From Thermoplasmata archaeon (GTDB lineage Archaea; Thermoplasmatota; Thermoplasmata; Lutacidiplasmatales; SKW197): DNA of 64,000 bases. The notes below the pieces were generated by a model. It saw nothing but the letters and a program-made list of their open reading frames with translations. It made no database searches and had not been told where the DNA came from. The translations under genes were made by a program, and so were the position numbers. Location of the stretch: NCBI GenBank assembly GCA_038874435.1, contig JAVZCK010000006.1:37332-101331 (forward strand). Direction: 5' to 3'. Below, piece by piece: positions 1 to 64,000 of this stretch. Positions within the stretch are counted from its first letter, which is position 1. Every line of letters begins with the position of its first letter.

Positions 1-10
1 GACTGAGATT

Positions 11-406
11 ATGGCTGGCGTGAAACTTTCAAATGTGGTTTGGGCTGCTGTTGCTGGTATAGGCTTCTTGATATTGATTCTCATTTTCGTATGGATCTGG
101 CTGGTATATACACCCATGTGGGCATGTGTGATATCAGGGATTTTATCGCTTCTTCTAGGAACGCTAGCATACTTTGGACAGGCCTCACTCGAAAAACCAA
201 TATTTGGGCAGATTTCTGCAGTGGTCTTTGGAATTTTGGGTATTGGCTTTTTGATGGGTGCCGCATGGTTGCAGGTAGATGCACTGAAAATTCCTTGTCT
301 GATTGCAGTGCTTATTGTTGCTTTTATCGTGTTTGGATTCGGTGCATGGAAAATCAAAGACATTGAGCTGGAGAAGGAAATAAGGGCGAAGAGAAAGAAA
401 CTTTGA
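11..406 (+). CDS. small integral membrane protein (3-4 predicted TM helices), function unknown
   Basis: 131-aa ORF, almost entirely hydrophobic segments (VVWAAVAGIGFLILILIFVWIWLV...; AVVFGILGIGFLMGAAWL), with a basic C-terminal tail. No recognisable catalytic motif. Confidence 0.45.
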   Translation: MAGVKLSNVVWAAVAGIGFLILILIFVWIWLVYTPMWACVISGILSLLLGTLAYFGQASLEKPIFGQISAVVFGILGIGFLMGAAWLQVDALKIPCLIAVLIVAFIVFGFGAWKIKDIELEKEIRAKRKKL

Positions 407-494
407 GATTGCATTTTTTGGTGCTTAAAAATACAGTGTTTTCTGTCGTCTGGCAAGTAAGTTAACTATTGCTTGTAGTTAACAAGCGAAATGC

Positions 495-502
495 TTATAT
501 AC
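495..502 (+). promoter_or_regulatory. TATA-box-like element (ttatatac) about 40 nt upstream of the 540 ATG, plus a GGTG Shine-Dalgarno at 527-533
   Basis: AT-rich hexamer/octamer in the intergenic region with a purine-rich RBS 6-8 nt before the ATG. Typical archaeal promoter geometry. Seen directly in the sequence. Confidence 0.25.
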
Positions 503-539
503 TTCCAATTATTAGTATTAACTACAAAGAGGTGTTAAT

Positions 540-2675
540 ATGGAGCCAAAGAAAAGAAAAGGCAGAATGGTCGCAGGCGTGGCGGGTGCAGTGGTAACCA
601 TGCTGGTAATCAGCATGTTGTTGATGATTGTAAGTGTAAGGATGGGAAGTGCAGATGATGTAGAAACGGACCTTGCTGTGAATTCCACTTTGAGCGGAAG
701 TTTAAGTGGGGCTGGCAAGAAGGATTATTACAAGATTGTTGTAAACAGCGGGAGCAAGTTGATTGTGAAAATTGATGGACCAAATGGTGGGAGTGTTGAC
801 TTTGACCTTTACATAAAGAAGGACGGGAAGCCAACAACCTCAAGCTACACTGCAAGGGGTTACACGAGCTCTAGTGATGAGCAGGTGAGCGTGAGCGCGC
901 CTTCAGGCACTTACTATGCAATGGTTTATGCCTATAAGGGCTCTGGCAGTTACACAATTACTGCAACTGTGGAAGGCGGCAATGGAGGTGGTGGCGGTGG
1001 AGACAACGGCAACACGAATAATACCGATCCAAACACTCCATCCCAACTCCAGTTTGATATGCCAGTTACAGGCACACTTGATGCGAGCAAAACAAAAGCA
1101 TACTATTACTTTGATGCACCAAGGGCGGCAGCAAAAATCAAGGTTGTGTTAGACGGCCCAAGTGGTGCTGACTACGACCTTTATGTTAAGAAAGACAGCA
1201 CACCAACAACCTCAAGTTACCTTGTCAGAGGCTACACAAATTCTGCAGATGAAACAGTGCTTATCACTAACCAGACAGTAGATGTAGTCGCTGGAAGATA
1301 CTATGTGCTTGTAAACAGATACTCTGGAAGTGGACAATACACATTAACAGCGAGTTTTGAGACAATTGGTGGTGGAAGTTCTGGAAATAACTCCTCAGAG
1401 TCTGATGTGATTGAACTTCGTGCAGGTGTAGCAGTGACAGGGGCGCTAGATGCAAGCCATGCAAAAGAATACTACAAAATTACAGTGAGCTCAGGCACAG
1501 CACTCAAGGTGGTGCTGGATGGTCCAAGCGGTGCTGACTTTGATTTGTATGTGAAAAAGGGTGCGATGCCCACAACCTCAAGCTATGATGTTCGTGGATA
1601 CACAAATTCCGCTGATGAGCAGGTAAGTGTGAGCAATCCTTCTGGAACTTACTACATCATGGTAAACAGGTACTCTGGCTCTGGCAGTTACACAATCACT
1701 GCAAATGTTGACACTGGAAATAATGGTGGTGGCAACAACCCAAATGGTGATGACGACGGGGATGGACTTACAAACGCAAAAGAGACAGAACTTGGCACAA
1801 ATCCAAACAACCCAGATACAGATGGAGATTATATTCCAGATGGAATTGAAGTAAACATGTATGGCACAGACCCAACAAACAAGCAGTATGAAGCTCAATC
1901 CGCAAAAACACCATGGTCTGGATATTGGTGGCCAATGAAGGACAATGGGACCGCAGAGCCGTGTGCAAAGTACGATGCTTATGTGAACAAAACAAGGGGC
2001 TATAATCCACAAGCAGAAAAATGGGAGAAAGAACACCATGGGTGGAGCCCGAATGTGCAGTCATGGTGGGGACACTGCCATGCCTGGAGTGCAGCAGCAG
2101 TGAGTGAGGATGAGCCCACTCATTCGAAGACAGTGCAGGGGATTACATTCACAGTTGGGGACTTGAAGGGTCTGCTTACAGAATCTTACTACTCCTCTTC
2201 CTGTGACCTCTTTGTTGGCACAAGGTACAACGGGCCTTCAAACAATGTCCAGGATGTGCTGCCTAAGGACTTCCATATAACATTGCTGAAATGGATAGGA
2301 ACAAAGAAGAAAGCAGTGGTAATGGACATCACTGCCACTGAAGAGGTCTGGAACTACCCTGCCTACAAATACACAATGACCGTGAGCAATGACACACAGG
2401 ACAGCAGCAAGAAGCACTTTGTTGTAAAAGTGTGGTTTGCAGATGATGGGGTCTGGAAGGACTATGTAGGCACGAAGACGTTCACAATCACCTACAAGTA
2501 CTGGCTTAAATTCAGCACTAACGGAATAACTGATGGGGCATGGGAAGGCGGAAGTGAGAACACAAATGCAGATGCCCAGGCACATCCAGACTTCATCTGG
2601 CATCCAAGTGGTCCGGGAGTGGACTGGGGCTGTCAACTCAGGTATGAAATCGTAAAAGAAATCATCAACGCATAA
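540..2675 (+). CDS. secreted/anchored protein with 3 tandem PPC (pre-peptidase C-terminal, 'DFDLYV') domains, thrombospondin-type-3-like Ca-binding Asp repeats, and a C-terminal putative Cys-protease/transglutaminase-like domain
   Basis: There is an N-terminal basic region plus TM/signal anchor (MVAGVAGAVVTMLVISMLLMIV). Three ~100-aa repeats each contain 'DFDLY(I/V)KK...PTTSSY...GYT.S.DE.V...SGTYY..V..Y.GSGSYT(I/L)TA'. A 'DDDGDGLTNAKETELGTNPNNPDTDGDYIPDG' block follows. The C-terminal domain carries a 'WWGHCHAWSAAAV' motif that resembles the G-x-C-x-x-W/F-A/S catalytic Cys motif of papain/transglutaminase-like folds. Confidence 0.55.
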   Translation: MEPKKRKGRMVAGVAGAVVTMLVISMLLMIVSVRMGSADDVETDLAVNSTLSGSLSGAGKKDYYKIVVNSGSKLIVKIDGPNGGSVDFDLYIKKDGKPTTSSYTARGYTSSSDEQVSVSAPSGTYYAMVYAYKGSGSYTITATVEGGNGGGGGGDNGNTNNTDPNTPSQLQFDMPVTGTLDASKTKAYYYFDAPRAAAKIKVVLDGPSGADYDLYVKKDSTPTTSSYLVRGYTNSADETVLITNQTVDVVAGRYYVLVNRYSGSGQYTLTASFETIGGGSSGNNSSESDVIELRAGVAVTGALDASHAKEYYKITVSSGTALKVVLDGPSGADFDLYVKKGAMPTTSSYDVRGYTNSADEQVSVSNPSGTYYIMVNRYSGSGSYTITANVDTGNNGGGNNPNGDDDGDGLTNAKETELGTNPNNPDTDGDYIPDGIEVNMYGTDPTNKQYEAQSAKTPWSGYWWPMKDNGTAEPCAKYDAYVNKTRGYNPQAEKWEKEHHGWSPNVQSWWGHCHAWSAAAVSEDEPTHSKTVQGITFTVGDLKGLLTESYYSSSCDLFVGTRYNGPSNNVQDVLPKDFHITLLKWIGTKKKAVVMDITATEEVWNYPAYKYTMTVSNDTQDSSKKHFVVKVWFADDGVWKDYVGTKTFTITYKYWLKFSTNGITDGAWEGGSENTNADAQAHPDFIWHPSGPGVDWGCQLRYEIVKEIINA

Positions 2676-5238
2676 ACTTTTTTTCCAATTCTTCTTTTGC
2701 CTCCTGTACTTCTTTTTCTAATCCAATTTTTGCAGCTTCATTGAGGGCTTCCTCAATTGCTGATCTAAATTTTTCTTCATCACCCTTCTCTGCATATGCC
2801 TCCGCAATATCAATTTGGTTATATACCAACATCCATTTGTCCCCTGTTTTCTTGCAGAGACGCTTAACCTCAAGATAGAGCGAAAGTGCCTTTTCAATTT
2901 CACCAATTTCAAAATAAACATTTCCCAGATTGTTCTTTGCAATTGCAATACCTGCAAGGTCATGAACTATTTCTTTCATTTCCACTGTCTTCTCAAGACA
3001 TTTTCTTGCATTCCCGAAATCCTCCAATTCATAGTAAACCATTCCAAGGTTGTTGTAAACTTGGGAAAGCCCTTGTTTGTCGTTGTTTCTAGCAAAAATT
3101 TCCTCAGCCATTCTCAGGTTAGCAATGCTCTCATCGTAGTTTCCCAAGTAGTAGTAAGTGGAGCCAATTCGGGTATAGCAGTTTCCAGCATCTTTTTCCA
3201 TTCCATGTTTTGTGAAAAATTCTAGGGCTTTTTCCTGGCATTCAATCGCATTCTTATAATTACCTGCTCGTTCATGAATGTAACCCTTGATTGTAAGCAG
3301 GCGCGTGATTTCTCCTGCTGCAGTAGAGGATGTACCAGTAATAACTTCAAATGCTTTGTTTATACTTTCCATTGCTTTTTCATGCTCGCCCATCTTAAGA
3401 TAAACCTCTGCCCTAGTTGCATAGGTTCTCCCAAGTTCTGCACCAGGCTCTCCCAGGAGAGAAATCTTCTCGTCCAAAACTTTCATTGCATCCTCGTAGA
3501 GTCCAGACGCAAGATAAATCTCAAGAATCTTATTCAGGGTTTTCAAGGCAATCTCAAAATCTTGGACATCCTTCTTGTTCAACGTTGTAAAAAGCGCCTT
3601 CAAAATCTCTATAGCTTCATCGTATGCGAATCTGCCAACAAGTTTCTCAGCAACCAAAAATCCATGCTCTTTCAACTTATCCAGACGTTTTGCCTTCCTA
3701 TAATGGTAAAGTGCATCAATTATCTTTTCTTCATCACCCTTTTTGTACTCCGCCTCCAGAATTCCACCAAGCATTTCATGAAGAGCAGTTCTGAGTTCAT
3801 CACCCATCTCCTGGTATATCACATCTCTAATTCTAGTAGGGTCAAATCTATATTTGCCTTCCTCGTGCTTTATCAGTCCATGAATCTTCTCGATTCTAGA
3901 CAATGCTCTGAGAAGCTTTATTTTCTCCATGTCAACCATTTTTTCTAGCAATGGAGTGACAAACTCGGTTCCAAGAACACTAGCTGTTTCAAGCACCTCA
4001 AACTCCTCATCACTCAACCTGGTAATTTTCTCCCTTATTATCTCATAGATTCTTTCTGGGATTTTTATTTCTTCTCGATCATACGTCCACAATCCTCCCT
4101 CTTGTCTGAGCAGTTGCTTATCAGTAAGATACTTCAGCAGCTCAATTACAAAGAGTGGGTTTCCCTCTGTTTCAGAGTACACTTTTTCCTTAAAACTTTC
4201 GTCCACATGCCCTCCAAGAACGCACTCTATCAACGCGGCAACACCCTCTCTATCTAGTGGAGCAAGAGTCAAAACTTCGATTAGATTTTCAGACCGCATT
4301 GTATTTATCATCCCAGGTAAGACACTCGTAGTTGGAATTTCATCTGTTCTAATTGCACATAGCACCCCAACCTTTTCTGAAGCAATATCCCTACCAATGT
4401 AGCTGAGAAGAGAAAGAGAAGAACTGTCTGCCCAATGTAAGTCATCAATGAGTATGAGCACTGGCTTTTTCATAGCCATTCTTTTGATTCCACGAAGCAC
4501 ATTTTCAAAAATGCCTGCCTTTTTATCTGCAGTTTCCAGTGCCACCTTAGTGTATTTGTCAGATTCAACAAGTTCTCTGAGCATCACTGTGACTTCATCA
4601 ATATCTGTATCCAATGCATTAGGATTATTGTCTATTTTATCAACTAGTTTTTTCATGTCTTCTAGCAGATATTCGTTTTCAACGCCTTCAACCAATGCAA
4701 CAAGATTCACAACTCTACCAGGTAAGCTCACTATCGTAAACTCACCGTGCCGCATCACTCCAATTTTTTCCTCAATTTCTTTGTGATTTTGGCCAGCAAT
4801 CTGAGTCATCGAATCCTTTATGAAATTTTCAACCGCTGTTACCATTCCAAGAAAAATGTCAGGGTCTATGTTTTTCAAGGTCTTCTCGTGTTTTGAAAGG
4901 ATTATGCCTCCTTTATTTACCAGATAAAGAGCATCTAAGTTTGGGCATGTCTCTGAAAGTAAATGATCTAGATCTGCAGATTTAAGCATGCTGTAAAATG
5001 GTGCTAGTGGCAAGGCAGCACCAGGTAGGCACTTAGTATGAAGAACGCAGAAGTTCTCTTCCTCTGCCTTCTTCTTTACTTCTTCAAGCAATCTAGTTTT
5101 TCCCACTCCTCCCTCTCCCTGAATCAGAAAAATGCTACCGGCTCCATTTGCCGTCTTCCTAATGAGCCGATCTAGATAAGAAATTTCCTTTGTTCTGTCT
5201 ACAAATGCTGGGGGTAGGTTGAGTGCAATCGTCATCAA
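2665..5238 (-). CDS. STAND/AAA_16-type NTPase with C-terminal TPR repeat array; about 100 aa Roadblock/LC7-like insertion between Walker A and Walker B
   Basis: Walker A 'IQGEGGVGKTRLLEEV' and Walker B 'VLILIDDLHWAD' are present. The spacing between them is unusually long and contains 'ALYLVNKGGIILSK...DPDIFLGMVTAVENF...GEFTIVSLPGRVVNLVALVEG'. This aligns by eye to the Roadblock protein at 17075-17434. The C-terminal ~450 aa are TPR-like (repeated A/Y/G/N..Y..A...Y..A patterns, e.g. 'GNYDESIANLRMAEEIF', 'EDFGNARKCLEKTVEM'). The gene overlaps the 3' end of the 540-2675 gene convergently by 11 nt. Confidence 0.7.
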   Translation of the reverse strand: MMTIALNLPPAFVDRTKEISYLDRLIRKTANGAGSIFLIQGEGGVGKTRLLEEVKKKAEEENFCVLHTKCLPGAALPLAPFYSMLKSADLDHLLSETCPNLDALYLVNKGGIILSKHEKTLKNIDPDIFLGMVTAVENFIKDSMTQIAGQNHKEIEEKIGVMRHGEFTIVSLPGRVVNLVALVEGVENEYLLEDMKKLVDKIDNNPNALDTDIDEVTVMLRELVESDKYTKVALETADKKAGIFENVLRGIKRMAMKKPVLILIDDLHWADSSSLSLLSYIGRDIASEKVGVLCAIRTDEIPTTSVLPGMINTMRSENLIEVLTLAPLDREGVAALIECVLGGHVDESFKEKVYSETEGNPLFVIELLKYLTDKQLLRQEGGLWTYDREEIKIPERIYEIIREKITRLSDEEFEVLETASVLGTEFVTPLLEKMVDMEKIKLLRALSRIEKIHGLIKHEEGKYRFDPTRIRDVIYQEMGDELRTALHEMLGGILEAEYKKGDEEKIIDALYHYRKAKRLDKLKEHGFLVAEKLVGRFAYDEAIEILKALFTTLNKKDVQDFEIALKTLNKILEIYLASGLYEDAMKVLDEKISLLGEPGAELGRTYATRAEVYLKMGEHEKAMESINKAFEVITGTSSTAAGEITRLLTIKGYIHERAGNYKNAIECQEKALEFFTKHGMEKDAGNCYTRIGSTYYYLGNYDESIANLRMAEEIFARNNDKQGLSQVYNNLGMVYYELEDFGNARKCLEKTVEMKEIVHDLAGIAIAKNNLGNVYFEIGEIEKALSLYLEVKRLCKKTGDKWMLVYNQIDIAEAYAEKGDEEKFRSAIEEALNEAAKIGLEKEVQEAKEELEKKFMR

Positions 5239-5294
5239 AATAGGGTAATCTCACTAAACTATTAATCCCTTTCTAAGTTTAGTTCAAGAAAGGT

Positions 5295-5302
5295 ATAAAT
5301 AC
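5295..5302 (+). promoter_or_regulatory. TATA-box-like element (tataaata) about 30-38 nt upstream of the 5333 ATG; GGTGA RBS at 5324-5328
   Basis: Seen directly: 'aaggtataaatacc' followed by 'ggtgattaaATG'. Confidence 0.3.
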
Positions 5303-5332
5303 CAATATGTAATCCTGTTCTCTGGTGATTAA

Positions 5333-7078
5333 ATGAAAGCGGGCAGGATATTAGTTCTTGTGTTGATTTGGATAATGTTGAGCGGAGTTTTCCCCCATAC
5401 ATCGCCCAAAAATGTGGAGGGGGGCTATGCACTCGAATGGACCTGGAAATACGAGACAAACAGCACAGTAAAAGGAATCTCCATTACCGATGACGCAAAA
5501 TACATTGGTGCCTATGATTACGCAAACAATGTATATTTGTTTGAGGCAGATACAGGGAGCCTTGTAAGAACATGGATTTATGGTGCAGATATTACTGGTA
5601 TAAAAATTGCAAAAAAGGCAGACCCACCACTGCTCTTCGTCACAGATAGAGGGTCAGTAAGGGTTTATAGGCAGGACATGCAAACCCCTTATCGAATCTA
5701 TTCACCAAACCAACCGCCTCAATATGGCTGGAATGTCTCCCTGCCAAGGCCAGGCAACATAACTGGCTTCGATGTTTCTGCTGATGGGAAACTGCTGATG
5801 GTCACTTACTACTACAGATGGTCAAACACATGGAAATACAATGTTTCTATGTACAATGTCGAAACAGGCACAGAACTCTGGAACTATCAGACTGGATTCT
5901 CAGACGCAAGAGCCAAATTTGGCCTCACTGCTTCCTATGACGGAAAATTCTTCGTTGTTGGTGTATCTGAATCCGACACTTATGTACGATTGGAACTTTA
6001 TGAAAGGGATAGCCCATATGGACCAAAATGGCAGACAGACCGCTTGAGAGACATTTTGGGCTCTGGCTATTTGTCTAGAATTACTGCCATGAAGATGTCA
6101 GATGATGGCACTGTGATAATGGTCTGCACCAACAATGCAATTCTTAAGTTCATCCAGACACAAAACAAGGAGGTTTGGAGGGTGGATGGAATTAGAGATG
6201 CTGTAGCTACATCAATGAATTATTCTGGTAGTGAGGGATTCGTTGCTGTTGGGAAGCAGATTACTTTCCTTGACCTTTCTACGATGGAGTTTTCGAAGCG
6301 ATTCAAATGGAACTGGACAACACCAGACAACAATACAATTGTTAATGCGTTCATGGACAAAGATGGAAACTACATTGTAGTTGCAACTGCAAAGAACATG
6401 TGGCTGATATATGTGCCAGTGCACAAACCGTTCCGGAGCATTGAACTTTCCACGGATTTTGACCTTGTAAGTAGCATTGACTTAAGCAGAGATGATGGAA
6501 GCAGGATTGCACTTGGTGCCGCATACAGAGTGACAGACAACCCGGCAGGAGTGTACATGTTTGATAATCCAAAAGCAATTAAACCGCAACCTTGTGAAAT
6601 TTTTGGATTTTTTGATGTAACAACCACCTCAATGAATGTTACATGGTCTGCTTCAACCGCGCCTGACTTTGCGAGGTACGAACTGTACTGTGACTCTAAC
6701 CTCAACACAATCTCCACGAATCCACAGAATGCAGAAAAAAGATATGTGATAACAAACAAAGACACCACATACAAGGAAGTGACTGGTCTCCAGCCAGGAA
6801 CTACTTATTTCTTCAAGCTCAGGGTAATCTGCATAACCGAACTGTATGCGGATTCACAGGTGAAACAGAAGATGACAGAGGTGCCACCACCTCCTCCAGA
6901 TTACACTCCATACATTGTTGCTGCTGTGGTAATCACTGTACTTGTGGTATTTCTGCTCTGGTACTTCTACCTGAGACACAAGATACCTGAATGGAAAGAG
7001 AAGCGCAAGAAAAAGAAAGGCAAGAGCGTGGCATGGCATCAGAGACCAGGAGAATACCTACCACCAGGGTTTGAATAA
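5333..7078 (+). CDS. cell-surface protein: signal peptide, beta-propeller-like region, fibronectin type III domain, C-terminal TM anchor plus Lys-rich tail
   Basis: N-terminal signal 'MKAGRILVLVLIWIMLSGV'. Repeated W/Y-rich beta-strand blocks. Clear FN3 'PCEIFGFFDVTTTSMNVTWSASTAPDFARYELYC...GLQPGTTYFFKLRV'. Pro-rich stalk 'PPPPPDYTP' then TM 'IVAAVVITVLVVFLLWYFYL' then 'KEKRKKKKGK'. Many N-x-S/T sequons. Confidence 0.6.
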   Translation: MKAGRILVLVLIWIMLSGVFPHTSPKNVEGGYALEWTWKYETNSTVKGISITDDAKYIGAYDYANNVYLFEADTGSLVRTWIYGADITGIKIAKKADPPLLFVTDRGSVRVYRQDMQTPYRIYSPNQPPQYGWNVSLPRPGNITGFDVSADGKLLMVTYYYRWSNTWKYNVSMYNVETGTELWNYQTGFSDARAKFGLTASYDGKFFVVGVSESDTYVRLELYERDSPYGPKWQTDRLRDILGSGYLSRITAMKMSDDGTVIMVCTNNAILKFIQTQNKEVWRVDGIRDAVATSMNYSGSEGFVAVGKQITFLDLSTMEFSKRFKWNWTTPDNNTIVNAFMDKDGNYIVVATAKNMWLIYVPVHKPFRSIELSTDFDLVSSIDLSRDDGSRIALGAAYRVTDNPAGVYMFDNPKAIKPQPCEIFGFFDVTTTSMNVTWSASTAPDFARYELYCDSNLNTISTNPQNAEKRYVITNKDTTYKEVTGLQPGTTYFFKLRVICITELYADSQVKQKMTEVPPPPPDYTPYIVAAVVITVLVVFLLWYFYLRHKIPEWKEKRKKKKGKSVAWHQRPGEYLPPGFE

Positions 7079-7088
7079 ATTAAAATTT

Positions 7089-7922
7089 TTATTTCTTCTT
7101 TTTCTCTTTCTTTGGTTTTGATGTTTGGGTTATATGATTAGGACAGTTTGTGTTCAACGGGACTTCAAGAACTTCGAACACGTTCCTATACCCATCGTAG
7201 TAAATCAAGTTGTAAGGCAATGCATCATACTCTTTTGAGATTATCTTTATCCCACAGAGGACCTGAAGAGCAGAAATTACCGCGGTAGTTGTGATTTCTG
7301 CAGGCAATTTCGGAGAATAAATCGTCACATCCTCTCTGCCTGAACATGAGAAGATTTGCTCAAGGTTCTTGAAATGGGTTTTGTTCATCCCGCATTCGAT
7401 ACAAGCAGTTTTTGGAGGGAGTACCACCTGGACTTTGCCTGATGTACCTAGGGTACCTCCATCTACAAGTGGAATCCCATAATAATAAGCATGAGAATTA
7501 ATGTATAGCCGTGCCATGATATTGTCTAAGCATCCAAATATAATATCAAACTCCTTGAGAAAATTCTCAGGCAGTTCCTGAATTGGCTTAGAATACCAAG
7601 AAACACGAACTGTTTTATCCAGTTTCTTCAATTCTCTTGCAAGCACTTCTGCCTTCAGCAGCCCTTTCTCAGCATCCTCAATTCTAAAGAGGGCACATCT
7701 GCTTAAATTGGATTTCACAATTTTGTCCATGTCTACTATCGCAATATTCTTGAAACCGGAAAGTACTAGATTTTTTCCTACCTCATTGCCAAGGGCACCC
7801 GCACCAACAACAAGTACCTTACTCTTCTGAATTAAGTTGAATTTTATCCACGGAATCCTCTTCTCTCTATCAAACATGTCTTCGTCGTGCATTCCGACCT
7901 TCAACACTTTATCTGCCGTCAT
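7089..7922 (-). CDS. E1-like ubiquitin/Ubl-activating enzyme (ThiF/MoeB/HesA family adenylyltransferase)
   Basis: Rossmann nucleotide-binding 'KVLVVGAGALGNEVGKNLVLSGF', 'IVDMDKIVKSNLSRC' (E1 Arg-finger/NLxRQ-like), catalytic Asp region 'FGCLDN', and a Zn-binding Cys cluster 'CIECGMNK...SCSG...NCPNH'. The start ATG lies 1 nt after the JAMM gene's TAA stop. Lys-rich C-terminal tail. Confidence 0.8.
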   Translation of the reverse strand: MTADKVLKVGMHDEDMFDREKRIPWIKFNLIQKSKVLVVGAGALGNEVGKNLVLSGFKNIAIVDMDKIVKSNLSRCALFRIEDAEKGLLKAEVLARELKKLDKTVRVSWYSKPIQELPENFLKEFDIIFGCLDNIMARLYINSHAYYYGIPLVDGGTLGTSGKVQVVLPPKTACIECGMNKTHFKNLEQIFSCSGREDVTIYSPKLPAEITTTAVISALQVLCGIKIISKEYDALPYNLIYYDGYRNVFEVLEVPLNTNCPNHITQTSKPKKEKKKK

Positions 7923-7923
7923 C

Positions 7924-10563
7924 TTAACCTCCCTGTGCTTTTTTGAATCCCTTCTTCTCGAGTTTCCTCAAAATTTCTTCTGCCTCTTCTTTTTCTTTAA
8001 GAATTTCTTCTTTTTGCTTTTTCAACTTCTCCATCACCTTTTCTGCATTGGATTTTACCTCAAGGAATTTCTTTACTGCAGGAGCAAGTTCTTTTTCAAC
8101 TCTCTCCACAACTTCCTTCACAATTTCAGTTTTCAGCGCTTCCTGGGGTACCTTCTTCCCAAGCAACTCGGTTATCACAGTTTCAAGCTCAGCCCTCATC
8201 CTTTTAAGCGTCTCTCTCTCATTCTCCAAGTTATTCTTTTCCTCCAGTAATGCCTGGGTCTTCAATTCAATTTCGTGGAGCATGTCTTCAACATTCTTCT
8301 TCTCTTTCTCCACTTCCTCCTTCTTTGTATTAACCATTGCTTCAAGTTCATCCATCTGTTTCTTCCTAGCTGCAAATTCTTTTCCCATTTCATCAATAAC
8401 AGCAAGGTCTTTAGCTATCTCAGCCTCCTTCTTTTTCACTATCTCCTCCCTTTCACTTATCTCCTTTTCTCTCCTCTCAACTTCCATGACTTTTCTTTCT
8501 ACATACTCCTCTTTCTCAGCCAGGACTCTTTCTCTTTCTGTCAGAGTTGCTTCATATCTTGTGATCTTGTCAACACGCTGATTGTATTCCTTTCTCGCCT
8601 CCTCAATCTGCACGCGCTCTAATGTCATAGCTTTCTCTTGCTCAGAAATCACTGCTTCTCTCTCCCTCAGCTCCTTCTCTTTCTCCGCCAATCTCAGATT
8701 TATCGCTTTCAGTTTTTCTTCCTCTCCACGAATAAATTCTTCTTTTTCGTAGAGCACTTTTTCCTTGTCCTCTATTGCTACTTTCCTAGCTTCAAGTTCC
8801 TGCTTGACACGAATAACATCGTTCTCTTCCTTCTTCAATCTTTCTCGGGTCTCACTCAATTCAATTGCTTTCGCATTAGTTTGCTCAATTGCTTTGGAGA
8901 GAGCAATTTTTGTTTGATCTAGCTCCTCACTCTTTGCAGATGTTTCAGCTAACATCTGATTAAGTTGACGTTCTTTCTCCTCTAGTTGTGCAGCAAGAAC
9001 CCTAGCACGGTCCTCTTCTGCCTTCAACCATTCTTCTTTTTCTCGAATTATTTTCTCCTTCTCAGCAAGCATCGTTGCCATCATCGCTTGCTCCGTCGCC
9101 TTTGTATCAACTTCTCTTTTCTCTCTTTCCAGTTCTTCCATCAGCTTAATAAATTTTTCAACCTTCTCCTTCTCTCCAGTTTCTTCTTTGAGCGACTGGA
9201 TCGCATCGAGAATCCATTTTTCTTTTAAATTCAGTTCTTTTTCTTTTATTCTTATTTCCTCCCTTATCTGTCTCAACTCCTTTAAATCCGTTTCTATTTT
9301 TTTCTGCATTTCTGCGGGCATGGTAGCAATGTTCTGGGGGTATTCTTGAGCTTCTTTCAACCTTTCCTCCCACTGCCTCAATTCTTCAAACTTTGCGTTC
9401 AAAGCATTTCGTTCCATCTCCAGCTGATACATTTGAACTGTAAGATTTTCCTCACGCTTTCTGAAATCCTGCGACATTGCTTCAAATGCCTGAATTTTTG
9501 CATTTAGTTCAATCCCAATTTGTTTGATTCTCTCTTCCTCTGTTTTTAACCAGTTTTCCCACTCTGTAAGCTCTGCAATCTTCTTGTTGATATCGGAGTA
9601 ATTCTCTTGAAGTTTGTTCTCTCGCATTTTAAGGTCTTCTTCCCATACATAAAGGTCGCTTTCCTTTGTTTTCAGTGCTTCCTCTTTCTCAGCAAGTTCG
9701 TTTTTCAAATTCTCCAGTTCTCTATACTTCTCACTCAACGTAGCCAAAGAGTCTTCTATGCTGGGCATCTCAAATTCATATTTGCAATTCGGACAGATTT
9801 CTTCTGTAAAGCCAACCTCCGCTTTGCACCTAGGACAAATTTTTGTCTCGTCATCAGTATGTTCTTTTTTCTTAAGCATTTTTTTCTTTTTAACTGGGTA
9901 CTGTATTTTTCCCATCTCTGTCTTCCATTTTCCACAATCATAGGGTTTCTGTAATTCCTCCCAGAATATTGCATAAGGGCGGAGGTAATAATCCATGTCC
10001 TTAACACCAAACACAGCGAACTCCTCATTTATTGGGTCCACAACTATTGCAGAGTGATATTCATGTGGAAACATCTTGGTCTGGGTTGAGATGTCTGTGC
10101 TAGAGAGAAAACATGTATGACCTGGATGTGAATGGTACCAACCAACAAGGATGTAATCAAAAGGAATCTCATCTAGTTGCTCAAACAATTTCTCATATCC
10201 TTCCTTATCGAATTTCACATGAACAGCACTAGCATCCAGATCTGATGTCACAATGTCTCTCACTACTGCATAAACTTTACCATCGTATTTATACACATCC
10301 CCCAAAAGAAAACCCATTACTTCCAGAGTCTGTGATTTGTACTTCATCGCATGGAGAAGAATCTTTTCTTCAGCATTCTTAGAAATATATACATCAAAAA
10401 TTTTTGAGGATTCAATTGTTTTCTTGAACAGCTCAAATCCTTCTTTTGAAGCCCATTCATGGGGTGCTAAATACTCATACTGTGGTGGTTCTTTATTCGA
10501 AATTTCTTTTTTGCTTTCGCCCACAATCTTAGGCTTTTCCCTCGCCATCTTCTGCTCCTCCAA
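7924..10563 (-). CDS. JAMM/MPN+ metalloisopeptidase (Rpn11/AMSH-like deubiquitinase-type) fused to a Zn ribbon and a ~600-aa coiled-coil region
   Basis: The N-terminal ~200 aa carry the conserved Glu ('LEVMGFLLGD') and the complete JAMM motif 'HSHPGHTCFLSSTD' (H-x-H-x7-S-x2-D). A Zn ribbon 'CPRCKAEVGFTEEICPNCKYEF' follows. The remainder is E/K/L-rich heptad-like sequence (ELENLKNELAEKEEALK...), i.e. a long coiled coil. The protein ends '...KKAQGG'. It overlaps the E2 gene 3' end by 35 nt. Confidence 0.85.
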   Translation of the reverse strand: MEEQKMAREKPKIVGESKKEISNKEPPQYEYLAPHEWASKEGFELFKKTIESSKIFDVYISKNAEEKILLHAMKYKSQTLEVMGFLLGDVYKYDGKVYAVVRDIVTSDLDASAVHVKFDKEGYEKLFEQLDEIPFDYILVGWYHSHPGHTCFLSSTDISTQTKMFPHEYHSAIVVDPINEEFAVFGVKDMDYYLRPYAIFWEELQKPYDCGKWKTEMGKIQYPVKKKKMLKKKEHTDDETKICPRCKAEVGFTEEICPNCKYEFEMPSIEDSLATLSEKYRELENLKNELAEKEEALKTKESDLYVWEEDLKMRENKLQENYSDINKKIAELTEWENWLKTEEERIKQIGIELNAKIQAFEAMSQDFRKREENLTVQMYQLEMERNALNAKFEELRQWEERLKEAQEYPQNIATMPAEMQKKIETDLKELRQIREEIRIKEKELNLKEKWILDAIQSLKEETGEKEKVEKFIKLMEELEREKREVDTKATEQAMMATMLAEKEKIIREKEEWLKAEEDRARVLAAQLEEKERQLNQMLAETSAKSEELDQTKIALSKAIEQTNAKAIELSETRERLKKEENDVIRVKQELEARKVAIEDKEKVLYEKEEFIRGEEEKLKAINLRLAEKEKELREREAVISEQEKAMTLERVQIEEARKEYNQRVDKITRYEATLTERERVLAEKEEYVERKVMEVERREKEISEREEIVKKKEAEIAKDLAVIDEMGKEFAARKKQMDELEAMVNTKKEEVEKEKKNVEDMLHEIELKTQALLEEKNNLENERETLKRMRAELETVITELLGKKVPQEALKTEIVKEVVERVEKELAPAVKKFLEVKSNAEKVMEKLKKQKEEILKEKEEAEEILRKLEKKGFKKAQGG

Positions 10564-11071
10564 CTATCTTTGGAGCATGTTCTGTCTTTGTCTTCTCTAC
10601 AATTACTGGAGGTTTGTACGGATGCTTTTCAAAATACTCTGCGGCCTTCTGGCATGCCTCACTACCAAGAGGATTGCCTGGGTTAGGATTTGAAAGAAGT
10701 GTCTCAAGTCCCTTTATGAACATTAAGAGCGTAGACTGTGGGGTCCATGTGTCGAACAGCTTGGTACAGACATAGCCTCCTTCATGTGGGGGCATTATAT
10801 TCGGATGAAATATCGGACTGAGCCATCTTACAATCGGCTTCTGATATGGATACTGAGCCGTAATAATAATTTTCACTTTGTGGGTATATCTAGTAGTCAC
10901 TTTACCTTCCCAGAGAAATGGTCCAGGCGTTTTCACAAATGTGAGGTCTATTTCTATCGGAAAGTTGGATAAGCTACTGTCTGAAACAGAGAGTATGTGC
11001 CTTAGCTCTTTCTTGCACGTAAGGATTTCATTATACAATCTTTGCCTCAATACTTCGATAGGAAGCGGCAC
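10529..11071 (-). CDS. ubiquitin-conjugating enzyme E2 (UBC fold), GTG start
   Basis: 'YPYQKPIVRWLSPIFHPNIMPPHEGGYVCTKLFDTWTPQSTLLMFIKGLETLLSNPNPGNPLGSEACQKAAEYF' matches the UBC core nearly residue-for-pattern: Y-P...P, the HPN motif, the catalytic Cys about 10 residues later, W-(S/T)-P, LL..PNP..PL...A. The start codon is GTG (11069-11071), preceded by a GAGGGGGA Shine-Dalgarno. Confidence 0.85.
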   Translation of the reverse strand: MPLPIEVLRQRLYNEILTCKKELRHILSVSDSSLSNFPIEIDLTFVKTPGPFLWEGKVTTRYTHKVKIIITAQYPYQKPIVRWLSPIFHPNIMPPHEGGYVCTKLFDTWTPQSTLLMFIKGLETLLSNPNPGNPLGSEACQKAAEYFEKHPYKPPVIVEKTKTEHAPKIVGGAEDGEGKA

Positions 11072-11086
11072 ATCTGATTCCCCCTC

Positions 11087-12154
11087 TCAACATCCGCCTT
11101 CTGGGTCAGGTATAAGCTCCATTAAGTCCCCGTCTCTTATATCTGCTTCCTCCACCTTGGTCTCACCACGAAGTATGCGCTTTCCCTTGCGGAGCACATA
11201 CACACCAATGTTCTTTTCCCAGTAGGTTCCCACACTTTCTATGATCTCGTCTATTGTGTTGTCCGGCTCAAGTTCCATGTCCAGCGAAGCACCTGTCTCA
11301 GCATCACGCACTTTCACTCTTATCGACATTTCTTCCACCACCTTTTTCTTTTTTACAGTTTCTTCTTTTTCTGCCTCACTTGAAAGTAATCGGAATTTTT
11401 GCATGATGAGTTCAAAACTCTCTTTTTTTGTCTCTTCAGATTCCACAAGTTCTTCCTCCTCTTCCTCCTCACCTTTGGGTTCACTTATTCCGGCTTTTTT
11501 ATAATCTATAACCTCCAGGTATTGTTTCAATGTCTCAATTTCCTTCTTGCTCAGGACAATCGGTGAAACATGGACAATGAACACACCATTGTTCACTGAA
11601 ACCATGTCAACTACACCTTTCACAAAATCAATCACCTTTTCAAAACCGTTGGCTGTTATGAGAAGTCCGATTGCATCCAGAATGATTGCTGGTTTTGAAT
11701 TGTTTTTAACAAATTCACCGATGATGTAAGTCATCTCAAACTCCAATCGCTGCGGGTCCAAGGTCTTTTCCTTGGTCAATGTTGATGTAAGCCAGTATAT
11801 TTCCTCAATGTTTACATTGTACCTCTTTCTAATCTTTCTAGGATTGCTTTTTGTGAGACATAATCCTGCAAATCCAGCATCTAGTAAGTCCTTGAACAAC
11901 CTATAGGCAAGATTTTCATCCTCTGCGATGTAACTTCCACCCGTCTCCAAAAAGCTTGTGGGTTTCGAGGAAGCAAATCTAGCACCACAGTGAGGACAGA
12001 CTTCATCTAGTTCTCCAACCTCTCCGTTGCATTTGGGGCAGAGAAACACCTCTTCAAATAGTTCCTTTCCGCAAGAGGGACAAATAGTAGAGTCCTTTGG
12101 AATATTTTTACCGCAATAAGGACACTTCGTGGTTTCTGAAGTTTCGGGTGTCAT
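11087..12154 (-). CDS. double zinc-ribbon + DUF835-like domain protein with C-terminal ubiquitin-like beta-grasp domain ending Gly-Gly-Cys
   Basis: N-terminus 'CPYCG..x10..CPSCG..x10..CPKCN..x10..CPHCG' (four CxxC pairs). The middle domain resembles the C-terminal domain of the 20651-21820 protein. The last 80 aa 'MSIRVKVRDAETGASLDMELEPDNTIDEIIESVG...RILRGETKVEEADIRDGDLMELIPDPEGGC' parallel ubiquitin (MQIFVKT...VEPSDTIENVKAKI...LRLRGG) and terminate in GG followed by a single Cys. Confidence 0.75.
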   Translation of the reverse strand: MTPETSETTKCPYCGKNIPKDSTICPSCGKELFEEVFLCPKCNGEVGELDEVCPHCGARFASSKPTSFLETGGSYIAEDENLAYRLFKDLLDAGFAGLCLTKSNPRKIRKRYNVNIEEIYWLTSTLTKEKTLDPQRLEFEMTYIIGEFVKNNSKPAIILDAIGLLITANGFEKVIDFVKGVVDMVSVNNGVFIVHVSPIVLSKKEIETLKQYLEVIDYKKAGISEPKGEEEEEEELVESEETKKESFELIMQKFRLLSSEAEKEETVKKKKVVEEMSIRVKVRDAETGASLDMELEPDNTIDEIIESVGTYWEKNIGVYVLRKGKRILRGETKVEEADIRDGDLMELIPDPEGGC

Positions 12155-12188
12155 TTAGAGGCACACCTTCTAACCAATATAACAAAAC

Positions 12189-12200
12189 TCAAATATATAA
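12189..12200 (-). promoter_or_regulatory. TATA-box-like element (minus strand ttatatattt) about 35-45 nt upstream of the ubiquitin-operon first gene
   Basis: The plus strand reads 'aaatatataa' in the 70-nt gap between the PHP gene stop (12225) and the Ubl-gene ATG (12154). Confidence 0.3.
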
Positions 12201-12224
12201 CTAACGCTGAGTGTGGGCATACAC

Positions 12225-13511
12225 TCAAATAAAGCTGTCAAGAGTTGGCTGAGAATTTCTCCCTTTTTTCACTTCCACTCTTTTCGTTGTTCTGACTTCC
12301 TCTAGATTTTCCTGAGTACTGACCTCCACATCTGGAATTACGATTTCTCCATATTGCCCACCACCACCGGGTTTAACAATAACCTTCCCTGCTCTGAACG
12401 CCTCAATTGCCCTAACAACCTCCAGCGGTGCTACTCTGTTTATCTCCTCCATTTCTGCATCAATCAATATTCTCACTTCATTACCAAACTTGCTGATTAA
12501 TCCTTCCCAGATTTCTATAACCTTTTTGCTGTTTGGAGAACTCCCCAATGCCTTGGCAATTATTTCCGTAAGTGGGATTATGTGAATATATTTCGGTCTA
12601 TGTGAAGGCGACCTAGGTTCTGGATAAGTCGCAAGTTCCTCAACTCTATCTCGAACACCCTTCTTTATTCTTCCTCCACATCTGCACTTCCATCCTTTTC
12701 TCTTTGCCTCATTTAGCGTGTAATGGGTATAGCATTTTATGCAGGCACTTTCATTGTATTTTCCTTCCTCTGGTGGTACTCCAACATTCAGCACAACGCA
12801 CCTGCCTTTCTTGCGAAGAAGGGCCATACCCACCTCCTCAAAAGTCGGTTCTTCTACCTCCATACGCATGAATTCTCTGGCTAGGCGAAGGGGCCAAGGA
12901 GAATGGGCATCGGAATTTGTGAGGAATGTCATGTTTTGAAGTTCTGCAATTCTGTCAGCGTAAGAGGTGTCTGCACTTAACCCTAGCTCAATGTAGCCAA
13001 CATAGTCCACGAGGTCTCCGTAACACTCTTTCAGCGAATCAAATGCAGCATACACCGAAGTCCATGGCGTAAAAGCATGGCAGGGACCAATGAGCACATT
13101 GCATGTTTTTGCGATTTCTGCAATCTCAGCACCGTTGCCATGAAATCTTGGCCTCCCATCGGTCATAAGGTCTGAGACCTTTGAGATTATCTTTTCCGAG
13201 AATTCCTCTACCTTTGAAATTGAAGGGAAGATTAGCAGGTGATGAACCCTGTCACTGTCCTCTACCTCACAAGTTAAAATTACTCTCAAATTCCCAATCT
13301 CAAAAGTGCCTTCATCCACTTTTTTTAGTGCCTTTATTTCTTCAAGCCACCTAGGGTGGAGACAATCCCCTGAGCCAATCAAATTTATTCCTTTCTGGCT
13401 TGCCCCCTTCGCCAGATTCCGCATATTCATCACATCACTTGTACCTCCGGAATAGCGGCTGTGAATGTGTAAGTCAGCATTAATTTCCATTTTTAACAAC
13501 CTCTTTTCCAA
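12225..13511 (-). CDS. PHP-domain protein with C-terminal Cys4 zinc finger (Endonuclease Q / TIGR00375-like)
   Basis: PHP signature 'ADLHIHSRYSGG', with further His/Asp ligands (TNSDAHSP). C-terminal 'CIKCYTHYTLNEAKRKGWKCRCGG' Zn finger, then 'PGGGGQYGEIV'. The architecture matches archaeal EndoQ-type PHP proteins. Confidence 0.55.
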   Translation of the reverse strand: MEKRLLKMEINADLHIHSRYSGGTSDVMNMRNLAKGASQKGINLIGSGDCLHPRWLEEIKALKKVDEGTFEIGNLRVILTCEVEDSDRVHHLLIFPSISKVEEFSEKIISKVSDLMTDGRPRFHGNGAEIAEIAKTCNVLIGPCHAFTPWTSVYAAFDSLKECYGDLVDYVGYIELGLSADTSYADRIAELQNMTFLTNSDAHSPWPLRLAREFMRMEVEEPTFEEVGMALLRKKGRCVVLNVGVPPEEGKYNESACIKCYTHYTLNEAKRKGWKCRCGGRIKKGVRDRVEELATYPEPRSPSHRPKYIHIIPLTEIIAKALGSSPNSKKVIEIWEGLISKFGNEVRILIDAEMEEINRVAPLEVVRAIEAFRAGKVIVKPGGGGQYGEIVIPDVEVSTQENLEEVRTTKRVEVKKGRNSQPTLDSFI

Positions 13512-13845
13512 AAATTACATTGATTCCATGGATTTCCACCACATAAACGAAGAGAAGGCACCCAATTCCAAGAAACGCAATGGGCAACGAAAGCGTAGGT
13601 ATAAGGTAAAGAAAGGCAGTGGCCAGGAGCGAATCCGCAAACGCTAAAATTCCCCACACAAGCAACGCTTCTTTCCTTTGCCTTACCACTCGTGCAAACA
13701 CACCTGTAATCCCAAGTGGCTCAGATTTCCTTCTAGGGTCTGTACTTGCAAACGCTGAGAAAAAAGGGCTAACAAAAAACGCAAAAAATAAAATTAGAAG
13801 CAACAAAAAGAAGTATATGTCCATCCCTATGTTGGTAATGCTCAT
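13480..13845 (-). CDS. small membrane protein (3 TM), unknown function
   Basis: Hydrophobic 121-aa ORF lying between the P-type ATPase and PHP genes on the same strand. It overlaps both neighbours by a few to 32 nt. No motif. Confidence 0.35.
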   Translation of the reverse strand: MSITNIGMDIYFFLLLLILFFAFFVSPFFSAFASTDPRRKSEPLGITGVFARVVRQRKEALLVWGILAFADSLLATAFLYLIPTLSLPIAFLGIGCLLFVYVVEIHGINVIFGKEVVKNGN

Positions 13846-16556
13846 ACTTCCTCCTTGAGAGTTCGCATTAAATACTTCCGAGTTTCATCCACACAGATTA
13901 GAATGATTCCAAGCAAAAAGATAGTCAGCCAGTCAATTGTTCTGATAGGAATCGTTCGAAATGTTGAATTCATGAATGGTGCGTAGACCGCAAAAACCTG
14001 AAGTAGTATTGCAAGGACTATTGTTATCAACAACAGACGATTGTTCATTTTCAAACTGAACAGGGACTCTCGCAGATTCCTGCAGTTGAGTGCACTGTAC
14101 ATCTGGAATATGACAAATGCACTGAAGGTCATTGTCTGGGCATAGGCCTCTCTGGTAATTTGGCTGCCCATGTAGTCTGCAGGTGCAAAATTGTAGGAAT
14201 ACCAGAATACGAAAAGCGTTAAAAACGCCATTGCAAGCCCGTTCACGAGAATTGCGGATACCATCTCTTTTGAAAGAATGTGTTCTTTCGGGTTTCTGGG
14301 CTTGTGCTTCATAATCTTCTTTGTCGCAGGTTCCAGTCCTAGAGCTTGAGCAGGTGGACCATCAATCAGTATGTTAACCCATAGAATCTGGACTGGGTAA
14401 AGCGGAATCACACCAGGAACTGTGAAAATTGCAAGGAAAACGAGTGTCGTTGCCCCGATGTTCGTAGTTATCTGGTACCTAACAAACTTTCTAATATTTT
14501 CATAAACCTTTCTTCCTTCCTCAACTGCTTTCACAATTGTTGCAAAGTTGTCGTCGGCCAGCACAATTCCACTTGCATCTTTCGCTACATCTGTGCCAGT
14601 AATTCCCATAGAAATCCCTATGTCTGCATTTGCAAGGGCAGGTGCATCGTTCACGCCATCGCCAGTCATTGCCACTACATGACCTCGTTTCTTGAATGCA
14701 CGAACAATCTTCAACTTCATTTCTGGTTGCACACGGGCATAGACACTGACTTCTTCCACGATTTTAGCAAGTTCATCGTCGCTCATTTTCTCAAGTTCAC
14801 TGCCTGTAAGAATTTTTCCACTCCAGATTCCCAACTGTTTTGCAATTGCTATTGCAGTGTCTTTCTGGTCTCCTGTTATCATTACCACTTTAATTCCTGC
14901 TTCATGACATGTCTTGATTGCTTCCTTCACTTCTGGCCTCGGAGGGTCTATTATTCCTACAAGCCCTACGAATGTCATGTTGCTCTCCAGTTCTTCCACA
15001 TCATCTGGGATTTGCCCTACTTCCTTATAACCTAGAGCCAGAACCCTATAACCCATTGAGGCCATCCGTTTGTTTGCCTTTTCTATAGCTGCACGGAGTT
15101 CGGCAGAAAGTGGCAAAACTTTCCCATTATGCCAGATGTTTGTAGAAAGTGAAAGAATAACCTCTGGTGCACCCTTGATGTGAACCACTTTTTTACCATC
15201 TACTTCATTTATTGTACTCATTATCTTTTTCTTAGGGTCAAAAACCTTTTCATAAATCCGTTTGTATTTTGTATAGTATTGTTTCGGTACAAGCCCTATC
15301 TTACCAGCAAGTGCAAGAAGTGCCCCTTCTGTTGGGTCTCCTATTACCGTCCAAACATTTTTTTCTTCCATCAGGTTTGCATTGTTGCAGAGCACACCAA
15401 TTCTTGCCAACAACTGAAGGGTCTCCTTGTGCTCATTGTATCTCTCAACTTCTCCTTTTGGTTCATACCCTGTGCCACTTACCACCAGAAGCTCGCCATC
15501 CACAAAAACTTCCTTCACAGTCATCTGATTTTTTGTAAGGGTGCCTGTTTTGTCAGTACAAATTACTGATGTACAACCAAGGGTCTCTACACACATCAAG
15601 CGGCGCACAATTGCATTCCTCTTTGCCATCACCTGCATACCTATTGCCAGGGTAACGACAAGCACAATTGGAAGACCTTCTGGAATTATTGCTACAGCTA
15701 AGCTTATCGCAAGCAAAAAGTTCTGAGAAAGATGTGTTTGAGAGATTGCTGTTGCTGTGAAAAAGAGGAGTGCGGAAATTGCAATCGCAATGTAACCAAT
15801 CTGCTTGCCCAGTGTATCAATGCTCTTCTGTAGTGGGGTTTCTTCTCCTTCACTCTCCTGCACCAGCTTTGCAATTTTTCCAAGTTCTGTTGCCATTCCT
15901 GTATTAACCACTACTCCCTTTGCCCTGCCTCTCGCTAGGATTGTTCCCATATATACCAAATTCCTTCTATCCCATTTTTCAGCATCTTCAGAGCATGGCT
16001 GAGCATCCTTCTGGACTGTAACGCTTTCTCCAGTGAGCATTGACTCGTCAACTTCTACATTTGTGGTTTCTATGAGACGAAGGTCTGCAGGCACTTTGTC
16101 TCCTTCTTCCAGCACAACAATGTCCCCTACCACCACATTCTCCACAAGAATCTCCTGGCATCTACCATCTCTTATTACTTTGGTCTTAGGAGCAGTCATT
16201 CTTTTAAGGGCTTCCATGGCCTTCTCTGCTCTTGCTTCCATCATGTAGCCCATTACTGCATTTATCGTGATTGCAATAATAATAGCTGCAGTATCAGAAA
16301 GATGGTTTTCTTCTGTAAAAATTGTCAAAAGAACGGTAATGACTGCAGCAACTATGAGCATGATAATAGGTATGCTCTTAAACTGATTCAAAAATTTAAT
16401 AACTGGATGTTCCTTTTTTTTCTCAGCAAGCAGATTTTTGCCTTTTGACAATCGCCTGTTTGCTTCCTGAGATGTGAGGCCCTGATCCAGAGAAGTTTTT
16501 AACTCCTTCATTATCTCAATCGTGGTCATTGCATGCCATGAGCGTCGCGTTCCCAT
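13842..16556 (-). CDS. P-type cation-transporting ATPase, type IIA (SERCA/PMCA-like Ca2+ ATPase)
   Basis: 'ICTDKTGTLT' phosphorylation motif, 'MTGDGVNDAPAL' hinge, 'IPEGLP' in M4, 'TGES' actuator motif, 10 TM pattern. 904 aa. The probable true start is the 'MTTIEIMKEL' Met, 9 codons in. Confidence 0.9.
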   Translation of the reverse strand: MGTRRSWHAMTTIEIMKELKTSLDQGLTSQEANRRLSKGKNLLAEKKKEHPVIKFLNQFKSIPIIMLIVAAVITVLLTIFTEENHLSDTAAIIIAITINAVMGYMMEARAEKAMEALKRMTAPKTKVIRDGRCQEILVENVVVGDIVVLEEGDKVPADLRLIETTNVEVDESMLTGESVTVQKDAQPCSEDAEKWDRRNLVYMGTILARGRAKGVVVNTGMATELGKIAKLVQESEGEETPLQKSIDTLGKQIGYIAIAISALLFFTATAISQTHLSQNFLLAISLAVAIIPEGLPIVLVVTLAIGMQVMAKRNAIVRRLMCVETLGCTSVICTDKTGTLTKNQMTVKEVFVDGELLVVSGTGYEPKGEVERYNEHKETLQLLARIGVLCNNANLMEEKNVWTVIGDPTEGALLALAGKIGLVPKQYYTKYKRIYEKVFDPKKKIMSTINEVDGKKVVHIKGAPEVILSLSTNIWHNGKVLPLSAELRAAIEKANKRMASMGYRVLALGYKEVGQIPDDVEELESNMTFVGLVGIIDPPRPEVKEAIKTCHEAGIKVVMITGDQKDTAIAIAKQLGIWSGKILTGSELEKMSDDELAKIVEEVSVYARVQPEMKLKIVRAFKKRGHVVAMTGDGVNDAPALANADIGISMGITGTDVAKDASGIVLADDNFATIVKAVEEGRKVYENIRKFVRYQITTNIGATTLVFLAIFTVPGVIPLYPVQILWVNILIDGPPAQALGLEPATKKIMKHKPRNPKEHILSKEMVSAILVNGLAMAFLTLFVFWYSYNFAPADYMGSQITREAYAQTMTFSAFVIFQMYSALNCRNLRESLFSLKMNNRLLLITIVLAILLQVFAVYAPFMNSTFRTIPIRTIDWLTIFLLGIILICVDETRKYLMRTLKEEV

Positions 16557-16647
16557 GGTTGGGCAATATTTTTGGTGTATTTATTCCTTATCGGATACCT
16601 CGCTCATCCATCCTTTCCCGAAATGAAAGCAAAACTTTATATTTGAT

Positions 16648-17067
16648 TTGCGATTTCATGGTAACATGAAGTTCGTCAGAATTTCACAGGCGGAACTGGT
16701 GAAAATCAAGGAACTCTACGAAGGCGTGATGTCTCATGCCTGTCATGGACTTTTCTTCAGAGAAGGGGCAATATTTGGCGCAGAAATTGCAAATGAAGCC
16801 ATGAAGGACAAGGGAAACTACTTCAAAATAGTGGAGATGCTAATAAAGAACAGGGGCTGGGTGGATGAGATTTCCTTTAAGGAACACGAAGTAATAGTGA
16901 AGGGCTCAATTGAAGTCACACCATCTGAGATCCCAACATGTCATCGACTCAGAGGACTGATAAGACAGGTTTATGAGGTGTACTACAACACCAAAGTCCA
17001 TTGTGTGGAAGTTGAATGTGAAAGCACAGGGAAAGACAAATGTGTATTTAAGATAGAGGCAATATAG
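16648..17067 (+). CDS. V4R-domain-like small protein
   Basis: 'CHGLFFREGAIFGAEIANEAM' (C..F...GAI.GA) and C-terminal 'ECESTGKDKCVFKIEAI' (C...G...C.F.I) resemble the V4R (4-vinyl reductase) small-molecule-binding fold. Adjacent to a Roadblock protein, as in known archaeal clusters. Confidence 0.45.
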   Translation: MRFHGNMKFVRISQAELVKIKELYEGVMSHACHGLFFREGAIFGAEIANEAMKDKGNYFKIVEMLIKNRGWVDEISFKEHEVIVKGSIEVTPSEIPTCHRLRGLIRQVYEVYYNTKVHCVEVECESTGKDKCVFKIEAI

Positions 17068-17074
17068 GGGAGGA

Positions 17075-17434
17075 ATGAAAATGCCGGTGAATATGAATGA
17101 AGTGGTAAAAACTCTGAAAATAAGCACTGGAGCAATTGCAGTAGCGGTGGTGAGCAGAGATGGGCTTGTTATTGCTGCAGAGATGCCACCAGGAGTTTAT
17201 ACAGAGACATTTGCAATTATGTGCGCTACAATCCTAGGAGCAAGCATAACTGCCACGTCTGAGCTTAAACGTGCTACACCTGAAAGGATAGTGATAGAAA
17301 GTTCAGATACCAGAACTATAATTCTAGGTGCAGGGAAGAAAGCACTCTTAATCTGTGTTGTGGATTCCACAAAAGACCTGAATATGGTGCTTTCAGAAAT
17401 GCAGAAGGCAGCAGATGCAATAAAAGCACCTTAA
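17075..17434 (+). CDS. Roadblock/LC7 (MglB-like) domain protein
   Basis: 'TGAIAVAVVSRDGLVIAAEMP' is the classic Roadblock beta-strand motif, followed by a helix and 'RIVIESSDTRTIILGAGKKALLICVV'. RBS 'ggaggaATG'. Confidence 0.8.
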   Translation: MKMPVNMNEVVKTLKISTGAIAVAVVSRDGLVIAAEMPPGVYTETFAIMCATILGASITATSELKRATPERIVIESSDTRTIILGAGKKALLICVVDSTKDLNMVLSEMQKAADAIKAP

Positions 17435-17448
17435 ACTTTCTTCTTATC

Positions 17449-18879
17449 ATGCGTCCCTTAATTGAATTCCGTGTTCTTGACATCAACTCAGAATGTTTGG
17501 GAGTGAGTAGAGAGAAATTAATGGCTAATGCTGGTAGAGCTGTTGCAGATGTAATTCTGCAGCGATTTTATGCAAAAAAAATTCTTGTGGTTTGTGGTAC
17601 TGGAAACAATGGTGGCGATGGGTTTGCAATGGCTACAATACTCGGAAAGACCAACGATGTCACGGTCTGTCTCATGGAACGCCCTGAAAAGATAAAGTCA
17701 GAAATCGCGAAAAAACAGTTTAGGAATTGTAGAAAAACCTGCGATGTAGTCAGTTGGGAGAAAATTGATAGTTTGCTAGGGAAGACAGAGCTCATTGTAG
17801 ATGCAATCTTTGGTACTGGCTTAACTAGGATGCCTGAAGGAAAGTATGCAGAAGTTATCGAGAAAATCAATGCATCTGGAAAAAAGATTGTTTCTGTAGA
17901 TGTACCCAGTGGATTCCCACACATGTTGGCTGTGAAACCAACACTTACTGTCACTTTTCACGATGTGAAAGAGGGAATGACCGAAAAAAATTCTGGCGAG
18001 ATTGTTGTGATGCCTATTGGAATTCCTCCTGAAGCAGAAACTGAAACAAACTTTGGAGAGTTCATGCTCTATAAGGTGCCAGATAAAAATTCCCATAAAG
18101 GGGATAACGGTAGAGTGCTGGTCATCGGGGGAGGCCCTTACACCGGTGCTCCATACTTTGTGGCAATGGCTGCGTACAGAACTGGCGTTGACCTCGTCCA
18201 TATAGCAACCCAGGAGGAGGCATATCCAGTGCTCAGAAATTACTCGCCCTTCTTGATCGTGCATAGGATGCCAGAAGAGGCAGACAAAAGGATTGAGTTC
18301 CTGATAGACCTCCACAAAAAATTTGATGTCATTGTTGTAGGACCTGGACTCGGCAAGGAAAAGGAAATGCTTGGGACATGTAAGGAATTTATTTCCGCAT
18401 CTGAGAAACCAATGGTTGTGGATGCAGATGCAATTTCTATTCTCAGAGAAACAAAACCAAAATCTGAGATTCTAGTTACTCCCCATGCTGGCGAATTCTC
18501 AGAGTTAAGTGGCAGAAAAGTGCCAGAAGAGCTGGATTCTCGAAAAGAGATTGTGCAGAAAGCAGCAAAAGAACTTGGTTGCACGATTCTCTTGAAAGGA
18601 GCTGTGGATGTGATTTCAGATGGAGTACATGTGAAGATCAACAGAACAGGAAATCCCGGAATGACTGTAGGCGGCACTGGTGATGTTTTAGCTGGAATTT
18701 GTGCTGGTCTTATTGCAAAAGGTTGCACACCATACCAAGCTGCAAGGTTAGGTGCGTTCATCTCTGGGCTTGCTGGCGATGCTGCATTTGAAAAATATGG
18801 TTACTCACTTCTTCCCACTGATATGATTGAGCAACTGCCGGAAGTCATAAAAAAAGGTTTAAATAGAATAATAGAATAA
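17449..18879 (+). CDS. nnr: bifunctional NAD(P)H-hydrate epimerase / ADP-dependent (S)-NAD(P)H-hydrate dehydratase (YjeF_N + YjeF_C)
   Basis: YjeF_N 'ILVVCGTGNNGGDG'. C-terminal carbohydrate-kinase-like 'GRVLVIGGGPYTGAPYFVAMAAYRTGVDLV' and 'GGTGDVLAG'. Confidence 0.85.
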   Translation: MRPLIEFRVLDINSECLGVSREKLMANAGRAVADVILQRFYAKKILVVCGTGNNGGDGFAMATILGKTNDVTVCLMERPEKIKSEIAKKQFRNCRKTCDVVSWEKIDSLLGKTELIVDAIFGTGLTRMPEGKYAEVIEKINASGKKIVSVDVPSGFPHMLAVKPTLTVTFHDVKEGMTEKNSGEIVVMPIGIPPEAETETNFGEFMLYKVPDKNSHKGDNGRVLVIGGGPYTGAPYFVAMAAYRTGVDLVHIATQEEAYPVLRNYSPFLIVHRMPEEADKRIEFLIDLHKKFDVIVVGPGLGKEKEMLGTCKEFISASEKPMVVDADAISILRETKPKSEILVTPHAGEFSELSGRKVPEELDSRKEIVQKAAKELGCTILLKGAVDVISDGVHVKINRTGNPGMTVGGTGDVLAGICAGLIAKGCTPYQAARLGAFISGLAGDAAFEKYGYSLLPTDMIEQLPEVIKKGLNRIIE

Positions 18880-18896
18880 TAATTTTTGGTGGTGAG

Positions 18897-20573
18897 ATGG
18901 GCCTAAGGACAAGAATGGCACTCGCACTCGCCCTTCTGTTTGGACTTGTATTTGCAATAGGGATGGGTTTCATTGCAGTTCTAGAATACTTCGGATTTAT
19001 ACAAGGTATCTGGCTCCTGATTATTCCCTTGACATTCGCAATTTTTATGGTGTTTCTGCAGTGGGCTATCTCTCCTTTCATTCTTTCCTGGATTTACAAA
19101 ATTGAGTGGACATCTCTGGAGGCACTTCCTCCTGCAATCGGAACCTACATCACAGATGTGTGCACACGCAAAAGAATTAATGTCCCCAAGATAGGCATAA
19201 TAGACGACCTGAATCCAAATGCATTTACTTTCGGTTGGACAAAGAACCATGCTAGAATTGCAATTACAAGAGGTGTTTTGGAATACTGCGACATTGAAGA
19301 AACCAAAGCAGTTCTAGCCCATGAAATGGGCCACATTGTTCACGATGATTTTGTGGTGATGACAATTGTCTCTGCAATTCCACTGATTTTCTATATAATC
19401 GCAAGAGCTTCAATCCAAGCATTGAGGTATGTGCCAAAGGGTAAAAAAAGTGGAGGCCAGGCAGCCATTGTGTTTCTCATTACTGCAGCATTTTCCTATC
19501 TGATATACATTCTTTCGCAGTTTATTGCTCTCCTGATAAGCAGGTACAGAGAGTACTACGCAGATGAGTTCGCTGCTGAAAGCACCAGGAAACCAAATGC
19601 TCTTGCCTCAGCCCTTCTGAAGATTGCCTATGGGATGGCGACCCAGGGACTGGGTGAAGCATCAGAAAAAGGCCATCGAAAACATGTTTCCACACTTGGC
19701 ATCTTCAATGCTGACAGTGCAAGGGCACTCGCTGCAATGAGTGCAGATGCCTACGGGAATTACTCAACAGAAACAATCCAGAAGGCAATGGCATGGGACC
19801 TCTGGAATCCCTGGGCATGGTGGCTCGAACTCCATTCCACACATCCACTGCCAGCAAAACGACTTAAAAAACTTGGAGAGATGGCTGAAAAAATGGGTCA
19901 GAAACCTCTTGTGAGTTTTAAACTCAAGAAGCCAGAGTGTTACTGGGATGATTTCCTGAAGGACATTTTTGCAAAGTATGGTGGAGTGATTCTAGGAATT
20001 GTTTGTGGAGTGCTGTTGATGTGGTATGGCTGGAGCCATGGCTTCACCACTCAGAAACTTGCCTGGACTTTTCTGTTTGGATGTGCCTTTTTCATGTTTA
20101 TGGTGGGTCTATGGGGAGTCGGGTACCTTCTTGGCTATGCCTATCCGTTCAGATTCAAGGAGAGTGAAGTGGTGTCATTGCTTGAAAATCCGAAGGCATC
20201 ACCGATAAAGGGGATTCCAGTAAGATTGCAAGGAAGGATTATTGGGCGTGGAATACCTGGTTTGTTCTATTCCGAGGACATGAAACTTGACGATGACACA
20301 GGGTTGCTGTTGATTGACTATCATCAGATTTCAAAACTGATAGATTTCTTCGTAGGAATCTTTGGCACAGAACGACATGTGGGCAAGACGGTGGTGGTTG
20401 AGGGCTGGTATCGGCGGAGTATAATCCCTTATCTTGAGCTTTACAAAATGTATTTTGCAGATGGTGGAGACACTAGAAAGGTTTATACCTCCTACTTCTA
20501 TATAGGGGGTGCAGCGGCGGTGATGGGACTGGGACTGCTGTTCTCAGTCCTGTTGCTACCACTGGTGCTGTAA
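18897..20573 (+). CDS. M48-family (HtpX-like) membrane zinc metalloprotease with long C-terminal extension
   Basis: TM helices flanking 'LAHEMGHIVHDD' (HExxH) and a downstream 'EYYADEFAAE' Glu ligand region. About 250-aa C-terminal membrane/soluble extension. Confidence 0.75.
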   Translation: MGLRTRMALALALLFGLVFAIGMGFIAVLEYFGFIQGIWLLIIPLTFAIFMVFLQWAISPFILSWIYKIEWTSLEALPPAIGTYITDVCTRKRINVPKIGIIDDLNPNAFTFGWTKNHARIAITRGVLEYCDIEETKAVLAHEMGHIVHDDFVVMTIVSAIPLIFYIIARASIQALRYVPKGKKSGGQAAIVFLITAAFSYLIYILSQFIALLISRYREYYADEFAAESTRKPNALASALLKIAYGMATQGLGEASEKGHRKHVSTLGIFNADSARALAAMSADAYGNYSTETIQKAMAWDLWNPWAWWLELHSTHPLPAKRLKKLGEMAEKMGQKPLVSFKLKKPECYWDDFLKDIFAKYGGVILGIVCGVLLMWYGWSHGFTTQKLAWTFLFGCAFFMFMVGLWGVGYLLGYAYPFRFKESEVVSLLENPKASPIKGIPVRLQGRIIGRGIPGLFYSEDMKLDDDTGLLLIDYHQISKLIDFFVGIFGTERHVGKTVVVEGWYRRSIIPYLELYKMYFADGGDTRKVYTSYFYIGGAAAVMGLGLLFSVLLLPLVL

Positions 20574-20650
20574 TGGTGGAGAAAGGAAAATAACAAATAC
20601 CGAAATGCTATACAGAAAGTGCTGAAGAGTAGAGGTAGGTCTAAAAGGAT

Positions 20651-21820
20651 GTGGAAAAGTTGATGCTGACATGGTATGCGATACCCCCAGTAATTGCCAT
20701 ATCAATATTTGCAGCCCTGCTTGTGTGCTTTGCTAGATTAAGGACTAGCATTCACTATTCCGCATTTCTTTATGCATTTTTGTTCTTTCTGTGGAGTTTA
20801 GGAGAACTTATTGAAAGGTCAGCGGGTCCGCCTCCCAACGACATGGAAATTGCACTTCTTGGATTGAAAATTATTGCGATTGCAGGTGCATTTTTACCTG
20901 CTACCCTTGTGCATTTTGCATCTGAGTTCCCAGTTCATCAGGACAATGTTCCCAGGGCCGGGATCGGCCTGCTTTATGTGGTGAGTGCTATTACTGCTTT
21001 CCTCTCAGCAGGCACGAATTTTCTTGTTGAAGGTTTGATTGTTTATGAGCCGGGTTGGGGTGCTGACTTCGGAGTGGGAATGTATGTATGGGGAACTTAT
21101 ACCATTTTAGGGACTATAATTGCGATATGGCTGCTAGAAAAAAGTTCTTTTAAATTACAGTCAAGTGCCGGGAGAAGCCAAGCAAGAATTATAGGAATTG
21201 CCCTTGCGATTTCACTCTGTTGTGCTACACTTACTGGCTATGTACCTCCACTTCTTGGTACCGAAGACATATATCCTCTTACTACAATCCCGTTTGCAAT
21301 TACTGGCGTACTGATGCTCCACACATTTCTGAAATATCATCAACTTATTCGGTTCTCTGTAAAACTTCCCAGGTCTAAAAAATTGGAAACAGGTTACTTT
21401 TGGTGCACTGACGGGGATTATGCTAGGAAATATTTTTTTGGGATTGCTCAGGCACTGGGAAGTGCACTTTTCGTTACCACGGACCCAAACATTCCCGAGG
21501 AAATCCACAAATCGGCAAGGGTAATTCTGCTGGCAAAGGATGGGGATTTGAACCCGTTGGACGAGGACAAAATGCGGATGTTCACTTTTCTCATTGAAAA
21601 ATTTGTTTCGCAGGAAGAAAGGGCAGTTGTACTTCTCGAAGGATTTGATGATTTGCTGGCACATTATTTCTACTCCACAATTTCTGTACCTGATATGCTT
21701 GAGGAAATCAGGAAATGTGCGGCAAGATACAATGCTAAGATAATCTGTGTAATAAACCCAGATATTCTTGAGGACTGGCAAATAGAGGAGATAAAGAAAG
21801 GAGGGAAGCCATTAAAGTAG
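20651..21820 (+). CDS. polytopic membrane protein (about 7 TM) with cytoplasmic DUF835-like C-terminal domain
   Basis: The N-terminal 230 aa are hydrophobic helices. The C-terminal domain 'AVVLLEGFDDLLAHYFYSTISVPDMLEEIRKCAARYNAKIICVINPDILEDWQIEEIKK' is similar in pattern to the middle domain of the Ubl-carrier protein at 11087-12154. GTG start at 20651; the alternative ATG is at 20663. Confidence 0.55.
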   Translation: MEKLMLTWYAIPPVIAISIFAALLVCFARLRTSIHYSAFLYAFLFFLWSLGELIERSAGPPPNDMEIALLGLKIIAIAGAFLPATLVHFASEFPVHQDNVPRAGIGLLYVVSAITAFLSAGTNFLVEGLIVYEPGWGADFGVGMYVWGTYTILGTIIAIWLLEKSSFKLQSSAGRSQARIIGIALAISLCCATLTGYVPPLLGTEDIYPLTTIPFAITGVLMLHTFLKYHQLIRFSVKLPRSKKLETGYFWCTDGDYARKYFFGIAQALGSALFVTTDPNIPEEIHKSARVILLAKDGDLNPLDEDKMRMFTFLIEKFVSQEERAVVLLEGFDDLLAHYFYSTISVPDMLEEIRKCAARYNAKIICVINPDILEDWQIEEIKKGGKPLK

Positions 21821-21857
21821 CGGAATTCTTTAATCTACCATATGGTTAAGGTGTTCA

Positions 21858-23225
21858 ATGCAACCAAACAAAAGGATATTGCTTCTCACCACCACGCTTT
21901 CCTCCTTTCTCACGCCGTTTATGGCAAGTTCAATAAATTTAGCACTTCCGTCCATTGGCAAGGATTTTGCTGCAGATGCAATAACCCTAACCTGGATTCC
22001 CACAATTTATTTGCTTGCAGCAGCTGTGTTTCTACTTCCATTAGGAAAGCTTGCAGACATACATGGGAGAAGAAAGTTTTTCATTGCTGGCATCCTCATA
22101 TTTACATTCGGCTCTTTTCTATGTGCTGTGGCAAACACGACTAGCATGCTCCTCCTCTTCAGAGTTATTCAGGGCTTCGGCGGTGCAATGATTTTCGGCA
22201 CTGGTGTTGCCCTTCTCTCCTCTGTTTTCCCACTTGAGGAGAGGGGCAAAGTGCTCGGGATTAACACTGGCTCAGTTTATCTAGGTGCATCGCTTGGGCC
22301 AGTACTTGGGGGTGTGCTTACCCAGCATTTCACATGGCGGAGCATCTTCTTCTTCAATGTTGTGCTTGGCATCATTGTTGCAGTGCTTGCAATAATTTAT
22401 CTCAAATTTGAGTTGAACCCAGCAAAAGGGGAAAAATTTGATATTGCTGGCTCTTTTATTTATGGCATTGCTCTCGTGTTTCTCCTAGTCGGACTTTCCG
22501 AGCTCTCCGATGGAAATGGCATTTACTTTCTCGTTCTAGGGATTTTCGGAATTGGAGCGTTTGCTAGCTTTGAGCTGCGGAGTGCACACCCATTAATCAA
22601 CCTCAGGATTTTCAGAAAGAACACTGTATTCTCATACTCCAGTTTGGCAACATTCATAAATTATGCAGCCACTGCAGGTGTTGGTTTCCTGATGAGTTTA
22701 TACCTTCAGTATGCAAAAGGACTTTCGCCTCAGAGTGCTGGCTTTATCATTCTTTCCCAGGCCCTTGTGATGACTGCAGTCGCTCCCGTTGCTGGCAGGT
22801 TGTCTGACAGAATTGAGCCACGAATCATTTCTTCTGCAGGCATGGGCTGCACATTCCTTGCTCTGATTTCGCTTGCAATGGTTGATGTCTCCACATCGCT
22901 CTTTCTTGTGGTGCCAGTGCTTGCTCTTTTTGGAGTTGGTCTCGGGCTTTTCTCCTCGCCAAACGCAAATGCAATAATGAGCTCCGTAGAAAGAAAGCAA
23001 TATGGTCTTGCCTCCGCTACAATTGCAACAATGCGAATTGTCGGGCAGATGACGAGCTTAGCAATCACGATGCTCTGTGTGGCTATTTTCATTGGTAAGG
23101 TGGAAATTACCGCGGCTCAGATACCAAACCTCATCACAACCATGAAAACAGTGTTGATAATTTTTGCTGGACTCTGCTTCTTTGGAATTTTTGCCTCACT
23201 GAGAAGAGGGAACTTGAGGGGGTGA
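21858..23225 (+). CDS. MFS transporter (DHA2/EmrB-like drug:H+ antiporter family)
   Basis: Multiple TM helices. MFS motif A-like 'LPLGKLADIHGRRKFFIAGI'. Internal repeat of the 6-TM unit. About 455 aa. Confidence 0.8.
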   Translation: MQPNKRILLLTTTLSSFLTPFMASSINLALPSIGKDFAADAITLTWIPTIYLLAAAVFLLPLGKLADIHGRRKFFIAGILIFTFGSFLCAVANTTSMLLLFRVIQGFGGAMIFGTGVALLSSVFPLEERGKVLGINTGSVYLGASLGPVLGGVLTQHFTWRSIFFFNVVLGIIVAVLAIIYLKFELNPAKGEKFDIAGSFIYGIALVFLLVGLSELSDGNGIYFLVLGIFGIGAFASFELRSAHPLINLRIFRKNTVFSYSSLATFINYAATAGVGFLMSLYLQYAKGLSPQSAGFIILSQALVMTAVAPVAGRLSDRIEPRIISSAGMGCTFLALISLAMVDVSTSLFLVVPVLALFGVGLGLFSSPNANAIMSSVERKQYGLASATIATMRIVGQMTSLAITMLCVAIFIGKVEITAAQIPNLITTMKTVLIIFAGLCFFGIFASLRRGNLRG

Positions 23226-23313
23226 TTTCAAGAGTCATACACAGCCAGTTCAAGCCAGATATCAGCGAAACATTTATATATGTGTATGACTATATATTAT
23301 AATTGTCTGACAG

Positions 23314-24333
23314 ATGTCAGAAGGGGTGGGAAAAATGCATGTTTATGAAGATAGAACCACAAAAAAGCTGATGCGAAAAGGTGTGTTCTCTCTGTCTAGC
23401 AAGCACCATGACCGTGAGGCACACACATTCAAGGAACATGCACCATTTAGTATTCCTCAGGCAATTGGACTCTGCTTTGTGCTCTCTGTTCTACTTTACT
23501 GGCTCCCAATCTTTGGCCCAATGATTGCCGGCTATGTGTGTGGAAGAAGGGCCGGGACTGCGCTAAAGGGTGCTGCCTGCGGGCTTGTGGCAGGGCTGAT
23601 TCTGTTTATCATTGGCTACATTCTTATACTTGACATATTCTCTGCGGGCACAATTCTGAGAACATGCCAGGACACTCTCTGGAACTGGATTCAGGGTGCT
23701 AATCCTGTAATCGCAAGCTATTGTCTCTTCATAAGCCAGTGGGCTGCATTCATTGCTGCAGTTTTCAGAAGTTTCCTCCTCACGGAGCCAGGGAATCTTG
23801 TGCTTCTTGTGGTTTTTGGATACATCGGTGGTGCAATCGCCGCCCAGAGATACAGAGAAATCAGTGCTAAGGGAAACCATTTTGCAGGAAGTCATGACTC
23901 CAAGCCAAAGCACACCTGGACATTCTTTAACTCAAGGGCAAGGTATGAACCTGAGAGATACTACTATGTGAAGGCAAAAGAGCCAGAAAGAAAAACCTAT
24001 TATGTGAGCAGGCCAGTTGAACCAGTAGAGATTGAGGAAGAACCAGTGGTCATAAAAGCGAAACCAGAGAGGAAGAGAGGAGAACAGCGAAAAAAGGGCG
24101 GGAGGAGAGAAGACGCAGTAAAACGGGAAGAAGTCAATACATTCTCAGATGACGAATACTACATTCTTGGAAAGGCAAAACCAGTAAAAGATGTTGAACC
24201 AGAGGAGAACGAGGAACAAGCGATCACGAGAAAGAACAGAGGTATCAACAGCATTGTGGAGCGAGCAATGAGGGCAAGAGAAGAGGAGATGGAGAGAGGG
24301 AGCCAGAGGGCTGAGGAACTGGGGGTGCTGTAG
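23314..24333 (+). CDS. membrane protein with Pro/Glu/Lys-rich charged cytoplasmic tail, unknown function
   Basis: The central hydrophobic helices (IPQAIGLCFVLSVLLYWLPIFGPMIAGYV...) are followed by low-complexity 'KAKEPERKTYYVSRPVEPVEIEEEPVVIKAKPERKRGEQRKKGGRRED'. Confidence 0.4.
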   Translation: MSEGVGKMHVYEDRTTKKLMRKGVFSLSSKHHDREAHTFKEHAPFSIPQAIGLCFVLSVLLYWLPIFGPMIAGYVCGRRAGTALKGAACGLVAGLILFIIGYILILDIFSAGTILRTCQDTLWNWIQGANPVIASYCLFISQWAAFIAAVFRSFLLTEPGNLVLLVVFGYIGGAIAAQRYREISAKGNHFAGSHDSKPKHTWTFFNSRARYEPERYYYVKAKEPERKTYYVSRPVEPVEIEEEPVVIKAKPERKRGEQRKKGGRREDAVKREEVNTFSDDEYYILGKAKPVKDVEPEENEEQAITRKNRGINSIVERAMRAREEEMERGSQRAEELGVL

Positions 24334-24337
24334 GAAC

Positions 24338-25540
24338 TTAGATTTTTATTTCTTCCCCCACATCAATCACCCTTGCTTCTCCCATCCTGCTTATGACTAT
24401 ATCCAGGTCTTTGAAGCCCGTACCCGTGACCAGGCACACAACATTGTCATTCTTGCTTATTACACCAGCATTCCTTAATGCAATTATCCCGGCGAGCGAT
24501 GCACTTCCTGTGGGTTCTGCAAAAATCCCAGCATACTTTGCAAGCAACTCCTGGGCCTCAAGAATCAGAGCATCTGGCACTGCAATTGCACTTCCACCAT
24601 TTCGATACATCAACTTCAATGCCGCATTTCCATCCCATGTATAGGGGTCAGCAATTCCGCCAGCAACTGTTTTCGGGCCCTCCCATGCTCTAATCTCTTT
24701 CCGCTCCTTCCATGCTCTCACAAGGGGCGCACAACCCTCTGACTGTACAGCATGCACAACAGGCTCTTTTCCTATCCAGCCAAGCTCCTTATACTCTCTA
24801 AAGCCCTTCAGTGTGCCGAGCAAGAGCCCGGCACCACCTACAGGCACCACAACCGCATCTGCCTCTATTTGCTCTGCAACCTCATACGCAATTGTTTTTG
24901 CACCCTCTATCTGATAAGGATTGAAGCTTCCAAAGCTCGGCACAGCATGCCAGCCGAATTTTTCCACACAAATAGAGAGCATCTCTGCAGTCGGGTCCTT
25001 TCCCTTTTCTCGCTCCCTTACCCTGTAAACTCTCGCACCCAGCATCTGCAATTGTGCAATCTTGGATTTAGGTGCATCAACTGGCACAAAGGTAACGCAT
25101 TTCAATCCAAATCTGGCACACCAGGCCGCAAGTGAGGTTGCAGCGTTGCCTGATGAAGCACTGGCTAAAACCTCCGCCCCAAATTCCAGGGCCTTGTTTG
25201 CACCCACAACAATTGGCCTATCCTTGAAACTACCAGTCGGATTCACTGTCTCATTTTTCAGGTAGAGATTTTTCAGCCCGAGTTTTTCGCAGAGCCGTTC
25301 AGATTTTATGAGAGGCGTGTAGCCCTCCCCAAGTGTTTTCGGGTTTTTAGCCAGCAATGGCAAAAACTCAAAGTATTTTGCAACCACATTTCCTTTGCGA
25401 TGCTCCACTTCCTCCCTTGAAACCTCAATTTCATCAATGTTCATGAAAACTTCTAACCTCCCTGAGCAGGGGCATGTGTAGATTTTTTCCATTCCGTACT
25501 CTTTCCCGCACTTTTCACAAACGAGTTTGTACTTCTGCAT
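24338..25540 (-). CDS. thrC: threonine synthase (PLP-dependent)
   Basis: N-terminal Zn-ribbon-like 'CEKCGKEY...CPCSG'. PLP-lysine motif 'NPTGSFKDRP'. Gly-rich PLP-phosphate loop 'VVVPVGGAG'. Confidence 0.85.
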   Translation of the reverse strand: MQKYKLVCEKCGKEYGMEKIYTCPCSGRLEVFMNIDEIEVSREEVEHRKGNVVAKYFEFLPLLAKNPKTLGEGYTPLIKSERLCEKLGLKNLYLKNETVNPTGSFKDRPIVVGANKALEFGAEVLASASSGNAATSLAAWCARFGLKCVTFVPVDAPKSKIAQLQMLGARVYRVREREKGKDPTAEMLSICVEKFGWHAVPSFGSFNPYQIEGAKTIAYEVAEQIEADAVVVPVGGAGLLLGTLKGFREYKELGWIGKEPVVHAVQSEGCAPLVRAWKERKEIRAWEGPKTVAGGIADPYTWDGNAALKLMYRNGGSAIAVPDALILEAQELLAKYAGIFAEPTGSASLAGIIALRNAGVISKNDNVVCLVTGTGFKDLDIVISRMGEARVIDVGEEIKI

Positions 25541-25747
25541 GAAGCTTGGAAAACCTTCACTTATTTATCACTTGGGACAAAAGGCAATCAGTAAACTTTT
25601 TATATTCTTACTTAGTTATAGATAACGAGAGCTGTATGGCGATACCAGCCTCATGGATTGCATGCGTCCAGCGTGCAGGTTTATTTGGTTAGATGCTCAA
25701 AGCATACTAGCCGACCTCATATCCATGTATTTAGGGCTGGCGCTGAA

Positions 25748-26743
25748 ATGCAGCTGGAGCAATACGAGGGCATTCTTTCTGGAAAGAGAAAAGCCAACTT
25801 TCTGCTAGCGAAAAAATATCGCTTGGATTTTGAAAAAAATGCATCGCTAGAAGAACTCTGGGAGATTCATGATGAAGCAGTTGCAGAACTGAAAAACGGA
25901 AATCAGCATAACAAAGGAAAATCCAGTCTGCTGGAATTGAAAAAAGAGATTGCCTGGAAAATGCTGGAGAACTGTGAATTCTGCGAACGGCGATGCAAAG
26001 CAAACAGAAAAGCTGGAAAGCGAGGGATGTGTGGTGTCTTAGAGCCAAAAATTGCCTCTGAGTTTCTGCATTTTGGCGAGGAACCAATGCTTGTGCCCTC
26101 CCACACAATTTTCTTTGCTGGCTGCACTTTCAAATGCATTTTCTGTCAGAACTGGGACATAAGCCAGTATCCAGAGAATGGAGTGAGTGCTTCGCCAGAG
26201 GAAATGGTTGCAGTAATCAAGGCAAGGCACACTGTTTCATTGAATGTGAATTGGGTTGGTGGTGAGCCAACACCGAATCTTCCGTTTATCATAGATGTGC
26301 TCTGCAATCTTGAGATTAACATTCCGCAAATCTGGAATTCCAATATGTACATGACCAGAGAAACCATGAAGTTATTGGATGGTATTGTTGACCTTTATCT
26401 TTCCGACTTCAAGTATGGCAATGATACCTGTGCAGAAAAACTATCTGGTGTAAAGAAATACATGGAGGTTGTGCTCCGCAACCACAAGGAAGCAAACAGG
26501 CAGTGCGATTTGTTAATCAGACATCTCGTGATGCCTGAACATGTGGATTGCTGCAGCCTTCCATTGCTGGATTTGATAGATAAAGAACTTGAGAAAAAAA
26601 ATCTGCTGCTCAACATAATGGACCAATACAGGCCAGAATACAAAGCCCATGAAGTGCCTGGAATGGACAGAAGAATCACGAACAAGGAGTTTTACACTGT
26701 GTTGAAGCATGCAAAAGGGTTAGGGTTTTCCTGCACTCCCTGA
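25748..26743 (+). CDS. radical SAM protein, PflX-like (pyruvate formate-lyase activating enzyme homologue, COG1313-type)
   Basis: 'FAGCTFKCIFCQNWDIS' is the CxxxCxxC radical-SAM cluster motif with the FCQN signature typical of PflX. The ORF track starts at 25658, but those first 30 codons look non-coding, so I take the 'MQLEQYEG' Met. Confidence 0.65.
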   Translation: MQLEQYEGILSGKRKANFLLAKKYRLDFEKNASLEELWEIHDEAVAELKNGNQHNKGKSSLLELKKEIAWKMLENCEFCERRCKANRKAGKRGMCGVLEPKIASEFLHFGEEPMLVPSHTIFFAGCTFKCIFCQNWDISQYPENGVSASPEEMVAVIKARHTVSLNVNWVGGEPTPNLPFIIDVLCNLEINIPQIWNSNMYMTRETMKLLDGIVDLYLSDFKYGNDTCAEKLSGVKKYMEVVLRNHKEANRQCDLLIRHLVMPEHVDCCSLPLLDLIDKELEKKNLLLNIMDQYRPEYKAHEVPGMDRRITNKEFYTVLKHAKGLGFSCTP

Positions 26744-28030
26744 ACTTACTAATTTTGCCATTCCCCTGCAGAGCAGGAACATTGCTGCAAATTCTGGCAC
26801 TTCCGCTAATCCTTCCTTGTGCGAAAATTTTTCTCCCTTGAGTTGAATTTCGACTGGCTTTGTAATCTCAAGTTTCACTGGCACATCAGAATATGTTGGA
26901 GGCACTGCATCTCTCAATGGCTCAAAATCCTCAAATTCCTGTCTCGTCATCTCCTTCACAACCAGCCCTGTTTTACCATGGAGCGTGAATGGAAGGCGGA
27001 TAAGCCGCTTGATGTCTGATGTTACTGGCTCATCGGTCTCGCCACCGATTGCGGGTGTTAACTTCTGCACCACAAACAAAATGAGTGCATTTTGGGATGT
27101 TGCGGACAACACAGCCAGTGTTTCTTTCTCAATCACCACTTTGTATTTTTCTTTCAAATACAGTTCATCGTAAAGCGCTTCTCCGGTTGCGGGTCCAATA
27201 CCTTTCACACCACCTTTTCTACCTTGAATCATAGACTGGAATTCCTCTTTGCTGAGATTTTTCCACTCGAGAACTGTAGAAATGATTCCATCCCTCAATC
27301 GTTTTTTCCAGCCCATAGCATCTGGTGGCGGAAGTTTTATTGAAATTTTTCCTTTCTGTGGATACTTCGAGTCTTCCTTCAGCCCTCCTGGAATGTAATC
27401 ATCCACATCAAACAGATACCTTATGTTTTCCCTAATTTCACCAATCCTCTCCCCCTCTATCAGTCCGGTTCCAGCAATGTAGTCCACAATCTCTCGCCTC
27501 TCGTTTGAACCGAGTTTTCTGACGCAATCCTTGGTTATGTGGGCATGATAGCCCCTGCCTCCAGAAAACACAATCTTCACATCGTTTTCCTCAAACCCAA
27601 AGTCGTTGAGCAGGTAATCATCCACGAGTTTCTTGAATTCCTCCTTCACCTTTGCCAGCATCTCTGGATAGCTCATTTTCTCGCTCCCTGGGATGTGGTC
27701 TGCGTCAAGGTCAAATATCAGGTCGGCACCGAGCCAGCCCTTCTCATCCATTGTTCTTGCATCTGGCTTTCTGTAAAGAGCAGAGGAATAATAAATGTGG
27801 GCGGGCACTCTCTCTACAATAAACTTTTTGAGGCCAGCAGGTGCAAAGCCAATGTGTCTTACCATCCCCGGTTTTCCAAAGAACATAAAGGCAAACTCTC
27901 TCTGCTGAATGTCTGAAACAGAAAGCTCTGTCTGCTGGTAATACTTCTTGAATCTTGTCTGGATAAAGCTTATGCGTTCCCTCTCCTCTGGCTGAATTTT
28001 TTGCACCTCTTTCTGCTCTCCTTGGGTCAT
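26720..28030 (-). CDS. priS: DNA primase small (catalytic) subunit PriS (archaeo-eukaryotic primase)
   Basis: 'WLGADLIFDLDADHIPG' is the AEP catalytic DxD motif, and the overall N-terminal region matches archaeal PriS. The 3' end overlaps the convergent radical-SAM gene by 24 nt. Confidence 0.8.
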   Translation of the reverse strand: MTQGEQKEVQKIQPEERERISFIQTRFKKYYQQTELSVSDIQQREFAFMFFGKPGMVRHIGFAPAGLKKFIVERVPAHIYYSSALYRKPDARTMDEKGWLGADLIFDLDADHIPGSEKMSYPEMLAKVKEEFKKLVDDYLLNDFGFEENDVKIVFSGGRGYHAHITKDCVRKLGSNERREIVDYIAGTGLIEGERIGEIRENIRYLFDVDDYIPGGLKEDSKYPQKGKISIKLPPPDAMGWKKRLRDGIISTVLEWKNLSKEEFQSMIQGRKGGVKGIGPATGEALYDELYLKEKYKVVIEKETLAVLSATSQNALILFVVQKLTPAIGGETDEPVTSDIKRLIRLPFTLHGKTGLVVKEMTRQEFEDFEPLRDAVPPTYSDVPVKLEITKPVEIQLKGEKFSHKEGLAEVPEFAAMFLLCRGMAKLVSSGSAGKP

Positions 28031-28278
28031 TGGAAGCGGGAGAACACAAAAGTAAAAAAAGGTTTGCAGAGCATCTACGGAAACTTAATATCCTTCCAAA
28101 AATTATAGGTATCGTGGGAAATTTCATAGTGTACACGGGCTATTTCCTTGCAGTGGTAATCATGCTCCTAGGAGTTTACTTTGCAGTGCGACAGCACGAA
28201 TTGGTTATTGGAGCGGTGTGCTTGATTGCAGGGATAATCATGGCATACCTTTTCCTGATGAGAAGACCAGAATACTAG
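28030..28278 (+). CDS. small 2-TM membrane protein, hypothetical
   Basis: 82-aa ORF with two hydrophobic helices (IVGNFIVYTGYFLAVVIMLLGVYF; AVCLIAGIIMAYLFL). It fits the gap between the PriS start and the S2P stop exactly. Confidence 0.3.
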   Translation: MEAGEHKSKKRFAEHLRKLNILPKIIGIVGNFIVYTGYFLAVVIMLLGVYFAVRQHELVIGAVCLIAGIIMAYLFLMRRPEY

Positions 28279-29789
28279 CGCCGCATTGCCACTGTAAACT
28301 CAATGCTTTTCTCCATTGAGGTTCCTGCAGGCATCACCTTGAACTCCAGCTTGACGAAATTGTATGTTGAATAATTTCCAATAAACTGAAGCCAGATCAT
28401 GCAGTTGATTTTCTCACCTGGCTTCAAGCGTGGAGTAAAAGCTGTGAAATTTGAAATCGTGGATGTTTGATTTTTGTGGATGTAAGAGTATTCAACCGTG
28501 AGATTTTGTTTATAATCTCTATCAGGAATTGTGGTGTTGTTTGTGGTAAGTTTCACACCAACAAGCACAATTGCGTACCTGGAGTAAATTTCGCCCATGT
28601 TCTCTATTTGAATTTCAAAGTCAACAGTAAGGTTTTCATTAACTGACTTTTCTTTCACATCAGAATTCAACCCAAAATTCATACTTGCATCCCTCAAGGG
28701 CACCACAACAAAACTGCTTATCAGTATAAGCACCGCCACAACACCAACAATCTTTCTTTTATTGTCCAGTTTTGATATAGTGTTAAGAGGTGGTGGATGT
28801 CGCAATCCCAAAATTATCACAAGGAACGCAAAAAACAACCACCCAGGATACATAAAGCTCATCACGAGCATTCCCAACACTGCTGCATAGCCAAGATACC
28901 TTGCATTGCTTCCAAACAGGGCATTCACAATGTGGCCTCCATCAAGCTGTCCTGCGGGCAGAAGATTGATTGCAGTGACAAACAGCCCCACCCATCCAGC
29001 AATAGCCGTGGGATGAAGCCCTTCTGGAGCAAAGGGAAGCATTGAGGAAAGCAATTCAAAGAAGAGTGAGGAGCCCAAGACCAAGCCACCACCATCAAGA
29101 ATCACAGGAGGATGGATTGTCGAAAGGTAAAGTCCAATCCCTGTTACTGGGATTGCAACTAGAAAACCACAGATGGGGCCAGCAAATCCTATGTCCATTA
29201 ATGCCTTCCTATCTGGAATTGGCTCTTTGATGCTTATAAAAGCCCCCATTGTGCCAAAGAGGAAAGGTGGAGGAACAGGAATAAAGTAAGGCAGTGTTGC
29301 ACTTACTCCATGCCTTTTTGCTGCAAAATAATGTCCCAGTTCATGAATGCCCAAAATTAGCATAAGTGGGATGGCAAAAAAGAGAATACCCGAGAACACA
29401 ACACTTAGTGTAAGCATACCGCTCATCTCTGTAATTCCCACATACCCAGCCCATAGTGTCATTCCTGCCAATGTAGTGGTTGCAATCGTGCCGATGAGCA
29501 AAATTATGTTCCAGATTATATTTGATTGCTTTGTAGGTGGCTTTTTCAACACATGCACCACATGCTCCCCATTCTCTAGGGTAAGTGTAGGCACATAGTT
29601 CTGGGGAATTAGCTCTTTTCGTAATTCGTCAAATTTAGAATCAATCGATTCTAGAGGCGTGCGAATATAGAAAGCAATCTCCATAGGCGAAACTCTGATC
29701 TCATAGATGGAAAAGTATTTGCCCACAGCTCTCTTCAAATAATCAATTTCTGCAGAATTTGCACCTGGGGTTTGCGGAGGAAAGCTCAT
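28275..29789 (-). CDS. site-2 protease family (M50) intramembrane zinc metalloprotease with extracytoplasmic C-terminal domain
   Basis: 'GIHELGHYFAAKRHGV' (HExxH within a TM helix) and 'LPAGQLDGGH' (the LDG motif). C-terminal ~150-aa soluble domain with N-glyc sequons. Confidence 0.8.
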   Translation of the reverse strand: MSFPPQTPGANSAEIDYLKRAVGKYFSIYEIRVSPMEIAFYIRTPLESIDSKFDELRKELIPQNYVPTLTLENGEHVVHVLKKPPTKQSNIIWNIILLIGTIATTTLAGMTLWAGYVGITEMSGMLTLSVVFSGILFFAIPLMLILGIHELGHYFAAKRHGVSATLPYFIPVPPPFLFGTMGAFISIKEPIPDRKALMDIGFAGPICGFLVAIPVTGIGLYLSTIHPPVILDGGGLVLGSSLFFELLSSMLPFAPEGLHPTAIAGWVGLFVTAINLLPAGQLDGGHIVNALFGSNARYLGYAAVLGMLVMSFMYPGWLFFAFLVIILGLRHPPPLNTISKLDNKRKIVGVVAVLILISSFVVVPLRDASMNFGLNSDVKEKSVNENLTVDFEIQIENMGEIYSRYAIVLVGVKLTTNNTTIPDRDYKQNLTVEYSYIHKNQTSTISNFTAFTPRLKPGEKINCMIWLQFIGNYSTYNFVKLEFKVMPAGTSMEKSIEFTVAMRR

Positions 29790-29834
29790 TCATAATCCTC
29801 AAAAATCTTGGTGTAAATAATACTTTTTAAAGGT

Positions 29835-31697
29835 TTACTTCTCATCTACCTTCTTGTATTCCGCATCCACATATTCTTTCTTTCCTTCTTCCTTCTTTTC
29901 CCCTTGGGAATTCTCTGCGTTAGTAGAAGAGGATTGTGCGGTTTGCTGGTAGAGCCGTGTGCTCACAGCACCCACTGTGTTCAGCAGTTCCTCCATTCCT
30001 TTCTTCATAGCATCCACATCTTCCTTTTCCACCGCCTTGTTCAAATTATCAATTGCGTCCTCTATCTTTTTCTTCTCATCCTCGGTTATTTTGTCCTTGA
30101 ACTCATTGAGCATTTTTCTGGTATTGTAAATCAGTCCTTCTGCTTTATTCTTTGTCTCCACCTTTTCCACTACCTTCTTATCCTCTGCCGCATATTTCTC
30201 TGCCTCTTTCACCATTGCATCTATCTGTTCTTTGCTGAGTTTTGTGGAAGCGGTTATTGTGATGCTCTGGGATTTGCCAGTAGCCCTGTCCTTCGCAGAA
30301 ACATGGAGTATGCCATTGGCATCAATGTCAAAAGTCACTTCTATCTGGGGCACGCCTCTGGGTGCAGGTGGAATCCCTGAGAGCAAAAATTTTCCGAGGG
30401 AGGTGTTGTCCTTAGCCAACGGCCTCTCGCCCTGAAGCACATGAATCTCCACAGTGCTTTGGAAGTCAGATGCTGTTGTGAATACCTCTGTTTTCCTTGT
30501 AGGAATTGTGGTATTTCTCTCAATAATTTTCGTGAACACACCGCCAAGCGTTTCTACACCAAGAGAAAGTGGTGTGACATCCAGGAGCAGAATGTCCTTT
30601 ACTTCTCCAGCCAGCACTGCTCCCTGGATTGCTGCACCTATCGCAACGCATTCCATCGGGTCAACACCCCGTTCAATTTTTTTGCCTAAAATTCGTTCAA
30701 CAAAGTTCTGGACTGCGGGCATTCTTGTTGGCCCACCTACAAGAATAACCCTATCAATGTCCTCCTTTGTGAGTTTCGCATCCTTCAACGCCTGGTTAAT
30801 CGGGGTTTCACACCTCTTAAGAATTGGCTCAATTAATTCCTCAAGCTTCGCTCTCGTGAGTTTCATCTGAAGATGTTTGGGTCCTGTACTGTCCGCAGTA
30901 ATGAACGGAAGATTTATCTCTGTTTCCAGCACAGAGGAAAGCTCAATCTTTGCCTTCTCCGCTGCCTCTTTTAATCGCATCATTGCCATTCTGTCATTTC
31001 GTAGGTCTATTCCTGTTTCCTCCTTGAACTTACCAGCAACGTAGTCAATTATTGCATTGTCCATGTCTGTGCCACCAAGTTGGGTATCCCCAGATGTTGA
31101 GAGAACCTCGAAAACACCTTCGCCAAATTCCATAATTGTAACATCAAGTGTTCCTCCACCTAAATCAAACACTAGAATTTTCTGTTCCTTGCCTGCCTTA
31201 TCTATACCATAAGCAAGCGATGCAGCGGTGGGCTCGTTTATTATTCGCACTACCTCCAGTCCCGCAATTGTCCCAGCATCCTTTGTTGCCTGTCTCTGAT
31301 TATCGTTGAAGTATGCTGGTACAGTGATTACTGCTTTATCCACTTTCTCGCCTAGAAATGCCTCCGCATCCTTCTTTATCTTCTGGAGAATGAAGGCAGA
31401 GAGTTGCTGGGGCGTGAATTCCTTTCCATAAATGTTGTACTTGTAGTCGGTACCCATTTTTCGCTTCACAGCATAAACCGTGCCTTCAGGATTTGTAATT
31501 GCCTGCCTCCTTGCTGGTTCTCCCACGAGCAACTGTCCATCCTTTGTGAATGCTACATAAGAGGGAAATGCCTTGCCTCCGATTGTAGTGCCTTCAGCAC
31601 TTGGGATTATAACTGGCTTTCCTCCTTCAATTACTGCTGCTGCAGAATTACTTGTGCCCAGGTCAATCCCTATAATTTTGCCCATATGCATCACCAA
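29835..31697 (-). CDS. dnaK: molecular chaperone DnaK (Hsp70)
   Basis: '[15 protein letters not shown]', '[16 protein letters not shown]', '[13 protein letters not shown]', EEVD-less C-terminal acidic tail. The true start is probably the '[10 protein letters not shown]' Met at 31685. Confidence 0.95.
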
Positions 31698-31714
31698 AAT
31701 TGGTATAAATGCAC

Positions 31715-31780
31715 TACTATATAAAACTTTCTAAATGGACACTGGCATACCAGCCAACACCCTCAAAACATTTATATAAT
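31715..31780. promoter_or_regulatory. divergent promoter region with TATA-like boxes for dnaK (minus) and the 31804 gene (plus)
   Basis: 'ggtataaatg' and 'actatataaaac' read as TTTTATATAG on the minus strand, about 40 nt upstream of dnaK. 'catttatataatc' lies about 25-30 nt upstream of the 31804 ATG, a likely leaderless transcript. Confidence 0.3.
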
Positions 31781-31803
31781 CTCTCACAAATATAGATGTC
31801 AGC

Positions 31804-34110
31804 ATGGCGAATATGGTTGTCTGCCCGAAATGTGGTTCCATCAACTCCCCGAAAGCTATGGAGTGCACAGAATGTGGTTCTCCGCTAGTTCCAGATAAGC
31901 TCCGATTCTTACTGGATGTGCAAGGTATGAACCCATCATTAATTCAAAAACTCTACCTTGCCGGTTTTAAAAATGCCGACGACCTCAAGAATGCTAGTGT
32001 AAAAGAAATCGCCAAAGTTGAAGGTATCACAAGAAATATGGCTGAGAGAATCAAACAGCAAATAATCAAACTTGAACTTACTGGGAACCAGAAGAGTGTT
32101 TCTCTCTACATTTGCTCTCACTGTGGTGCGCTTCTCTCAGAAAAAGCCACATCCTGCCCACAATGTGGTGCTGCAGTGGTCCAAGAACCAGAGACAGAAG
32201 TTCAGCTTGAAACGAAAACTTCCCCAGAAGAAGAGAAACTGATAAAAGAACTGGAAAAGCCAAAAATTACCCTTTTTCTCTGCTCAAACTGTGGGGCTTT
32301 TGTATCCAGTGATGCAAGAGCATGTCCAAACTGTGGTGCTCTAATGGAAAGTGCTGCTGAGGAAGAAATTGAAACCAAGGAAGGCACATCAGAAGTCAAA
32401 ACAACCCCTGAAATTACACCAATGCACGAGATGGATGGTGCGATCATAGGTGTGTGCAGTTCCTGCGGTGCATTTCTGTCAAGAAGTGCAAAGGCATGTC
32501 CAGTATGTGGAAGCCCAGCTGAAAACAACATTAGTGTGGCAATAAATTCCATTGGTGAAGTGGAAACAAGAGGTAAAGAAACACCAATCAAGCCAGATTT
32601 TGCAATATCCAGCTTCGATCCGAAGCTTGAATCAGAGGGCAAAATTTTTTTGTGTGAGGTCTGTGGTGCGTTTGTTTCAGAAGGTGCCGAAGTGTGTCCT
32701 GTGTGCAACTCCCCAACCACAAATATGAAGAAGGAGGTAATCAGAATAGGCACACCTGAGAAAATGAGCAGTGAGGAGCTCATAAATCTTTTAGAAAAAG
32801 AAATAACTAAGGCGATAGATGATGCAGAGAAATCAATAGCCGAAGAGAAGAAAATTGAGATGCAACAGATGCCTGTTGAACCAGAAGTTGTCGAACTCCA
32901 TGGCTTTGAGTCCATTGAAGCGGAATTGAAGGAGGCAATTCCTGAGCATCAGACGGAGCCGGAATCTGAAGAGGCGCAGGAACATGTGGAACATCTAGAG
33001 GATGTGCATTCTGCAGTCACCTATGAAATTGGAGACATTCTTGTAGAAAGTGTGCTGAAGAATAAATTCTCTTTTGAAGAGACGGAAAATGTAGAAAAAA
33101 TAGAGCATGTTTCAGACCCTGTTGGAGAGGTCGAAAGCGAACTCTGGGAGTATTTTTTTGACGCCGAGGAGGAAAAAACAGAAGTGGAAGGAACTGAATG
33201 TCCTATATGTGGTTACAAAAATCCAGCCAATGAGGAAAAGTGCGAGATTTGTGGCTCAACCATTATGCCAGAAGAGGAAGAGAAACGGGAGGAAGAAATC
33301 ACTGAACCACCTAAAAAAGTGAAAAAGGAAGTAGTGATCGAAGAAAAAAAGGCACAGCCAGATAAAGCAGCCAAAGAAGTTGAAAAGGTGAAAAAGGAAG
33401 TGATGACTGTGCCTGTTGGCAAAGTAAAGGTGAAGCCCATCCCAGTTGGAAAGAAAGTTTCTCGAGTATCTCCTCTTGAAAAGCATTATTATAAAATACT
33501 TGGAATTTCTCTTGCAGGTACTGGGATTGTATGTTTGCTTGTTTTTGGTGTATCAACTCTATCTGCGGGTGTTATGGCTCTCGTCTTTATTGTTATAGGG
33601 GCGATTTTCTCGTTGTTGATGCTGAAGCATCAGAAGAAGGAAGAACCTACAGTTCAAAAATTTCTCAAGGTTCCTCAACCCTCGAAACCCAGTGAAGTTG
33701 CTTTGTTCAATATGGGGTCAACATATCTTACTACAGGGAGATTCAATGATGCAGTGAAGGCCTTTGAAGAGGTTGTGAAATTGAATCCAAGAAATGAGGT
33801 TGCATGGAATAATCTGGGCAGCGCGCTTTCAAAACTGGAGAAACATGAGGATGCACTGAAATGCTACGAAAAGGCACTAGAACTTAAACCAGATTTTGAG
33901 ATTGCATGGAATAACAGAGGGAATGCCCTTGCACGACTTGGAAGATTTGAGGAAGCACTTGAATGCTATGATAAAGCGATTGCACTAAAAAGAGATTATC
34001 ATGATGCCTGGGTGAACAAGGGCTATGTGCTAGTTAAAATTGGGCGATACAGCGAGGCAATCGCCTGTGCAAATGAGGCAAACAAGCTCGTGGAGAGAAC
34101 CTATGGCTGA
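31804..34110 (+). CDS. multi-zinc-ribbon protein (six CxxC...CxxC ribbons), helix-hairpin-helix, acidic linker, TM segment, C-terminal TPR repeats
   Basis: The six ribbons are 'CPKCGS..CTECGS', 'CSHCGA..CPQCGA', 'CSNCGA..CPNCGA', 'CSSCGA..CPVCGS', 'CEVCGA..CPVCNS' and 'CPICGY..CEICGS'. HhH 'VKEIAKVEGITRNMAERI'. TM 'ISLAGTGIVCLLVFGVSTLSAGVMALVFIVIGAIF'. TPRs 'AVKAFEEVVKLNPRNEVAWNNLGSAL...ALKCYEKALELKPDFEIAWNNRGNAL...'. Confidence 0.65.
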   Translation: MANMVVCPKCGSINSPKAMECTECGSPLVPDKLRFLLDVQGMNPSLIQKLYLAGFKNADDLKNASVKEIAKVEGITRNMAERIKQQIIKLELTGNQKSVSLYICSHCGALLSEKATSCPQCGAAVVQEPETEVQLETKTSPEEEKLIKELEKPKITLFLCSNCGAFVSSDARACPNCGALMESAAEEEIETKEGTSEVKTTPEITPMHEMDGAIIGVCSSCGAFLSRSAKACPVCGSPAENNISVAINSIGEVETRGKETPIKPDFAISSFDPKLESEGKIFLCEVCGAFVSEGAEVCPVCNSPTTNMKKEVIRIGTPEKMSSEELINLLEKEITKAIDDAEKSIAEEKKIEMQQMPVEPEVVELHGFESIEAELKEAIPEHQTEPESEEAQEHVEHLEDVHSAVTYEIGDILVESVLKNKFSFEETENVEKIEHVSDPVGEVESELWEYFFDAEEEKTEVEGTECPICGYKNPANEEKCEICGSTIMPEEEEKREEEITEPPKKVKKEVVIEEKKAQPDKAAKEVEKVKKEVMTVPVGKVKVKPIPVGKKVSRVSPLEKHYYKILGISLAGTGIVCLLVFGVSTLSAGVMALVFIVIGAIFSLLMLKHQKKEEPTVQKFLKVPQPSKPSEVALFNMGSTYLTTGRFNDAVKAFEEVVKLNPRNEVAWNNLGSALSKLEKHEDALKCYEKALELKPDFEIAWNNRGNALARLGRFEEALECYDKAIALKRDYHDAWVNKGYVLVKIGRYSEAIACANEANKLVERTYG

Positions 34111-34498
34111 GAAAATAACAGAACCAGAGAGAGAGGCCTTGCTTTACGAAATTAGGCGCTCATTTGCGATTCTGAATGCTGATATACCTGAAAAAGTTGA
34201 ACTTAAGGGTTTTAAGGAAGTTCCACTAAGAGAGATAGTTCTGGAAATTCGGAAAGGAGGAGTAAAGAATAGAGATTACATTATCTCACTAATTGAGGCA
34301 ATCAACCAGAAGGTCAAGGAGATGGAGGAAAAAATTTACGGAGAAATTACAATTGAGGAGGCAATCTGTCTTAAAGATTCAATACTCGGTTTAAAAAGAG
34401 CAAGAGCAGAGCTTGAGAGTGAGCTGGATGGCAATTCCAATATGGAACTTGAAGACACGAAAAGGTTTTACAACCTTGTAAAGGAGCTGAGAAGATGA
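34103..34498 (+). CDS. hypothetical cytoplasmic protein (131 aa), translationally coupled (ATGGCTGA overlap) to upstream gene
   Basis: The ORF is in frame from 34040, but the ATG at 34103 overlaps the upstream TGA stop (ATGgcTGA). Charged helical protein, no motif. Confidence 0.45.
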   Translation: MAEKITEPEREALLYEIRRSFAILNADIPEKVELKGFKEVPLREIVLEIRKGGVKNRDYIISLIEAINQKVKEMEEKIYGEITIEEAICLKDSILGLKRARAELESELDGNSNMELEDTKRFYNLVKELRR

Positions 34499-34989
34499 GA
34501 TACACAGCTAGACACGCACTGATTGTAGGAACCTGGTTTGCTATTTTGGTTTATGCTTTGCTCATTTTCCAGCTTTCCTCTGCTCCCATGAATGCACAAC
34601 CTCAACCAATCCAAACCACTTACCAGACAATAAACGAGACCGTGAGCCAAACCATTGTTGTGCCCACAGGACAGCCCCAGAGATATACACCGGACTATCT
34701 TCATCTCTTTCTGTTTGTCGGTTTCGGTTGTTTGCTTTATGCTGGCTTTTTTGTGCTCGGAGGTAGGGCGAGACATTTTGCAGTCAATTTAGCATGGATT
34801 GCTGGCACTATCTATGGAATTGCGGATGAATACCACCAGAGTTTTGTCCCAGGCAGAACAATGGACTGGAAGGATGCTGTTGCTGATGCCAGCGGTGTAT
34901 TTCTTGGAATCCTGATCGCTGTGCCTCTCGTTCTTGCAGTAATTAAACTCAGGATAAGGTTCCGCTCAAAGTGGCTGGATTATGCTTAA
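34495..34989 (+). CDS. VanZ-like family membrane protein
   Basis: 'AGTIYGIADEYHQSFVPGRTMDWKDAVADASGVFLGI' matches the VanZ-like conserved (D/E)E.HQ.F.PGR...D...D..G core. Four TM helices. ATGA overlap with the upstream gene. Confidence 0.65.
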   Translation: MRYTARHALIVGTWFAILVYALLIFQLSSAPMNAQPQPIQTTYQTINETVSQTIVVPTGQPQRYTPDYLHLFLFVGFGCLLYAGFFVLGGRARHFAVNLAWIAGTIYGIADEYHQSFVPGRTMDWKDAVADASGVFLGILIAVPLVLAVIKLRIRFRSKWLDYA

Positions 34990-35201
34990 CAACACAAAAC
35001 GAAAACTGTAGTGTTCTCCCATATAAACCTATATAAACCTAATGTGTGATTTCACAATTTGACGCTGTTTTTTATGATTATTTGAAATTACTGGCATAAT
35101 TTTTCACAAACAATCCAGAATGTGCCAGATTTTATGCTTCAAACTGTGAAAACTTGCGATATATATATATATGATTTGTTTTCTTATTATTGGTGAGAAA
35201 A

Positions 35202-36260
35202 ATGGGCACAAAATGGAGAGTATTCGGGATAGGAATAGTGCTTTTCGCACTATTCTGGTGCTCTGTGGCTCAGATGCCTACAGTGAACGCAGGGAATGAT
35301 GACACACAGAAGGAAGTTCTTGCAGAGTGGGTGAATCAGTATAATGGTAAGGCTGGGGACCTTCCCTACTCTGACATTGATGCATACGGAAGAACTGGCT
35401 GGTGGTGGTACTGGCCGATATTAGGATATGTGTATGGAACCAAACCAGGATTCGGGTATGTAATGTCCCAGCATGGATGGGAGACAACAGTGTGGGGGAA
35501 CAACAATGCTATACCAGATGACTTCGCAAGACCAGCTGAATTTGGTGCATCTCGTGATTTTATCTATTTTGCAGGACATGGTACTGGCGGCGGAACGATA
35601 CGAGTAAATGGTCAATTTATCCACTTTAGCGCAATGGTATTCGGTACAGATCAATCTTCTGCGATATCTATGCCTCCAAACAGCTACGACCCATTAACTC
35701 AACCAGCATCAAATTATGCAGATTCGTATGAAACTTTGCTGGGTGATAATGACGATGTGGAATGGCTTACTCTTTCTTGCTGTCGGGGACTAGCAGGTGG
35801 AGCAAGTGCCGTATGCACCCAAACATGGGGATATGCAATGTACCACCATACACCAACAAACACGCAGGGCATTCATGTTGTCAACGGGTATGTAACAGAT
35901 TCTTATTGGTATGGGACTTGGTCATGGTGGGACCATAAAACTCGCGGGGCAATTTATGCAGAATGCCTTTTTGAAGGAGGAACCCAAAATGGATATCTGA
36001 AGCGTGCCGTGGGATTTGCATGGCAAAGAGCGACAATTCGGGATGTATCTGAGAATTGCTGGGGTGAGCATCACTATATTGTGGGTGCAAGTGTGGCAGC
36101 AGTGGGCAACATATACGAAAATGGAGAATTAGTAGATATAGTGGAATATTTCTATGAAGATACGATTGATTCCCCGCTTCCAGACCCGATAAACAAAAAT
36201 ATAGGAAATATTATATCAATATACACGCCACAGTATTATGAATGGGTTGTGGACCAGTAG
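35202..36260 (+). CDS. secreted protein (signal peptide), W/Y/G-rich, unknown function
   Basis: Signal 'MGTKWRVFGIGIVLFALFWCSVAQMPTVNAG'. The ORF track begins at a TTG (35190), so the ATG at 35202 is preferred. Preceded by an AT-run 'atatatatatat' (35161-35172). No catalytic motif recognised. Confidence 0.55.
   Translation: MGTKWRVFGIGIVLFALFWCSVAQMPTVNAGNDDTQKEVLAEWVNQYNGKAGDLPYSDIDAYGRTGWWWYWPILGYVYGTKPGFGYVMSQHGWETTVWGNNNAIPDDFARPAEFGASRDFIYFAGHGTGGGTIRVNGQFIHFSAMVFGTDQSSAISMPPNSYDPLTQPASNYADSYETLLGDNDDVEWLTLSCCRGLAGGASAVCTQTWGYAMYHHTPTNTQGIHVVNGYVTDSYWYGTWSWWDHKTRGAIYAECLFEGGTQNGYLKRAVGFAWQRATIRDVSENCWGEHHYIVGASVAAVGNIYENGELVDIVEYFYEDTIDSPLPDPINKNIGNIISIYTPQYYEWVVDQ
35229..35275 (+). repeat. 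47-bp direct repeat copy A (inside the signal-peptide coding region of the 35202 gene)
   Basis: ataggaatagtgcttttcgcactattctggtgctctgtggctcagat. It is 45/47 identical to the copy at 38575-38621. Confidence 0.8.
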
Positions 36261-36272
36261 GAGGCGAATACC

Positions 36273-37262
36273 ATGAAAAAAGTGACTAAGATAATAATTT
36301 CTCTGGCGGTATGCGGAATGCTTTGCGGAGTTCTGGTTTGGTATTTAACAGCACCTGCTCCAAGAACAGAAGAAAACGAGAATGTGGCTTCATCCGTTCT
36401 CATTGGAACACAGAGTACCTATGCCCCCTATCTTTACAATGGAGATGTAGATTTCGACAAAAATCTTTCAGGTGTTCTCGATAGCTGGCCAAGCAAAAGA
36501 GCCCTCCTTACATTGACAATTTTCTCACCACTCCAAGGTGCGAACAAACAGGATGCTTGTATTGCCATTGCGAAAGCATTTGGAATTTACACAAACACAA
36601 CTGAGGAGAGTCCGCTTGGAATCACAGTTAAAGATGAATCTAGACAAGTTGAAGTTAGCACAGTTTCAATTTTGTATTCCACAGACTACGCTGTTCCGCC
36701 AACATTGCCAGAAAAATTTATCTCTGACGATAAAGCGGTAAGCACAGCATGGAATTTTATAAATTCCACAGTTCCACATATCTTGAAGAATGCATACCCA
36801 CATCTAACAATAGACTTCCATGCGATTGATGCCGATAAGAAAAGTGATGGTGTCGTTACTTACTACACCACGAAAGTTATATCCTTCTCACTTGCATACG
36901 ATGACTATCCAATTGCGCCAAGAGTGATGGTACGAGTGAACGCTACAGGAACAGTTACCTGGTTATCCATGTCCTGTGATTTTGCAGTTTCAAATTATGG
37001 CTGGATTGATGCAAAACAACCAGCCGAAATTATAAACTATCTCAGAGGTAAAGGTATTGGTATCTCCAAACCTCCTCAAAATGTAAAAAAAGCAAGTATT
37101 ACAGGAATTGATATCTACTATGTGACGTCAGAGAAACCTCTGCTTCCAGATAAACCGCACCCACCATTACTTGTACCACTTTACGAAATGAAGATAACTG
37201 TTATGTACAATGACGGCACCACTGAAAACATCCAACAAAACCTCAGGGTGGAATTGGCATGA
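36273..37262 (+). CDS. secreted/membrane-anchored protein, unknown function
   Basis: N-terminal signal anchor 'VTKIIISLAVCGMLCGVLVWYL'. 13-nt gap after the upstream gene with RBS 'ggaggcg'. ATGA overlap with the downstream gene. Confidence 0.5.
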   Translation: MKKVTKIIISLAVCGMLCGVLVWYLTAPAPRTEENENVASSVLIGTQSTYAPYLYNGDVDFDKNLSGVLDSWPSKRALLTLTIFSPLQGANKQDACIAIAKAFGIYTNTTEESPLGITVKDESRQVEVSTVSILYSTDYAVPPTLPEKFISDDKAVSTAWNFINSTVPHILKNAYPHLTIDFHAIDADKKSDGVVTYYTTKVISFSLAYDDYPIAPRVMVRVNATGTVTWLSMSCDFAVSNYGWIDAKQPAEIINYLRGKGIGISKPPQNVKKASITGIDIYYVTSEKPLLPDKPHPPLLVPLYEMKITVMYNDGTTENIQQNLRVELA

Positions 37263-38578
37263 GAAAACTATTCCTATTTTTATTTATTTTCTTTCTTGCG
37301 ACTATTTCATTTGTTCACATCAACGCCCTTGCAGAATCAGCGCCTTCGGACAGATACTTAGAACATGCCCCTATTAAGATTACCTCAAAAAGTGAATTCA
37401 CAAAAGAGAATGGCGTGGTTGGGGGCTGCGGGACTGCAAATGACCCCTTTATCATTGAAGGTTGGAAAATTGTGAATGCTATAGAATGGAGTGGCATTTA
37501 TGTAAGATGCAGCACAGAGGTTTTTTATATCATAAGAAATTGTTTTGTTGTCGGATGTCATATTACACTGTATGCCGATAACGGTCTTATCATGGACAAC
37601 ATAATATATAATCCCGATTATAATGCCAGTGGTTACGGAATATACATCGGAGCAAGAAACATAGTCATCTATAACAATACAATTACCGCATACTACGCAG
37701 GAGTTGAGGTCACTAAGGGATGGGATTTAAGAACAGATTCTCAAAATATCCAGGTTATCTCAAATAATATTACCTCCCTTAACGGTGTTGACCTTCAACA
37801 TGTATCCAATGCGAGAGTTGAGTCAAATCACATAACGGGATTTTGTGGGGTGATGGATGGTGAAAGCGAAAATGGCAAAATAATCTCAAACAACTTTTAC
37901 ATAGTTCAAGGATGTGCAATAAATGGAAGAAACGAAATTCATCATAACAACTTTCACAAGCGATTTGAAAATGGAGTTTTAAACAAAAGTCTGGGTGAAG
38001 ATAGGTCTGGGAGAAGCATCTGGTATGACCCAGAAAGAAAAGAAGGAAATTACTGGTATAACTGGGATGGTAAAGGCTGGGGCACAGAAAATGCATATCC
38101 GATTAACGGTTCAAACGTATCCGATTACTACCCTCTGAGGACACCACTAGAAAATCAAACAATCTTTATAAAATACAACAAGACGATTTCTATGTCTGAG
38201 AAAATTAAGGTATATGTAAAGAATGCTAGCTCAGAACCGCTTAGGGGTTGTGGTCTCTCTGTGGAATTCGTTTTTGACGCACCTGCTGGAGTTAGAGCAT
38301 ATGTTGAAAACGCTCAATCTGATGAAAATGGGAGTGCAGAGGTGGATGTGGAGGTCAATCCCAACGCAAATTCTGGGAAACATCTTGTGATTCTAATGAT
38401 AAAATCTAATAAATCTGGCTATTTGAATTCTTCAAAGATTGTGATTCTCACAGTTTGCATAAACACAGGTTCTCCTTTGGAGTTAAATCCGTTGGTTATT
38501 ACTACTCTTCTTATTATACTATTAGCTTGTTTCATTGGGTATGTCTTCCACATGAGAAAAAAGAGGAGGGGAAAATAG
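37259..38578 (+). CDS. secreted right-handed parallel beta-helix repeat protein with C-terminal TM anchor and basic tail
   Basis: Signal 'MRKLFLFLFIFFLATISFVHINALA'. PbH1-like repeats ('IYNNTITAYYAGVEV', 'ISNNITSLNGVDL', 'VESNHITGFCG', 'ISNNFYIVQGCAI'). C-terminal 'SPLELNPLVITTLLIILLACFIGYVFHMRKKRRGK'. Confidence 0.6.
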   Translation: MRKLFLFLFIFFLATISFVHINALAESAPSDRYLEHAPIKITSKSEFTKENGVVGGCGTANDPFIIEGWKIVNAIEWSGIYVRCSTEVFYIIRNCFVVGCHITLYADNGLIMDNIIYNPDYNASGYGIYIGARNIVIYNNTITAYYAGVEVTKGWDLRTDSQNIQVISNNITSLNGVDLQHVSNARVESNHITGFCGVMDGESENGKIISNNFYIVQGCAINGRNEIHHNNFHKRFENGVLNKSLGEDRSGRSIWYDPERKEGNYWYNWDGKGWGTENAYPINGSNVSDYYPLRTPLENQTIFIKYNKTISMSEKIKVYVKNASSEPLRGCGLSVEFVFDAPAGVRAYVENAQSDENGSAEVDVEVNPNANSGKHLVILMIKSNKSGYLNSSKIVILTVCINTGSPLELNPLVITTLLIILLACFIGYVFHMRKKRRGK

Positions 38579-38621
38579 GAATAGTGCTTTTCGCACTATT
38601 CTGGCACTCTGTGGCTCAGAT
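38575..38621 (+). repeat. 47-bp direct repeat copy B (begins at the stop codon of the 37259-38578 gene, non-coding context)
   Basis: ataggaatagtgcttttcgcactattctggcactctgtggctcagat. Flanking sequence diverges immediately on both sides. Confidence 0.8.
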
Positions 38622-38662
38622 ATGAACGGTGATGCAAATGCAGACAGTGGTATGCCTCATTT

Positions 38663-39073
38663 CTATTTCACCAGTGCAAACTTATACCCATAGTAGATTA
38701 TTCCTGCCTTTCCATCCTCGCCAAGCCGCCTGAACACCATCTCCACCTTTGAGCCAATCTTAACCTCCTCTGGATTGCAATCCACAATCTGGGCTGTGAT
38801 TTTTGGGCCCTCATCCAGCTGAATTATTGCCATGATGTAAGGCACCTGGTTCTCAAATCCATCTGCTGGCTCGTACACCAATGTATAGGAATGCACAACA
38901 CCCTTACCACTCAACTTGTATTGTTTCATCTTTCCTATGCTCAATCGATGGCAATCTGGACACACAATCCTCGGCGGAAAATACACCTTCTTGCAATTCT
39001 CGCACTGCACACCAATCAGGTTATAGCGGTTTGGAATCTGACGCCAGAATCTCGGTATCTGCATTTTGACCAC
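38663..39073 (-). CDS. DUF35 OB-fold/zinc-ribbon protein (scaffold subunit of archaeal thiolase-HMG-CoA synthase complex)
   Basis: Rubredoxin-like 'CENCKKVYFPPRIVCPDCH' plus an OB-fold C-terminus. It sits immediately downstream of the thiolase and HMGCS genes on the same strand. Confidence 0.8.
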   Translation of the reverse strand: MVKMQIPRFWRQIPNRYNLIGVQCENCKKVYFPPRIVCPDCHRLSIGKMKQYKLSGKGVVHSYTLVYEPADGFENQVPYIMAIIQLDEGPKITAQIVDCNPEEVKIGSKVEMVFRRLGEDGKAGIIYYGYKFALVK

Positions 39074-39074
39074 C

Positions 39075-40244
39075 TCAATTCTCCCGCTTGAGAATGCTCA
39101 CAAAGGCAGTTGCACCAGTACCTCCAATGTTCAGTGTCAAGCCCACATTTGCATTTGGCACCTGCCTTTCCTTCGCCTCGCCTCTCAGCTGTTGCACAAT
39201 CTCAACCACCTGCGCAATTCCCACAGCACCTGGCGGCTGACCTCTGCCCTTGAGTCCACCAGAGGGATTCACCACCACTTTACCTCCAATGTCTGTCTGG
39301 CCCTCTGCAGTTGCCTTGCCTCCTTCACCCTTTTTCACTAGTCGCAAGTCCTCTATCTCCACAATCTCTGCAATAGTATAACAGTCGTGTACCTCTGCTA
39401 TATTCACCTCTCGCGGACCAATCTTCGCCATGTGGTATGCCCTGCTGGATGCCCTCACAACCGCATCCATGGTGCAGATGTCCCTTCTGCTATGCAATGC
39501 AATTGTATCTGTGGCAAGACCTACACCTGCAATCTTGACTGGAGTATCACAGAATTTTTTAGCATGGTCCCATGGACAGAGTACCACCGCTGCCGCACCA
39601 TCTGAAACCGGGGCACAGTCAAGGGTCTTTATCGGTGTAGCTACTGGTGAAGAAGAAAGTACTTGCCCAACCGTCAGTGTGTTCTTGAAATGCGCAACTG
39701 GGTTCTTGGAAGCAAATTTGTGATTTTTCACAGCCACATGAGCCATCTGTTCTTCGGTAGTTCCATATTCATACATGTGTCGCCTTGCCATCATTGCAAA
39801 CAGCGAGGCATAGGTAGCCCCAAAAATGCTTTCCCACTCGTTGTCTGCAGTGGAACAAAGTTCTCTGTTGGCTTCCGCATCTCCTACATCCGTCATCTTT
39901 TCTGCACCACCAACCATCACGAAATCATACATGCCAGAGGCAACTGCAAGGTATGCTTCATAGAGAGCAACACCTCCAGATGCACTTGCTGCTTCCACAC
40001 GCACAGCTGGTAGATGCTTGGAAGAATAGCCAGAATAGTCAAGAATCAATGAGGAAACATGCTCCTGTTCAATAAGTTTGCCAGCAGACATATTTCCAAC
40101 ATAGAGAGCGTCAAGCAAATCACCACTTATCTTTGCATCTTCAATCGCTCTGAGCCCTGCCTCAATTCCAATCTCTCTAAAGGATTTTTCCCAGAGTTCC
40201 CCGAACTTTGTCATTCCAATTCCAATTATTGCTACATCTCGCAT
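39075..40244 (-). CDS. acetyl-CoA C-acetyltransferase (archaeal thiolase, mevalonate pathway)
   Basis: Thiolase fold: 'VAIIGIGMTKFG', active-site Cys region 'EAASASGGVAL', C-terminal 'GLKGRGQPPGAVGIAQVVEI...NIGGTGATA'. 1 nt after the HMGCS stop. Confidence 0.85.
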   Translation of the reverse strand: MRDVAIIGIGMTKFGELWEKSFREIGIEAGLRAIEDAKISGDLLDALYVGNMSAGKLIEQEHVSSLILDYSGYSSKHLPAVRVEAASASGGVALYEAYLAVASGMYDFVMVGGAEKMTDVGDAEANRELCSTADNEWESIFGATYASLFAMMARRHMYEYGTTEEQMAHVAVKNHKFASKNPVAHFKNTLTVGQVLSSSPVATPIKTLDCAPVSDGAAAVVLCPWDHAKKFCDTPVKIAGVGLATDTIALHSRRDICTMDAVVRASSRAYHMAKIGPREVNIAEVHDCYTIAEIVEIEDLRLVKKGEGGKATAEGQTDIGGKVVVNPSGGLKGRGQPPGAVGIAQVVEIVQQLRGEAKERQVPNANVGLTLNIGGTGATAFVSILKREN

Positions 40245-40248
40245 TTGA

Positions 40249-41298
40249 TCATTCCTCCCTTAGAATAATCTGGTGCTTTAGTTTCGTGTAGATTGCATAG
40301 TTTACCTCAACTGCATTCTCAATGTAGTGCCTGATTAGGGGTGCGTTTTCTCGCTTGAAATTCTGGATTTCCTCAGTCACAGTTATATCAAAACCGTCTG
40401 AGCCAGCACCTGAACCAAAGGCAACAGCGAGAATTCTGTCCCCTGGCTTTGCAACATCAAGCACAGAACATAGACCAAGCATTACTGCTCCTGAATACGT
40501 GTTGCCGATGTAGGGTGTAAGCAAGCCCTGGTTTATCTGTTCGTCCTTGAAACCAAGCATTTTGCCTGCCCTTCTTGGAAATCTGCCATTGGGCTGATGG
40601 AAAATTGCATACTGGTAATCCTCTGGTTTCGTGCCCTGCATCTCCATCAATTTTTTGGCACAGGTGAGCACATGTCTGAAGTATGCTGGCTCTCCTGTAA
40701 ATCTGCCACCATGACTGGGATACATCTGTCCCTCTCTTCTCCAGAAGTCAGGTGTGTCTGTTGTAAAAGAGTATGTGCGATTGATTTCCGCAATCACCTT
40801 CTCATTGCCGATGAGGATTGCAGCACCACCAGCACTTGCAGTATATTCTAGTGGGTCTCCAGGTGCTCCCTGAGATGTGTCAGCACCTATTGCAAGTCCA
40901 TACTTTATCATCCCTGATTTCACAAGGCCCATGCAGGTCTGGATGCCTGCAGTCCCTGCCTTGCAGGCAAATTCGTAGTCAGCAGCAGTTAAGTCAGGCG
41001 TTGCACCTATTGCCTCTGCAACAACGGTGGCAGTGGGCTTCACAGCATAGGGATGCGACTCTGAGCCACAATAGATTGCTCCAATTTCTTTCGGATTAAT
41101 TGAAACTCTTTTCAGTGCGTTCCTTGCCGCTGTCACCGCAATTGTGATTGTGTCTTCATCCGGGCCTGGCACTGATTTGGCTTTCACACCTAAGCTCTCG
41201 CCGTAGCTCTTTCCATCGATTCCCCACACCGCTCCAATCTCTGCAGGTGTTATCCTGTAGCGGGGCACATAGCCACCATAACTTACTATTCCTACCAT
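40249..41298 (-). CDS. hydroxymethylglutaryl-CoA synthase (archaeal type)
   Basis: '[16 protein letters not shown]', catalytic Cys '[12 protein letters not shown]', 'HQPNGRFP'. 349 aa. Forms the canonical archaeal HMGCS-thiolase-DUF35 operon. Confidence 0.85.
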
Positions 41299-41302
41299 TT
41301 TT

Positions 41303-41998
41303 TCACAACTCCTCTAATCTTTTTATTATTTCATTCAGGTTCATTTTTGTGACAAGCAAGGGAATGTTTTCCAGTTCTGCAATTTTTATTGCAAGTGGGT
41401 CAAGTTCCTTTGGTGCATGGAGCACCACACAGGCAGGTTTCAGGGGATGGACCCTTATTGCTACCATGGGACTTCGGCCAAACCTTACATCGGTAAATAT
41501 GAGGGCCCTCTCAGTGCTCCAGCCATAAATTTTGAGATAGTCAGTAGCATTCAGGGAGAGAATTGCCTTAACACTATCAACTATTGTGTAGCCATGTATG
41601 TCACGCTGGAGTGAGCAAGGAGAAACATTTTTTGCACCAAGCACATCCTTGAAGTCGGTTAGTGGAATTCCAATGGGAAACTCACGAATCTGAATAATGG
41701 CATCACTTTCAACACCAAGCATGTATTTTTTAATGACTTCCCCACCTTTTTTTCTATCAATATTTATTATAGACTGGACAATTCTAGAAATTGTCTTTAT
41801 GCCTGGCGACTCCCTTCGCTCATGTTCGTAGTCGCAGATTGTGGATGGCGAGACACCCAGTTCTTCAGCAAGTTCTTTCTGACTCACTTTGAAGGTTTCC
41901 CGCCATTTCTTTATTGTCTTGCCAGGGCTTTCAGAAAGCACGATTTCGCCAGCCATTTTTTCAGCAAGTTTATCAAGCATTCGGGGTTTCAATGGCAT
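41303..41998 (-). CDS. XRE-family helix-turn-helix transcriptional regulator with uncharacterised C-terminal domain
   Basis: HTH_3 '[40 protein letters not shown]'. About 150-aa C-terminal domain. 4 nt after the HMGCS start (upstream, same strand). Confidence 0.6.
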
Positions 41999-42080
41999 CT
42001 AGTATATAAAACTTTTTCAAAGAATGCCGAATAGGTAGTTCGCTAAAGAGCGAACTAATATGGTAATTTCTATTTGCGTT

Positions 42081-42398
42081 CTATTTGCGAATTTCCTTTA
42101 TATCTTCCTGGATTTGTTTTTCCATTTCTCGGTCTATGCTTACCTCACTTTCCCAGATTTCAAGGTTTTCAATCAGTTCCTTAAGGGCTTTAAGGCAATT
42201 GATACATATGTATTTGTTTCCGATTTTCTTGACAGGGATTCTTTTATAACAGATGGTATCACAGAGAAAGCAAACATGCATCTCCTTTGTTTTGTATTCT
42301 GCATAACTCTCAAGCTTCTTCCCTTCGATTATTGCTTCTATCCACTTCTCTCTTTTTGCAGTTTCTTCAATCGTGCCTTTTTCTTTTTCATCAGGCAT
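42081..42398 (-). CDS. small zinc-finger protein, hypothetical
   Basis: 'CFLCDTICYKRIPVKKIGNKYICINCL' has two CxxC pairs, flanked by charged helices. 105 aa. Confidence 0.35.
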   Translation of the reverse strand: MPDEKEKGTIEETAKREKWIEAIIEGKKLESYAEYKTKEMHVCFLCDTICYKRIPVKKIGNKYICINCLKALKELIENLEIWESEVSIDREMEKQIQEDIKEIRK

Positions 42399-42461
42399 AA
42401 TCTCTTAACATGAATTTACGAAAGGTATTTAAATGTATTTGCTGTCTCCCTTCTGAGATAG

Positions 42462-43019
42462 ATGAAAGCTTTGGATTACAAAGACAGTGAGATAAAAACT
42501 AGAGGAGTGAATATAAAAAATCTCCTTGATACTATGAAATTTAAACGGGGAAGTGAGGGCCTCGCTGAGCTAAATAAACATCTATTAAATAACTATGGAC
42601 TTGACCTCTCCCATGTGATTGAAAAGGACTGGTACCCTCTGTGGTACGAATTTGCTGTGCTTGAAACCCTTTGCTCACAACTCCACGGTGACCCATACAA
42701 GAATGCAGAGGTAATAGGGGTGAGAGGTGCAGAAGACATTGGAATTCTTAAGTTTTTTGTAAAGTTTGTTATGAATCCAAACGAACTAGCTGCGAAATCA
42801 CAGAGTGATTGGAGAAATTTCTACGATGGTGGAAAATTTGTCATTCACAAGAATGTGCCAGGAGAGATAATCTGCGAAATTTGTGATTTTCCATACTTTG
42901 AACTTTACGCCCACAATATCAAAGGATTCTTGAAAGGAGTGCTCAAGCTGGGCGGTGCAAAAAACCCAAGGGTGGAAATTATAGAAAATTACAAATACAG
43001 ATGCACCTGGGAGCAGTAA
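42462..43019 (+). CDS. hypothetical protein (possibly V4R-like)
   Basis: 185 aa. 'CEICDFPYFELYAHNIKGFLKGVLKLGG' and C-terminal 'YRCTWE' are vaguely V4R-like. Weak. Confidence 0.3.
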   Translation: MKALDYKDSEIKTRGVNIKNLLDTMKFKRGSEGLAELNKHLLNNYGLDLSHVIEKDWYPLWYEFAVLETLCSQLHGDPYKNAEVIGVRGAEDIGILKFFVKFVMNPNELAAKSQSDWRNFYDGGKFVIHKNVPGEIICEICDFPYFELYAHNIKGFLKGVLKLGGAKNPRVEIIENYKYRCTWEQ

Positions 43020-43936
43020 AAGGCATGGATGGAAGAGACACCAATCAGAAGGAAGAATACATTTCCTAGAATTACACTTATAAATAAACCAGCGGTGATT
43101 GGAATTATGAATGGAATCTGTGGCGTCACCCAAACCTCTTTTCTGCCGAGCCGTTCAAGTTCTGCGACCTCTACAGCAATGTTTTCGTCCTCGTCCTTAT
43201 CTGGAGTGTATTTTGTAACAATTTTTCCGTTCACAGGATGTTCCATGAGCCAAACGAATTTTTTCTTTACATCACACACTGGCATTTTATAGCCAAAAAA
43301 TGCATGAGGAATCTTAGCGTTGCCCTTTACTGCATTGTAAAGGAAGAGCACTAGGGGATAAAAAATGAACCAGAACACTGCATTCAGAAGAACTGTAAGG
43401 GCAAAAGGAAACATAGTTTCAAACATGGAAATGTTTGTTTCTGCAAGCGGGAAATTGAGAAAACGAGGGTATGTGGGAAAAAGAAGAGCTATGAGCATGA
43501 GGGCTTTAGCATCTGCACCACCGTGAATTATGTTGAGCTCATAGAAAACTCGCATGAGCACCTGCATTGCAACAATGCCCATCAGAATTCCATTTTCAGG
43601 AGAAAACCAGTAAAAGCCAATCAAGAATGTGAGGGCTGTGAGCAGGATGTAAAGCGTCATTTCAACATAGATTTCCGTCGTTTCTGAAATGCCAAACCGT
43701 TCGAGGGAGATGTATGGTGTGAAGAAAAGAGCTATTGCAAGTAAACCAAGAAGATAAGCAATACCCGAGCTTGAGATTAAAATGAGATGGCTAAAAAGAA
43801 GTAGAGAACCAATTGCACCACCAATCAGCCAGACATAGTTTTCTATCTGACGTGTGCGATAGTCTGAGTAGGAAGCGATGCTAAACAAACCCAAAGCAAC
43901 AATCACACGGGTTATGTCAATGTATTCCAAGAGCAT
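42989..43936 (-). CDS. type IV prepilin/preflagellin peptidase (A24 family, PibD/FlaK/EppA-like) with C-terminal extension
   Basis: First catalytic Asp 'IASYSDYRTRQIEN'. Second Asp in 'IIHGGADAKALMLIALL' (GGxDxK signature). Polytopic membrane topology. Confidence 0.7.
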   Translation of the reverse strand: MLLEYIDITRVIVALGLFSIASYSDYRTRQIENYVWLIGGAIGSLLLFSHLILISSSGIAYLLGLLAIALFFTPYISLERFGISETTEIYVEMTLYILLTALTFLIGFYWFSPENGILMGIVAMQVLMRVFYELNIIHGGADAKALMLIALLFPTYPRFLNFPLAETNISMFETMFPFALTVLLNAVFWFIFYPLVLFLYNAVKGNAKIPHAFFGYKMPVCDVKKKFVWLMEHPVNGKIVTKYTPDKDEDENIAVEVAELERLGRKEVWVTPQIPFIIPITAGLFISVILGNVFFLLIGVSSIHAFYCSQVHLYL

Positions 43937-44025
43937 AATTCAGGTTAAAGAACAGTTATATATATGTGTAAGGGCGGTAATGTGTCAAAAGTGAAGCACA
44001 AATAAAAATAAAAAAACAGAGAAAA

Positions 44026-46509
44026 TTATTTTTGTCTTCTTCTATACAGTATTGAAAGCACACCTATGCAAAGTACCAACAACGCAAATACTGGGAATTG
44101 CGAGAACTCTGGAACACTCAAAGGATACCAGTCGCTCGCACCTGCACCACCAGCTATCGGATAAGCACTTGCCGTACCCCATTCCTTGCCGTCCCAGTTG
44201 CTCCAGTAGTTGCCTTCCTGTGCAGTATTATTGTACCAGAGGTTACCTGTACCTGCATCATATGCTTGACTTTTGCCATCTGTGGTACCTTTGGTTGCGC
44301 CGTTGTTCCCTGTAAAGTTATTATAACAGATGTAATTGTTTGCGGAAGTAGATGTGAGATAGATACCATAATTTGTGTTTTGGTATATCCTGTTATGTGT
44401 TATGTTATTAAAGGATGATGAGGTTATGTAGATTCCATAAGTGCCGTGGTTGTAGATATTGTTGTAGATTATTGTTGTATTGTTTGCATAGGATGATGTT
44501 GCAAAATAGATACCATATTGTGTATTGCTGTATATATCGTTGTTAATTATCGTGGTATTGTTCGCATATGATGATGCGAAATAGATGCCGTACTGTGCAT
44601 TGTTGTAGATTGTGTTGTTTGCAATAGTGTTGTTCTCTGGTTTTGTGCCCGTAAGATATATGCCTGCCCTACTGTTCCCAAAGGCCTCATTTCCGAGCAC
44701 TATGTTATTCCTCGAAGTGGTCAGTCTAATACCATCTCTGTTTCCATAAACAGTGTTATTTTTTACTGTGTTCCATACACTACTTGTTTGCAGCCATATT
44801 CCAAATGTGTGGTTATATACAATGTTCTCTTGAATTGTGACATTAGTGGCAGTGATGAGCGATATTCCAGCACTGTTTGTTCCACCTGATACATTCTCGA
44901 GTTCGCAGTTTTTGATGACTACATGGAGATTTGTATTCTGAAGAGAGATACCGTATGTGCCAGAGTAAGTAGATATCTTGTAGTTTTTGATTATGTATGG
45001 GTTCGATTCACTGCCGTCTCCATCCCAACCCCATTCAGCTGCCTTTCCAATCAGAGCGCTGTCTCCGTTTATTGCGAATGGCACTGTTCTCTTCATCGCT
45101 TCGTTTGGTGCAACACCACTGTTAATGTTCTCAATCCATGTGAAGTTCAAAATTTTAGGGCTATCACCTGTTGGGTTTTCCTTCGGAGACGCACCGAACA
45201 GGTAGTTGTTTGCACCATTTGTGATGTAGAAGAGAATGTTGACCTGCGTGGGATTTCCTATATCGGCAAATGGAATCGCTATCTCTGCGGTCTGGGAACC
45301 TTTTGCCACACCTCCTGTGAAACTCTGATCAGCAAGCCAAGCACCTGCATTTGAATCCCACATTCTTAGATTCCAATAAGGCGTTGCTCGACCTGGTGCA
45401 TAGACGAAACACCAGTCAGCATAGAAGGAGAAATTGTGCCAACCATTCCAGTCCACTGATGTGCTTCCACCACCACTGGCTGTGTCCATGTAAATCCAGA
45501 GCACATCCTCTTCAGTGCCTCCATGAAATGCCTCTCCTCTATCAACACCGATATAAAGATTATTTGCATTCCATGTGAGATACCAATTTACATTATCTTT
45601 ACCGCCCATGTTCTCGTCTGCTTGCCATTCTCCAAGGTCACCATCAACAACAATGTCATGGTAAGAGGTTTTACCATTTGAAGATAACTCAGTGTACTGG
45701 AGCGTTGTAGAAACGCTAAATTTCCAATCAACCATATAGTAATAAACTGCATAGGTCTCGCCTATACCAAGTGTGTTCTTCCCAGCCATTGTCTCCATTT
45801 CTCTGCCGTTCGTTGCTGCTGCCACACTATCGCCAATGTTCCATGTCCATTCCTGCTGCACCACACCTGCAAATGTCAGCACTCGGCTTGCCTCTATCTT
45901 TCCGTTCTTGCCTACAATTTCTATGGCCTTGTCAGCTCCAACTGCAAAGTTTTGCGAGGGCTTGAAACCAGTTGCTGCGTTATTGTCCGTGTCAATAAAT
46001 ACATACGCCACATCCCTTCCATTTGCGTTTGGAATTGCAGTTTCTCGCTGATTCGCAACATACACCGGATTTTCCGATGGTGCCTCCACAATGTATCTGC
46101 CATCACCAGCAAGCAAATTACCATACACCTTTGCATAAAACGCCACACTCTTGCCAGATTCCGCTGTTGCATATTCAGCAATGTCTATGTTTTCTGGCAC
46201 ACCGAAATTCCTTGCCTTCGAGGTCTTTTCAATGCCCTGCCAGTCCTCAAAATTACCATCTACCTTTATTACACTAGCATTGTTATTCTGCCATGTAAGC
46301 ACCGCAATTGCACTGAGCACTACTATACCTATCAGAAACACAGCCAAGATACGTGCATGATTAACACCTTTGTTCATTCTCTTATTGTATTTGTGTTTGT
46401 GCGTTAAACCACTTGTAAACCCACTGGGATACCCATATTTGTTATTCCTAATGCCCTTCAACTCCAAACCTTTTGTGGTTTTGCTTTCCAACTTCATTTG
46501 AATCACCAA
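44026..46509 (-). CDS. secreted parallel beta-helix repeat protein with PEF-CTERM-like sorting signal
   Basis: Basic N-terminus plus signal anchor. Long tandem PbH1 repeats ('NNTIANNTIYNNAQYGIYFAS', 'INNDIYSNTQYGIYFATSS', 'IYNNIYNHGTYGIYITSSS'). C-terminal 'SVPEFSQFPVFALLVLCIGVLSILYRRRQK' (PEF + TM + basic). Confidence 0.7.
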   Translation of the reverse strand: MVIQMKLESKTTKGLELKGIRNNKYGYPSGFTSGLTHKHKYNKRMNKGVNHARILAVFLIGIVVLSAIAVLTWQNNNASVIKVDGNFEDWQGIEKTSKARNFGVPENIDIAEYATAESGKSVAFYAKVYGNLLAGDGRYIVEAPSENPVYVANQRETAIPNANGRDVAYVFIDTDNNAATGFKPSQNFAVGADKAIEIVGKNGKIEASRVLTFAGVVQQEWTWNIGDSVAAATNGREMETMAGKNTLGIGETYAVYYYMVDWKFSVSTTLQYTELSSNGKTSYHDIVVDGDLGEWQADENMGGKDNVNWYLTWNANNLYIGVDRGEAFHGGTEEDVLWIYMDTASGGGSTSVDWNGWHNFSFYADWCFVYAPGRATPYWNLRMWDSNAGAWLADQSFTGGVAKGSQTAEIAIPFADIGNPTQVNILFYITNGANNYLFGASPKENPTGDSPKILNFTWIENINSGVAPNEAMKRTVPFAINGDSALIGKAAEWGWDGDGSESNPYIIKNYKISTYSGTYGISLQNTNLHVVIKNCELENVSGGTNSAGISLITATNVTIQENIVYNHTFGIWLQTSSVWNTVKNNTVYGNRDGIRLTTSRNNIVLGNEAFGNSRAGIYLTGTKPENNTIANNTIYNNAQYGIYFASSYANNTTIINNDIYSNTQYGIYFATSSYANNTTIIYNNIYNHGTYGIYITSSSFNNITHNRIYQNTNYGIYLTSTSANNYICYNNFTGNNGATKGTTDGKSQAYDAGTGNLWYNNTAQEGNYWSNWDGKEWGTASAYPIAGGAGASDWYPLSVPEFSQFPVFALLVLCIGVLSILYRRRQK

Positions 46510-46611
46510 AGAAAGAGTATCTGTTCTTAATATTTATAATTTTGTATTAGGAATAACCCTGCTAACTGAAAACCATAAAAAATGTGAAAAGTTTATTTTT
46601 TATGTTGTGAG

Positions 46612-47814
46612 TTAACCATCTAGAAGTCGTTTCTCACCCTCGATTTTCTTTATTTCAGTTATGTCCTGGGTTACTTCAAGACAGCCAAGATATTCTCCTT
46701 GTTTATTTCTCACTGGGAAATACCTGATATAAATCTGTCTGCCCTTCAGATTAATCCAGAACTCTGCTTTATCCCGTTTACCTGCCTTGAAGTCGTTAAT
46801 AATCGCGTTTACCTTTTCCAAACTCTTCTGGGGATGGCAGTTCTGGACTTTTCTTCCAATAACTGCCTTGGTCCTTGGAAAGATTCGGTCTTTAGTGTCG
46901 TTGTAATACCTTACAGTGTCCTCTTTGTCAACAAAAGAAATGTCAACTGGTAGAGCGTTCAGAATTGCATCCAGTTCTTCCACAGATAATTTTCCTGTAT
47001 CCAGTGGTACTTCTCCATCCACACATAGTGCTTTAAGATTTCTATGCTCTTCTTTTGTCCCTACAACAGTTTGACCTACACCAAGAACAGTGCTCGGTGT
47101 GAAGCAGCAGTATCCCAGTTCATCAAATTCTTTCCTTGCCTCCTTCCATTCCTCCTCTGAAATGACTCGCAGAGCCGTTGGGAAAAGGATGTTGTTCTCT
47201 TTGTAAAAGTGGGACTGCAAATTTTCCAGTAGTTTGAGTGTAGTTTCCTGAAGTTTTGCTACATCCACATCATTGCTCTCTGCAATTGCATAAATCTCCT
47301 TTTTTATCTCTCTTATCATATCATGTTCCATCCACATCACTTGCGGTGGCTCGGTAATCCCGTGCCTTTCAAGGTAGGGAAAGAGTGCATTCTCCTCTCG
47401 CACATAATGGCTTTCGGAACTTTTCAGATGCTCAATCACATGCTCCAGTTTCTCATGTTCACTGCCTCCCCAATCCCTTGCTATCTGCAATAACTCACCG
47501 GCAAATCCAAGCAGCATTTCGTGTTCTGTGAGAAGAATTTTCAGAGGATGTCCATCTGGCACATCCATTTTACCACCTTGCAATTCATTGAAAATTTTAA
47601 GATGGAGGTCGCACAATTTTCTTATTTCCTCTCTGGGAATGCCTTCTTTAATCAGCTCTTCCTCCGCTCTCGCAATTTCCAAGGGTGTCACTTGAGAGAG
47701 AAACTCCCTGAATTCAGCCTTCACATTCTCTGGCGTTGCACCTTCATGCAATTTCTTCAGAATGCCCTTCAAAATCTCCTTTCTTCTGGTCTCCTCTTCC
47801 ATTTTATTCACCAT
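46612..47814 (-). CDS. DUF438 + hemerythrin-like (HHE) + PAS domain sensor protein (COG2461-type)
   Basis: N-terminal 'KEILKGILKKLHEGATPENVKAEF' (DUF438). His/Glu-rich metal-binding helices (HLKIF, HEMLLGFAGE, HVIEHL...H, WMEHDMIRE). C-terminal PAS 'ISFVDKEDTVRYYNDTKDRIFPR...KGRQIYIRYFPVRNKQGEYLGCLEVTQDIT'. Confidence 0.7.
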   Translation of the reverse strand: MVNKMEEETRRKEILKGILKKLHEGATPENVKAEFREFLSQVTPLEIARAEEELIKEGIPREEIRKLCDLHLKIFNELQGGKMDVPDGHPLKILLTEHEMLLGFAGELLQIARDWGGSEHEKLEHVIEHLKSSESHYVREENALFPYLERHGITEPPQVMWMEHDMIREIKKEIYAIAESNDVDVAKLQETTLKLLENLQSHFYKENNILFPTALRVISEEEWKEARKEFDELGYCCFTPSTVLGVGQTVVGTKEEHRNLKALCVDGEVPLDTGKLSVEELDAILNALPVDISFVDKEDTVRYYNDTKDRIFPRTKAVIGRKVQNCHPQKSLEKVNAIINDFKAGKRDKAEFWINLKGRQIYIRYFPVRNKQGEYLGCLEVTQDITEIKKIEGEKRLLDG

Positions 47815-47924
47815 CCAACAGGAATATATGCAGATATATGTAAATTACGGAAGGGACAATATTATGCTGGCATAAACAAAACATAGAAAAATCAGATAAA
47901 AATGAATAAAAAGGGTAAAAGAGT

Positions 47925-50900
47925 TCAGATTTTTCTTTTTCTGAGGGTTACCACTGCAAACACTGTTACCAACATTGGTATCAGAATATATCCTATAGAG
48001 AATTCGCTGACTGGCTGGATTGTTACTGGGAAACTTCCGTTTTCTGGAAGTGTTGCAGTGTTGTTTCCGCTATCCCATGCCTGGATATAGTAATAGAGGG
48101 GGCCTGGTGAACTCTGAGCTGGAATCTGTCCGTGCCATGTACCATTGGTGTTGTTGCCTGCAATCAAAGACATAGCAATCGCTATTGTGGTATCACTTCC
48201 AACTGGTTGGTAGAACACTTTTACATCCGTTATGGGTTCCGCACCAGCTGTTACATTGGCATAAATGTCGATTGGATCTCCTACATTCGCAGCGGTTACT
48301 GGTGTGTGGCTGATGAGAATTGTACCTGCGGGAACTATATTTATATACACCACCTTTGCGTCATTTCCAGTAGCTATATCTGCGCCGAGTTCTGTATTTA
48401 CCATGATTTTGTATCTTCCTGTTTCGGTGAAGTTGTATATCCAATCTAGGTTTACCTCCGCATTTTGAGGCATTGTTATCCCTGTGGGCTTCGTCTGATT
48501 GAATATCTCTGTCAGTACTGTGTTTTTCTTCCCTATTACCTGCACATCGTCAAGATACCAACCCAGGTAATTGACCATGCTATCTGCACCGAAATTAAAT
48601 CTCACTTTAACATTCGAATTGCCAACCCATCTTGTAAGGTTTACTGTCACTTCAACCCATGTTTGGACTCTTCCTGAAAATGCTTTCTTTCCACCGAGTG
48701 GATTGCCCCATGAGGAGGAAATTGTTCCGTTGTAATAGGGTTGAGGATTAACATTTGGCTCGTCTACCTGCATCCATGTGCTTCCATCAGTTGTTATTTC
48801 TATTAACCAACCATCATACACCGTGTAAGTTCCAGTTTCCATGTCCACCCACTGCCAGTACTTCATAACAACATAGTCGTAACCCGAGAGGTCCATTGCT
48901 GGTGAGATCAGCGCTGCTGAATATGCATTTGCGTAATTGCCAGCTAGATTTGTGCCCCAGACATTTGAGCCACTGTGTGGTGTTGGTGCACCTGTGCCTG
49001 ATGGCGTCCCTCTTGCCCATTGGTCCACTGCATTGCCACCTGTATTCTGGTGTGTCCAGCCCTTGTCTATCTCAAAGTCATCCACAAAGACTGTGTCCTC
49101 CGTGCCTGGTAGAACTTCCCAGATTCTGCATCTCACATCAAAAGAATCCTGGGTGTTTGGTCCATAGTTTTTGATTTTCGCACTCACTGTTCGTTCGCCA
49201 GTATAGTAGGCGTTCTCATTTATCGGAGAGATAATACTCTCAACGCCTACATCATCAAGGGTTTTGAATACCCTGACTGTAGCAGTGCCATCAAGTCCTG
49301 TGTCGTCTATTGCCACAACTCTGATTCTGTAGGTTCCAACAGGATAGGATGTGAGGTCAAGTGTGTAGCTGTTTCCAGTGGTGCTTCCAATGTAACTCCA
49401 GGATTGCCCATCGTCAGGGCTGAGGTAAATGTCAAACTTCACGATTGTCCTCGTATCGCTGGCACTCCATGTTACATTAACAATATCATAAAAGCCAGTA
49501 TTTTCCTCTGGAGCGGTGATAGTCACCGTGGGCTTTGAGCCACCAAGCAGGTAGGAAAGCGAGCGATCCATGAGAGTTGCCCTTATACTCCTTGAGGAGA
49601 TGTCCTCAAACGCAAAGGCATAGTAAACCACTCCATGACTCCCTAGATATCTAACACCAGCAGTGTTTCCACTGGAGTACATTAGGAAGGCATAGGCACC
49701 TGTGCGGGCAGAAACTCTATCTGGATAATAACCCCCAATTACATCCTGCAAACTTGCACTGATTCCATCGCCTATTGGGTCACCAGCAACACCATTGATT
49801 GCATAACTCCCATCATTGTCCGCTGAATAGGTGGCATGAAGGTAGGTCTGGTACCATGTAGCATTGTTGTACTGGGTTCCATCGGTAGCACAGAGGTCCC
49901 ATCCGATATCCTGCCCTGAAATTACAAGTTTTCCTCCTCCATCAAGATAACTCCCGAGCAAACTGCGGTCATCTGCAGAGAGCTGTGGATAGCAATCACT
50001 TGTGTGCCATACCACTGCCTTAAATTGCTGAAGGTATGCCAAGGTGGGCATGCCCTGTTTTGCCTTGCTCCAGATTCCATAGCTCCAACCCGCGTCTCCA
50101 ACTGCGTCAGTATAGTACTTGTCAAATATGAGATAGGACCCACCATCTATTATAAGAATGCTAGCTAAGGTTGTTGTGAACTTATAATGCAGACCGCCAT
50201 TCGTGTCTATACCCACGTTACCTACAATGTCCCTACCTTCCAGATCAAAAACATAGGTTGTGTTGAGTTCCAGACCGTATAACCTTATTCTATGAACGAA
50301 CGAAAGAACACTCGAATAAACTGTAAGTGTCGGAGAGTATACTCCATACTTAACTTTAGAAGTTGTTGGTTCGTTAGTTGTCCATGTAATCTCAGCGTAG
50401 TTTCCCGCGATGACCTCAACAGATACATTTGTTATTACAGGGGGTCTTCCATCCACATTTGCGTATGCGAAAACAGGAGAATGTGGTGCGGATTGATCGA
50501 TATATTTTGCAACAATCCTATCTCCATCTGAAATTTGTAAAACCCCATTAGAATTCGTATGAGAAATAGAAATGCTCCCTTCAAAAATATGGCAACCCGA
50601 AGAGAGTTCCGTAAGAATTACTGTTTCACCATTTGGTTCTGTAGTGGAATTTACCACACCAGTAAGAAGCCCAGAAGCATCTAGATCTATAACTCGTAGT
50701 TTTATCATCCCCTCGAGAGAATACCAATATTTGTCCATATGTATTTCTCCCTGTGTGTCACTTAACCCTCCAGTGACTACTAGTGCAAAATCTTGAGGAC
50801 CAAAAGGAACATTTACTGCAGATATCCTTACCCTATAAAGCCCTACTTCTGGCGTGTTCAAATAGACACACTCTTCTACGTTAGTGTTATCAGATATCCC

Positions 50901-52853
50901 TCCCGGAATTGATTGCCCATTTGCAAACACATTTCCTAAATATTGGGTCCCATTGGGTGCAACCACGATAAGGTCTAAGTCGTTTACAATCGCTCTAGAA
51001 GAGAGTGGCTCGCCAGGATAATCCGTCCATGCTAGAGTTATTTTCAACGGAACTGAAGAATTGGAAACATAGTATAGATATTCCACACAATCTCCAGTCA
51101 AAAGTCCGTCTCTGAAATCGACTACTCGCAACCTCTCAGTATCTCCATTGAAATACAATACTCTGTCTAGATTTATTATTCCCCATCCTATGTCGTTGTT
51201 AGGCACGGAGAACGCGGCAAATGGGACACCACTATTTATCAATGCGGCCTTTATCAGAGCCGCAGAAGGAGTAAAACCATTGCTGCTCACCTTCGTGCCG
51301 GTTGGATACCAACCTTCGGTAAAGTACTGCCTCACAAGTGCAGCACCACCTGCAGCTGTAGGAGTTGCCATCGAAGTGCCACTCATTGTAATGTATCCTG
51401 AGTTGTTTGAATGCAAATTCCCATCTGAGTCTGCAGACACAATATATCTACCTGGTGCGCATATCGTGGGTTTAAGGCGTCCATCTGCAGTTGGCCCCCT
51501 GCTCGAAAAGTCCGCAATCTCCGTCCCGTAATGAGAAGTCGCTCCTACGGTAACAATGTTCTTTGCAGTACCTGGGCTTCCGACTGTGTTTGGACCTGAG
51601 CCACTATTACCAGCTGCAAAAAAGATAAGCATGTCCTTGTGATACCACATAAACTCATCTGTCTGCATGGATTCGCTTGTATAGTTGTTACTTGAAGAAC
51701 CCCAGGAGTTTGAGTGCAATCTGGCCCCATCATTGTATGCCCAAAGGAAAAGAGTATTAAGGTCTGGAGGTAATACGAGTACATCATTATATCCAGAGAC
51801 ATTACCGATGTCCGCAAATGAGAGCTTTGCACTCGGAGCTATACCTATTCCATTTAGATTAGTTCCACCCACATAGCTATTATTTCCAGCTACCGTACAT
51901 GCTACATGCGTTCCATGACCAGAATAATCGCTGTCACTCTCATTTGCGTTCACATGATAGTTGACTATTTTCCTATGCTGGAGGTCTGGAGGTAGAGAAC
52001 CCGGAGGATTAGAGTACTGGACTGGGAAGTGACTTGGATCCCTAAATGCTTCGTGGTCCCAATCAATACCAGTATCACTTACTCCAATTATCTGGTCATC
52101 ACCATAAAGCCCATGATTCCAGATTGGCGTGTTTCCGCTTGTGCCTGACTGAATCACGCCTGCTGAAATTGAGTTAGATATTTTCATCTCGCTCCGCTTT
52201 TCTATCCATCGCACATCTGGCAAAAATGCAATTTTCTCAGCAAGTTTTGAGTTCATCTCCGCTATTATGGTTCCACCATCTCCGTACATTGATGGTGCTA
52301 CATCTTTCACAATGCCTCCATTCTTTCTGATTGCCATAGCCACTCCATAAATGTTATCGAATACCAGAATTTTGAGCGTTTGAGAAGGTGTATCGTATAC
52401 ACTATTGTCTATCTTATAATATGGTTGATAAATTCCCCACCACTGCACAAACGGAAGATTTGCAATTTCCTGCATCTGGGAAAAAGTTGCTTTTACAGTA
52501 TAGGCATTGTCGGGTATGTATGAAAGAATCTGACAGTGTTTAGAAAGCTGGACTTTCCAGTTTTCTTTTATTGGACCCTTCATTTGGACTATGTAAACTC
52601 CACTAACCCATCCAGGATAGGAAGATATCCTCAGATGGGAAGGGATCTCTGGTTCTCCTGCAGAGGTGGAAAATATAATCTTCTTCAGAAAAATCTGGTC
52701 GCTCGCATATCCACTCTGAACTTTATCATTTGCCTTCACCTCTTGGCCTGGCGTCAGTGGAACTATAAGAGATGCCATCACAATCGCAATCACCACAAAT
52801 AGGATTTTCATCTTGTTGCCCCCAGTTTTCATAATTCTACCATAGTGCTTCAT
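47925..52853 (-). CDS. giant secreted subtilisin-like serine protease (S8) with multiple accessory domains and C-terminal TM anchor
   Basis: Catalytic triad blocks 'IIGVSDTGIDWDHEAF' (Asp), 'YSGHGTHVACTVAG' (His), 'MSGTSMATPTAAGGAAL' (Ser). Signal anchor near the N-terminus (MKILFVVIAIVMASLIV). 1642 aa. C-terminal 'SEFSIGYILIPMLVTVFAVVTLRKRKI'. Confidence 0.9.
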   Translation of the reverse strand: MKHYGRIMKTGGNKMKILFVVIAIVMASLIVPLTPGQEVKANDKVQSGYASDQIFLKKIIFSTSAGEPEIPSHLRISSYPGWVSGVYIVQMKGPIKENWKVQLSKHCQILSYIPDNAYTVKATFSQMQEIANLPFVQWWGIYQPYYKIDNSVYDTPSQTLKILVFDNIYGVAMAIRKNGGIVKDVAPSMYGDGGTIIAEMNSKLAEKIAFLPDVRWIEKRSEMKISNSISAGVIQSGTSGNTPIWNHGLYGDDQIIGVSDTGIDWDHEAFRDPSHFPVQYSNPPGSLPPDLQHRKIVNYHVNANESDSDYSGHGTHVACTVAGNNSYVGGTNLNGIGIAPSAKLSFADIGNVSGYNDVLVLPPDLNTLFLWAYNDGARLHSNSWGSSSNNYTSESMQTDEFMWYHKDMLIFFAAGNSGSGPNTVGSPGTAKNIVTVGATSHYGTEIADFSSRGPTADGRLKPTICAPGRYIVSADSDGNLHSNNSGYITMSGTSMATPTAAGGAALVRQYFTEGWYPTGTKVSSNGFTPSAALIKAALINSGVPFAAFSVPNNDIGWGIINLDRVLYFNGDTERLRVVDFRDGLLTGDCVEYLYYVSNSSVPLKITLAWTDYPGEPLSSRAIVNDLDLIVVAPNGTQYLGNVFANGQSIPGGISDNTNVEECVYLNTPEVGLYRVRISAVNVPFGPQDFALVVTGGLSDTQGEIHMDKYWYSLEGMIKLRVIDLDASGLLTGVVNSTTEPNGETVILTELSSGCHIFEGSISISHTNSNGVLQISDGDRIVAKYIDQSAPHSPVFAYANVDGRPPVITNVSVEVIAGNYAEITWTTNEPTTSKVKYGVYSPTLTVYSSVLSFVHRIRLYGLELNTTYVFDLEGRDIVGNVGIDTNGGLHYKFTTTLASILIIDGGSYLIFDKYYTDAVGDAGWSYGIWSKAKQGMPTLAYLQQFKAVVWHTSDCYPQLSADDRSLLGSYLDGGGKLVISGQDIGWDLCATDGTQYNNATWYQTYLHATYSADNDGSYAINGVAGDPIGDGISASLQDVIGGYYPDRVSARTGAYAFLMYSSGNTAGVRYLGSHGVVYYAFAFEDISSRSIRATLMDRSLSYLLGGSKPTVTITAPEENTGFYDIVNVTWSASDTRTIVKFDIYLSPDDGQSWSYIGSTTGNSYTLDLTSYPVGTYRIRVVAIDDTGLDGTATVRVFKTLDDVGVESIISPINENAYYTGERTVSAKIKNYGPNTQDSFDVRCRIWEVLPGTEDTVFVDDFEIDKGWTHQNTGGNAVDQWARGTPSGTGAPTPHSGSNVWGTNLAGNYANAYSAALISPAMDLSGYDYVVMKYWQWVDMETGTYTVYDGWLIEITTDGSTWMQVDEPNVNPQPYYNGTISSSWGNPLGGKKAFSGRVQTWVEVTVNLTRWVGNSNVKVRFNFGADSMVNYLGWYLDDVQVIGKKNTVLTEIFNQTKPTGITMPQNAEVNLDWIYNFTETGRYKIMVNTELGADIATGNDAKVVYINIVPAGTILISHTPVTAANVGDPIDIYANVTAGAEPITDVKVFYQPVGSDTTIAIAMSLIAGNNTNGTWHGQIPAQSSPGPLYYYIQAWDSGNNTATLPENGSFPVTIQPVSEFSIGYILIPMLVTVFAVVTLRKRKI

Positions 52854-52945
52854 GGCTTCGCTCTATTTATACTTATCTGGTTTGGTTGTAGGAAAAGATA
52901 TATAGATGAACTAGTTATGAGGTTGAGAACAGGAATTACTGAGGT

Positions 52946-55900
52946 ATGGCTATGGCTGAAAAAACGGATGCAAAGCTGAAGTTATCAGATAGAGTAATAA
53001 TGTGGTGCAACGAGCATGGAACTACAGTGCTTTACCTAGCAACAATATTCTTCATCGGATTGCTGATGCGGGTGTACTTTGCAACTGAACTTATAACACA
53101 GCATGGGCCTCTGTATCTCTACTCAGGAGGCTCGGACTCCTACTACCACTCCAGAGTAATTGAATACATTGTTGCCAATAAACACCACCTTGTTCTCGAC
53201 ACAATGTTAAACTATCCCACTGGTGCAATTAACCCAAGGGCACCATTGTTTGACTGGATGGTTGCTGTACTTGGCACTGTTCTCGCTCCGTTATTCGGAG
53301 GAGATGCGGTGCTTGCTGCCGCCTATGTGCTGGTTTACATTGCACCTATCTGGGGCTCCCTATGCATCTTCCCACTCTACTTTCTTACCAAAGACATTTT
53401 TGGAAGAAAAACTGCTCTGCTCTCAGTGTTCCTTCTCACATTCATGGAGGCACAGGTGGAGAGGAGCATTGCTACTTTTGGTAACTATCTCCCATTCTAC
53501 ATGTTCATGGTACTCACAATACTCTTCTTCTATGTTCGAACTATAAAAATGGTAGGAAGCCATAGATGGGTTAGTTCCTGGCAAAGCAGAGAGGAAATTG
53601 GAAAAGGACTGAAAGCATTTTTCAGAAATGAGAAAAGAGCTCTGCTCTATAGCGTGATGACTGGCGTGGCTTTCGGCGCTACCTCCATGGCATGGCAGGG
53701 TTTCACATATATGGAAGCAATCTTGCTCATCTATCTCTTTGCTCAGATTCTCCTCAATCATATTAGAAAGGTTGACTCTACAGGCGTATATATTGTTACG
53801 ATGGTAGCAATGGGCGTTGGTTTCCTCCTCGCATTTCCATACTACTATGGTGACCAACTCATCCCAATCTGGTTTGATGTGCCTGTTTACCTTTACATTG
53901 GAGCTGCTGTACTTGGATTTATCTTCGTATCCTCCAGAGATGTTCCATGGATTATTGTGTTCCCTGCAGTAGGTGTCCTCCTCGGTGTCATAGCCCTCTC
54001 TGTTTATTTAATAAACCCTGGATATTTCGAAATAATCGTCTCAGGACAGGGTTACTTCGTCAAAACCAAAGTTTATTCCACTGTTGCAGAGGCGCAGGCA
54101 CCTGACTTCAGTCGGGTGGTTCTGGCATTTGGTGCGGCAACTACATTTCTTGGTGTGCTTGGACTTGGATATCTCCTTTATAAAACCTACAAATCCTGGC
54201 GAATGGACTATATCTTCTTCGCAACATTCAGCACAATGTCAGTGTACCTTGCATCTACTGCAGGTAAGTTCACATTCCTCGGCTCTCCAATGTTTTCGGT
54301 GCTTTCTGCATGGTTCATTCTCCTCCTTATTAACATAGCCAATTTCTCAGAGATGCAAAAGACATTTGCGGGCACAATTGGTGGAGGACTCTGGAATGCT
54401 CTGAAAAAAAGTGTGAAGGTCACCCACGTAGTTGTGGTCCTCTTCATAGCATTCCTTGTAATTTTCCCGAATATCTGGTTTGCGGTGGATGCTTCCATAC
54501 CGTATGAAACCAAGCGAAAGTTTGATAAGCAGGTCTATGAGGCCATGCCAGATTTTGCAAAGCCCACAGATTATGACAAAGTTAATGGTTCTTACAAGTA
54601 TTTTGGTGCCTTTGGCTTCTCTGTGCCTTTGCCGTCATCTTACTGGCCCGATGCCTACAAGTGGCTTTCCAAGCAGGATATAAATGATACGCCAGATAAA
54701 AGGCCTGCCTTCGTAAGCTGGTGGGACTATGGATTTGAGGCCGTAGATGTAGGACATCATCCAACTGTAGCAGATAACTTCCAGAATGGAATTCCAATAG
54801 CAGGAAATTTCCTAATGGCTCAAAATGAAAGCCAGGGTATCTCCCTCATGATTGCACACCTTCTCTATGCATGGTACTACAAGGACAAAACCAAGTGTGA
54901 AGAAATATTCAAAGCAATTGAGGATGCGGGTGTGGACATAGCACCAGTAAAGGCACGATTGAATGACCCAAAAGGCACAGTGAAAATTGTGTTAGACAAC
55001 CCAAGCGTCTTCGGTCCTAGATCGGCCGACCTGAATGTTCACAATGCATACTATACCTGGATGTCTGTCTATCTTCTAAGCAATTTAAACTTGAGACAGC
55101 TATCAGAACTTTACAATGTGGTTATGGACATTACTGGCAACAGAATATATTACTTTGCAGTTGACTCAAGGTTGTTCCCCTTCTCAGGGACCAATACAGG
55201 CATCTTCTATGCTCCTGCCAAACTATCAGACCAACGAATGAAGGGCAGAGGCGAGTCCGTACCCTATGATTATTACAATCTGAAAGCAATCAGTGAGTAT
55301 GGTGGAGAATATGAGCTTGACGAAATTCCTGCTGGGGTTAGAATTGTTAACTATAAGATAGAATACAAGGATATGTTCTACAATTCTATGCTATACAGAA
55401 TTTATGTAGGTTATAGTGGAAAGGACATTGGTATGGGCGATGGAATTCCTTCACTCACTTCTGGGTTCGAAAATTATCAGAGAATGCCTGGCTGGAACAT
55501 GACGCATTTTAGAGTAGTGTATCTCACTGCCTACTGGAACCCGTACAAGGACTATCAGAATCACACCGATGCATGGAGAGCAATAAACTATGAGGAGGCC
55601 TACCAGAAGCAACTTAGTGGCGAAGGTGTTGTAGATCTAAATTCCAGAAGCAGCATAGGTCAGAGCGTGGCGATGATAAAGTACTTCCCGGGTGCGTTCT
55701 TCAATGGAACTTTGAAATTACCAGATGGTAGGATTGCTAAAGGACTCAGAATCACTGTGCAGGATGAATACGGGATTCCACATATGAGCACTATAACAGG
55801 GGATGATGGTAAGTATAACCTTATTTTACCATTTGGAAACATAAGCATTTTAGTAACTACTGGTGGCGAACTAAACAAGCAATCCATGACAGAGCGTATC

Positions 55901-58900
55901 CAGGTAGCAAGAATGACACTAAACATCTCCCAGGATGCGGCATACAGAAAGAATGTAGACAGTGACAGAGATGGGGTCTGGGATTATATTATCAATCGAG
56001 ACATTGAGGTTGCACCTGCAACAATCAAAGGCACAGTTTACTGGGATAATGACAACAGCGGGAGTTATTCCTCAACTTCGGATACTGTGATTCCCAATGC
56101 AAAGGTCTACTTTGTAAGAAATGAGACAAATGATACTTACACTGTGACCACGGATGCAAGTGGCACCTACATTATCAATAATATCACTCCTGGAAGCTAC
56201 AATGTCTCCGCAGTGGTTGACACCTACAAGACGATAACTCTGACCACAGAGGGAAAACCTAACGAACAGGTAACAGCAGACATAGGAATACAACCTGGCA
56301 AAATAGATGGAAATGTCTCGCTTGGAGAAAAAAAGATGGCTAATGTGACTGTAGCGCTAAAGCGTGAAAATGGCACAGTTACTACCACAACTTCAAATGA
56401 AACAGGCGAATTTGAATTTGAGCACCTACTGCCCGGAAATTACACCCTCTACATAGATGACCCTGAGTATGTGTCAGAGAAGATTGAAATCACACTTAAT
56501 CAAGGTGAGCGTTCAACGCAAGCGCTCCAGATATTCGAAGCAGCAAAAGTGAAAGGAAAGCTGAAAATCGGAAATGCACCAGCAAGCTATGCAAGCGTGA
56601 GATTCATAAACCTAGACAACAGGAAATTGAGTGATACTGTAGTTGCTAATGCCAATGGAGAGTTCAATCTTTCTCTACCAACAGGTTTCATGTATTCTGT
56701 TTATGCTCTCATGATGAAAGGCAATGACAGATACACCCAGTTTACAAGCTTTATTTTGGAAAACGACATGGAAATTGTTCTAAACCTTCAAAAGGCAGTG
56801 AAAATCTATGGAGAGGTGAAGTCAAAACCTACAAATGAAATCATGTATGGCTACACGATGCAGATAGACAGGGGCAATGAAAAACTCTGGTTCTTCACAA
56901 ATTACTCTGGTTATTATGAAATTTATCTACCACCAGGCACTTACGAGTTGAAGAATCTTGCATGGATTACGGGCGTAAATTGGACTTATCTTGAGAAACG
57001 AACAATCTACGCAGACACAGAATGGAATGTTGCAGTAGTTGATGGTGATGCCTACAACGGAAGGGTTTACTACGATGCGAATGAAAACGGTGTACACGAT
57101 GCAGGCGAGGAAATTGCAAATGCTAGAGTATTCCTCTACGATGAAAATAAAAACAGCATTTACACGAAAACAGGTGATGACGGAATGTTCCGTGCCAATA
57201 TACCAAAAGATAGAACATACACAATGAAAGTGTTGGCTGATGAATTCAATCCACGGGAATTCTCACCAATGAAGTTTGCAGAACTTCCAGGAGAAATTGC
57301 ACTCATCCCAGTGAATGTCTCAATTTTAGGCAACATAAAATTCCTGAATTTCGTAGATGAAAACATTTCTGTATCGCTCACTGGTGGGATGGGCAACAAA
57401 ACATATCACATAAACACCAGCCAAAGCACGAATTTCACACTTACAGTAGCACCTGGCAATTACAATGTCCGAATTACATATCAAACCCAGGAAGTAAATG
57501 AAAATGACACTAGATATGTTGTTGAGGGGAACACAGAATTTAACACAAACTTAAACAGAAAAGTAAATCTCACTGTTAAAAAAGAAGTCAAGATAACTGC
57601 AAATCTTTCTCTCATTGATGGCACAACTCTCAACGCTGTAGTTAAACTTACGAACCGCTCAAATGAAATGACAGTGGATACGACAGCTGACGAGTTAAAA
57701 GACGGAGAATTTGTGCCGGTTGGAGAATGGAATGTGGAATGCATAGGAGAAAGAGGAGAACTCCATTATGCATCTATTACCCAGATTGAGGTTACAAAAC
57801 CAGCACATTTCGACTTCACCCTTTATCCTGCTCATAGAGTCAATGTGAAAGTAGAGCATGACGGAGAGGGTGTAAGTTATATCCAACTGATGGCAACTGT
57901 TGATGAAATTACTCTTCAGAAAACTACGGACATAGGCGGGAATGCAGAATTCACAGTGCCTGCAAACAAATCAGTGAAATTCTGGGTAGATTACACAGGC
58001 ACTGAAACTATTTCTAGCTTAAACAGAACTGTTCACTACGAAGGCAACAACACCACAGTAGCAAATGCTGACAAGACGGTGATTGTTGAAGTCACAAAGG
58101 AAATCCATAGCAGAATTCTTTCTGGAAACGTGGTTTACGAAGGGCAGAGGATGCTATCTGGCTATGTGGAATTCGTGTCAGATGCCACCGCACAAAAGTT
58201 TAGAACAGAAATTATAAACAGCAGTTTCAGCATTGAACTGCCTGCAGACACATATAATGTGTATGCATACGCACAAGATTACGCAATGGACTATGTGAAT
58301 TGCACAAAGGTTCTTGTTAAGGAAGACAGTGAAACCCAACTCACTCTTGCGCTTGTGAAAGGTTACCGACTCAACGTACATGTAACAACTGAAACAAGTG
58401 CAGAAAAGACCTTGAAGATAACCACGCCTGAATGGAAATATGAGCTTGCTACCCTCGACACCGAATTCAGTGTTATTTTGCCTGGTGGTGAATATAAGCT
58501 AAGGACATCGCAATTCGGCTATGACAACGGAATGCGAGTTGAATACGCTGACGAGAAAACGGTGACAATCTACAACACCACAACTGCGGTCTATCTTTCA
58601 CCTCAGAAAGTTGTGATTCGTGCCCTTGAAATCACATGGAATGAAATAGAACATGCCGTGATGGACCAGAACGATACCCGAGTGTTCAGTTTGATTGTTA
58701 AAAATCTAGGAAATGTAGAAGACAAGGTATCACTCACGGGCTCTCCTGTGGATTGGAGATTCAATTTCAGCGATAACAACTTTGCTATCGGTTATGGCTC
58801 TGGAAATAACACAAAGAGAATAGAGGTCTATGTGACTACACCAGATGATGCTAAAGTAAACCATCCACCAGTAATAATTACTGCCATCTCCATGCTAGAT

Positions 58901-59455
58901 TCGTCGGTCTCAACATCCACTCAAATCAGAATAGAGGTTTTGGAAAAACGTGCCTGTGCATTGCTTGAAGGAACTAATTATAAGTTTGAAAACGGTTCTC
59001 TTGCATTCGACATTCAGGTAAAGAACACCGGAAATACTCTGGACACATTCCACTTAACAATTATTAATGCCAATGAAATCGCTGCACTTGGCTGGACACC
59101 AAAAATTTATGTGGGTGAACGTGAGGTAAACAAAACTAGCGAAATAGAGCCGAATGCTACAACCACACTTACTATTCGCCTTACACCAGGACAGGGTGCG
59201 ATGCCGATAGTTACAAGAGCTTCTGTTAAACTCTATGCAATTTCTGAAACAAAGAAAGGTGATACAGCAACGGCCGAATATAGAATCCCAGTTTCAAACT
59301 TTACAATGAGTGCTGATGAATTTTCTGCAGCAGGAGAGAGGATTTCAATGAAGCCAGAAACCGTGGATTACTCTCCATACATTTGGGCAACCGCAATAAT
59401 AATAATCGTGTTGCTTGCAATTCTGGTTTACTACAGATGGGGGGTGGTAAGGTGA
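52946..59455 (+). CDS. aglB: archaeal oligosaccharyltransferase AglB (STT3 family), giant 2169-aa form with ~1400-aa C-terminal repeat extension
   Basis: The N-terminal 13-TM region carries the acceptor-binding 'FVSWWDYGFEAV' (WWDYG motif) after the last TM. The C-terminal region contains repeated CarboxypepD_reg/Cna-B-like modules ('GTVYWDNDNSGSY...', 'GNVSLGEKKMANVTVALKRENGTVTTTTSNETGEFEFEHLLPGNYTLY', 'GRVYYDANENGVHDAGEEIANARVFLYDEN...') and ends in a TM anchor 'IWATAIIIIVLLAILVYY'. Confidence 0.9.
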   Translation: MAMAEKTDAKLKLSDRVIMWCNEHGTTVLYLATIFFIGLLMRVYFATELITQHGPLYLYSGGSDSYYHSRVIEYIVANKHHLVLDTMLNYPTGAINPRAPLFDWMVAVLGTVLAPLFGGDAVLAAAYVLVYIAPIWGSLCIFPLYFLTKDIFGRKTALLSVFLLTFMEAQVERSIATFGNYLPFYMFMVLTILFFYVRTIKMVGSHRWVSSWQSREEIGKGLKAFFRNEKRALLYSVMTGVAFGATSMAWQGFTYMEAILLIYLFAQILLNHIRKVDSTGVYIVTMVAMGVGFLLAFPYYYGDQLIPIWFDVPVYLYIGAAVLGFIFVSSRDVPWIIVFPAVGVLLGVIALSVYLINPGYFEIIVSGQGYFVKTKVYSTVAEAQAPDFSRVVLAFGAATTFLGVLGLGYLLYKTYKSWRMDYIFFATFSTMSVYLASTAGKFTFLGSPMFSVLSAWFILLLINIANFSEMQKTFAGTIGGGLWNALKKSVKVTHVVVVLFIAFLVIFPNIWFAVDASIPYETKRKFDKQVYEAMPDFAKPTDYDKVNGSYKYFGAFGFSVPLPSSYWPDAYKWLSKQDINDTPDKRPAFVSWWDYGFEAVDVGHHPTVADNFQNGIPIAGNFLMAQNESQGISLMIAHLLYAWYYKDKTKCEEIFKAIEDAGVDIAPVKARLNDPKGTVKIVLDNPSVFGPRSADLNVHNAYYTWMSVYLLSNLNLRQLSELYNVVMDITGNRIYYFAVDSRLFPFSGTNTGIFYAPAKLSDQRMKGRGESVPYDYYNLKAISEYGGEYELDEIPAGVRIVNYKIEYKDMFYNSMLYRIYVGYSGKDIGMGDGIPSLTSGFENYQRMPGWNMTHFRVVYLTAYWNPYKDYQNHTDAWRAINYEEAYQKQLSGEGVVDLNSRSSIGQSVAMIKYFPGAFFNGTLKLPDGRIAKGLRITVQDEYGIPHMSTITGDDGKYNLILPFGNISILVTTGGELNKQSMTERIQVARMTLNISQDAAYRKNVDSDRDGVWDYIINRDIEVAPATIKGTVYWDNDNSGSYSSTSDTVIPNAKVYFVRNETNDTYTVTTDASGTYIINNITPGSYNVSAVVDTYKTITLTTEGKPNEQVTADIGIQPGKIDGNVSLGEKKMANVTVALKRENGTVTTTTSNETGEFEFEHLLPGNYTLYIDDPEYVSEKIEITLNQGERSTQALQIFEAAKVKGKLKIGNAPASYASVRFINLDNRKLSDTVVANANGEFNLSLPTGFMYSVYALMMKGNDRYTQFTSFILENDMEIVLNLQKAVKIYGEVKSKPTNEIMYGYTMQIDRGNEKLWFFTNYSGYYEIYLPPGTYELKNLAWITGVNWTYLEKRTIYADTEWNVAVVDGDAYNGRVYYDANENGVHDAGEEIANARVFLYDENKNSIYTKTGDDGMFRANIPKDRTYTMKVLADEFNPREFSPMKFAELPGEIALIPVNVSILGNIKFLNFVDENISVSLTGGMGNKTYHINTSQSTNFTLTVAPGNYNVRITYQTQEVNENDTRYVVEGNTEFNTNLNRKVNLTVKKEVKITANLSLIDGTTLNAVVKLTNRSNEMTVDTTADELKDGEFVPVGEWNVECIGERGELHYASITQIEVTKPAHFDFTLYPAHRVNVKVEHDGEGVSYIQLMATVDEITLQKTTDIGGNAEFTVPANKSVKFWVDYTGTETISSLNRTVHYEGNNTTVANADKTVIVEVTKEIHSRILSGNVVYEGQRMLSGYVEFVSDATAQKFRTEIINSSFSIELPADTYNVYAYAQDYAMDYVNCTKVLVKEDSETQLTLALVKGYRLNVHVTTETSAEKTLKITTPEWKYELATLDTEFSVILPGGEYKLRTSQFGYDNGMRVEYADEKTVTIYNTTTAVYLSPQKVVIRALEITWNEIEHAVMDQNDTRVFSLIVKNLGNVEDKVSLTGSPVDWRFNFSDNNFAIGYGSGNNTKRIEVYVTTPDDAKVNHPPVIITAISMLDSSVSTSTQIRIEVLEKRACALLEGTNYKFENGSLAFDIQVKNTGNTLDTFHLTIINANEIAALGWTPKIYVGEREVNKTSEIEPNATTTLTIRLTPGQGAMPIVTRASVKLYAISETKKGDTATAEYRIPVSNFTMSADEFSAAGERISMKPETVDYSPYIWATAIIIIVLLAILVYYRWGVVR

Positions 59456-60240
59456 AGCCTGTTGCACTTCTTTCGATTTCCATGCTTTTGACAGCTCTTC
59501 TTTTCCCTCTATCTTCAGTAACACATGCAGCAGCCCAGGGCTATGAGCCTGTGAGAGTAGTTATCTCTGGCCCAGACACTGTAGGTGTTAAAGAGGTTCG
59601 CACCTACTACATCAACATCACAGGTGGTCCAGCAACACTGGGTGGGAATTATTCTTACAAGGCAGTGATAAAGGGAGAAAATACTACTGGAGCCTATGTC
59701 ACTCCTGCAGAAGGCAACAACACGGAAGGCAATTTTGAAGTAAATGTTACAATGCCTGAAAAGGCACAGCGACTCACGCTTGAGGTAAATGCCACCTCCT
59801 CTCACGAAGGCATAGACAAGTCGGTGGTAAAGGCATTCACCATAGAAGTAGTAAACCCATACACCTTCAAAGCTACAATAAAGAACTCTGGAAACATTGA
59901 TGTCTATGGTTGCCAGATTGATGTGCTGATTGACGGAGTTAAAATTACAGAATTTAAGGTTGACATTCCAAAGAACTCCACATATACCTTTGAATATAAC
60001 TACACTGGCAAAATAGAACAACCAGGGTGGCACACAGCAAAATTCGTGATAAAGAATGGATACGGGATGCTCTACTTCGAAAATGCCAGTGAAGAAATTT
60101 CGTTCTCCTTCTACAAGGCGCCACCCCCATTACCAAAATGGCTTCCGCTTGCAATTGCCCTTATCCTTATCCCTGTGGTAAGTATTATAATCCTCCTCCT
60201 TTTAGGAAGGAGAAAAAAAGGAAGTGGTAAAAAATGGTAG
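59437..60240 (+). CDS. secreted Ig-like/beta-sandwich surface protein with C-terminal TM anchor and basic tail
   Basis: Signal 'VKPVALLSISMLLTALLFPLSSVTHAAA'. C-terminal 'PPPLPKWLPLAIALILIPVVSIIILLLLGRRKKGSGKKW'. The start overlaps the AglB stop (an ATG at 59437, or a GTG at 59452 in the GTGA overlap). Confidence 0.5.
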   Translation: MGGGKVKPVALLSISMLLTALLFPLSSVTHAAAQGYEPVRVVISGPDTVGVKEVRTYYINITGGPATLGGNYSYKAVIKGENTTGAYVTPAEGNNTEGNFEVNVTMPEKAQRLTLEVNATSSHEGIDKSVVKAFTIEVVNPYTFKATIKNSGNIDVYGCQIDVLIDGVKITEFKVDIPKNSTYTFEYNYTGKIEQPGWHTAKFVIKNGYGMLYFENASEEISFSFYKAPPPLPKWLPLAIALILIPVVSIIILLLLGRRKKGSGKKW

Positions 60241-60398
60241 AAATCGCGTGTGTCTCCTGTGGAACAAGATCGCTCCAGAAAGGTGCGGTGAAATTCAAGT
60301 GTCCGGCTTGCGGAAAGGTAGAAATCTGGCGATGTGAAGAATGTAGAAACCAGAGCAGGGCATACACATGCAGAGAATGTGGATTTACTGGACCTTGA
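60234..60398 (+). CDS. small Zn-ribbon protein (COG2888-like, translation-associated), 54 aa; absent from the ORF track
   Basis: Translation is MVEIACVSCGTRSLQKGAVKFKCPACGKVEIWRCEECRNQSRAYTCRECGFTGP. It has four CxxC pairs. ATGGTAG overlap with the upstream stop. It lies directly upstream of aEF-1beta, as in many archaeal genomes. Confidence 0.6.
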   Translation: MVEIACVSCGTRSLQKGAVKFKCPACGKVEIWRCEECRNQSRAYTCRECGFTGP

Positions 60399-60407
60399 GG
60401 TGAAAAT

Positions 60408-60674
60408 ATGGGAAATGTATCAGTAATATATCGGGTGCTTCCCCAAGATGTGGAAGTAAACATCGAGAAAATAATGGAAGAAGTAAAAAATGTGATGCCA
60501 AAGGATGTTACCCTGAGAGGCATGCAAGTGAAGGATGTGGCCTTCGGACTCAGAGAGGTACTCGTTGCTGTAGTTATGAAAGATGAAGGAGGAAAAAGCG
60601 ACGAAGTTGAAAAATTACTGAGTTCCATTCCTGGCGTTGGCTCTGTAGATGTTCTAGACCTTACCCTTGTGTGA
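60408..60674 (+). CDS. ef1b: translation elongation factor aEF-1 beta
   Basis: 88 aa. 'VIYRVLPQDVEVNIEKIMEEVK...VAFGLREVLVAVVMKDEGGKSDEVEKLLSSIPGVGSVDV' matches the archaeal EF-1beta length and pattern. RBS 'gaggtgaaaatATG'. Confidence 0.85.
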   Translation: MGNVSVIYRVLPQDVEVNIEKIMEEVKNVMPKDVTLRGMQVKDVAFGLREVLVAVVMKDEGGKSDEVEKLLSSIPGVGSVDVLDLTLV

Positions 60675-60683
60675 GGTGAAAAA

Positions 60684-60917
60684 ATGGGCAGGATTAGGCA
60701 GACATATATAAAAAGGGTGGCTATTGAACTGATTTCCAAACATGGAGATCAATTCACTGGCGATTTTTATCACAATAGGGAAAAGGTGAAAGAGCTTACA
60801 GACCTTGTAGTCAGGGATGGAGACAAAGAAAAAATTCTTTACAAGCAAATGCTAAACAGAATTGCTGGCTATGTGACAAGATACAAAAAGCGAAAGAGAC
60901 ACAGCGTTCTCGGCTGA
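60684..60917 (+). CDS. rps17e: 30S ribosomal protein S17e
   Basis: 'MGRIRQTYIKRVAIELISKHGDQFTGDFYHNREKV...NRIAGYVTRYKKR' is the S17e signature (MGR.R...IKR.A..L......FT.DF..NK...NRIAGY.TR). RBS 'gaggtgaaaaaATG'. Confidence 0.85.
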   Translation: MGRIRQTYIKRVAIELISKHGDQFTGDFYHNREKVKELTDLVVRDGDKEKILYKQMLNRIAGYVTRYKKRKRHSVLG

Positions 60918-60965
60918 GTTTGTTTCTTTTTTCATACCACATTTTTCTGTTTTTTTCTTATTCTT
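60918..60965. terminator. bidirectional T-rich terminator region between convergent rps17e and ABC permease genes
   Basis: 'tgagtttgtttcttttttcataccacatttttctgtttttttcttattc' contains multiple oligo-T runs, the archaeal termination signal. Confidence 0.35.
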
Positions 60966-62121
60966 TTCGTCGCAATAACATCGTGCTCCCTGCAAGTGTA
61001 ATAGCTGCGAACGCAAGTAGAACACAGATTTCAAGCCAAACATCACCGATACCGAGTCCTCTCACCATTATCGAGCGTTCTGCATCTATACCGTATCTGA
61101 GCGGAACAAAATAAGAGATAGGTTGAAGGACCTCGGGTATAGATTCCACTGGCCAGAAAAGTCCTGAGAGAAGCACAGAGGGAAAAATGATAAAGGGTAT
61201 AAACTGGATCGCCTGAAGCTCGTTTTTAGCACCTGATGAAAGAAGAATCCCCATTCCCTGATGGCCAACTCCTATAATGAAAAACACAGCAAAAGCAAGA
61301 AGCACATTTCCCTTGATTGTGATTCCGAACAAGAGAATACCTGTGAGCATGATTACACAACTCTGGAGAAGGCAAATAATTCCAAACGCAAGGGCATATC
61401 CAAGCACCACCTCCTCTGCCTTTGCAGGCGTAGCCATAATTCTTTGCAGAGTTCCATTTCTTCGCTCATTCACAAAAAGAATTATTGTTAATATCGTGGT
61501 AACCATCATCACAGCAAACGACATAACACCAGGTGCAAAGTAATCTATGAATTTCGTGTCCTCACTTCCGTAGATGTAATTTCTTTCCAAACCTACTGGA
61601 CTCTTTTGTGTTAGATTCGGGCCAGAAATTTCCTCAACTGCCTTTTTTACCGCTTCACCAAGGGCAGAAAGCACTGCTCCTGTTATTGTAGGATTTGAGC
61701 CATCAAGGTAAACTGTAATTTTTGAACCATTGCCTACACCAGAAGCCGCAGACAAAAACTCATTTGTAAAATTTCCTGGGATGTAAATTAAAGCCCAAGC
61801 CTCTCTATTTTCCACCTGCCTTCTTGCATTCTCAAAATCCTGCTCCACTTTCAGATTCAAAACCTCTCGGTCTATGTTTTTGAAAATTTTATCTGAGAGA
61901 TTAAAGTCCTTATGAGGAAAGAGTGGAAATTGTGTGGAATTCACGCCTGTATCTTCGCTAACAAATACCACGCTCACATTTTGTACTTCTCCTGAAAAAG
62001 TGTAGCCGAAAATGAGAATCATCAGCAAAGGCACAGCTAGAATAAATGCAAATGTTCTCTTATCATGTCTGAATTGGAAAAGAGCTCGTTTTGTAAATAC
62101 TAGAACCCGCTTTGCCTTCAT
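60958..62121 (-). CDS. ABC-2 type transporter permease
   Basis: N-terminal TM, large extracytoplasmic loop, then 5 C-terminal TM helices (ABC2_membrane topology). Overlaps the upstream ATPase gene by 4 nt. Confidence 0.75.
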   Translation of the reverse strand: MKAKRVLVFTKRALFQFRHDKRTFAFILAVPLLMILIFGYTFSGEVQNVSVVFVSEDTGVNSTQFPLFPHKDFNLSDKIFKNIDREVLNLKVEQDFENARRQVENREAWALIYIPGNFTNEFLSAASGVGNGSKITVYLDGSNPTITGAVLSALGEAVKKAVEEISGPNLTQKSPVGLERNYIYGSEDTKFIDYFAPGVMSFAVMMVTTILTIILFVNERRNGTLQRIMATPAKAEEVVLGYALAFGIICLLQSCVIMLTGILLFGITIKGNVLLAFAVFFIIGVGHQGMGILLSSGAKNELQAIQFIPFIIFPSVLLSGLFWPVESIPEVLQPISYFVPLRYGIDAERSIMVRGLGIGDVWLEICVLLAFAAITLAGSTMLLRRKE

Positions 62122-62843
62122 TTTCCCATCCCCCCCGCATAGTGAAGAAATACCTCTTCCAGCCCCTTAACACCAATTTCTGCCTTGAGTTTGTCGGGCT
62201 CCCCTTGTGCGATCAACTTACCGTTTCTCATCATCCCTACCCTGGTGCAATGTTCTGCCTCGTCCATGTAATGGGTGGTAAGAAAAATAGTGGTTCCATC
62301 CTTTTTGAGTTTGTGAAAATATTGCCAGAAGGAAACGCGTAGTTCCGGATCTACCCCTACAGTTGGCTCATCTAGAAACAAAATTTTCGGTTCGTGAATT
62401 AACGCACATGCTAAGCTAAGGCGATGCCGCATTCCGCCACTCAAATTTGTCACTAACACATTCTTCCACTTTGTCAGATTTATAAACTCAAGAAGTTCCT
62501 TTTCCCTCCTCTGGATGTCTGCATTCTCAAGTCCATAAATCTCACCAAACAGCAGAAGATTCTCATGCACTGTGTTATCCAGATAAAGTGCGGTCTCCTG
62601 GGGCATATAGCCCACCTTTTCTCTGTTTTTCCCGGAGGCAACACCACTGCCAAGCACATATGCCTCTCCAGATGTGGGCTTCATTATTCCATTCAAAATC
62701 TTCACAAGGGTGGTCTTACCGGCACCATTTGGTCCGAGCAAGCCGTAAATCTCGCCTGTTTTAACCCTCAAACTGACACAATCGAGGGCCACAAAGCTTC
62801 CGAATCTCTTGCTCAAGCCATCAACTCTTATTGCATCCTTCAT
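62118..62843 (-). CDS. ABC transporter ATP-binding protein
   Basis: Walker A 'GLLGPNGAGKTT', signature 'LSGGMRHRLSLA', Walker B 'ILFLDEPTVGVD', H-loop 'TTHYMDEA'. The ORF-track N-terminal 65 aa (Phe-rich, no similarity) are rejected, so the start is taken at 'MKDAIRVDGL' (62843). Confidence 0.85.
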   Translation of the reverse strand: MKDAIRVDGLSKRFGSFVALDCVSLRVKTGEIYGLLGPNGAGKTTLVKILNGIMKPTSGEAYVLGSGVASGKNREKVGYMPQETALYLDNTVHENLLLFGEIYGLENADIQRREKELLEFINLTKWKNVLVTNLSGGMRHRLSLACALIHEPKILFLDEPTVGVDPELRVSFWQYFHKLKKDGTTIFLTTHYMDEAEHCTRVGMMRNGKLIAQGEPDKLKAEIGVKGLEEVFLHYAGGMGK

Positions 62844-62931
62844 AGTAATGGACAATGGATATAGAGATTTAGAGTTTTTGCATAGAGAAAGGGTTATATC
62901 CTGTTGATATATCAGCCAATATGGTGAAAGA

Positions 62932-64000
62932 ATGCCAAAGACAAAGAAAAAAGCAAAGAAGATTGAAGAGGTTTTGCTCAGAAAAAAAGAATCAATCTGG
63001 AAAAAAGCTAGTAAAAAGGACATTGATAATTTCTTCAAGTATGCTGAAGGTTATAAGAAATTTATGAAAGATGCGAAAACAGAAAGGGAAACAGTTGCAA
63101 AGGTTGTAGAACTTGCAAGAGCCAATGGTTTCAGAGAGCTTTCGGAAATCAAGGAAATGAAACCAGGCGATAGATTTTACGAGGTGAATAAGGAGAAGAT
63201 GGTGATTTTGGGTGTGGCAGGAAAAAAGAGCATAGGAGAAGGGCTTAACATTATTTCTGCGCATCTGGATTCACCGAGGCTTGACTTAAAACAGCTCCCG
63301 CTTTACGAAGATGGCGAGACAGAAATTGCCCTTTTCAAGACCCATTACTATGGTGGAATCAAGAAGTACCAGTGGGTTGCCTTCCCGCTTGCAATCCATG
63401 GCGTGGTTTATACAAAAGATGGGAAGAAAGTCACAATTAAAATAGGTGAAAAAGAAGGAGACCCGGTGTTCATCATCCCTGACTTGCTGCCGCACCTCGC
63501 AAGAAATGTACAGGGTGAGAGAAAGCTGTTTGATGGAATTAAAGGTGAGGAATTAAACATCATAGTGGGCTCAATTCCAGTGCAGGACGAGGATGCGAAA
63601 CAGAAGGTGAAGGTGGCTGTGCTAGATTATCTTAACAAGAATTACGGAATTGTGGAAGAGGATTTTGTGTCTGCAGAACTTGAAGCTGTGCCTGCAGTAG
63701 CTCCCATGGACTCTGGTTTTGACAGAAGCTTTGTACTTGCCTACGGACAGGATGACAGGGTCTGCGTTTACACTGCACTCACTGCCCTGATGGAACTCAA
63801 GAAGCCAGATAGATGGTGTCTTGCAGTTTTCTTTGACAAGGAGGAGATTGGAAGTGCTGGCAATACCAGTGCGACCTCCTATTTCTTTGAGAATTTTGTG
63901 GCAAAACTCTGTGCAATGTGTTCAGAACATCACTGCGGCTGCGATGTGAAAGAAGTGCTGGAACGAAGCAAAGCATTGTCTGGTGATGTAGATGCCGGCG
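62932..64000 (+). CDS. M18-family aminopeptidase (aminopeptidase 1 / ApeA-like), 3'-truncated by the window edge
   Basis: Open frame from the ATG at 62932 to the window end. 'GLNIISAHLDSPRLDLK' corresponds to the M18 'SHTDSPRLD' block. The Lys-rich N-terminus 'ESIWKKASKKDIDNFFKYAEGYKKFM' resembles the ApeA N-terminus. Confidence 0.6.
   Translation, partial: MPKTKKKAKKIEEVLLRKKESIWKKASKKDIDNFFKYAEGYKKFMKDAKTERETVAKVVELARANGFRELSEIKEMKPGDRFYEVNKEKMVILGVAGKKSIGEGLNIISAHLDSPRLDLKQLPLYEDGETEIALFKTHYYGGIKKYQWVAFPLAIHGVVYTKDGKKVTIKIGEKEGDPVFIIPDLLPHLARNVQGERKLFDGIKGEELNIIVGSIPVQDEDAKQKVKVAVLDYLNKNYGIVEEDFVSAELEAVPAVAPMDSGFDRSFVLAYGQDDRVCVYTALTALMELKKPDRWCLAVFFDKEEIGSAGNTSATSYFFENFVAKLCAMCSEHHCGCDVKEVLERSKALSGDVDAG

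Follow-up and report, generated by a model that had tools for sequence, protein, structure and literature searches.

The window, the whole 64,000-nucleotide stretch of DNA analysed here, encodes two proteins for which the earlier note had proposed a shared DUF835-like domain, one joined to a ubiquitin-like (Ubl) domain and the other anchored in the membrane, raising the question of whether this domain class is a target or adaptor of a Ubl conjugation system. Both open reading frames (ORFs), here termed genes A and B, are as described, and the peptides quoted for them correspond to residues 155-212 of A and 325-383 of B. The two genes, their domains and the conserved neighbour of B are as follows:

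11087..12154, minus strand: gene A, putative DUF835-Ubl pro-modifier, 355 aa (ORF, Pfam, orthologue alignment A1, AlphaFold model)
11981..12136, minus strand: double zinc ribbon of A, residues 7-58 (Pfam Zn_ribbon_3/DZR, E 1e-10 to 3e-7)
11510..11953, minus strand: DUF835/iKaiC domain of A, residues 68-215, RecA/KaiC-like fold
11330..11509, minus strand: acidic/lysine-rich linker of A, residues 216-275, predicted disordered
11093..11329, minus strand: ubiquitin-like beta-grasp domain of A, residues 276-354, ending LIPDPEGG
11090..11092, minus strand: C-terminal tail of A, one residue (Cys355) after GG, variable in orthologues
18897..20573, plus strand: M48 (HtpX-like) peptidase, conserved upstream neighbour of B, outside the Ubl operon (PF01435, E 4e-31)
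20651..21820, plus strand: gene B, membrane protein, 389 aa (ORF, Pfam)
20696-21340, plus strand: HisKA_7TM sensor region of B, residues 16-230 (Pfam, E 4e-11)
21380-21799, plus strand: C-terminal DUF835/iKaiC domain of B, residues ~244-383

DUF835 has been equated (Galperin et al. 2018, PMC5847659) with iKaiC, an inactivated relative of KaiC in archaeal signal transduction; the source papers for iKaiC are this study and Makarova, Galperin & Koonin 2017. Gene A matches the Pfam model (PF05763, gathering cut-off 33.1 bits) over residues 78-211 with 92.9 bits (E 2e-26) and lacks a Walker A loop behind strand 1, while B matches it over residues 280-382 with 31.0 bits (E 2.5e-7), 2 bits under the cut-off. 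DUF835 is also matched by 5/5 B orthologues. Of the pairwise and profile comparisons suggested previously, the direct ones gave marginal similarity, both with BLASTP (E 0.021, 24% identity over 167 columns spanning the whole domain) and with hhalign between the two families (E 0.073, from two thin alignments), whereas iterated HMM searches did join the families. In a search of 6,684 ORFs from 86 loci, the A and B HMMs each ranked P0032, an unrelated giant protein that also combines the Ubl family of A with DUF835, and then the other family, directly under their own members. Starting from either domain, jackhmmer (inclusion threshold E 1e-3) converged on the A family, the B family and P0032, with B orthologues joining at E 3.7e-8 and no reversed decoy included; the sole additional match, in the A-seeded run only, was a sub-threshold ORF (L059 5766-6902, E 2e-3). 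Because Pfam, the iterated search joining both families and the matching predicted folds agree, the shared domain is confirmed: A and B both carry DUF835 and are distant paralogues at the domain level in different contexts, among the most distant DUF835 pairs and joined only via an intermediate.

From N- to C-terminus, A comprises two zinc ribbons, the iKaiC domain, a disordered linker, the Ubl domain and a GG-Cys end. The zinc ribbons repeat the pattern CxxC-x10-CxxC twice, with all eight cysteines invariant in alignment A1; their spacing is sequential, unlike a RING cross-brace. The linker, modelled by AlphaFold with pLDDT <50 at residues 219-275, differs in length between orthologues and is gapped and poorly conserved in the alignment. 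The best-conserved region is the Ubl domain, predicted as a beta-grasp at pLDDT 82-87, with Caldiarchaeum subterraneum ubiquitin (6fnn_C, E 1.1e-6) as its top Foldseek match. Across A orthologues the GG is invariant and is followed by tails as diverse as C, I, M, IREGE and LGWQNLYLL, and the majority of stand-alone Ubl relatives stop exactly at GG; judged from these sequences, Cys355 is probably a propeptide.

The earlier observation that one copy of the domain is covalently tied to a Ubl is borne out by this GG-ending domain. A is the first gene of an operon and is followed by E2, a JAMM protease with a coiled coil and E1, all four genes lying on one strand with tight spacing or overlap:

10529..11071, minus strand: E2, UBC-fold ubiquitin-conjugating enzyme (PF00179, E 1.2e-13)
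7924..10563, minus strand: JAMM/MPN metalloprotease with zinc ribbon and coiled coil (PF01398, E 6e-14)
7089..7922, minus strand: E1, ThiF/MoeB-type adenylyltransferase, 277 aa (PF00899, E 3e-51)

Conservation of the catalytic motifs of these enzymes was scored over 58-83 homologues. The E2 HPN motif (H89-P-N91) is present in 83/83 homologues and its catalytic cysteine, C102, in 82/83. In the JAMM protein, an MPN domain (residues 57-171) with E81, H144xH146, S154 and D157 kept in 77-78 of 78 homologues is followed by a zinc ribbon (~234-256) and a coiled coil of about 600-650 residues matching SMC/ASRP/Rad50-type models. E1 is a minimal ThiF-like protein with conserved GxGxxG, R75, D133, a zinc site (C174/C177/C260/H263) and an invariant C193, the putative catalytic cysteine by conservation. 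The operon encodes no E3, and there is no RING E3 inside or adjoining it.

The Ubl family of A consists mainly of stand-alone proteins of 62-100 aa ending exactly in PDPEGG and adjoining the same E2, JAMM and E1, which identifies the Ubl of A as a genuine modifier with an acquired N-terminal extension. The canonical operon, found in ~70 Thermoplasmatota species genomes amid ribosomal-protein and aminoacyl-tRNA-synthetase genes, contains E1, the stand-alone 62-100 aa Ubl, E2 and a short JAMM, and A fills exactly the slot of this stand-alone Ubl. The DUF835-Ubl fusion was identified in 12 loci, seven from the species-genome set and five from metagenomes, at 42-97% identity. In 7/7 of the species-genome loci and in the three metagenome loci with enough sequence, the fusion with iKaiC is accompanied by both the long JAMM and a relocated, 3'-placed E1, and the long JAMM is seen only alongside the fusion. 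The A-type operon is thus a derived, lineage-specific remodelling of the Thermoplasmatota-wide E1-Ubl-E2-JAMM operon, which it appears to replace, since the scan yielded a single E2 locus per genome. That the fusion might be a frameshift or an assembly join of a DUF835 gene to a stand-alone Ubl gene is hardly credible: the stand-alone Ubl of most relatives makes it conceivable, with nothing specific in its favour, but the unbroken fused ORF in these 12 contigs, which come independently from MAGs or metagenomes of different samples and have linkers differing in length and sequence, refutes it. Conservation of the fusion places DUF835 within the Ubl system of this clade. DUF835 itself is a known and ordinary domain, but its fusion to the modifier of a complete E1/E2/deubiquitinase operon is apparently undescribed: we found no published description of DUF835 fused to a C-terminal ubiquitin-like modifier, and none is among the DUF835 architectures of PMC5847659.

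Our preferred reading, with a probability of roughly 0.6, is that A is the modifier of this Ubl conjugation operon, its iKaiC and zinc-ribbon module serving as targeting module or cargo, and that B is separate. The JAMM protease would cut off the residue or residues past the conserved GG of A, the ThiF-type E1 would adenylate the exposed glycine and hand it to the catalytic cysteine of the UBC-type E2, and E2 would link the entire 354-residue A via its C-terminus to lysines on targets or on E2 itself; conjugation of the whole protein we infer from homology and the GG terminus. JAMM would also undo conjugation, its long coiled coil possibly scaffolding the assembly. These steps are modelled on the workings of homologous systems, their parts being those observed in the operon. 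On its flexible 60-residue linker, the zinc-ribbon and iKaiC module could target the modifier from within, by binding to assemblies of KaiC-family or other iKaiC proteins, or could instead be cargo covalently recruited to targets, either role being speculative. An unlikely alternative is that the Ubl of A is unconjugated and, like the UBL of Rad23 or parkin, a docking domain tethering iKaiC to E2, JAMM or a proteasome/Cdc48-type machine, with the free modifier encoded elsewhere. The same family does occur in non-conjugatable contexts, internally and without GG in P0032 and N-terminally in Ubl-FHA and Ubl-vWA proteins, and so big an N-terminal load is unusual in a modifier. However, the A-type Ubl is always C-terminal, its invariant PDPEGG with a short variable tail is characteristic of modifiers that undergo processing, it occupies the operon position of the stand-alone Ubl, and the scan yielded no further Ubl or E2 locus in the genomes that carry A.

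Conjugation and processing of A as the modifier are supported by two precedents. The C. subterraneum operon encodes ubiquitin, E1-like and E2-like proteins, a small RING E3 and Rpn11/JAMM (PMC3082918, PMC5654768, PMC6043591), and its pro-ubiquitin is cut by the Rpn11 homologue (PMC5654768). The window operon resembles it in the eukaryote-type ubiquitin fold, UBC-type E2, MPN+/JAMM, ThiF-type E1 and post-GG extension on the modifier, and differs in its Thermoplasmata host, the missing RING E3, the shorter E1 (277 aa), the ~275 extra N-terminal residues of A (zinc ribbons and iKaiC) and the about 600-residue coiled coil of JAMM. Some Ubls of bacterial Bil (BilABCD) and Bub systems carry N-terminal accessory domains, including coiled coil, DUF1508 and N/G-rich tails (Gong et al. 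2024, PMC11601603), and these systems share with the window a four-gene Ubl-E2-JAB-E1 operon in the same order and without E3, as well as Ubl-E2 fusions (P0006, P0059 and others in our set); an iKaiC accessory domain is unreported there. A Bil-type antiviral role, in which infection would lead to A being attached to virion proteins, much as BilA is attached to phage tail proteins, would fit these four components and their order (PMC11601603), and E1 and JAB weakly match CBASS-type PADLOC models. Yet neither Ubl nor E2 has a PADLOC defence-model match, and E2 is a eukaryote-type UQ_con protein with HPN instead of the CEHH motif reported for Bil E2s (PMC11354881). The operon flanks in the window hold no defence genes, virus contigs yielded only one weak giant-virus E2 match, and the canonical operon is present in one copy per genome in a housekeeping context rather than a defence island, all of which makes such a role improbable.

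Two other systems offer partial parallels. Archaeal sampylation (SAMP/UbaA/HvJAMM1) has three components in common with the window operon: a GG-terminated beta-grasp modifier, an E1 of the ThiF type and a JAMM protease. The window JAMM and E1 weakly match a 'desampylase' and a SAMP E1 model, respectively. Sampylation is not known to require an E2, whereas window-type operons always include a UBC-type E2 whose catalytic cysteine is conserved, and the window Ubl resembles ubiquitin more closely than it does the ThiS/MoaD type. In type II CBASS (Cap2/Cap3), the whole CD-NTase is conjugated via its C-terminus by fused E1 and E2 and is released again by a JAB protease. By analogy, the C-terminal glycine activated in A would belong to a sizeable functional protein instead of a small tag; the CD-NTase lacks a beta-grasp, in contrast to A, which has a true Ubl and separate E1 and E2 enzymes.

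The preferred reading leaves B outside the system. The KaiC, FlaH and Rad51 proteins of the RecA/KaiC superfamily form homo- and hetero-oligomers, and A might accordingly dock via iKaiC on the cytoplasmic iKaiC of B, or on another DUF835 protein, so that the receptor would be tagged or would recruit the Ubl machinery. We regard this as unlikely: the fold is the same in both, 8.5 kb separates the genes both in the window and in L007 (97%), its closest relative, and P0032 likewise joins this Ubl family to DUF835, but A and B are neighbours in none of the other loci examined, are linked in sequence only through an intermediate at 24% identity, and all four relatives of P0032 lack Ubl. Within the ~9-10 kb flanking A, B was not found in loci already at 85-88% A identity (L015, L088, L089) or at 42-45% (L001, L016, L091), and its closeness to A in the window is not conserved and is probably incidental. 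The broader proposal that the DUF835 class is a Ubl target or adaptor is not supported by the canonical loci: the ~70 operons in other Thermoplasmatota have no significant DUF835 gene within ~10 kb, the sub-threshold L059 ORF being the only candidate. Nor is a role for B as a receptor regulated by this system supported, since its orthologues in other loci adjoin the M48 peptidase with no Ubl operon nearby. The M48-B pair is retained in L003 (B identity 53%; fragment in L004) and in L007, and DUF835 lies C-terminal to the sensor module in B as it does in known REC-DUF835 and REC-PAS-DUF835 proteins. We read B as an independent 7TM sensor whose output domain is iKaiC and whose partner is an M48 membrane protease.

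The earlier note on this stretch had proposed that a ubiquitin-like (Ubl) carrier protein and a seven-transmembrane (7TM) protein share a DUF835-like domain. The peptides quoted for it are present in both open reading frames, here called A and B, and Pfam, profile searches and predicted folds uphold the proposal. The proteins compared, with P0032, a relative from another locus that recurs in these searches, are:

12154..11087, minus strand: gene A, clean open reading frame of 355 aa, with a double zinc ribbon (residues 7-58, Pfam) and a weak YukD-type ubiquitin-like match (residues 278-347, Pfam)
20651..21820, plus strand: gene B, clean open reading frame of 389 aa
L005 10001-15055: P0032, which combines a FYVE-like zinc finger and TPR repeats with a coiled coil, a Ubl that is internal and lacks GG, and DUF835

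In Pfam, DUF835 (PF05763) covers residues 78-211 of A (92.9 bits against a gathering cut-off of 33.1, E 2e-26) and residues 280-382 of B, where the match (31.0 bits, E 2.5e-7) falls 2 bits under that score of 33.1; all five of five B orthologues match the model, with E values of up to 0.01. BLASTP aligns A with B across the whole domain at 24% identity (E 0.021). Direct comparison of the two families with hhalign, from alignments that were both shallow, gave an E value of 0.073. The pairwise profile similarity on which the earlier note had staked its proposal was thus not clearly obtained in its literal form, and we dropped hhalign as sole proof of homology in favor of iterated searching with decoys and fold comparison, which nonetheless support it. 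Among 6,684 ORFs collected from 86 loci, a hidden Markov model of the A domain ranked its own family first, followed by P0032 (E 7e-8) and, directly after it, the B family; the B model mirrored this order, with its own family followed by P0032 and the A family. Jackhmmer runs seeded with either domain (inclusion threshold 1e-3, reversed-sequence decoys as control) converged on the A family, the B family and P0032, with B orthologues joining the set at E 3.7e-8 and no reversed decoy recruited. The sole extra match, confined to the A-seeded run, was a sub-threshold ORF (L059 5766-6902, E 2e-3).

AlphaFold models built on alignments of five to six sequences give a pLDDT of 80-90 for the DUF835 part of A and of 84 (pTM 0.82) for the C-terminal domain of B, with the same order of elements, b-a-b-a-b-a-b-a-a-b-a, in both. 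The fold is of the RecA/KaiC-like alpha/beta type, and both sequences lack a Walker A loop behind strand 1. This fits the literature account of DUF835, there named "iKaiC", as a KaiC-like ATPase domain that has been inactivated and acts as an output module of archaeal signalling (PMC5847659). The best structural neighbour of B is the archaellum protein FlaH; run against the sequences of solved structures, the A profile returned zinc-finger noise only, together with sub-threshold matches to ubiquitin and FlaH. These results confirm A and B as distant paralogues of one known domain family, in the case of B by fold and iterated search, and the sharing of the domain by two nearby genes is ordinary paralogy.

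The Ubl domain is by far the most conserved region in the alignment of A orthologues. It is modelled as a beta-grasp (b-b-a-b-b-b, pLDDT 82-87), for which Foldseek recovers C. subterraneum ubiquitin, SUMO, NEDD8 and Hub1 at E values of about 1e-6 and TM-scores of 0.77-0.86, normalised to the target. The domain always ends in LIPDPEGG, and in all A-type proteins this end is followed by one to nine variable residues (C, I, M, IREGE or LGWQNLYLL). Counting back from the GG of A, the nearest Arg or Lys is 14 residues away. A 60-residue linker, acidic, lysine-rich and predicted to be disordered, connects iKaiC to Ubl. A RING hidden in the zinc ribbons of A was considered and discarded, their CxxC-x10-CxxC spacing being sequential and not that of a RING cross-brace. 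Public annotation describes A merely as a "DUF835 domain-containing protein", NCBIfam holds no model for A, E2 or B, and the nearest proteins and loci to the window, which is chromosomal DNA from an uncultured Thermoplasmata archaeon, belong to Thermoplasmata MAGs, at 97-98% identity.

Three genes lie directly downstream of A on the same strand, separated by 15-nt gaps or overlapping:

11071..10529, minus strand: UBC-type E2 (PF00179, E 1.2e-13, 51.3 bits against a cut-off of 27)
10563..7924, minus strand: JAMM protein of 879 aa, made up of a JAB/MPN+ domain at the N-terminus (PF01398, E 6e-14) together with a zinc ribbon and a coiled coil of about 600 residues
7922..7089, minus strand: ThiF-type E1 of 277 aa (PF00899, E 3e-51)

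The HPN motif of the E2 is found in 83 of 83 homologues and its Cys102 in 82 of 83, and the zinc-site motif of the JAMM protein, E...HxHx7Sx2D (E81, H144, H146, S154 and D157), is kept in 77-78 of 78. Conserved in the E1 are G40xG42xxG45, R75, D133 and a Zn site (C174/C177/C260/H263); its C193, invariant in 58 of 58 sequences, is a candidate catalytic cysteine for an E1~Ubl thioester. The coiled coil of the JAMM protein matches SMC/ASRP/Rad50-type models. The JAMM protein of the window ends in ..KKAQGG (7924-7935), and ..KKGFKKAQGG is the end in the close relatives L007, L015, L088 and L089, with GG at or near the very end. A conjugatable end was considered here and rejected, since relatives at the 42-58% level end in ..VWKKAAK and the GG is therefore not conserved; it is probably a non-conjugatable end. 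Neither the operon nor its flanks in the window encode a RING protein.

We scanned one genome per GTDB species for E2 loci, using an alignment narrower than a first, broad one that had been too divergent. The scan yielded 126 relatives, one locus per genome, and the best 80 loci were fetched. Almost all of these 80 are from Thermoplasmatota, Methanomassiliicoccaceae included, and about 70 of the best 80 species loci hold a compact E1-Ubl-E2-JAMM operon without an E3. A second arrangement, to which the window belongs, differs from it in order and composition. All loci come from MAGs or metagenomes.

Canonical and variant operons compared
Canonical operon (about 70 loci): order E1, Ubl, E2, JAMM
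Canonical Ubl: stand-alone, mostly ending exactly in PDPEGG
Canonical JAMM: 160-250 aa in most cases; 255-346 aa in a few that have C-terminal membrane helices
Variant operon (window, L001, L006, L007, L015, L016, L034): order Zn-ribbon-iKaiC-Ubl, E2, long JAMM, E1
Variant Ubl: part of a fused protein of 355-400 aa, with a tail after GG
Variant JAMM: 629-884 aa, with coiled coil

Five further A-type loci came from a metagenome scan, and all four genes are present in the three that have enough sequence (L088, L089, L091). Three traits, the fusion to iKaiC, the JAMM with coiled coil and the shifted position of E1, are thus found strictly together, and within its clade the variant seems to have taken the place of the canonical operon. 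ORF starts were set at the first start codon after a stop, so that a few long stand-alone Ubl ORFs (L041 and L021, for example) are over-extended into the E1 gene and do not represent fusions.

Several smaller features accompany the comparison. Beyond the UBC fold, the E2 genes of L008-L064 encode a short, conserved basic/hydrophobic tail, [KR]-[IV]-R-[IV]-[IV]-G, which reads APKIVGG in the window (10529-10600) and RRIRIVG in many canonical loci, is missing in L001, L016 and L034, and may be a docking motif. C-terminal hydrophobic segments (e.g. ..VILAVGGVMTVLWALWAAAG) in L014 10590-11531, the JAMM genes of L065/L066 and L084 2116-2883 suggest membrane-anchored deubiquitinase variants in a few canonical operons. 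Archaeal-type Ubl-E2 operons are also found on bacterial-binned contigs (L066, Weeksellaceae; L077, Faecalibacterium; L082, Eggerthellaceae), with E1 also in L077 and L082 and JAMM in L066. L066 seemingly duplicates archaeal contig L065, with identical ORF lengths, domain scores and protein C-termini, and mis-binned Methanomassiliicoccales/Thermoplasmata contigs are a more likely explanation for these three than gene transfer.

We consider it probable (roughly 60%) that A is an iKaiC-bearing modifier, processed, conjugated through E1 and E2 and reversed by JAMM. In this scheme the JAMM protease would remove the residues after the GG of A, by homology with the C. subterraneum Rpn11 homologue, which trims its pro-ubiquitin (PMC5654768). 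The E1 would adenylate and then thioesterify the exposed Gly, and the E2 would accept the thioester on Cys102 and transfer the modifier onto lysines, no E3 being encoded nearby. Since there is no cleavage-like site upstream of the Ubl and JAMM enzymes cut after GG, the tag would be the whole 354-residue A, with Zn-ribbon/iKaiC still attached. Conjugation of a whole enzyme through its C-terminus occurs in CBASS Cap2/Cap3. Precedents for N-terminal accessory domains are found in some Ubls of bacterial Bil and Bub operons, which carry a coiled coil, DUF1508 or N/G-rich tails (PMC11601603). The iKaiC domain might serve as a built-in targeting device, given that its fold relatives assemble into rings and hetero-oligomers, or as cargo covalently recruited to targets, with the co-evolved coiled-coil JAMM acting as eraser and scaffold. 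That the Ubl of A is instead a docking domain which never becomes conjugated strikes us as unlikely.

Among known systems, the Caldiarchaeum-type ubiquitin operon is closest in fold and enzyme types, and its defining small RING E3 is missing here. Sampylation is set apart from both the A-type and the canonical operons, in which the E2 is always present. Bil operons (BilABCD) have the same composition and gene order, which would be expected if the operon were a Bil-like defence system; we hold this to be very improbable, as there is no membership by sequence and the context is one of housekeeping genes. The canonical operons adjoin genes for ribosomal proteins L18e and L13, LysRS, Trp/TyrRS and a SIS-domain protein, and the operon looks like part of a core cellular function rather than of a defence island. 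PADLOC returned no match for Ubl or E2 and only generic CBASS-type matches for E1 and JAB, which is weak evidence against Bil membership because PADLOC-DB v2.0.0 (2023) may lack Bil-specific models. Virus contigs gave one weak giant-virus E2 match only, a segment of 30% identity on a contig from a giant-virus MAG (L086 5001-5330; IMG/VR GVMAG-M-3300013132-23), presumably a eukaryote-type E2 separate from the A-type system. In the literature searched, neither a DUF835-Ubl fusion nor the Thermoplasmatota E2 operon is described.

The earlier note had also suggested that the domain class may be a target or adaptor of the Ubl system, for example a regulated membrane receptor. Judged on the fetched loci, with flanks of about 9-10 kb, we found nothing beyond the shared fold to connect the 7TM protein B with that system. 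In the window, as at the edge of its 97% relative L007, B and the M48 peptidase gene directly upstream of it lie 6.7-9.7 kb from A; both are missing from the 9-10 kb flanks of the A-type loci L001, L015, L016, L088, L089 and L091, whose A proteins are 42-88% identical. Conversely, no Ubl operon lies within 10 kb of B orthologues at 53% identity (L003, L004). What is conserved is the pairing of an HtpX-like M48 gene (about 556 aa) with the 7TM-iKaiC gene that follows it (window 18897-21820, L003 8203-11179, L004 1-1627), with the peptidase gene directly upstream of the B orthologue in L003 and present as a fragment in L004. Residues 16-230 of B match HisKA_7TM (PF16927; 43.6 bits against 28.6, E 4e-11), as do four of five orthologues, and the best reading of B is a membrane sensor in its own right, with HisKA_7TM as its input and iKaiC as its output, that works with the HtpX-like protease. 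In L003 the pair adjoins an archaellum operon (flagellins, ArlC/D/E-like, ArlH-like, ArlI and ArlJ), with a gene for a KaiC/GvpD-type ATPase following 1.4 kb downstream.

The broader suggestion that DUF835 proteins are general partners of Ubl systems fares little better. Within about 10 kb of the roughly 70 canonical operons no significant DUF835 gene was found, the one weak candidate being the ORF at L059 5766-6902 (E 2e-3). A search of 1.84 billion representative proteins with the Ubl-domain profile retrieved 148 relatives, most of them stand-alone proteins of 62-100 aa that for the most part end at GG. Other architectures comprise six Ubl-E2 fusions in which GG abuts E2 (P0006, P0059, P0095, P0098, P0127, P0156), Ubl-FHA proteins (P0026, P0033, P0043), one Ubl-vWA-Zn-ribbon protein (P0091), and poly-Ubl arrays of up to 13 tandem repeats without GG in the very long P0013, P0020 and P0036. 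Apart from the A type, P0032 is the only protein with both Ubl and DUF835. It belongs with P0160-P0163 to a family of 1,400-1,700 aa with a FYVE-like zinc finger, TPR, a long coiled coil, a helical region and DUF835, and we rejected it as a recurrent association because four of the four relatives lack the Ubl, which indicates a single insertion; no E1, E2 or JAB genes are found in its neighbourhood. The iKaiC domain of A is closest to this giant family (E 1e-11 to 1e-16), whose zinc finger and long coiled coil are the same building blocks as those gained by the variant operon, a hint that the two share a source; the giant family may have been the donor.

A more specific proposal is that the modifier carries its own substrate receptor. 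The iKaiC/Zn-ribbon part would dock onto KaiC-family rings or iKaiC proteins, possibly 7TM-iKaiC proteins like B, and E3-independent, reversible conjugation would wire a KaiC signalling hub, with JAMM as scaffold and eraser. We offer this tentatively, as an idea with a small chance of being right; if true, it would represent a new ubiquitin-type signalling logic in which the tag is a targeting adaptor, and open a first route to the function of DUF835, a domain frequent in archaeal signalling for which, to our knowledge, no function has been tested. Archaeal E2-containing ubiquitin-like systems have been studied mainly in the Caldiarchaeum and Asgard lineages. In the one clade described here the modifier itself is a multidomain iKaiC protein of 355-400 residues, accompanied by a remodelled deubiquitinase. 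If the whole of A is conjugated, it would be a cargo-bearing or self-targeting archaeal ubiquitin-like modifier, physically connecting two regulatory systems so far treated separately. A cargo-bearing modifier is of moderate interest, and because the four proteins are small enough for reconstitution, the conjugation idea is directly testable in vitro.

Other genes in the window were noted as well. Directly upstream of A and on the same strand lies a gene for a TIGR00375-family PHP-domain protein (12225-13511; 352 bits, above cut-off), a family that we take to resemble archaeal endonuclease Q; the two genes are 70 nt apart and co-transcription is possible. Two large TPR proteins, neither with DUF835, are encoded at 31804-34110 (768 aa, with a helix-hairpin-helix and several zinc ribbons before the TPRs) and 2665-5238 (857 aa, a STAND-like AAA_16 NTPase with TPRs). 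In the interval from the Ubl operon to B, adjacent genes for a V4R-domain protein (139 aa) and a Roadblock/LC7 protein (119 aa) at 16648-17434 look like a small MglB-like regulatory pair.

Follow-up and report, generated by a model that had tools for sequence, protein, structure and literature searches.

A promoter-plus-signal-peptide module shared by secreted DUF6345 operons of a Thermoplasmata archaeon, and its probable solo fragment at the end of one cassette

A three-gene secreted-protein cassette of a Thermoplasmata archaeon is bracketed by two 47-bp direct repeats, R1 and R2, within the 64-kb stretch of DNA analyzed here (the window). R1 is no free-standing repeat, being the middle of a larger module, M, at the cassette locus (locus A); R2 is most likely a stranded scrap of the same ~280-bp promoter-plus-signal-peptide module. 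The explanation best accounting for the data as a whole, with a probability of roughly 0.6, is that M is homogenized across a family of operons by gene conversion, and that R2 is a passive relic, not a device moving the 3.3-kb block.

Module M and the operons it heads

The features of locus A, in window coordinates, are the following.

34495..34989, plus strand: VanZ-like gene, left flank of locus A (Pfam PF04892, E = 4.6e-14)
35013..35291, plus strand: module M, ~280 nt, comprising upstream region, (AT)n tract, Shine-Dalgarno site and all signal-peptide codons
35021..35041, plus strand: 10-bp tandem duplication, ATATAAACCT x2.1, at the left edge of M (TRF)
35030..35056, plus strand: TATA-like box and perfect palindrome TGTGA-TT-TCACA, candidate promoter/operator
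35159..35172, plus strand: (AT)7 dinucleotide tract, at -43 to -30 from the ATG; candidate TATA box, length-polymorphic simple-sequence repeat (SSR)
35192..35197, plus strand: Shine-Dalgarno-like GGTGAG, 5 nt upstream of the ATG, as read from the sequence
35202..36260, plus strand: g1, secreted DUF6345 protein, 352 aa (Pfam PF19872, 38.1 bits vs. a cut-off of 26.9)
35229..35275, plus strand: R1, copy 1 of the 47-mer and part of M, at codons 10-25 of g1 (g1 signal peptide IGIVLFALFWCSVAQM)
35233..35255, unstranded: palindrome/hairpin in R1
36273..37262, plus strand: g2, 329 aa, no Pfam match, membrane/signal segment at the N-terminus
37259..38578, plus strand: g3, 439 aa, beta-helix-like, ending in a transmembrane anchor and a basic tail
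38575..38621, plus strand: R2, orphan copy of the signal-peptide part of M, 45/47 vs. R1, with weak similarity on to 38632
38579..38601, unstranded: palindrome/hairpin in R2, followed on the minus strand by a T-rich run, terminator-like
38663..39064, minus strand: DUF35 gene (ChsH2-type OB/zinc-ribbon), right flank (Pfam PF01796 and PF12172; synteny)

Within the species M heads three operons that begin with a DUF6345 gene, at loci A, B and C, and a fourth, decayed copy is found at locus D. Loci A, B and C agree at 96-97% of positions in the 175-nt upstream stretch and at 95-98% in the 81 nt that code for the signal peptide, where all differences are synonymous. Beyond M, identity is 37-50% in the next 300 nt of coding sequence and ~44% in the DNA farther upstream, which is the background level. 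The copy at locus D retains 84-93% identity, and its Shine-Dalgarno site is altered to GTTGAG. The 10-bp tandem duplication is specific to locus A, and missing from M of loci B, C and D. The motif TATATAAA(C/A)CTAATGTGTGATTTCACA, which spans the TATA-like box and the palindrome, is placed at -172 in the three operons A, B and C and at -78 in a second lineage (L029, L030), and another species (L027) has it in a diverged form.

The signal peptide terminates in ...LFALFWCSVAQMPTVNA|G. Its Cys lies outside the [LVI][ASTVI][GAS]C context, no lipobox cysteine being read at the cleavage site, and an A-x-A-like VNA site is compatible with cleavage by signal peptidase I. M may be viewed as an expression-and-export module, heading each secreted-protein operon and providing it with a complete Sec-type signal peptide.

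The operons share the same gene order, a DUF6345 protein being followed by a g2-like protein and by a beta-helix, membrane-anchored protein. The gathering threshold of DUF6345 is passed by g1 as by B1 (65.1 bits), C1 (65.6 bits) and P0011 (210 bits); all g1 paralogues share the GHG and S(A/C)C motifs unchanged, and a canonical member of the family gives a faint match to Peptidase_C14 (E = 0.07). The g2 protein is 26-30% identical to its paralogues B2 and C2. The g3 protein is 33% identical to the product of the NosD/Beta_helix gene at 44098-44637, its paralogues B3 and D3 have Beta_helix matches, and g3 appears complete, as its C-terminus resembles that of B3. The VanZ-like flank is present likewise in 4-5 assemblies, and the DUF35 gene is the last of a convergent HMG-CoA synthase/thiolase/DUF35 operon. 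The host is represented by metagenome-assembled genomes (MAGs) alone.

Neither the window nor any of the fetched loci has a tract of five or more AT units outside M. The length of the tract varies, even between strains that are otherwise nearly the same: 7 or 8 units at locus A, 6 at locus B, 13 or 8.5 at locus C, 5 at locus D, and 6 in L027. Over 8.44 kb, one AT unit is the single difference between the window and contig L003. The tract is positioned like the TATA boxes of other window genes, and it could be the TATA box itself, or alternatively lie within a long 5' UTR. A possible, though rather unlikely, extension of these data is that M is a contingency module. The (AT)n tract would be, or abut, the TATA box of each secreted DUF6345 operon, and slippage would alter the transcription of each operon independently; gene conversion would keep M uniform across dispersed loci, ectopic exchange in M, as suggested by contig L003, would reshuffle cassettes, and fragments such as R2 would be debris. 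If true, this would amount to Vlp-like surface variation in a free-living thermophilic archaeon, and to the first description in Archaea of phase variation by a promoter SSR. Should the tract modulate transcription, it would offer a tractable archaeal example, and one of bet-hedging on secreted or surface proteins in hot-spring archaea, which face no host immune system.

The orphan copy and its origin

R1 and R2 are identical at 45 of 47 positions, the mismatches being TG to CA at 38605-38606, and share an exact core of 30 nt; the likeness extends weakly, without gaps, to 58 nt (88%). A match of this kind was found in none of 100 dinucleotide shuffles, and the pair is the sole high-identity dispersed repeat of the window. 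The near-identical repeats reported in the earlier note are thus confirmed, as is the placement of the first copy within the signal-peptide codons of the gene starting at 35202. The claim that the second copy starts at the stop of the third gene is likewise borne out, the g3 stop TAG (38576-38578) falling inside the repeat. R2 is located in the 84-nt gap between g3 and the convergent DUF35 gene. It has no promoter, Shine-Dalgarno site or nearby start codon, and its own frame stops directly after ...SVAQI*. The same R2 sequence was found in five MAGs (L010-L013, L015) and in contigs (L014, L016, L033) from separate single-run assemblies of SRR27730023 and SRR27170999. An assembly artifact as source of the repeat is ruled out by this identity in five MAGs and two independent raw-run assemblies. 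All locus-A genomes belong to one species (99.7-100% identical), and the conservation of R2 is therefore uninformative on function.

R2 would be a non-functional solo fragment of M, corresponding to codons 10 to ~29, left over from the deletion of a neighboring M-led gene, or of an ectopically recombined piece of one. The left junction, at the g3 stop codon, may have formed via ATAG microhomology; the right end of the homology, fading 5-15 nt short of the right edge of M, would reflect the natural boundary of the module. The R1/R2 pair would then be a passive by-product of gene-family turnover, and a possible substrate for rare homologous deletion. No intact paralogue was seen downstream of g3 at locus A in any relative, and no paralogue is significantly similar to the 41 nt following R2 (p = 0.09-0.73), so that the lost neighbor is a postulated step. 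Relics are common in this secreted-protein family. At locus D, which resides in the same MAG as the window, M and a 42-codon stump featuring amino-acid changes and a weakened Shine-Dalgarno site are directly followed by a beta-helix gene; in L029, of the second lineage, a 587-nt, 97.8%-identical 5' fragment of the g2 gene of another cassette is found directly after the beta-helix gene. The earlier reading of the second copy as what a lost or recombined signal-peptide gene left of its 5' end is supported by these parallels, and also by the placement of R1 in a module of at least four paralogous operons and by the content of R2, which comprises only the signal-peptide part of M. The same note would have seen its reading refuted by a 47-mer common to many unrelated genes as a signal-peptide sequence, with no structural variation between copies. 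It is indeed a signal-peptide sequence found in several genes, but these genes are paralogues.

R2 differs at 2 positions from R1, at 3 from M of locus B, and at 4 or more from M of loci C and D. Being marginally nearest to R1 of its own locus, it could also have been copied from R1 itself. R2 might then derive not from a different paralogue but from this very cassette, through a tandem duplication or a short ectopic copying of R1, with subsequent deletion, and R1 and R2 have in common the locus-A-specific G in CAGAT. Such an origin is nonetheless decidedly unlikely. The homology should run into the mature-coding part of g1, to an arbitrary breakpoint, and fades instead within 5-15 nt of the M boundary; the ATA after CAG in R2 agrees with the copy at locus D, not with R1; and the lone discriminating base could stem from later gene conversion.

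Sequence exchange, hairpins and mobility

Comparison of the paralogous N-termini, which had been called for earlier, revealed that the first 27 residues are 100% identical (27/27) among the A, B and C paralogues, the mature domains being 29-38% identical. The second lineage (P0006, P0008, P0012) has a signal peptide of its own, conserved at 25-26 of 27 residues among paralogues which are 33-39% identical, and along ~350 nt the L029 and L030 modules share 89% identity. Between lineages, signal peptides match at 10-11 of 27 residues only, mature domains being 38-45% identical. The tract is thus closer among within-lineage paralogues than between lineages, the reverse of the rest of the gene, as expected of concerted evolution by gene conversion. 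In L009, the copy of M at locus C carries the TG variant of the B type, and the MAG also holds locus B; this is a single mosaic case, and mis-assembly is possible. Judging from these comparisons, the near-identity of M is most likely caused by recurrent gene conversion, combined with purifying selection on the peptide; selection on regulatory DNA may add to it.

Conversion would be dispensable if purifying selection alone kept the copies of M near-identical, both through a region bound by a common regulator and through a signal peptide adapted to its own dedicated partner in export or processing. The exclusively synonymous nature of the signal-peptide differences fits this view, as do the retention of the TATA-like box and palindrome across lineages and the build-up of substitutions in the decayed copy at locus D. 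It is, all the same, quite improbable. Identity of 96-97% over 175 nt of non-coding DNA far exceeds the needs of a binding site, as it exceeds the 57-66% measured with the copy of another species; signal peptides are lineage-specific, mature domains being grouped by paralogue type; the edges of M are sharp; and the mosaic variant in L009 may also point to exchange.

Each copy of the 47-mer contains a feature absent from the earlier note, a perfect palindrome with a 9-bp stem and a 5-nt loop (GAATAGTGC-ttttc-GCACTATTC). It is very doubtful that R2 is kept for the use of this hairpin, as terminator or 3'-end stabilizer of the convergent mevalonate-pathway operon on the minus strand, of the g1-g3 transcript, or of both. 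The hairpin, of 9-10 bp, is stable (the 47-mer folds at -16.1 kcal/mol with z = -3.35, and the intergenic RNA of the minus strand has z = -3.66), is followed on the minus strand by CTATTTTCCCCTCCTCTTTTTT, and is flagged as terminator-like at 38601-38579. Yet the scan that flagged it found 3 sites vs. 2.8 expected by chance, and other cassettes lack this palindrome at their 3' ends. The palindrome is not a conserved structure, since it is broken, with no compensation, by a synonymous ATA to ATT change in M of locus C and by a C to A change in strain L018. Archaeal termination, moreover, relies on oligo-T runs, which suffice with no hairpin, and archaeal terminators are not defined as a hairpin plus a T run.

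The earlier note had also envisaged that the repeats mediate excision, duplication or phase-variation-like exchange of the block. This finds no backing in the assemblies. All assemblies spanning the locus, five MAGs among them, show one R1-cassette-R2 structure, R2 adjoins g3 and the DUF35 gene in the two raw-run assemblies, and no deletion, duplication or empty-site variant was found in ~10 assemblies, the strains available being ~6 of one species. Searches of Pfam, PHROGs and NCBIfam assigned no recombinase or integrase to g1-g3; no phage-like gene was found in or near the block, which neighbors genes for VanZ, DUF5788, a TPR protein, DUF35, thiolase and HMG-CoA synthase, and no tRNA in the interval 28000-46000. 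A second M-like match, at the 3' side, was missing in loci B, C and D, as in L027 and L028. Contig L003 joins the flank of locus B to the cassette of locus A, an exact hybrid with a crossover in the left 78 nt of M. If this join is real, copies of M recombine ectopically and rearrange cassette contexts, a process nearer to the excision or exchange once proposed.

In the mechanism of the earlier note, R1 and R2 would be working sites at which homologous or site-specific exchange, with each other or with further copies of M, excises, duplicates or swaps a promoterless g1-g2-g3 unit, with cassette exchange or phase variation as the outcome. They flank exactly three genes as direct repeats with a 30-nt exact core, M copies elsewhere are potential landing sites, the L003 crossover falls in M, the L015 contig diverges from the window inside g1, and Mycoplasma vpma and vsp families recombine in conserved 5' regions (PMC2268961). 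This is highly improbable, as, besides the uniform structure, the lack of recombinase and tRNA nearby and of 3' copies in cassettes B, C and D, k=31 graph branching accounts for all contig ends at the repeats, the L003 crossover lies outside the 47-mer and coincides with an exact repeat prone to short-read mis-joins, and an excision event would leave behind a stump of 26 codons and a circle lacking a promoter. M and its orphan fragment do break short-read assemblies, and can yield chimeric MAG contigs.

Comparison with known systems

Phase variation through simple-sequence tracts is a textbook property of bacterial pathogens, mycoplasmas above all, as are conserved 5' expression modules; Thermoplasmata, as mycoplasmas, include wall-less cells. 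Such phase variation and such modules are, to our knowledge, essentially undocumented in Archaea. In Haemophilus influenzae, a (TA)n tract between the hifA and hifB promoters is a dinucleotide-repeat contingency locus. Loci of this type resemble M in having an AT/TA tract in the core promoter of surface-structure genes, of a length differing between close strains; in M the promoter context is archaeal and the effect of the tract a candidate one.

The vlp genes of M. hyorhinis, the vpma genes of M. agalactiae and the vsp genes of M. bovis also combine a conserved 5' untranslated and signal-peptide region with divergent mature parts, an arrangement found here at loci A, B, C and D. In the vlp system transcription is switched by slippage, which lengthens or shortens a simple-sequence tract in the promoter (PMC2268961). 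The vlp tract is a poly(A) spacer between -35 and -10, whereas the (AT)n tract is found at a TATA-like position. The archaeal family further differs from those of Mycoplasma in its TATA/BRE-type promoters, its three-gene operons, signal peptides with no clear lipobox, and the lack of an adjacent Xer-type recombinase. Archaeal phase-variable loci are listed as still to explore in a 2025 review (PMC11868660).

Segmental concerted evolution by gene conversion, as in duplicated mtrA of methanogens (PMC4632066; surveyed in PMC6053082), produces a bounded tract which is closer among paralogues of one genome than among orthologues of different lineages, the rest diverging, likewise here. The tract is, in contrast to the catalytic core converted in mtrA, made up of promoter, leader and signal peptide, non-coding DNA included, and is spread over at least four dispersed loci. 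Integron cassettes and att-flanked islands share with locus A short repeats around a promoterless-looking block, and a palindrome in the repeat. Yet no integrase is present here, other cassettes lack a trailing attC-like element, one of the repeats is part of the signal-peptide codons, and no presence/absence polymorphism was seen. Gene relics, the solo 5' deletion fragments of multigene families, are the closest parallel to R2, the locus D stump and the g2 fragment of L029, all truncated 5' pieces differing in no essential respect. The 47-bp pair itself is ordinary, most likely a gene-family relic. Less ordinary is a promoter-plus-signal-peptide module probably homogenized over at least four dispersed operons in one uncultured Thermoplasmata archaeon, and independently in a second lineage as well.

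The repeat pair and the g1-g3 block

Two copies of a 47-mer, ATAGGAATAGTGCTTTTCGCACTATTCTGG(TG/CA)CTCTGTGGCTCAGAT, bracket the genes g1-g2-g3. The pairing claimed by the earlier note is borne out: the copies differ at two adjacent positions of the 47, a 47-mer match is absent from all 100 shuffles, and this is the sole high-identity dispersed repeat across the 64-kb window, its ungapped similarity being weakly prolonged to 58 nt (88%). The window is 100% identical to JAVZRJ010000004.1 (MAG GCA_038880615.1, labelled Thermoplasmata archaeon). Exact-pattern scans with the core of the 47-mer gave no matches in GTDB species representatives, JGI metagenomes and IMG/VR.

Features of locus A (window positions)
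Left flank: VanZ
35202-36260: g1, DUF6345 protein (PF19872)
35229-35275: R1, first repeat copy, codons for residues 10-25 of the g1 signal peptide
g2, second gene of the block: no family
37259-38578: g3, beta-helix-like protein with C-terminal membrane anchor
38575-38621: R2, second repeat copy
Right flank: archaeal HMG-CoA synthase/thiolase/DUF35 operon

R1 falls in the signal-peptide codons of g1, as had been stated. R2 had been placed exactly at the stop codon of g3; the TAG does lie inside the repeat, which begins one base ahead of it. An 84-nt gap separates g3 from a convergent DUF35 gene, and R2 fills its first half; in the repeat's own frame R2 lacks a start codon and stops immediately (after …SVAQI).

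The products of g1-g3 matched nothing in PHROGs and NCBIfam, Rfam (E <= 1) gave no match over 34900-38800, and PDB sequence searches with the DUF6345 profile and with g3 gave none. The idea that DUF6345 proteins could be caspase-like (clan CD) cysteine peptidases has two bases, the GHG...S(A/C)C motifs invariant among the paralogues and a sub-threshold Peptidase_C14 match; AlphaFold2, run on g1 from a 3-sequence alignment, reached a pLDDT of 30.6. A few kb from the block, at approximately 42989-46498 on the minus strand, reside an Arc_PepC_II (archaeal prepilin/preflagellin-peptidase-like) gene and a gene for an 823-aa NosD/beta-helix protein, 33% identical to part of g3. Near the window start, three diverged direct repeats (793-1733, period ~370 nt, 69-81% identity) probably encode repeated domains of a large protein.

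The suggestion that the repeats mediate excision, duplication or phase-variation-like exchange found no support: neither a recombinase nor a tRNA or phage-like gene occurs in or around the block, and none of the assemblies covering locus A shows a deleted, duplicated or empty-site form. R2 is identical in five MAGs and two raw-run assemblies. Single-run contigs end at 35057, 35243, 38575 and 38603, and these ends were rejected as evidence of structural variants, because the 30-nt exact core and the other module copies force a k=31 de Bruijn graph to branch at precisely these positions. Within each repeat lies the perfect palindrome GAATAGTGC-ttttc-GCACTATTC. That it forms a structure conserved in RNA or DNA was rejected, since two copies have it disrupted without compensation, by a synonymous ATA->ATT change in the locus C module and by C->A in strain L018. 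On the minus strand, a T-rich run, CTATTTTCCCCTCCTCTTTTTT, follows the R2 hairpin (38579-38601), which matches the terminator consensus; beyond the end of the HMG-CoA synthase/thiolase/DUF35 operon there is no other such match, the frequency of matches overall being not above chance.

A shared 5' module and its (AT)n tract

The underlying feature is a homogenised promoter-plus-signal-peptide module with a polymorphic (AT)n tract, a variation on a known kind of system. The protein search returned only three clusters. When the paralogous N-termini are aligned, an approach that the earlier note had advised, the first 27 residues, MGTKWRVFGIGIVLFALFWCSVAQMPT, are 100% identical across the clusters, the remainder only 34-41%. 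At the DNA level these residues belong to a sharply bounded module of ~280 nt, M (35013-35291), common to three operons; the right edge of M coincides with the predicted signal-peptidase site, between VNA and G. A protein-pattern scan of genome contigs built on signal-peptide words gave no confirmed match, and among 1.84 billion representatives searched exhaustively with HMMER only 10 relatives came up. One of these, P0010, is a 42-aa ORF present in five assemblies, including GCA_038880615.1, and marks a fourth, decayed copy of M.

Operons led by module M
Locus A (this window): VanZ, M, g1-g2-g3
Locus B (L004, L005): upstream Pyr_redox and a 162-aa gene, then B1-B2-B3-B4
Locus C (L006-L009): upstream PolB and small genes, then C1-C2
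Locus D (L024 3657-4934, JAVZRJ010000036.1 of GCA_038880615.1): fourth M copy, decayed

Nucleotide identity among loci A, B and C
DNA further upstream: about 44%
175 nt upstream of ATG: 96-97%
81 nt of signal-peptide coding sequence: 95-98%
Following 300 nt of coding sequence: 37-50%

Loci A and C co-occur in two MAGs, loci B and C in one, which also holds the g2-g3 genes of locus A. M at locus D is 84-93% identical to the other copies; its Shine-Dalgarno site is weakened and its signal peptide carries amino-acid changes. After it come the 42-codon signal-peptide stump (P0010), which ends in a stop codon ~15 codons beyond the part matching M, and, immediately after that, a B3-like beta-helix gene; the locus has neither a DUF6345 nor a g2-like gene. 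The locus thus organized reads as an M-led DUF6345 gene almost wholly deleted. The 167-aa B4 protein (L004 13071-13574) is similar to g2-like proteins over their N-terminal half only (23-27% identity); it must be an old truncated paralogue or else belong to a separate short family. In locus A only, M begins with a 10-bp tandem duplication (ATATAAACCT x2.1, 35021-35041) at its left edge, which doubles the TATA-like box.

The module carries the only tract of at least five AT units in the window, and its tract is likewise the sole one in all loci fetched.

Candidate promoter elements and (AT) units
35159-35172: (AT)7, -43 to -30 from ATG, inside M
35030-35056: TATATAAA(C/A)CTAATGTGTGATTTCACA, at -172 in locus A and -78 in the second lineage
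Locus A: 7 units in the window, L002/L019 and L018; 8 in L003 (1796-1811)
Locus B: 6 units (L004 9969-9980)
Locus C: 13 units in L006 (9946-9971); 8.5 in L007-L009 (L007 7498-7514)
Locus D: 5 units (L024 3776-3785)
L027, another species: 6 units (9960-9971)

The window and L003 differ, across 8.44 kb, by one AT unit only. Other window genes feature TATA-like boxes at -28 to -45, and in the HSP70 gene TATA at -46 to -37 and Shine-Dalgarno at -12 are spaced just as (AT)7 and GGTGAG at -10 are. The tract, which varies in length between loci and between near-identical strains, sits at the usual place of TATA boxes in this genome and is hence a possible archaeal promoter microsatellite. The 35030-35056 element, a TATA-like box followed by the perfect palindrome TGTGA-TT-TCACA, recurs in every copy of the module and also in the second lineage (proteins P0006, P0008 and P0012, loci L029 and L030). 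It is a candidate operator; it may be the true promoter/operator, in which case (AT)n would lie within a long leader.

Two contigs depart from the common organization. Positions 1-1742 of L003 (GCA_038883375.1) equal L004 8173-9914 at 100%, corresponding to the Pyr_redox and 162-aa gene flank of locus B. L003 matches locus B to 78 nt into M, and then locus A (window 35028 onward), the crossover falling within the 78-nt stretch identical in both modules; the contig could reflect either real ectopic recombination or a chimeric short-read assembly. L015 (GCA_038872715.1) diverges from the window at 36196, a position within g1 near the end of the gene. The last 54 nt of the contig (4187-4240) fuse an in-frame hydrophobic segment, KGSFLIVSISVVLSISLE, to the last ~21 residues of g1, and have no match among the other loci fetched; the contig may hold a form of g1 that arose by deletion or replacement.

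Origin of R2

R2 corresponds to codons 10 to ~29 of M only, and lacks the promoter region, (AT)n, the Shine-Dalgarno site, ATG and the first nine codons. The gene that it adjoins is essentially intact, as the C-terminus of g3 (transmembrane segment and basic tail) resembles that of B3. The left junction falls at the g3 stop codon, where ATAG is found in both partners, and is compatible with a microhomology-mediated deletion. To the right, similarity to M fades 5-15 nt short of the edge of the module. R2 might be a duplicate of g1 itself, and it is marginally nearest to R1 (two differences, vs at least three for other copies); yet homology to g1 would then be expected to reach an arbitrary breakpoint, and it ends approximately at the M boundary. 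Such an end fits an origin of R2 in another M-led gene, or an M part that was refreshed by conversion. ATA after CAG is common to R2 and the locus D copy.

Comparable debris was found elsewhere. In addition to the locus D stump, L029 carries, directly after the beta-helix gene and hence at the 3' end of its cassette, a 587-nt fragment (13114-13700) 97.8% identical to the 5' end of the g2-like gene of the other cassette (L030 1309-1895). The end at the module boundary and this debris favour R2 being a relic of gene-family turnover, to which a probability of about 0.6 is assigned, and support the earlier view of R2 as the 5' remnant of a lost or recombined paralogue. Two further ideas were rejected: the 41 nt from R2 to the DUF35 stop do not significantly resemble any paralogue, its N/D/A-rich linker included (p = 0.09-0.73), and the likeness of the purine-rich DNA ahead of R2 to that ahead of R1 is compositional only.

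Probable concerted evolution and related systems

In the second lineage, signal peptides are identical at 25-26 of 27 residues among its own paralogues, vs 33-39% for the mature parts, and the L029 and L030 5' modules are 89% identical over ~350 nt. Between lineages signal peptides share only 10-11 of 27 residues, with mature domains 38-45% identical and pairing by paralogue type. Upstream, the L027 module agrees with M at 57-66%, and in the signal-peptide codons at 83-85%, below the identity from paralogue to paralogue. All differences in the signal-peptide codons of loci A, B and C are synonymous, and one locus C module has a B-type variant in a MAG which also holds locus B. Such a pattern is expected if the 5' module is converted repeatedly within genomes and the peptide is also under selection; we infer the conversion from the distribution of identities. 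Archaeal paralogues that evolve in concert over a segment have been described (PMC4632066, PMC6053082).

The closest analogues of the M-led operons would be the variable lipoprotein families of mycoplasmas, whose paralogues have conserved 5' UTR and signal-peptide regions (PMC2268961). Expression is switched by slippage of a promoter tract in vlp, and by recombination in the conserved 5' region in vpma/vsp (PMC2268961). Archaeal phase-variable loci are still to be explored, according to a 2025 review (PMC11868660). Unlike the mycoplasma families, the system described here has neither lipobox nor recombinase; its promoter is archaeal, its tract is made of dinucleotides and occupies a TATA-like position, and its units are three-gene operons.

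Follow-up and report, generated by a model that had tools for sequence, protein, structure and literature searches.

The locus raises the question of how an AglB oligosaccharyltransferase comes to be 2169 residues long, and whether a protein of this size is an N-glycosylation enzyme, a structural element of the envelope, or both. We followed it through the 64-kb window (the whole stretch of DNA analysed) and through related genomes. The best explanation of the whole, to which we give a probability of about 0.6, is that the gene encodes an N-glycosylation AglB in a giant form, which would be held in a frame made of an extracellular arch and a small partner protein, and whose active site would be remodelled in the sub-lineage that carries Asn-Tyr-Leu (NYL) at the second DXD motif.

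An intact gene with a complete AglB core

The gene, its upstream spacer and the parts of its catalytic core are as follows.

52946..59455, + strand: giant AglB gene, 2169 aa, intact ORF from ATG to TGA
52854..52945, unstranded: divergent intergenic spacer, 92 bp, with AT-rich TATA-like boxes, from direct reading of the sequence
52946..54550, + strand: membrane domain, residues 1 to ~535 (AlphaFold helices, hydropathy, AfAglB-L alignment, Foldseek)
53135..53137, + strand: D64 in GGSDS, first-DXD catalytic Asp in external loop 1 (AfAglB D47), invariant in 120/120 homologues
54080..54091, + strand: TVAE, residues 379-382, TIXE motif of external loop 5 with catalytic E382, aligned with AfAglB TIAE/E360
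54551..55657, + strand: external globular domain, residues ~536-904 (AlphaFold, family alignment)
54719-54733, + strand: WWDYG, residues 592-596, invariant in 120/120 homologues
54770-54790, + strand: ADNFQNG, in the external globular domain
55202-55231, + strand: IFYAPAKLSD block at the DK/MI position

The sequence-only reading had described a 2169-residue AglB that continues into a very long, sequon-rich array of beta-sandwiches and ends in a membrane anchor, and this description holds: the frame is uninterrupted and the AglB/STT3 fold is complete over residues 1 to ~905. GAGGT lies immediately 5′ of the ATG, inside the spacer; the NCBI gene call begins two codons further in, at 52952, giving 2167 aa. 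An identical protein (P0001) is present in GCA_038880615.1. The AlphaFold model of residues 1-960 (mean pLDDT 89.8, pTM 0.85) has the GT-C fold, with a 13-TM N-terminal domain followed by a C-terminal globular domain, and its best PDB match by Foldseek is AfAglB-L (7E9S, E 3.3e-23), followed by STT3A/B, yeast Stt3 and PglB; all of matches 1-19 are AglB, STT3 or PglB. A phmmer comparison likewise links the protein to A. fulgidus AglB-L (3WAJ) with an E of 1.4e-13. The 13 membrane helices proposed earlier agree with the AlphaFold helices and the AfAglB alignment, while hydropathy alone gives 11 strongly hydrophobic segments. The catalytic part would transfer a dolichol-linked glycan to Asn at the outer face of the membrane.

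The family alignment shows no variation at T379 or E382, and WWDYG, the motif on whose absence the AglB call was to fall, is in place. A canonical DK [DxxKxxx(M/I)] or MI [MxxIxxx(I/V/W)] motif of the kinked helix, also named earlier, is not confirmed: no consensus match occurs at the expected place past strand IRYFAVD, where the protein reads I753-F-Y-A756-P757-A-K759-L760-S-D, with I753, A756, P757 and L760 invariant and K759 found in 95/120 homologues. Conservation is highest in the external globular domain, at 45% identity to distant relatives. Because the conserved AglB part reaches residue ~905 and not ~750 as first estimated, the extension is ~1230 aa long instead of ~1400 aa.

The extension and the family that shares it

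Beyond the core, the extension comprises three features.

55658..58582, + strand: eleven CarboxypepD_reg/Cna-B/transthyretin-like beta-sandwich modules, residues ~905-1879
58583..59245, + strand: two CARDB-like modules, residues 1880-2100 (invariant N/G/N columns, motif positions, DSSP segmentation)
59372..59452, + strand: C-terminal (14th) TM helix, residues 2143-2161, then the tail YYRWGVVR (hydropathy 2.47)

DSSP segmentation of the predicted structure divides residues ~905-2104 into 13 all-beta modules, 11 of the CarboxypepD_reg/Cna-B/transthyretin type and 2 CARDB-like, in line with the earlier count of more than ten CarboxypepD_reg/Cna-B-like modules. A DxDxDG-type motif (DSDRDG, residues 1005-1010) lies in module 2, and the CARDB-like modules have NxGN motifs at 1920 and 2027. 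The terminal anchor, also foreseen, is kept in 114/117 homologues. The sequon density claimed for the extension stands as well, with 38 N-x-S/T sequons where composition shuffles predict 15.6 (z 6.4, ~2.4-fold), whereas the core has no more than expected. Across the family the median is 21 sequons against 11.5 expected, and z exceeds 2 in 88% of members. The sequon positions are mostly unconserved between members, which suggests a general glycan coat, and the earlier proposal of a self-glycosylated scaffold is still a reasonable reading of the extension.

The earlier view that this AglB is unusual for its length does not survive comparison with its relatives. At E<=1e-10 there are 420 protein clusters of relatives, the best 120 of which, with few exceptions, range from 2084 to 2443 aa in length. 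At least 566 matching stretches were found in GTDB species genomes, from which 79 loci were kept, each from a different genome, and the same architecture recurs in hundreds of Thermoplasmatota genomes. WWDYG and the C-terminus lie a median of 1590 aa apart, with an SD of only 26 at ~30% identity, and all 13 modules are present across the family with gaps of 0-7%. In much of the phylum Thermoplasmatota the giant AglB is the standard form, its size being the norm of a phylum-wide family.

A frameshift or mis-assembly joining AglB to a downstream adhesin gene, which had been named as what would undo the claim, was checked against more than 100 full-length homologues and does not apply. More than 100 independent assemblies (NCBI, JGI, ENA, Logan) show the 2084-2443-aa architecture, conservation is continuous through the junction, and junction residues such as T861, G916, G921, T937 and D940 are invariant in 57/57 sequences. 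No point in favour of such an artefact was found, and its probability is negligible; it was rejected.

The extension would be a glycan-coated arch of defined size, its 13 modules giving a contour of roughly 50 nm, although the predicted inter-domain geometry is unreliable (pTM 0.46). We favour an arch over the stalk proposed earlier since the extension is fixed to the membrane at each end: a chain that re-enters a membrane at its C-terminus is unlikely to stand free. The strict conservation of module number and length, together with the conserved C-terminal helix, would also suit that stalk in the form of an envelope-spanning ruler, in which the 13-module chain stands upright with its last helix in an outer layer or second membrane and sets a periplasm-like width. 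By the positive-inside rule, however, a TM helix followed by basic residues inserts into the cytoplasmic membrane, and this usual signature is what the C-terminal helix and the family tails display; moreover, the family covers lineages with presumably different envelopes. We therefore regard the ruler as improbable, and retain the arch tied at two ends.

A replaced second motif in one clade

Two sites in the catalytic core differ from AfAglB.

53483..53491, + strand: N180-Y181-L182 where AfAglB has D161-H162-H163 as its second DXD motif
54266..54268, + strand: K441 at the position of an Arg near the lipid-phosphate site (AfAglB R426), aligned to the AfAglB GQNRFAYY segment

In AfAglB the catalytic metal is bound directly by three protein residues, D161 and H163 among them, and R426 lies close to the phosphate site (PMC8342417). 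The 2169-aa AglB lacks the second DXD motif of external loop 2 and has N180 and L182 in place of these two ligands, which counts against activity; the replacement had gone unnoticed in the sequence-only reading. Leucine is unable to bind metal. The second motif is D-H-D in 101/120 family members, and the NYL type, found in 18/120, forms one monophyletic clade. Position 441 is Lys in 16/16 NYL sequences versus Arg in 40/40 DHD sequences. Specific to the NYL clade, too, is an acidic residue at position 172, where the external loop of the second motif begins.

These substitutions raise the alternative that the NYL-clade AglB is a pseudoenzyme, a large glycosylated protein of the surface or envelope and no more, with glycosylation left to a second AglB encoded elsewhere in the genome. 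Besides the loss of both second-DXD positions and the change of the phosphate-site Arg to Lys, the profile scores fall below curated cut-offs. The protein scores 226.8 bits against NCBIfam TIGR04154 archaeo_STT3 (E 5.4e-67, residues 29-634, profile positions 2-579 of 831), for which the curated cut-off of this archaeosortase A-associated archaeal STT3 family is 450 bits, and is by this score a relative of the family and not a member. Against Pfam PF02516 STT3 it reaches 20.5 bits, under the 24.5-bit gathering cut-off; a precomputed PF02516 match is present in most DHD-type homologues and missing from several NYL-type ones. However, D64, E382, WWDYG and Q613 are unchanged throughout the NYL clade, though its extensions are only ~27% identical, and the catalytic core is conserved to the same degree as in the DHD clade (TM-core identity 0.48 versus 0.50; extension identity 0.27 versus 0.28). 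The three changes (NYL, R441K and the acidic residue at 172) are coordinated and fixed clade-wide, not scattered, and the second motif also varies elsewhere in the family (DWD, NHD, VHD, GYD). Among the best 79 loci no genome appears twice, and neither the 64-kb window nor the sequence up to 10 kb from AglB at the 79 loci contains a second STT3-like ORF. A dead enzyme is thus doubtful.

The conservation of the core indicates instead that the NYL clade is functional and not decaying, with a remodelled metal and donor site, in which the acidic residue at 172 is a candidate replacement metal ligand. The 2169-aa AglB is an undescribed variant of a known enzyme and is probably active.

Neighbouring genes and known systems

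Two genes adjoin AglB.

59452..60240, + strand: partner gene, 262 aa, with a signal peptide, an Ig-like + CARDB region, a C-terminal TM and a basic tail
47925..52853, − strand: S8 subtilase, 1642 aa, membrane-anchored (Peptidase_S8 161.9 bits and triad motifs)

The GTG start of the partner overlaps the AglB TGA by 4 nt, with an alternative ATG at 59437. Counting only the 66 loci with at least 700 nt of downstream sequence, the partner lies directly downstream of AglB in 58, and the 4-nt overlap is found in 26/51. A signal-like N-terminus is present in 48/51 partner homologues and a C-terminal TM in 50/51; sequons are enriched, with a median z of 3.2 among homologues. Pfam PF07705 CARDB matches the partner at 29.8 bits, above the 22.7-bit cut-off, and 41/42 of its homologues, and in the PDB it matches CARDB-like domains whose function is unknown (3IDU, 2KL6). 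The CARDB-like modules of AglB align with the partner family by hhalign at a probability of 83.5% (E 8.3e-6). This conserved, translationally coupled gene was missed in the sequence-only reading. Further 3′ of AglB lie housekeeping genes, namely aS21, aEF-1beta and S17e in the window and purD, gatD and pyrF in other lineages.

The S8 protease gene is real and divergent from AglB across the 92-bp spacer, as had been reported; it passes the Pfam PF00082 Peptidase S8 cut-off and has the triad (DTGID at 260, HGTH at 313, GTSMA at 492). The head-to-head arrangement, and the fact that both products are membrane-anchored and extracellular, would fit a protease–glycosyltransferase pair co-regulated from the common spacer and acting on the same surface substrates. 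However, an S8 homologue adjoins AglB only at L001 (AglB 85% identical) and L081 (identical AglB), and is missing at L002 (AglB 73% identical) and at all 77 other loci, and sequons in the S8 protein are not above composition (z 1.3). A functional pair is very unlikely, and the pairing claimed earlier shows no sign of functional meaning: the conserved neighbour of AglB is the small downstream gene, and the S8 protease is an incidental one. Of the sequon-rich surface-protein island once drawn at 44026-60240, the AglB extension and the partner remain, while the S8 protein, the beta-helix protein (not above composition, z 0.7) and the DUF438/hemerythrin/PAS protein at 46612-47814 (one sequon) drop out.

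Compared with known systems, the 2169-aa AglB has the same GT-C/STT3 fold as AfAglB-L (PDB 3WAJ, 5GMY, 7E9S) and other long archaeal AglBs, and shares with AfAglB-L the first-DXD Asp, the TIXE Glu, WWDYG and the Gln of the segment past WWDYG, as well as an external globular domain that terminates in beta-rich units. AfAglB-L has 868 aa; the giant form adds 13 beta-sandwich modules, a second membrane anchor and a dedicated downstream partner. In our protein D161-H-H163 becomes N-Y-L and R426 becomes Lys, and IFYAPAKLSD stands where AfAglB-L and long AglBs have E<insert>KxxxM/I/P. The DHD-type giant AglBs (Methanomassiliicoccales, the DHVE2 group and other Thermoplasmatota; e.g. P0006, P0009-P0084) are equal in length and share the 13 modules in identical order, the C-terminal anchor and the downstream partner, with ~35% identity in the membrane core, but their second motif is the canonical D-H-D (or D-W-D) and their phosphate-site residue is still Arg.

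For the array, the best PDB match of the family profile is eukaryotic NOMO (BOS complex subunit, 9C7V, E 1.1e-31), which likewise has ~12 non-cytoplasmic transthyretin/CarboxypepD_reg-like domains followed by one TM and a short tail. Pfam NOMO_5th scores 28.1 bits, barely above its 27-bit cut-off, and structure comparison does not single out NOMO for the array. NOMO is free-standing and partnered with nicalin and TMEM147, whereas here the array is fused to AglB, which places it outside NOMO. The Cna-B fold is also that of Gram-positive pilins and MSCRAMM B-repeats (SpaA, BcpA, SdrD); those serve as wall-anchored adhesins or form pilus shafts and vary in repeat number, whereas this array is enzyme-fused and fixed in module number.

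In eukaryotes, STT3 is accompanied by type-I membrane proteins with beta-rich non-cytoplasmic domains, namely ribophorin I/Ost1, OST48/Wbp1 and Swp1. The partner resembles these single-pass lumenal subunits in topology and domain character, with no sequence or profile similarity found to any of them, and together with the arch it would form a structural frame organising the enzyme at the cell surface. More tentatively, the NYL-clade protein may be an oligosaccharyltransferase that stays active without the second DXD, so that the catalytic metal would be bound differently or absent, and may work in a two-protein surface machine that joins a dedicated single-pass partner to an AglB bearing its own fixed arch of 13 glycan-coated domains. 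If this is true, the two-protein AglB machine would be a prokaryotic counterpart of the multi-subunit eukaryotic oligosaccharyltransferase.

Catalytic core and second DXD motif of the giant AglB

The giant AglB is encoded by an uninterrupted open reading frame (ORF):

52946..59455, + strand, giant AglB gene, 2169 aa

An identical protein, called from the third codon and hence given as 2167 aa, is found in another Thermoplasmata MAG at NCBI (GCA_038880615.1, contig JAVZRJ010000004.1). Residues 29-634 match NCBIfam TIGR04154 (archaeal STT3, E 5.4e-67), with a score under the family cut-off, and the Pfam STT3 score is slightly under the gathering score. Among solved structures, A. fulgidus AglB-L (AfAglB-L) is the nearest by sequence. 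An AlphaFold model of residues 1-960, with 56 homologues in the alignment (mean pLDDT 89.8, pTM 0.85), gave AfAglB-L as the top PDB match (7E9S, E 3.3e-23), followed by human STT3A/B, yeast Stt3, and PglB. Together with the WWDYG motif at residues 592-596, the fold, motifs and profile matches show that the N-terminal part of the protein is AglB, as the sequence-only reading had proposed. The same reading gave the core only ~750 aa, which is too short, as the AglB-type globular domain is conserved up to about residue 905.

Two DXD motifs, TIXE, WWDYG, and DK/MI are usually described as kept in every domain of life (PMC3703281, PMC8342417). In AfAglB, the direct ligands of the catalytic metal are D47 of the first DXD and D161 and H163 of the second, while E360 of TIXE binds the metal via water and R426 lies near the phosphate site (PMC8342417). 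Four of the six canonical motifs are shown in the giant AglB. D64 corresponds to D47, TVAE/E382 to TIAE/E360, and Q613 to Q571 of AfAglB, and all of these, with WWDYG, are invariant or nearly so across the family. Neither DK nor MI could be assigned by phmmer, profile search or column statistics; the equivalent place is occupied by a near-invariant block, IFYAPAKLSD, whose lysine K759 is present in 95 of 120 sequences.

The second DXD motif reads N180-Y-L182. Among 120 homologues, D-H-D occurs in 101 and N-Y-L in 18, and other genomes carry DWD, NHD, VHD, IHD, or GYD, so that this motif is unusually plastic compared with the fixed D64, E382, and WWDYG. D-W-D was seen at seven AglB loci (L022, L032, L043, L046, L049, L050, and L078), five of them labelled DHVE2 group. 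In a neighbour-joining tree the N-Y-L sequences form one clade, which by its sequences is a sub-clade without a motif regarded as universal. This NYL clade shows further fixed differences, with K441 where the arginine aligned with AfAglB R426 stands elsewhere, together with G446 for Ala and M105 for Ser. Furthermore, position 172, E172 in this AglB, opens the external loop ending in N-Y-L and is acidic in 83% of the clade compared to 7% elsewhere. E229, a second acidic gain of the clade, was rejected as a metal-ligand candidate because topology places it on the cytoplasmic side.

These changes could mean that NYL-clade AglBs are pseudoenzymes, which we consider unlikely. Decay of a pseudoenzyme should be visible as relaxed conservation, of which there is no sign: membrane-core identity within the clade is 0.48, compared to 0.50 for the D-H-D clade, and extension identity is 0.27 compared to 0.28. 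We therefore favour an active enzyme in which the metal/arginine/phosphate triad would have been remodelled as a unit. For the mechanism, the NYL clade amounts to a natural experiment: two of the three direct metal ligands and the phosphate-site arginine change together while all else is still strongly constrained, so that the role of the second DXD is testable between close homologues.

Extension, second anchor and phylum-wide family

The extension model (residues 905-2104) is entirely beta; its local confidence is high (mean pLDDT 88.4) and its inter-domain geometry unreliable (pTM 0.46). Strands grouped from the AlphaFold secondary structure, read alongside the family consensus, resolve into 13 modules; jackhmmer self-repeat detection finds only ~10 weak repeats in this AglB. 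Eleven of the modules belong to the CarboxypepD_reg/Cna-B/transthyretin type (Pfam CarboxypepD_reg 152.6 bits, SdrD_B 63.4 bits) and two are CARDB-like; NxGN motifs stand at residues 1920 and 2027. The protein ends in a strongly hydrophobic helix (2143-2161) and the tail YYRWGVVR. The earlier proposal of more than ten beta-sandwich modules followed by a terminal TM anchor is thus borne out. As 13 TM helices put the globular domain outside, the 14th helix should bring the C-terminus back into the cytoplasm, and the extension would be tethered at both ends. Module 2 contains a DxDxDG-type motif, DSDRDG (residues 1005-1010, window 55958-55975), within an SdrD_B-like domain. Its family consensus, DxDxDGxxDY, suggests a putative calcium site, and a comparable D/N-rich loop is found in module 6.

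The protein search returned 420 relatives with E<=1e-10, and the best 120 of them are nearly all 2084-2443 aa long, with 94-100% query coverage and ~30% identity. Scanning GTDB with one genome for each species gave at least 566 matching stretches. The best 79 loci lie in 79 different genomes, including Thermoplasmata, Methanomassiliicoccales, the DHVE2 group, Ca. Lutacidiplasma, Ca. Halarchaeoplasma, and Ca. Natronoplasma. The scan kept the 80 best of at least 566 matches; that no genome occurs twice among them is weak evidence against a second AglB per genome, and no second STT3-like ORF was found in the 64-kb window or within 10 kb of AglB at the 79 loci. From WWDYG to the C-terminus the median length is 1590 aa (SD 26), and all 13 modules are present with 0-7% gaps, the middle ones being merely 16-20% identical to the query. 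Because the copy number in beta-sandwich repeat arrays usually varies, the 13-module AglB is a defined, ancient architecture. A misassembly or frameshift, which the sequence-only reading had named as what would refute it, is excluded, since the ORF is intact and the same architecture recurs across the family at fixed length; there is next to no chance that the giant AglB is an artefact. One subgroup (P0034, P0042, P0047, P0052, P0053, and other homologues; 2340-2443 aa) has WWDYG at ~750-830 instead of ~580-600; its N-terminal or membrane part is longer by ~200 aa and its extension unchanged in length.

Neighbouring genes and sequons

Directly downstream of AglB lie a partner gene and three housekeeping genes:

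59452-60240, + strand, partner gene
60234-60398, + strand, aS21, after the partner
60408-60674, + strand, aEF-1beta, after aS21
60684-60917, + strand, S17e, after aEF-1beta

The partner (NCBI product 262 aa, GTG start) overlaps the AglB TGA by 4 nt. A partner-family HMM matched at 58 of the 66 loci having at least 700 nt downstream of AglB; at seven of the remaining eight, a + strand ORF (~280-400 aa, stop-to-stop) either begins at the AglB stop or overlaps it. Among 51 partners, the 4-nt overlap is found in 26, a signal-like N-terminus in 48, and a C-terminal TM in 50, and sequons exceed expectation (median z 3.2). The product consists of an Ig-like and a CARDB domain. Its HMM gives no direct match to AglB; profile-profile comparison alone suggests paralogy with AglB modules 12-13, to which it aligns collinearly (probability 83.5%, E 8.3e-6). 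The partner may be a free-standing copy of the AglB C-terminal end. A 184-aa ORF on the opposite strand (60185-60739, -), taken from a mechanical ORF list, is probably spurious, as the + strand there holds aS21, aEF-1beta, and S17e.

The AglB genes of other lineages have purD, gatD, pyrF, and a gene for a NusA-like KH protein as neighbours. The locus, which the sequence-only reading had placed in a surface-protein island, is a core-genome setting and not a variable island of that kind. No other glycosylation genes were found within the 64-kb window.

On the other side lies a divergent subtilase gene:

47925-52853, - strand, S8 protease

It is a real gene and its product looks active by sequence. 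A homologue stands beside AglB only at L001, a locus in another genome with an 85% identical AglB, and at L081, which carries an identical AglB, and none was found beside AglB at L002 (73% identical) or at the other 77 loci. Synteny thus rules out S8 as a conserved AglB partner, and nothing found supports a functional role for the divergent pairing noted earlier, which is very improbable.

Sequons observed and expected (500 composition shuffles)
AglB extension (1231 aa): 38 observed, 15.6 expected, z 6.4
Downstream partner: 9 observed, 1.9 expected, z 5.4
S8 protease: 21 observed, 16.1 expected, z 1.3
Beta-helix protein: 16 observed, 13.9 expected, z 0.7

By the same shuffles, neither the membrane domain nor the globular domain of AglB is enriched, and the DUF438/hemerythrin/PAS protein has one sequon. 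The claim that nearly every surface protein here is sequon-rich therefore holds for the AglB extension and the partner, and fails for the S8, beta-helix, and DUF438 proteins. In 117 homologues the median number of extension sequons is 21, compared to 11.5 expected, and z>2 holds for 88%. Most sequon positions are not kept between homologues: of 385 sequon columns in the alignment, 314 are present in <10% of sequences and no more than five reach 40%. This low positional conservation fits selection for a dense glycan coat better than for particular sites. One conserved sequon ('PFGNIS', residues 964-966, window 55836-55844; 24 of 43 sequences) lies in module 1, the module with the highest conservation (38% identical to distant relatives), which directly abuts the catalytic globular domain.

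Further features of the window are as follows:

540-2675, + strand, 711-aa protein with three PPC pre-peptidase domains, a bacterial TSP3 repeat, and a transglutaminase-elicitor domain, a combination unusual for an archaeon
7089-10563, - strand, ThiF (E1-like) gene adjoining the gene for an 879-aa JAB/MPN-domain protein
39075-41298, - strand, thiolase and HMG-CoA-synthase-like genes, lying upstream
42989-43936, - strand, archaeal type IV prepilin/preflagellin peptidase (Arc_PepC_II, Peptidase_A24), adjoining the beta-helix protein

The most extreme composition in the window (8001-10000; GC skew -0.37, AT skew -0.37) suggests that the JAB protein has a long low-complexity or repeat region.

Model and comparison with known AglBs

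In our model, AglB would transfer the glycan from a dolichol-linked donor at the outer membrane face, and the extension would be an arch of defined size, coated with glycans and anchored in the membrane at either end. The partner would associate with the C-terminal modules or TM helix of AglB, and the arch could serve as a structural or organising element on the surface of these archaea. That the extension is instead an envelope-spanning ruler seems to us improbable.

In the literature searched, which omits many subscription-journal papers, we found no description of the 13-module architecture. NCBI names this AglB and many relatives only 'carboxypeptidase regulatory-like domain-containing protein', leaving out STT3/AglB; JGI names many family members oligosaccharyltransferase. 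Because the NCBI name gives the carboxypeptidase regulatory-like domain alone, annotation-based surveys would score these genomes as lacking an oligosaccharyltransferase, which hides their N-glycosylation capacity. AglB is commonly presented as an enzyme of one subunit and roughly 600-1000 residues (PMC3703281, PMC8342417). In contrast, a whole archaeal phylum has an AglB more than twice the usual size, with a length-locked extracellular chain, a second anchor, and a co-translated partner, apparently an undescribed, phylum-wide form of a well-known enzyme.
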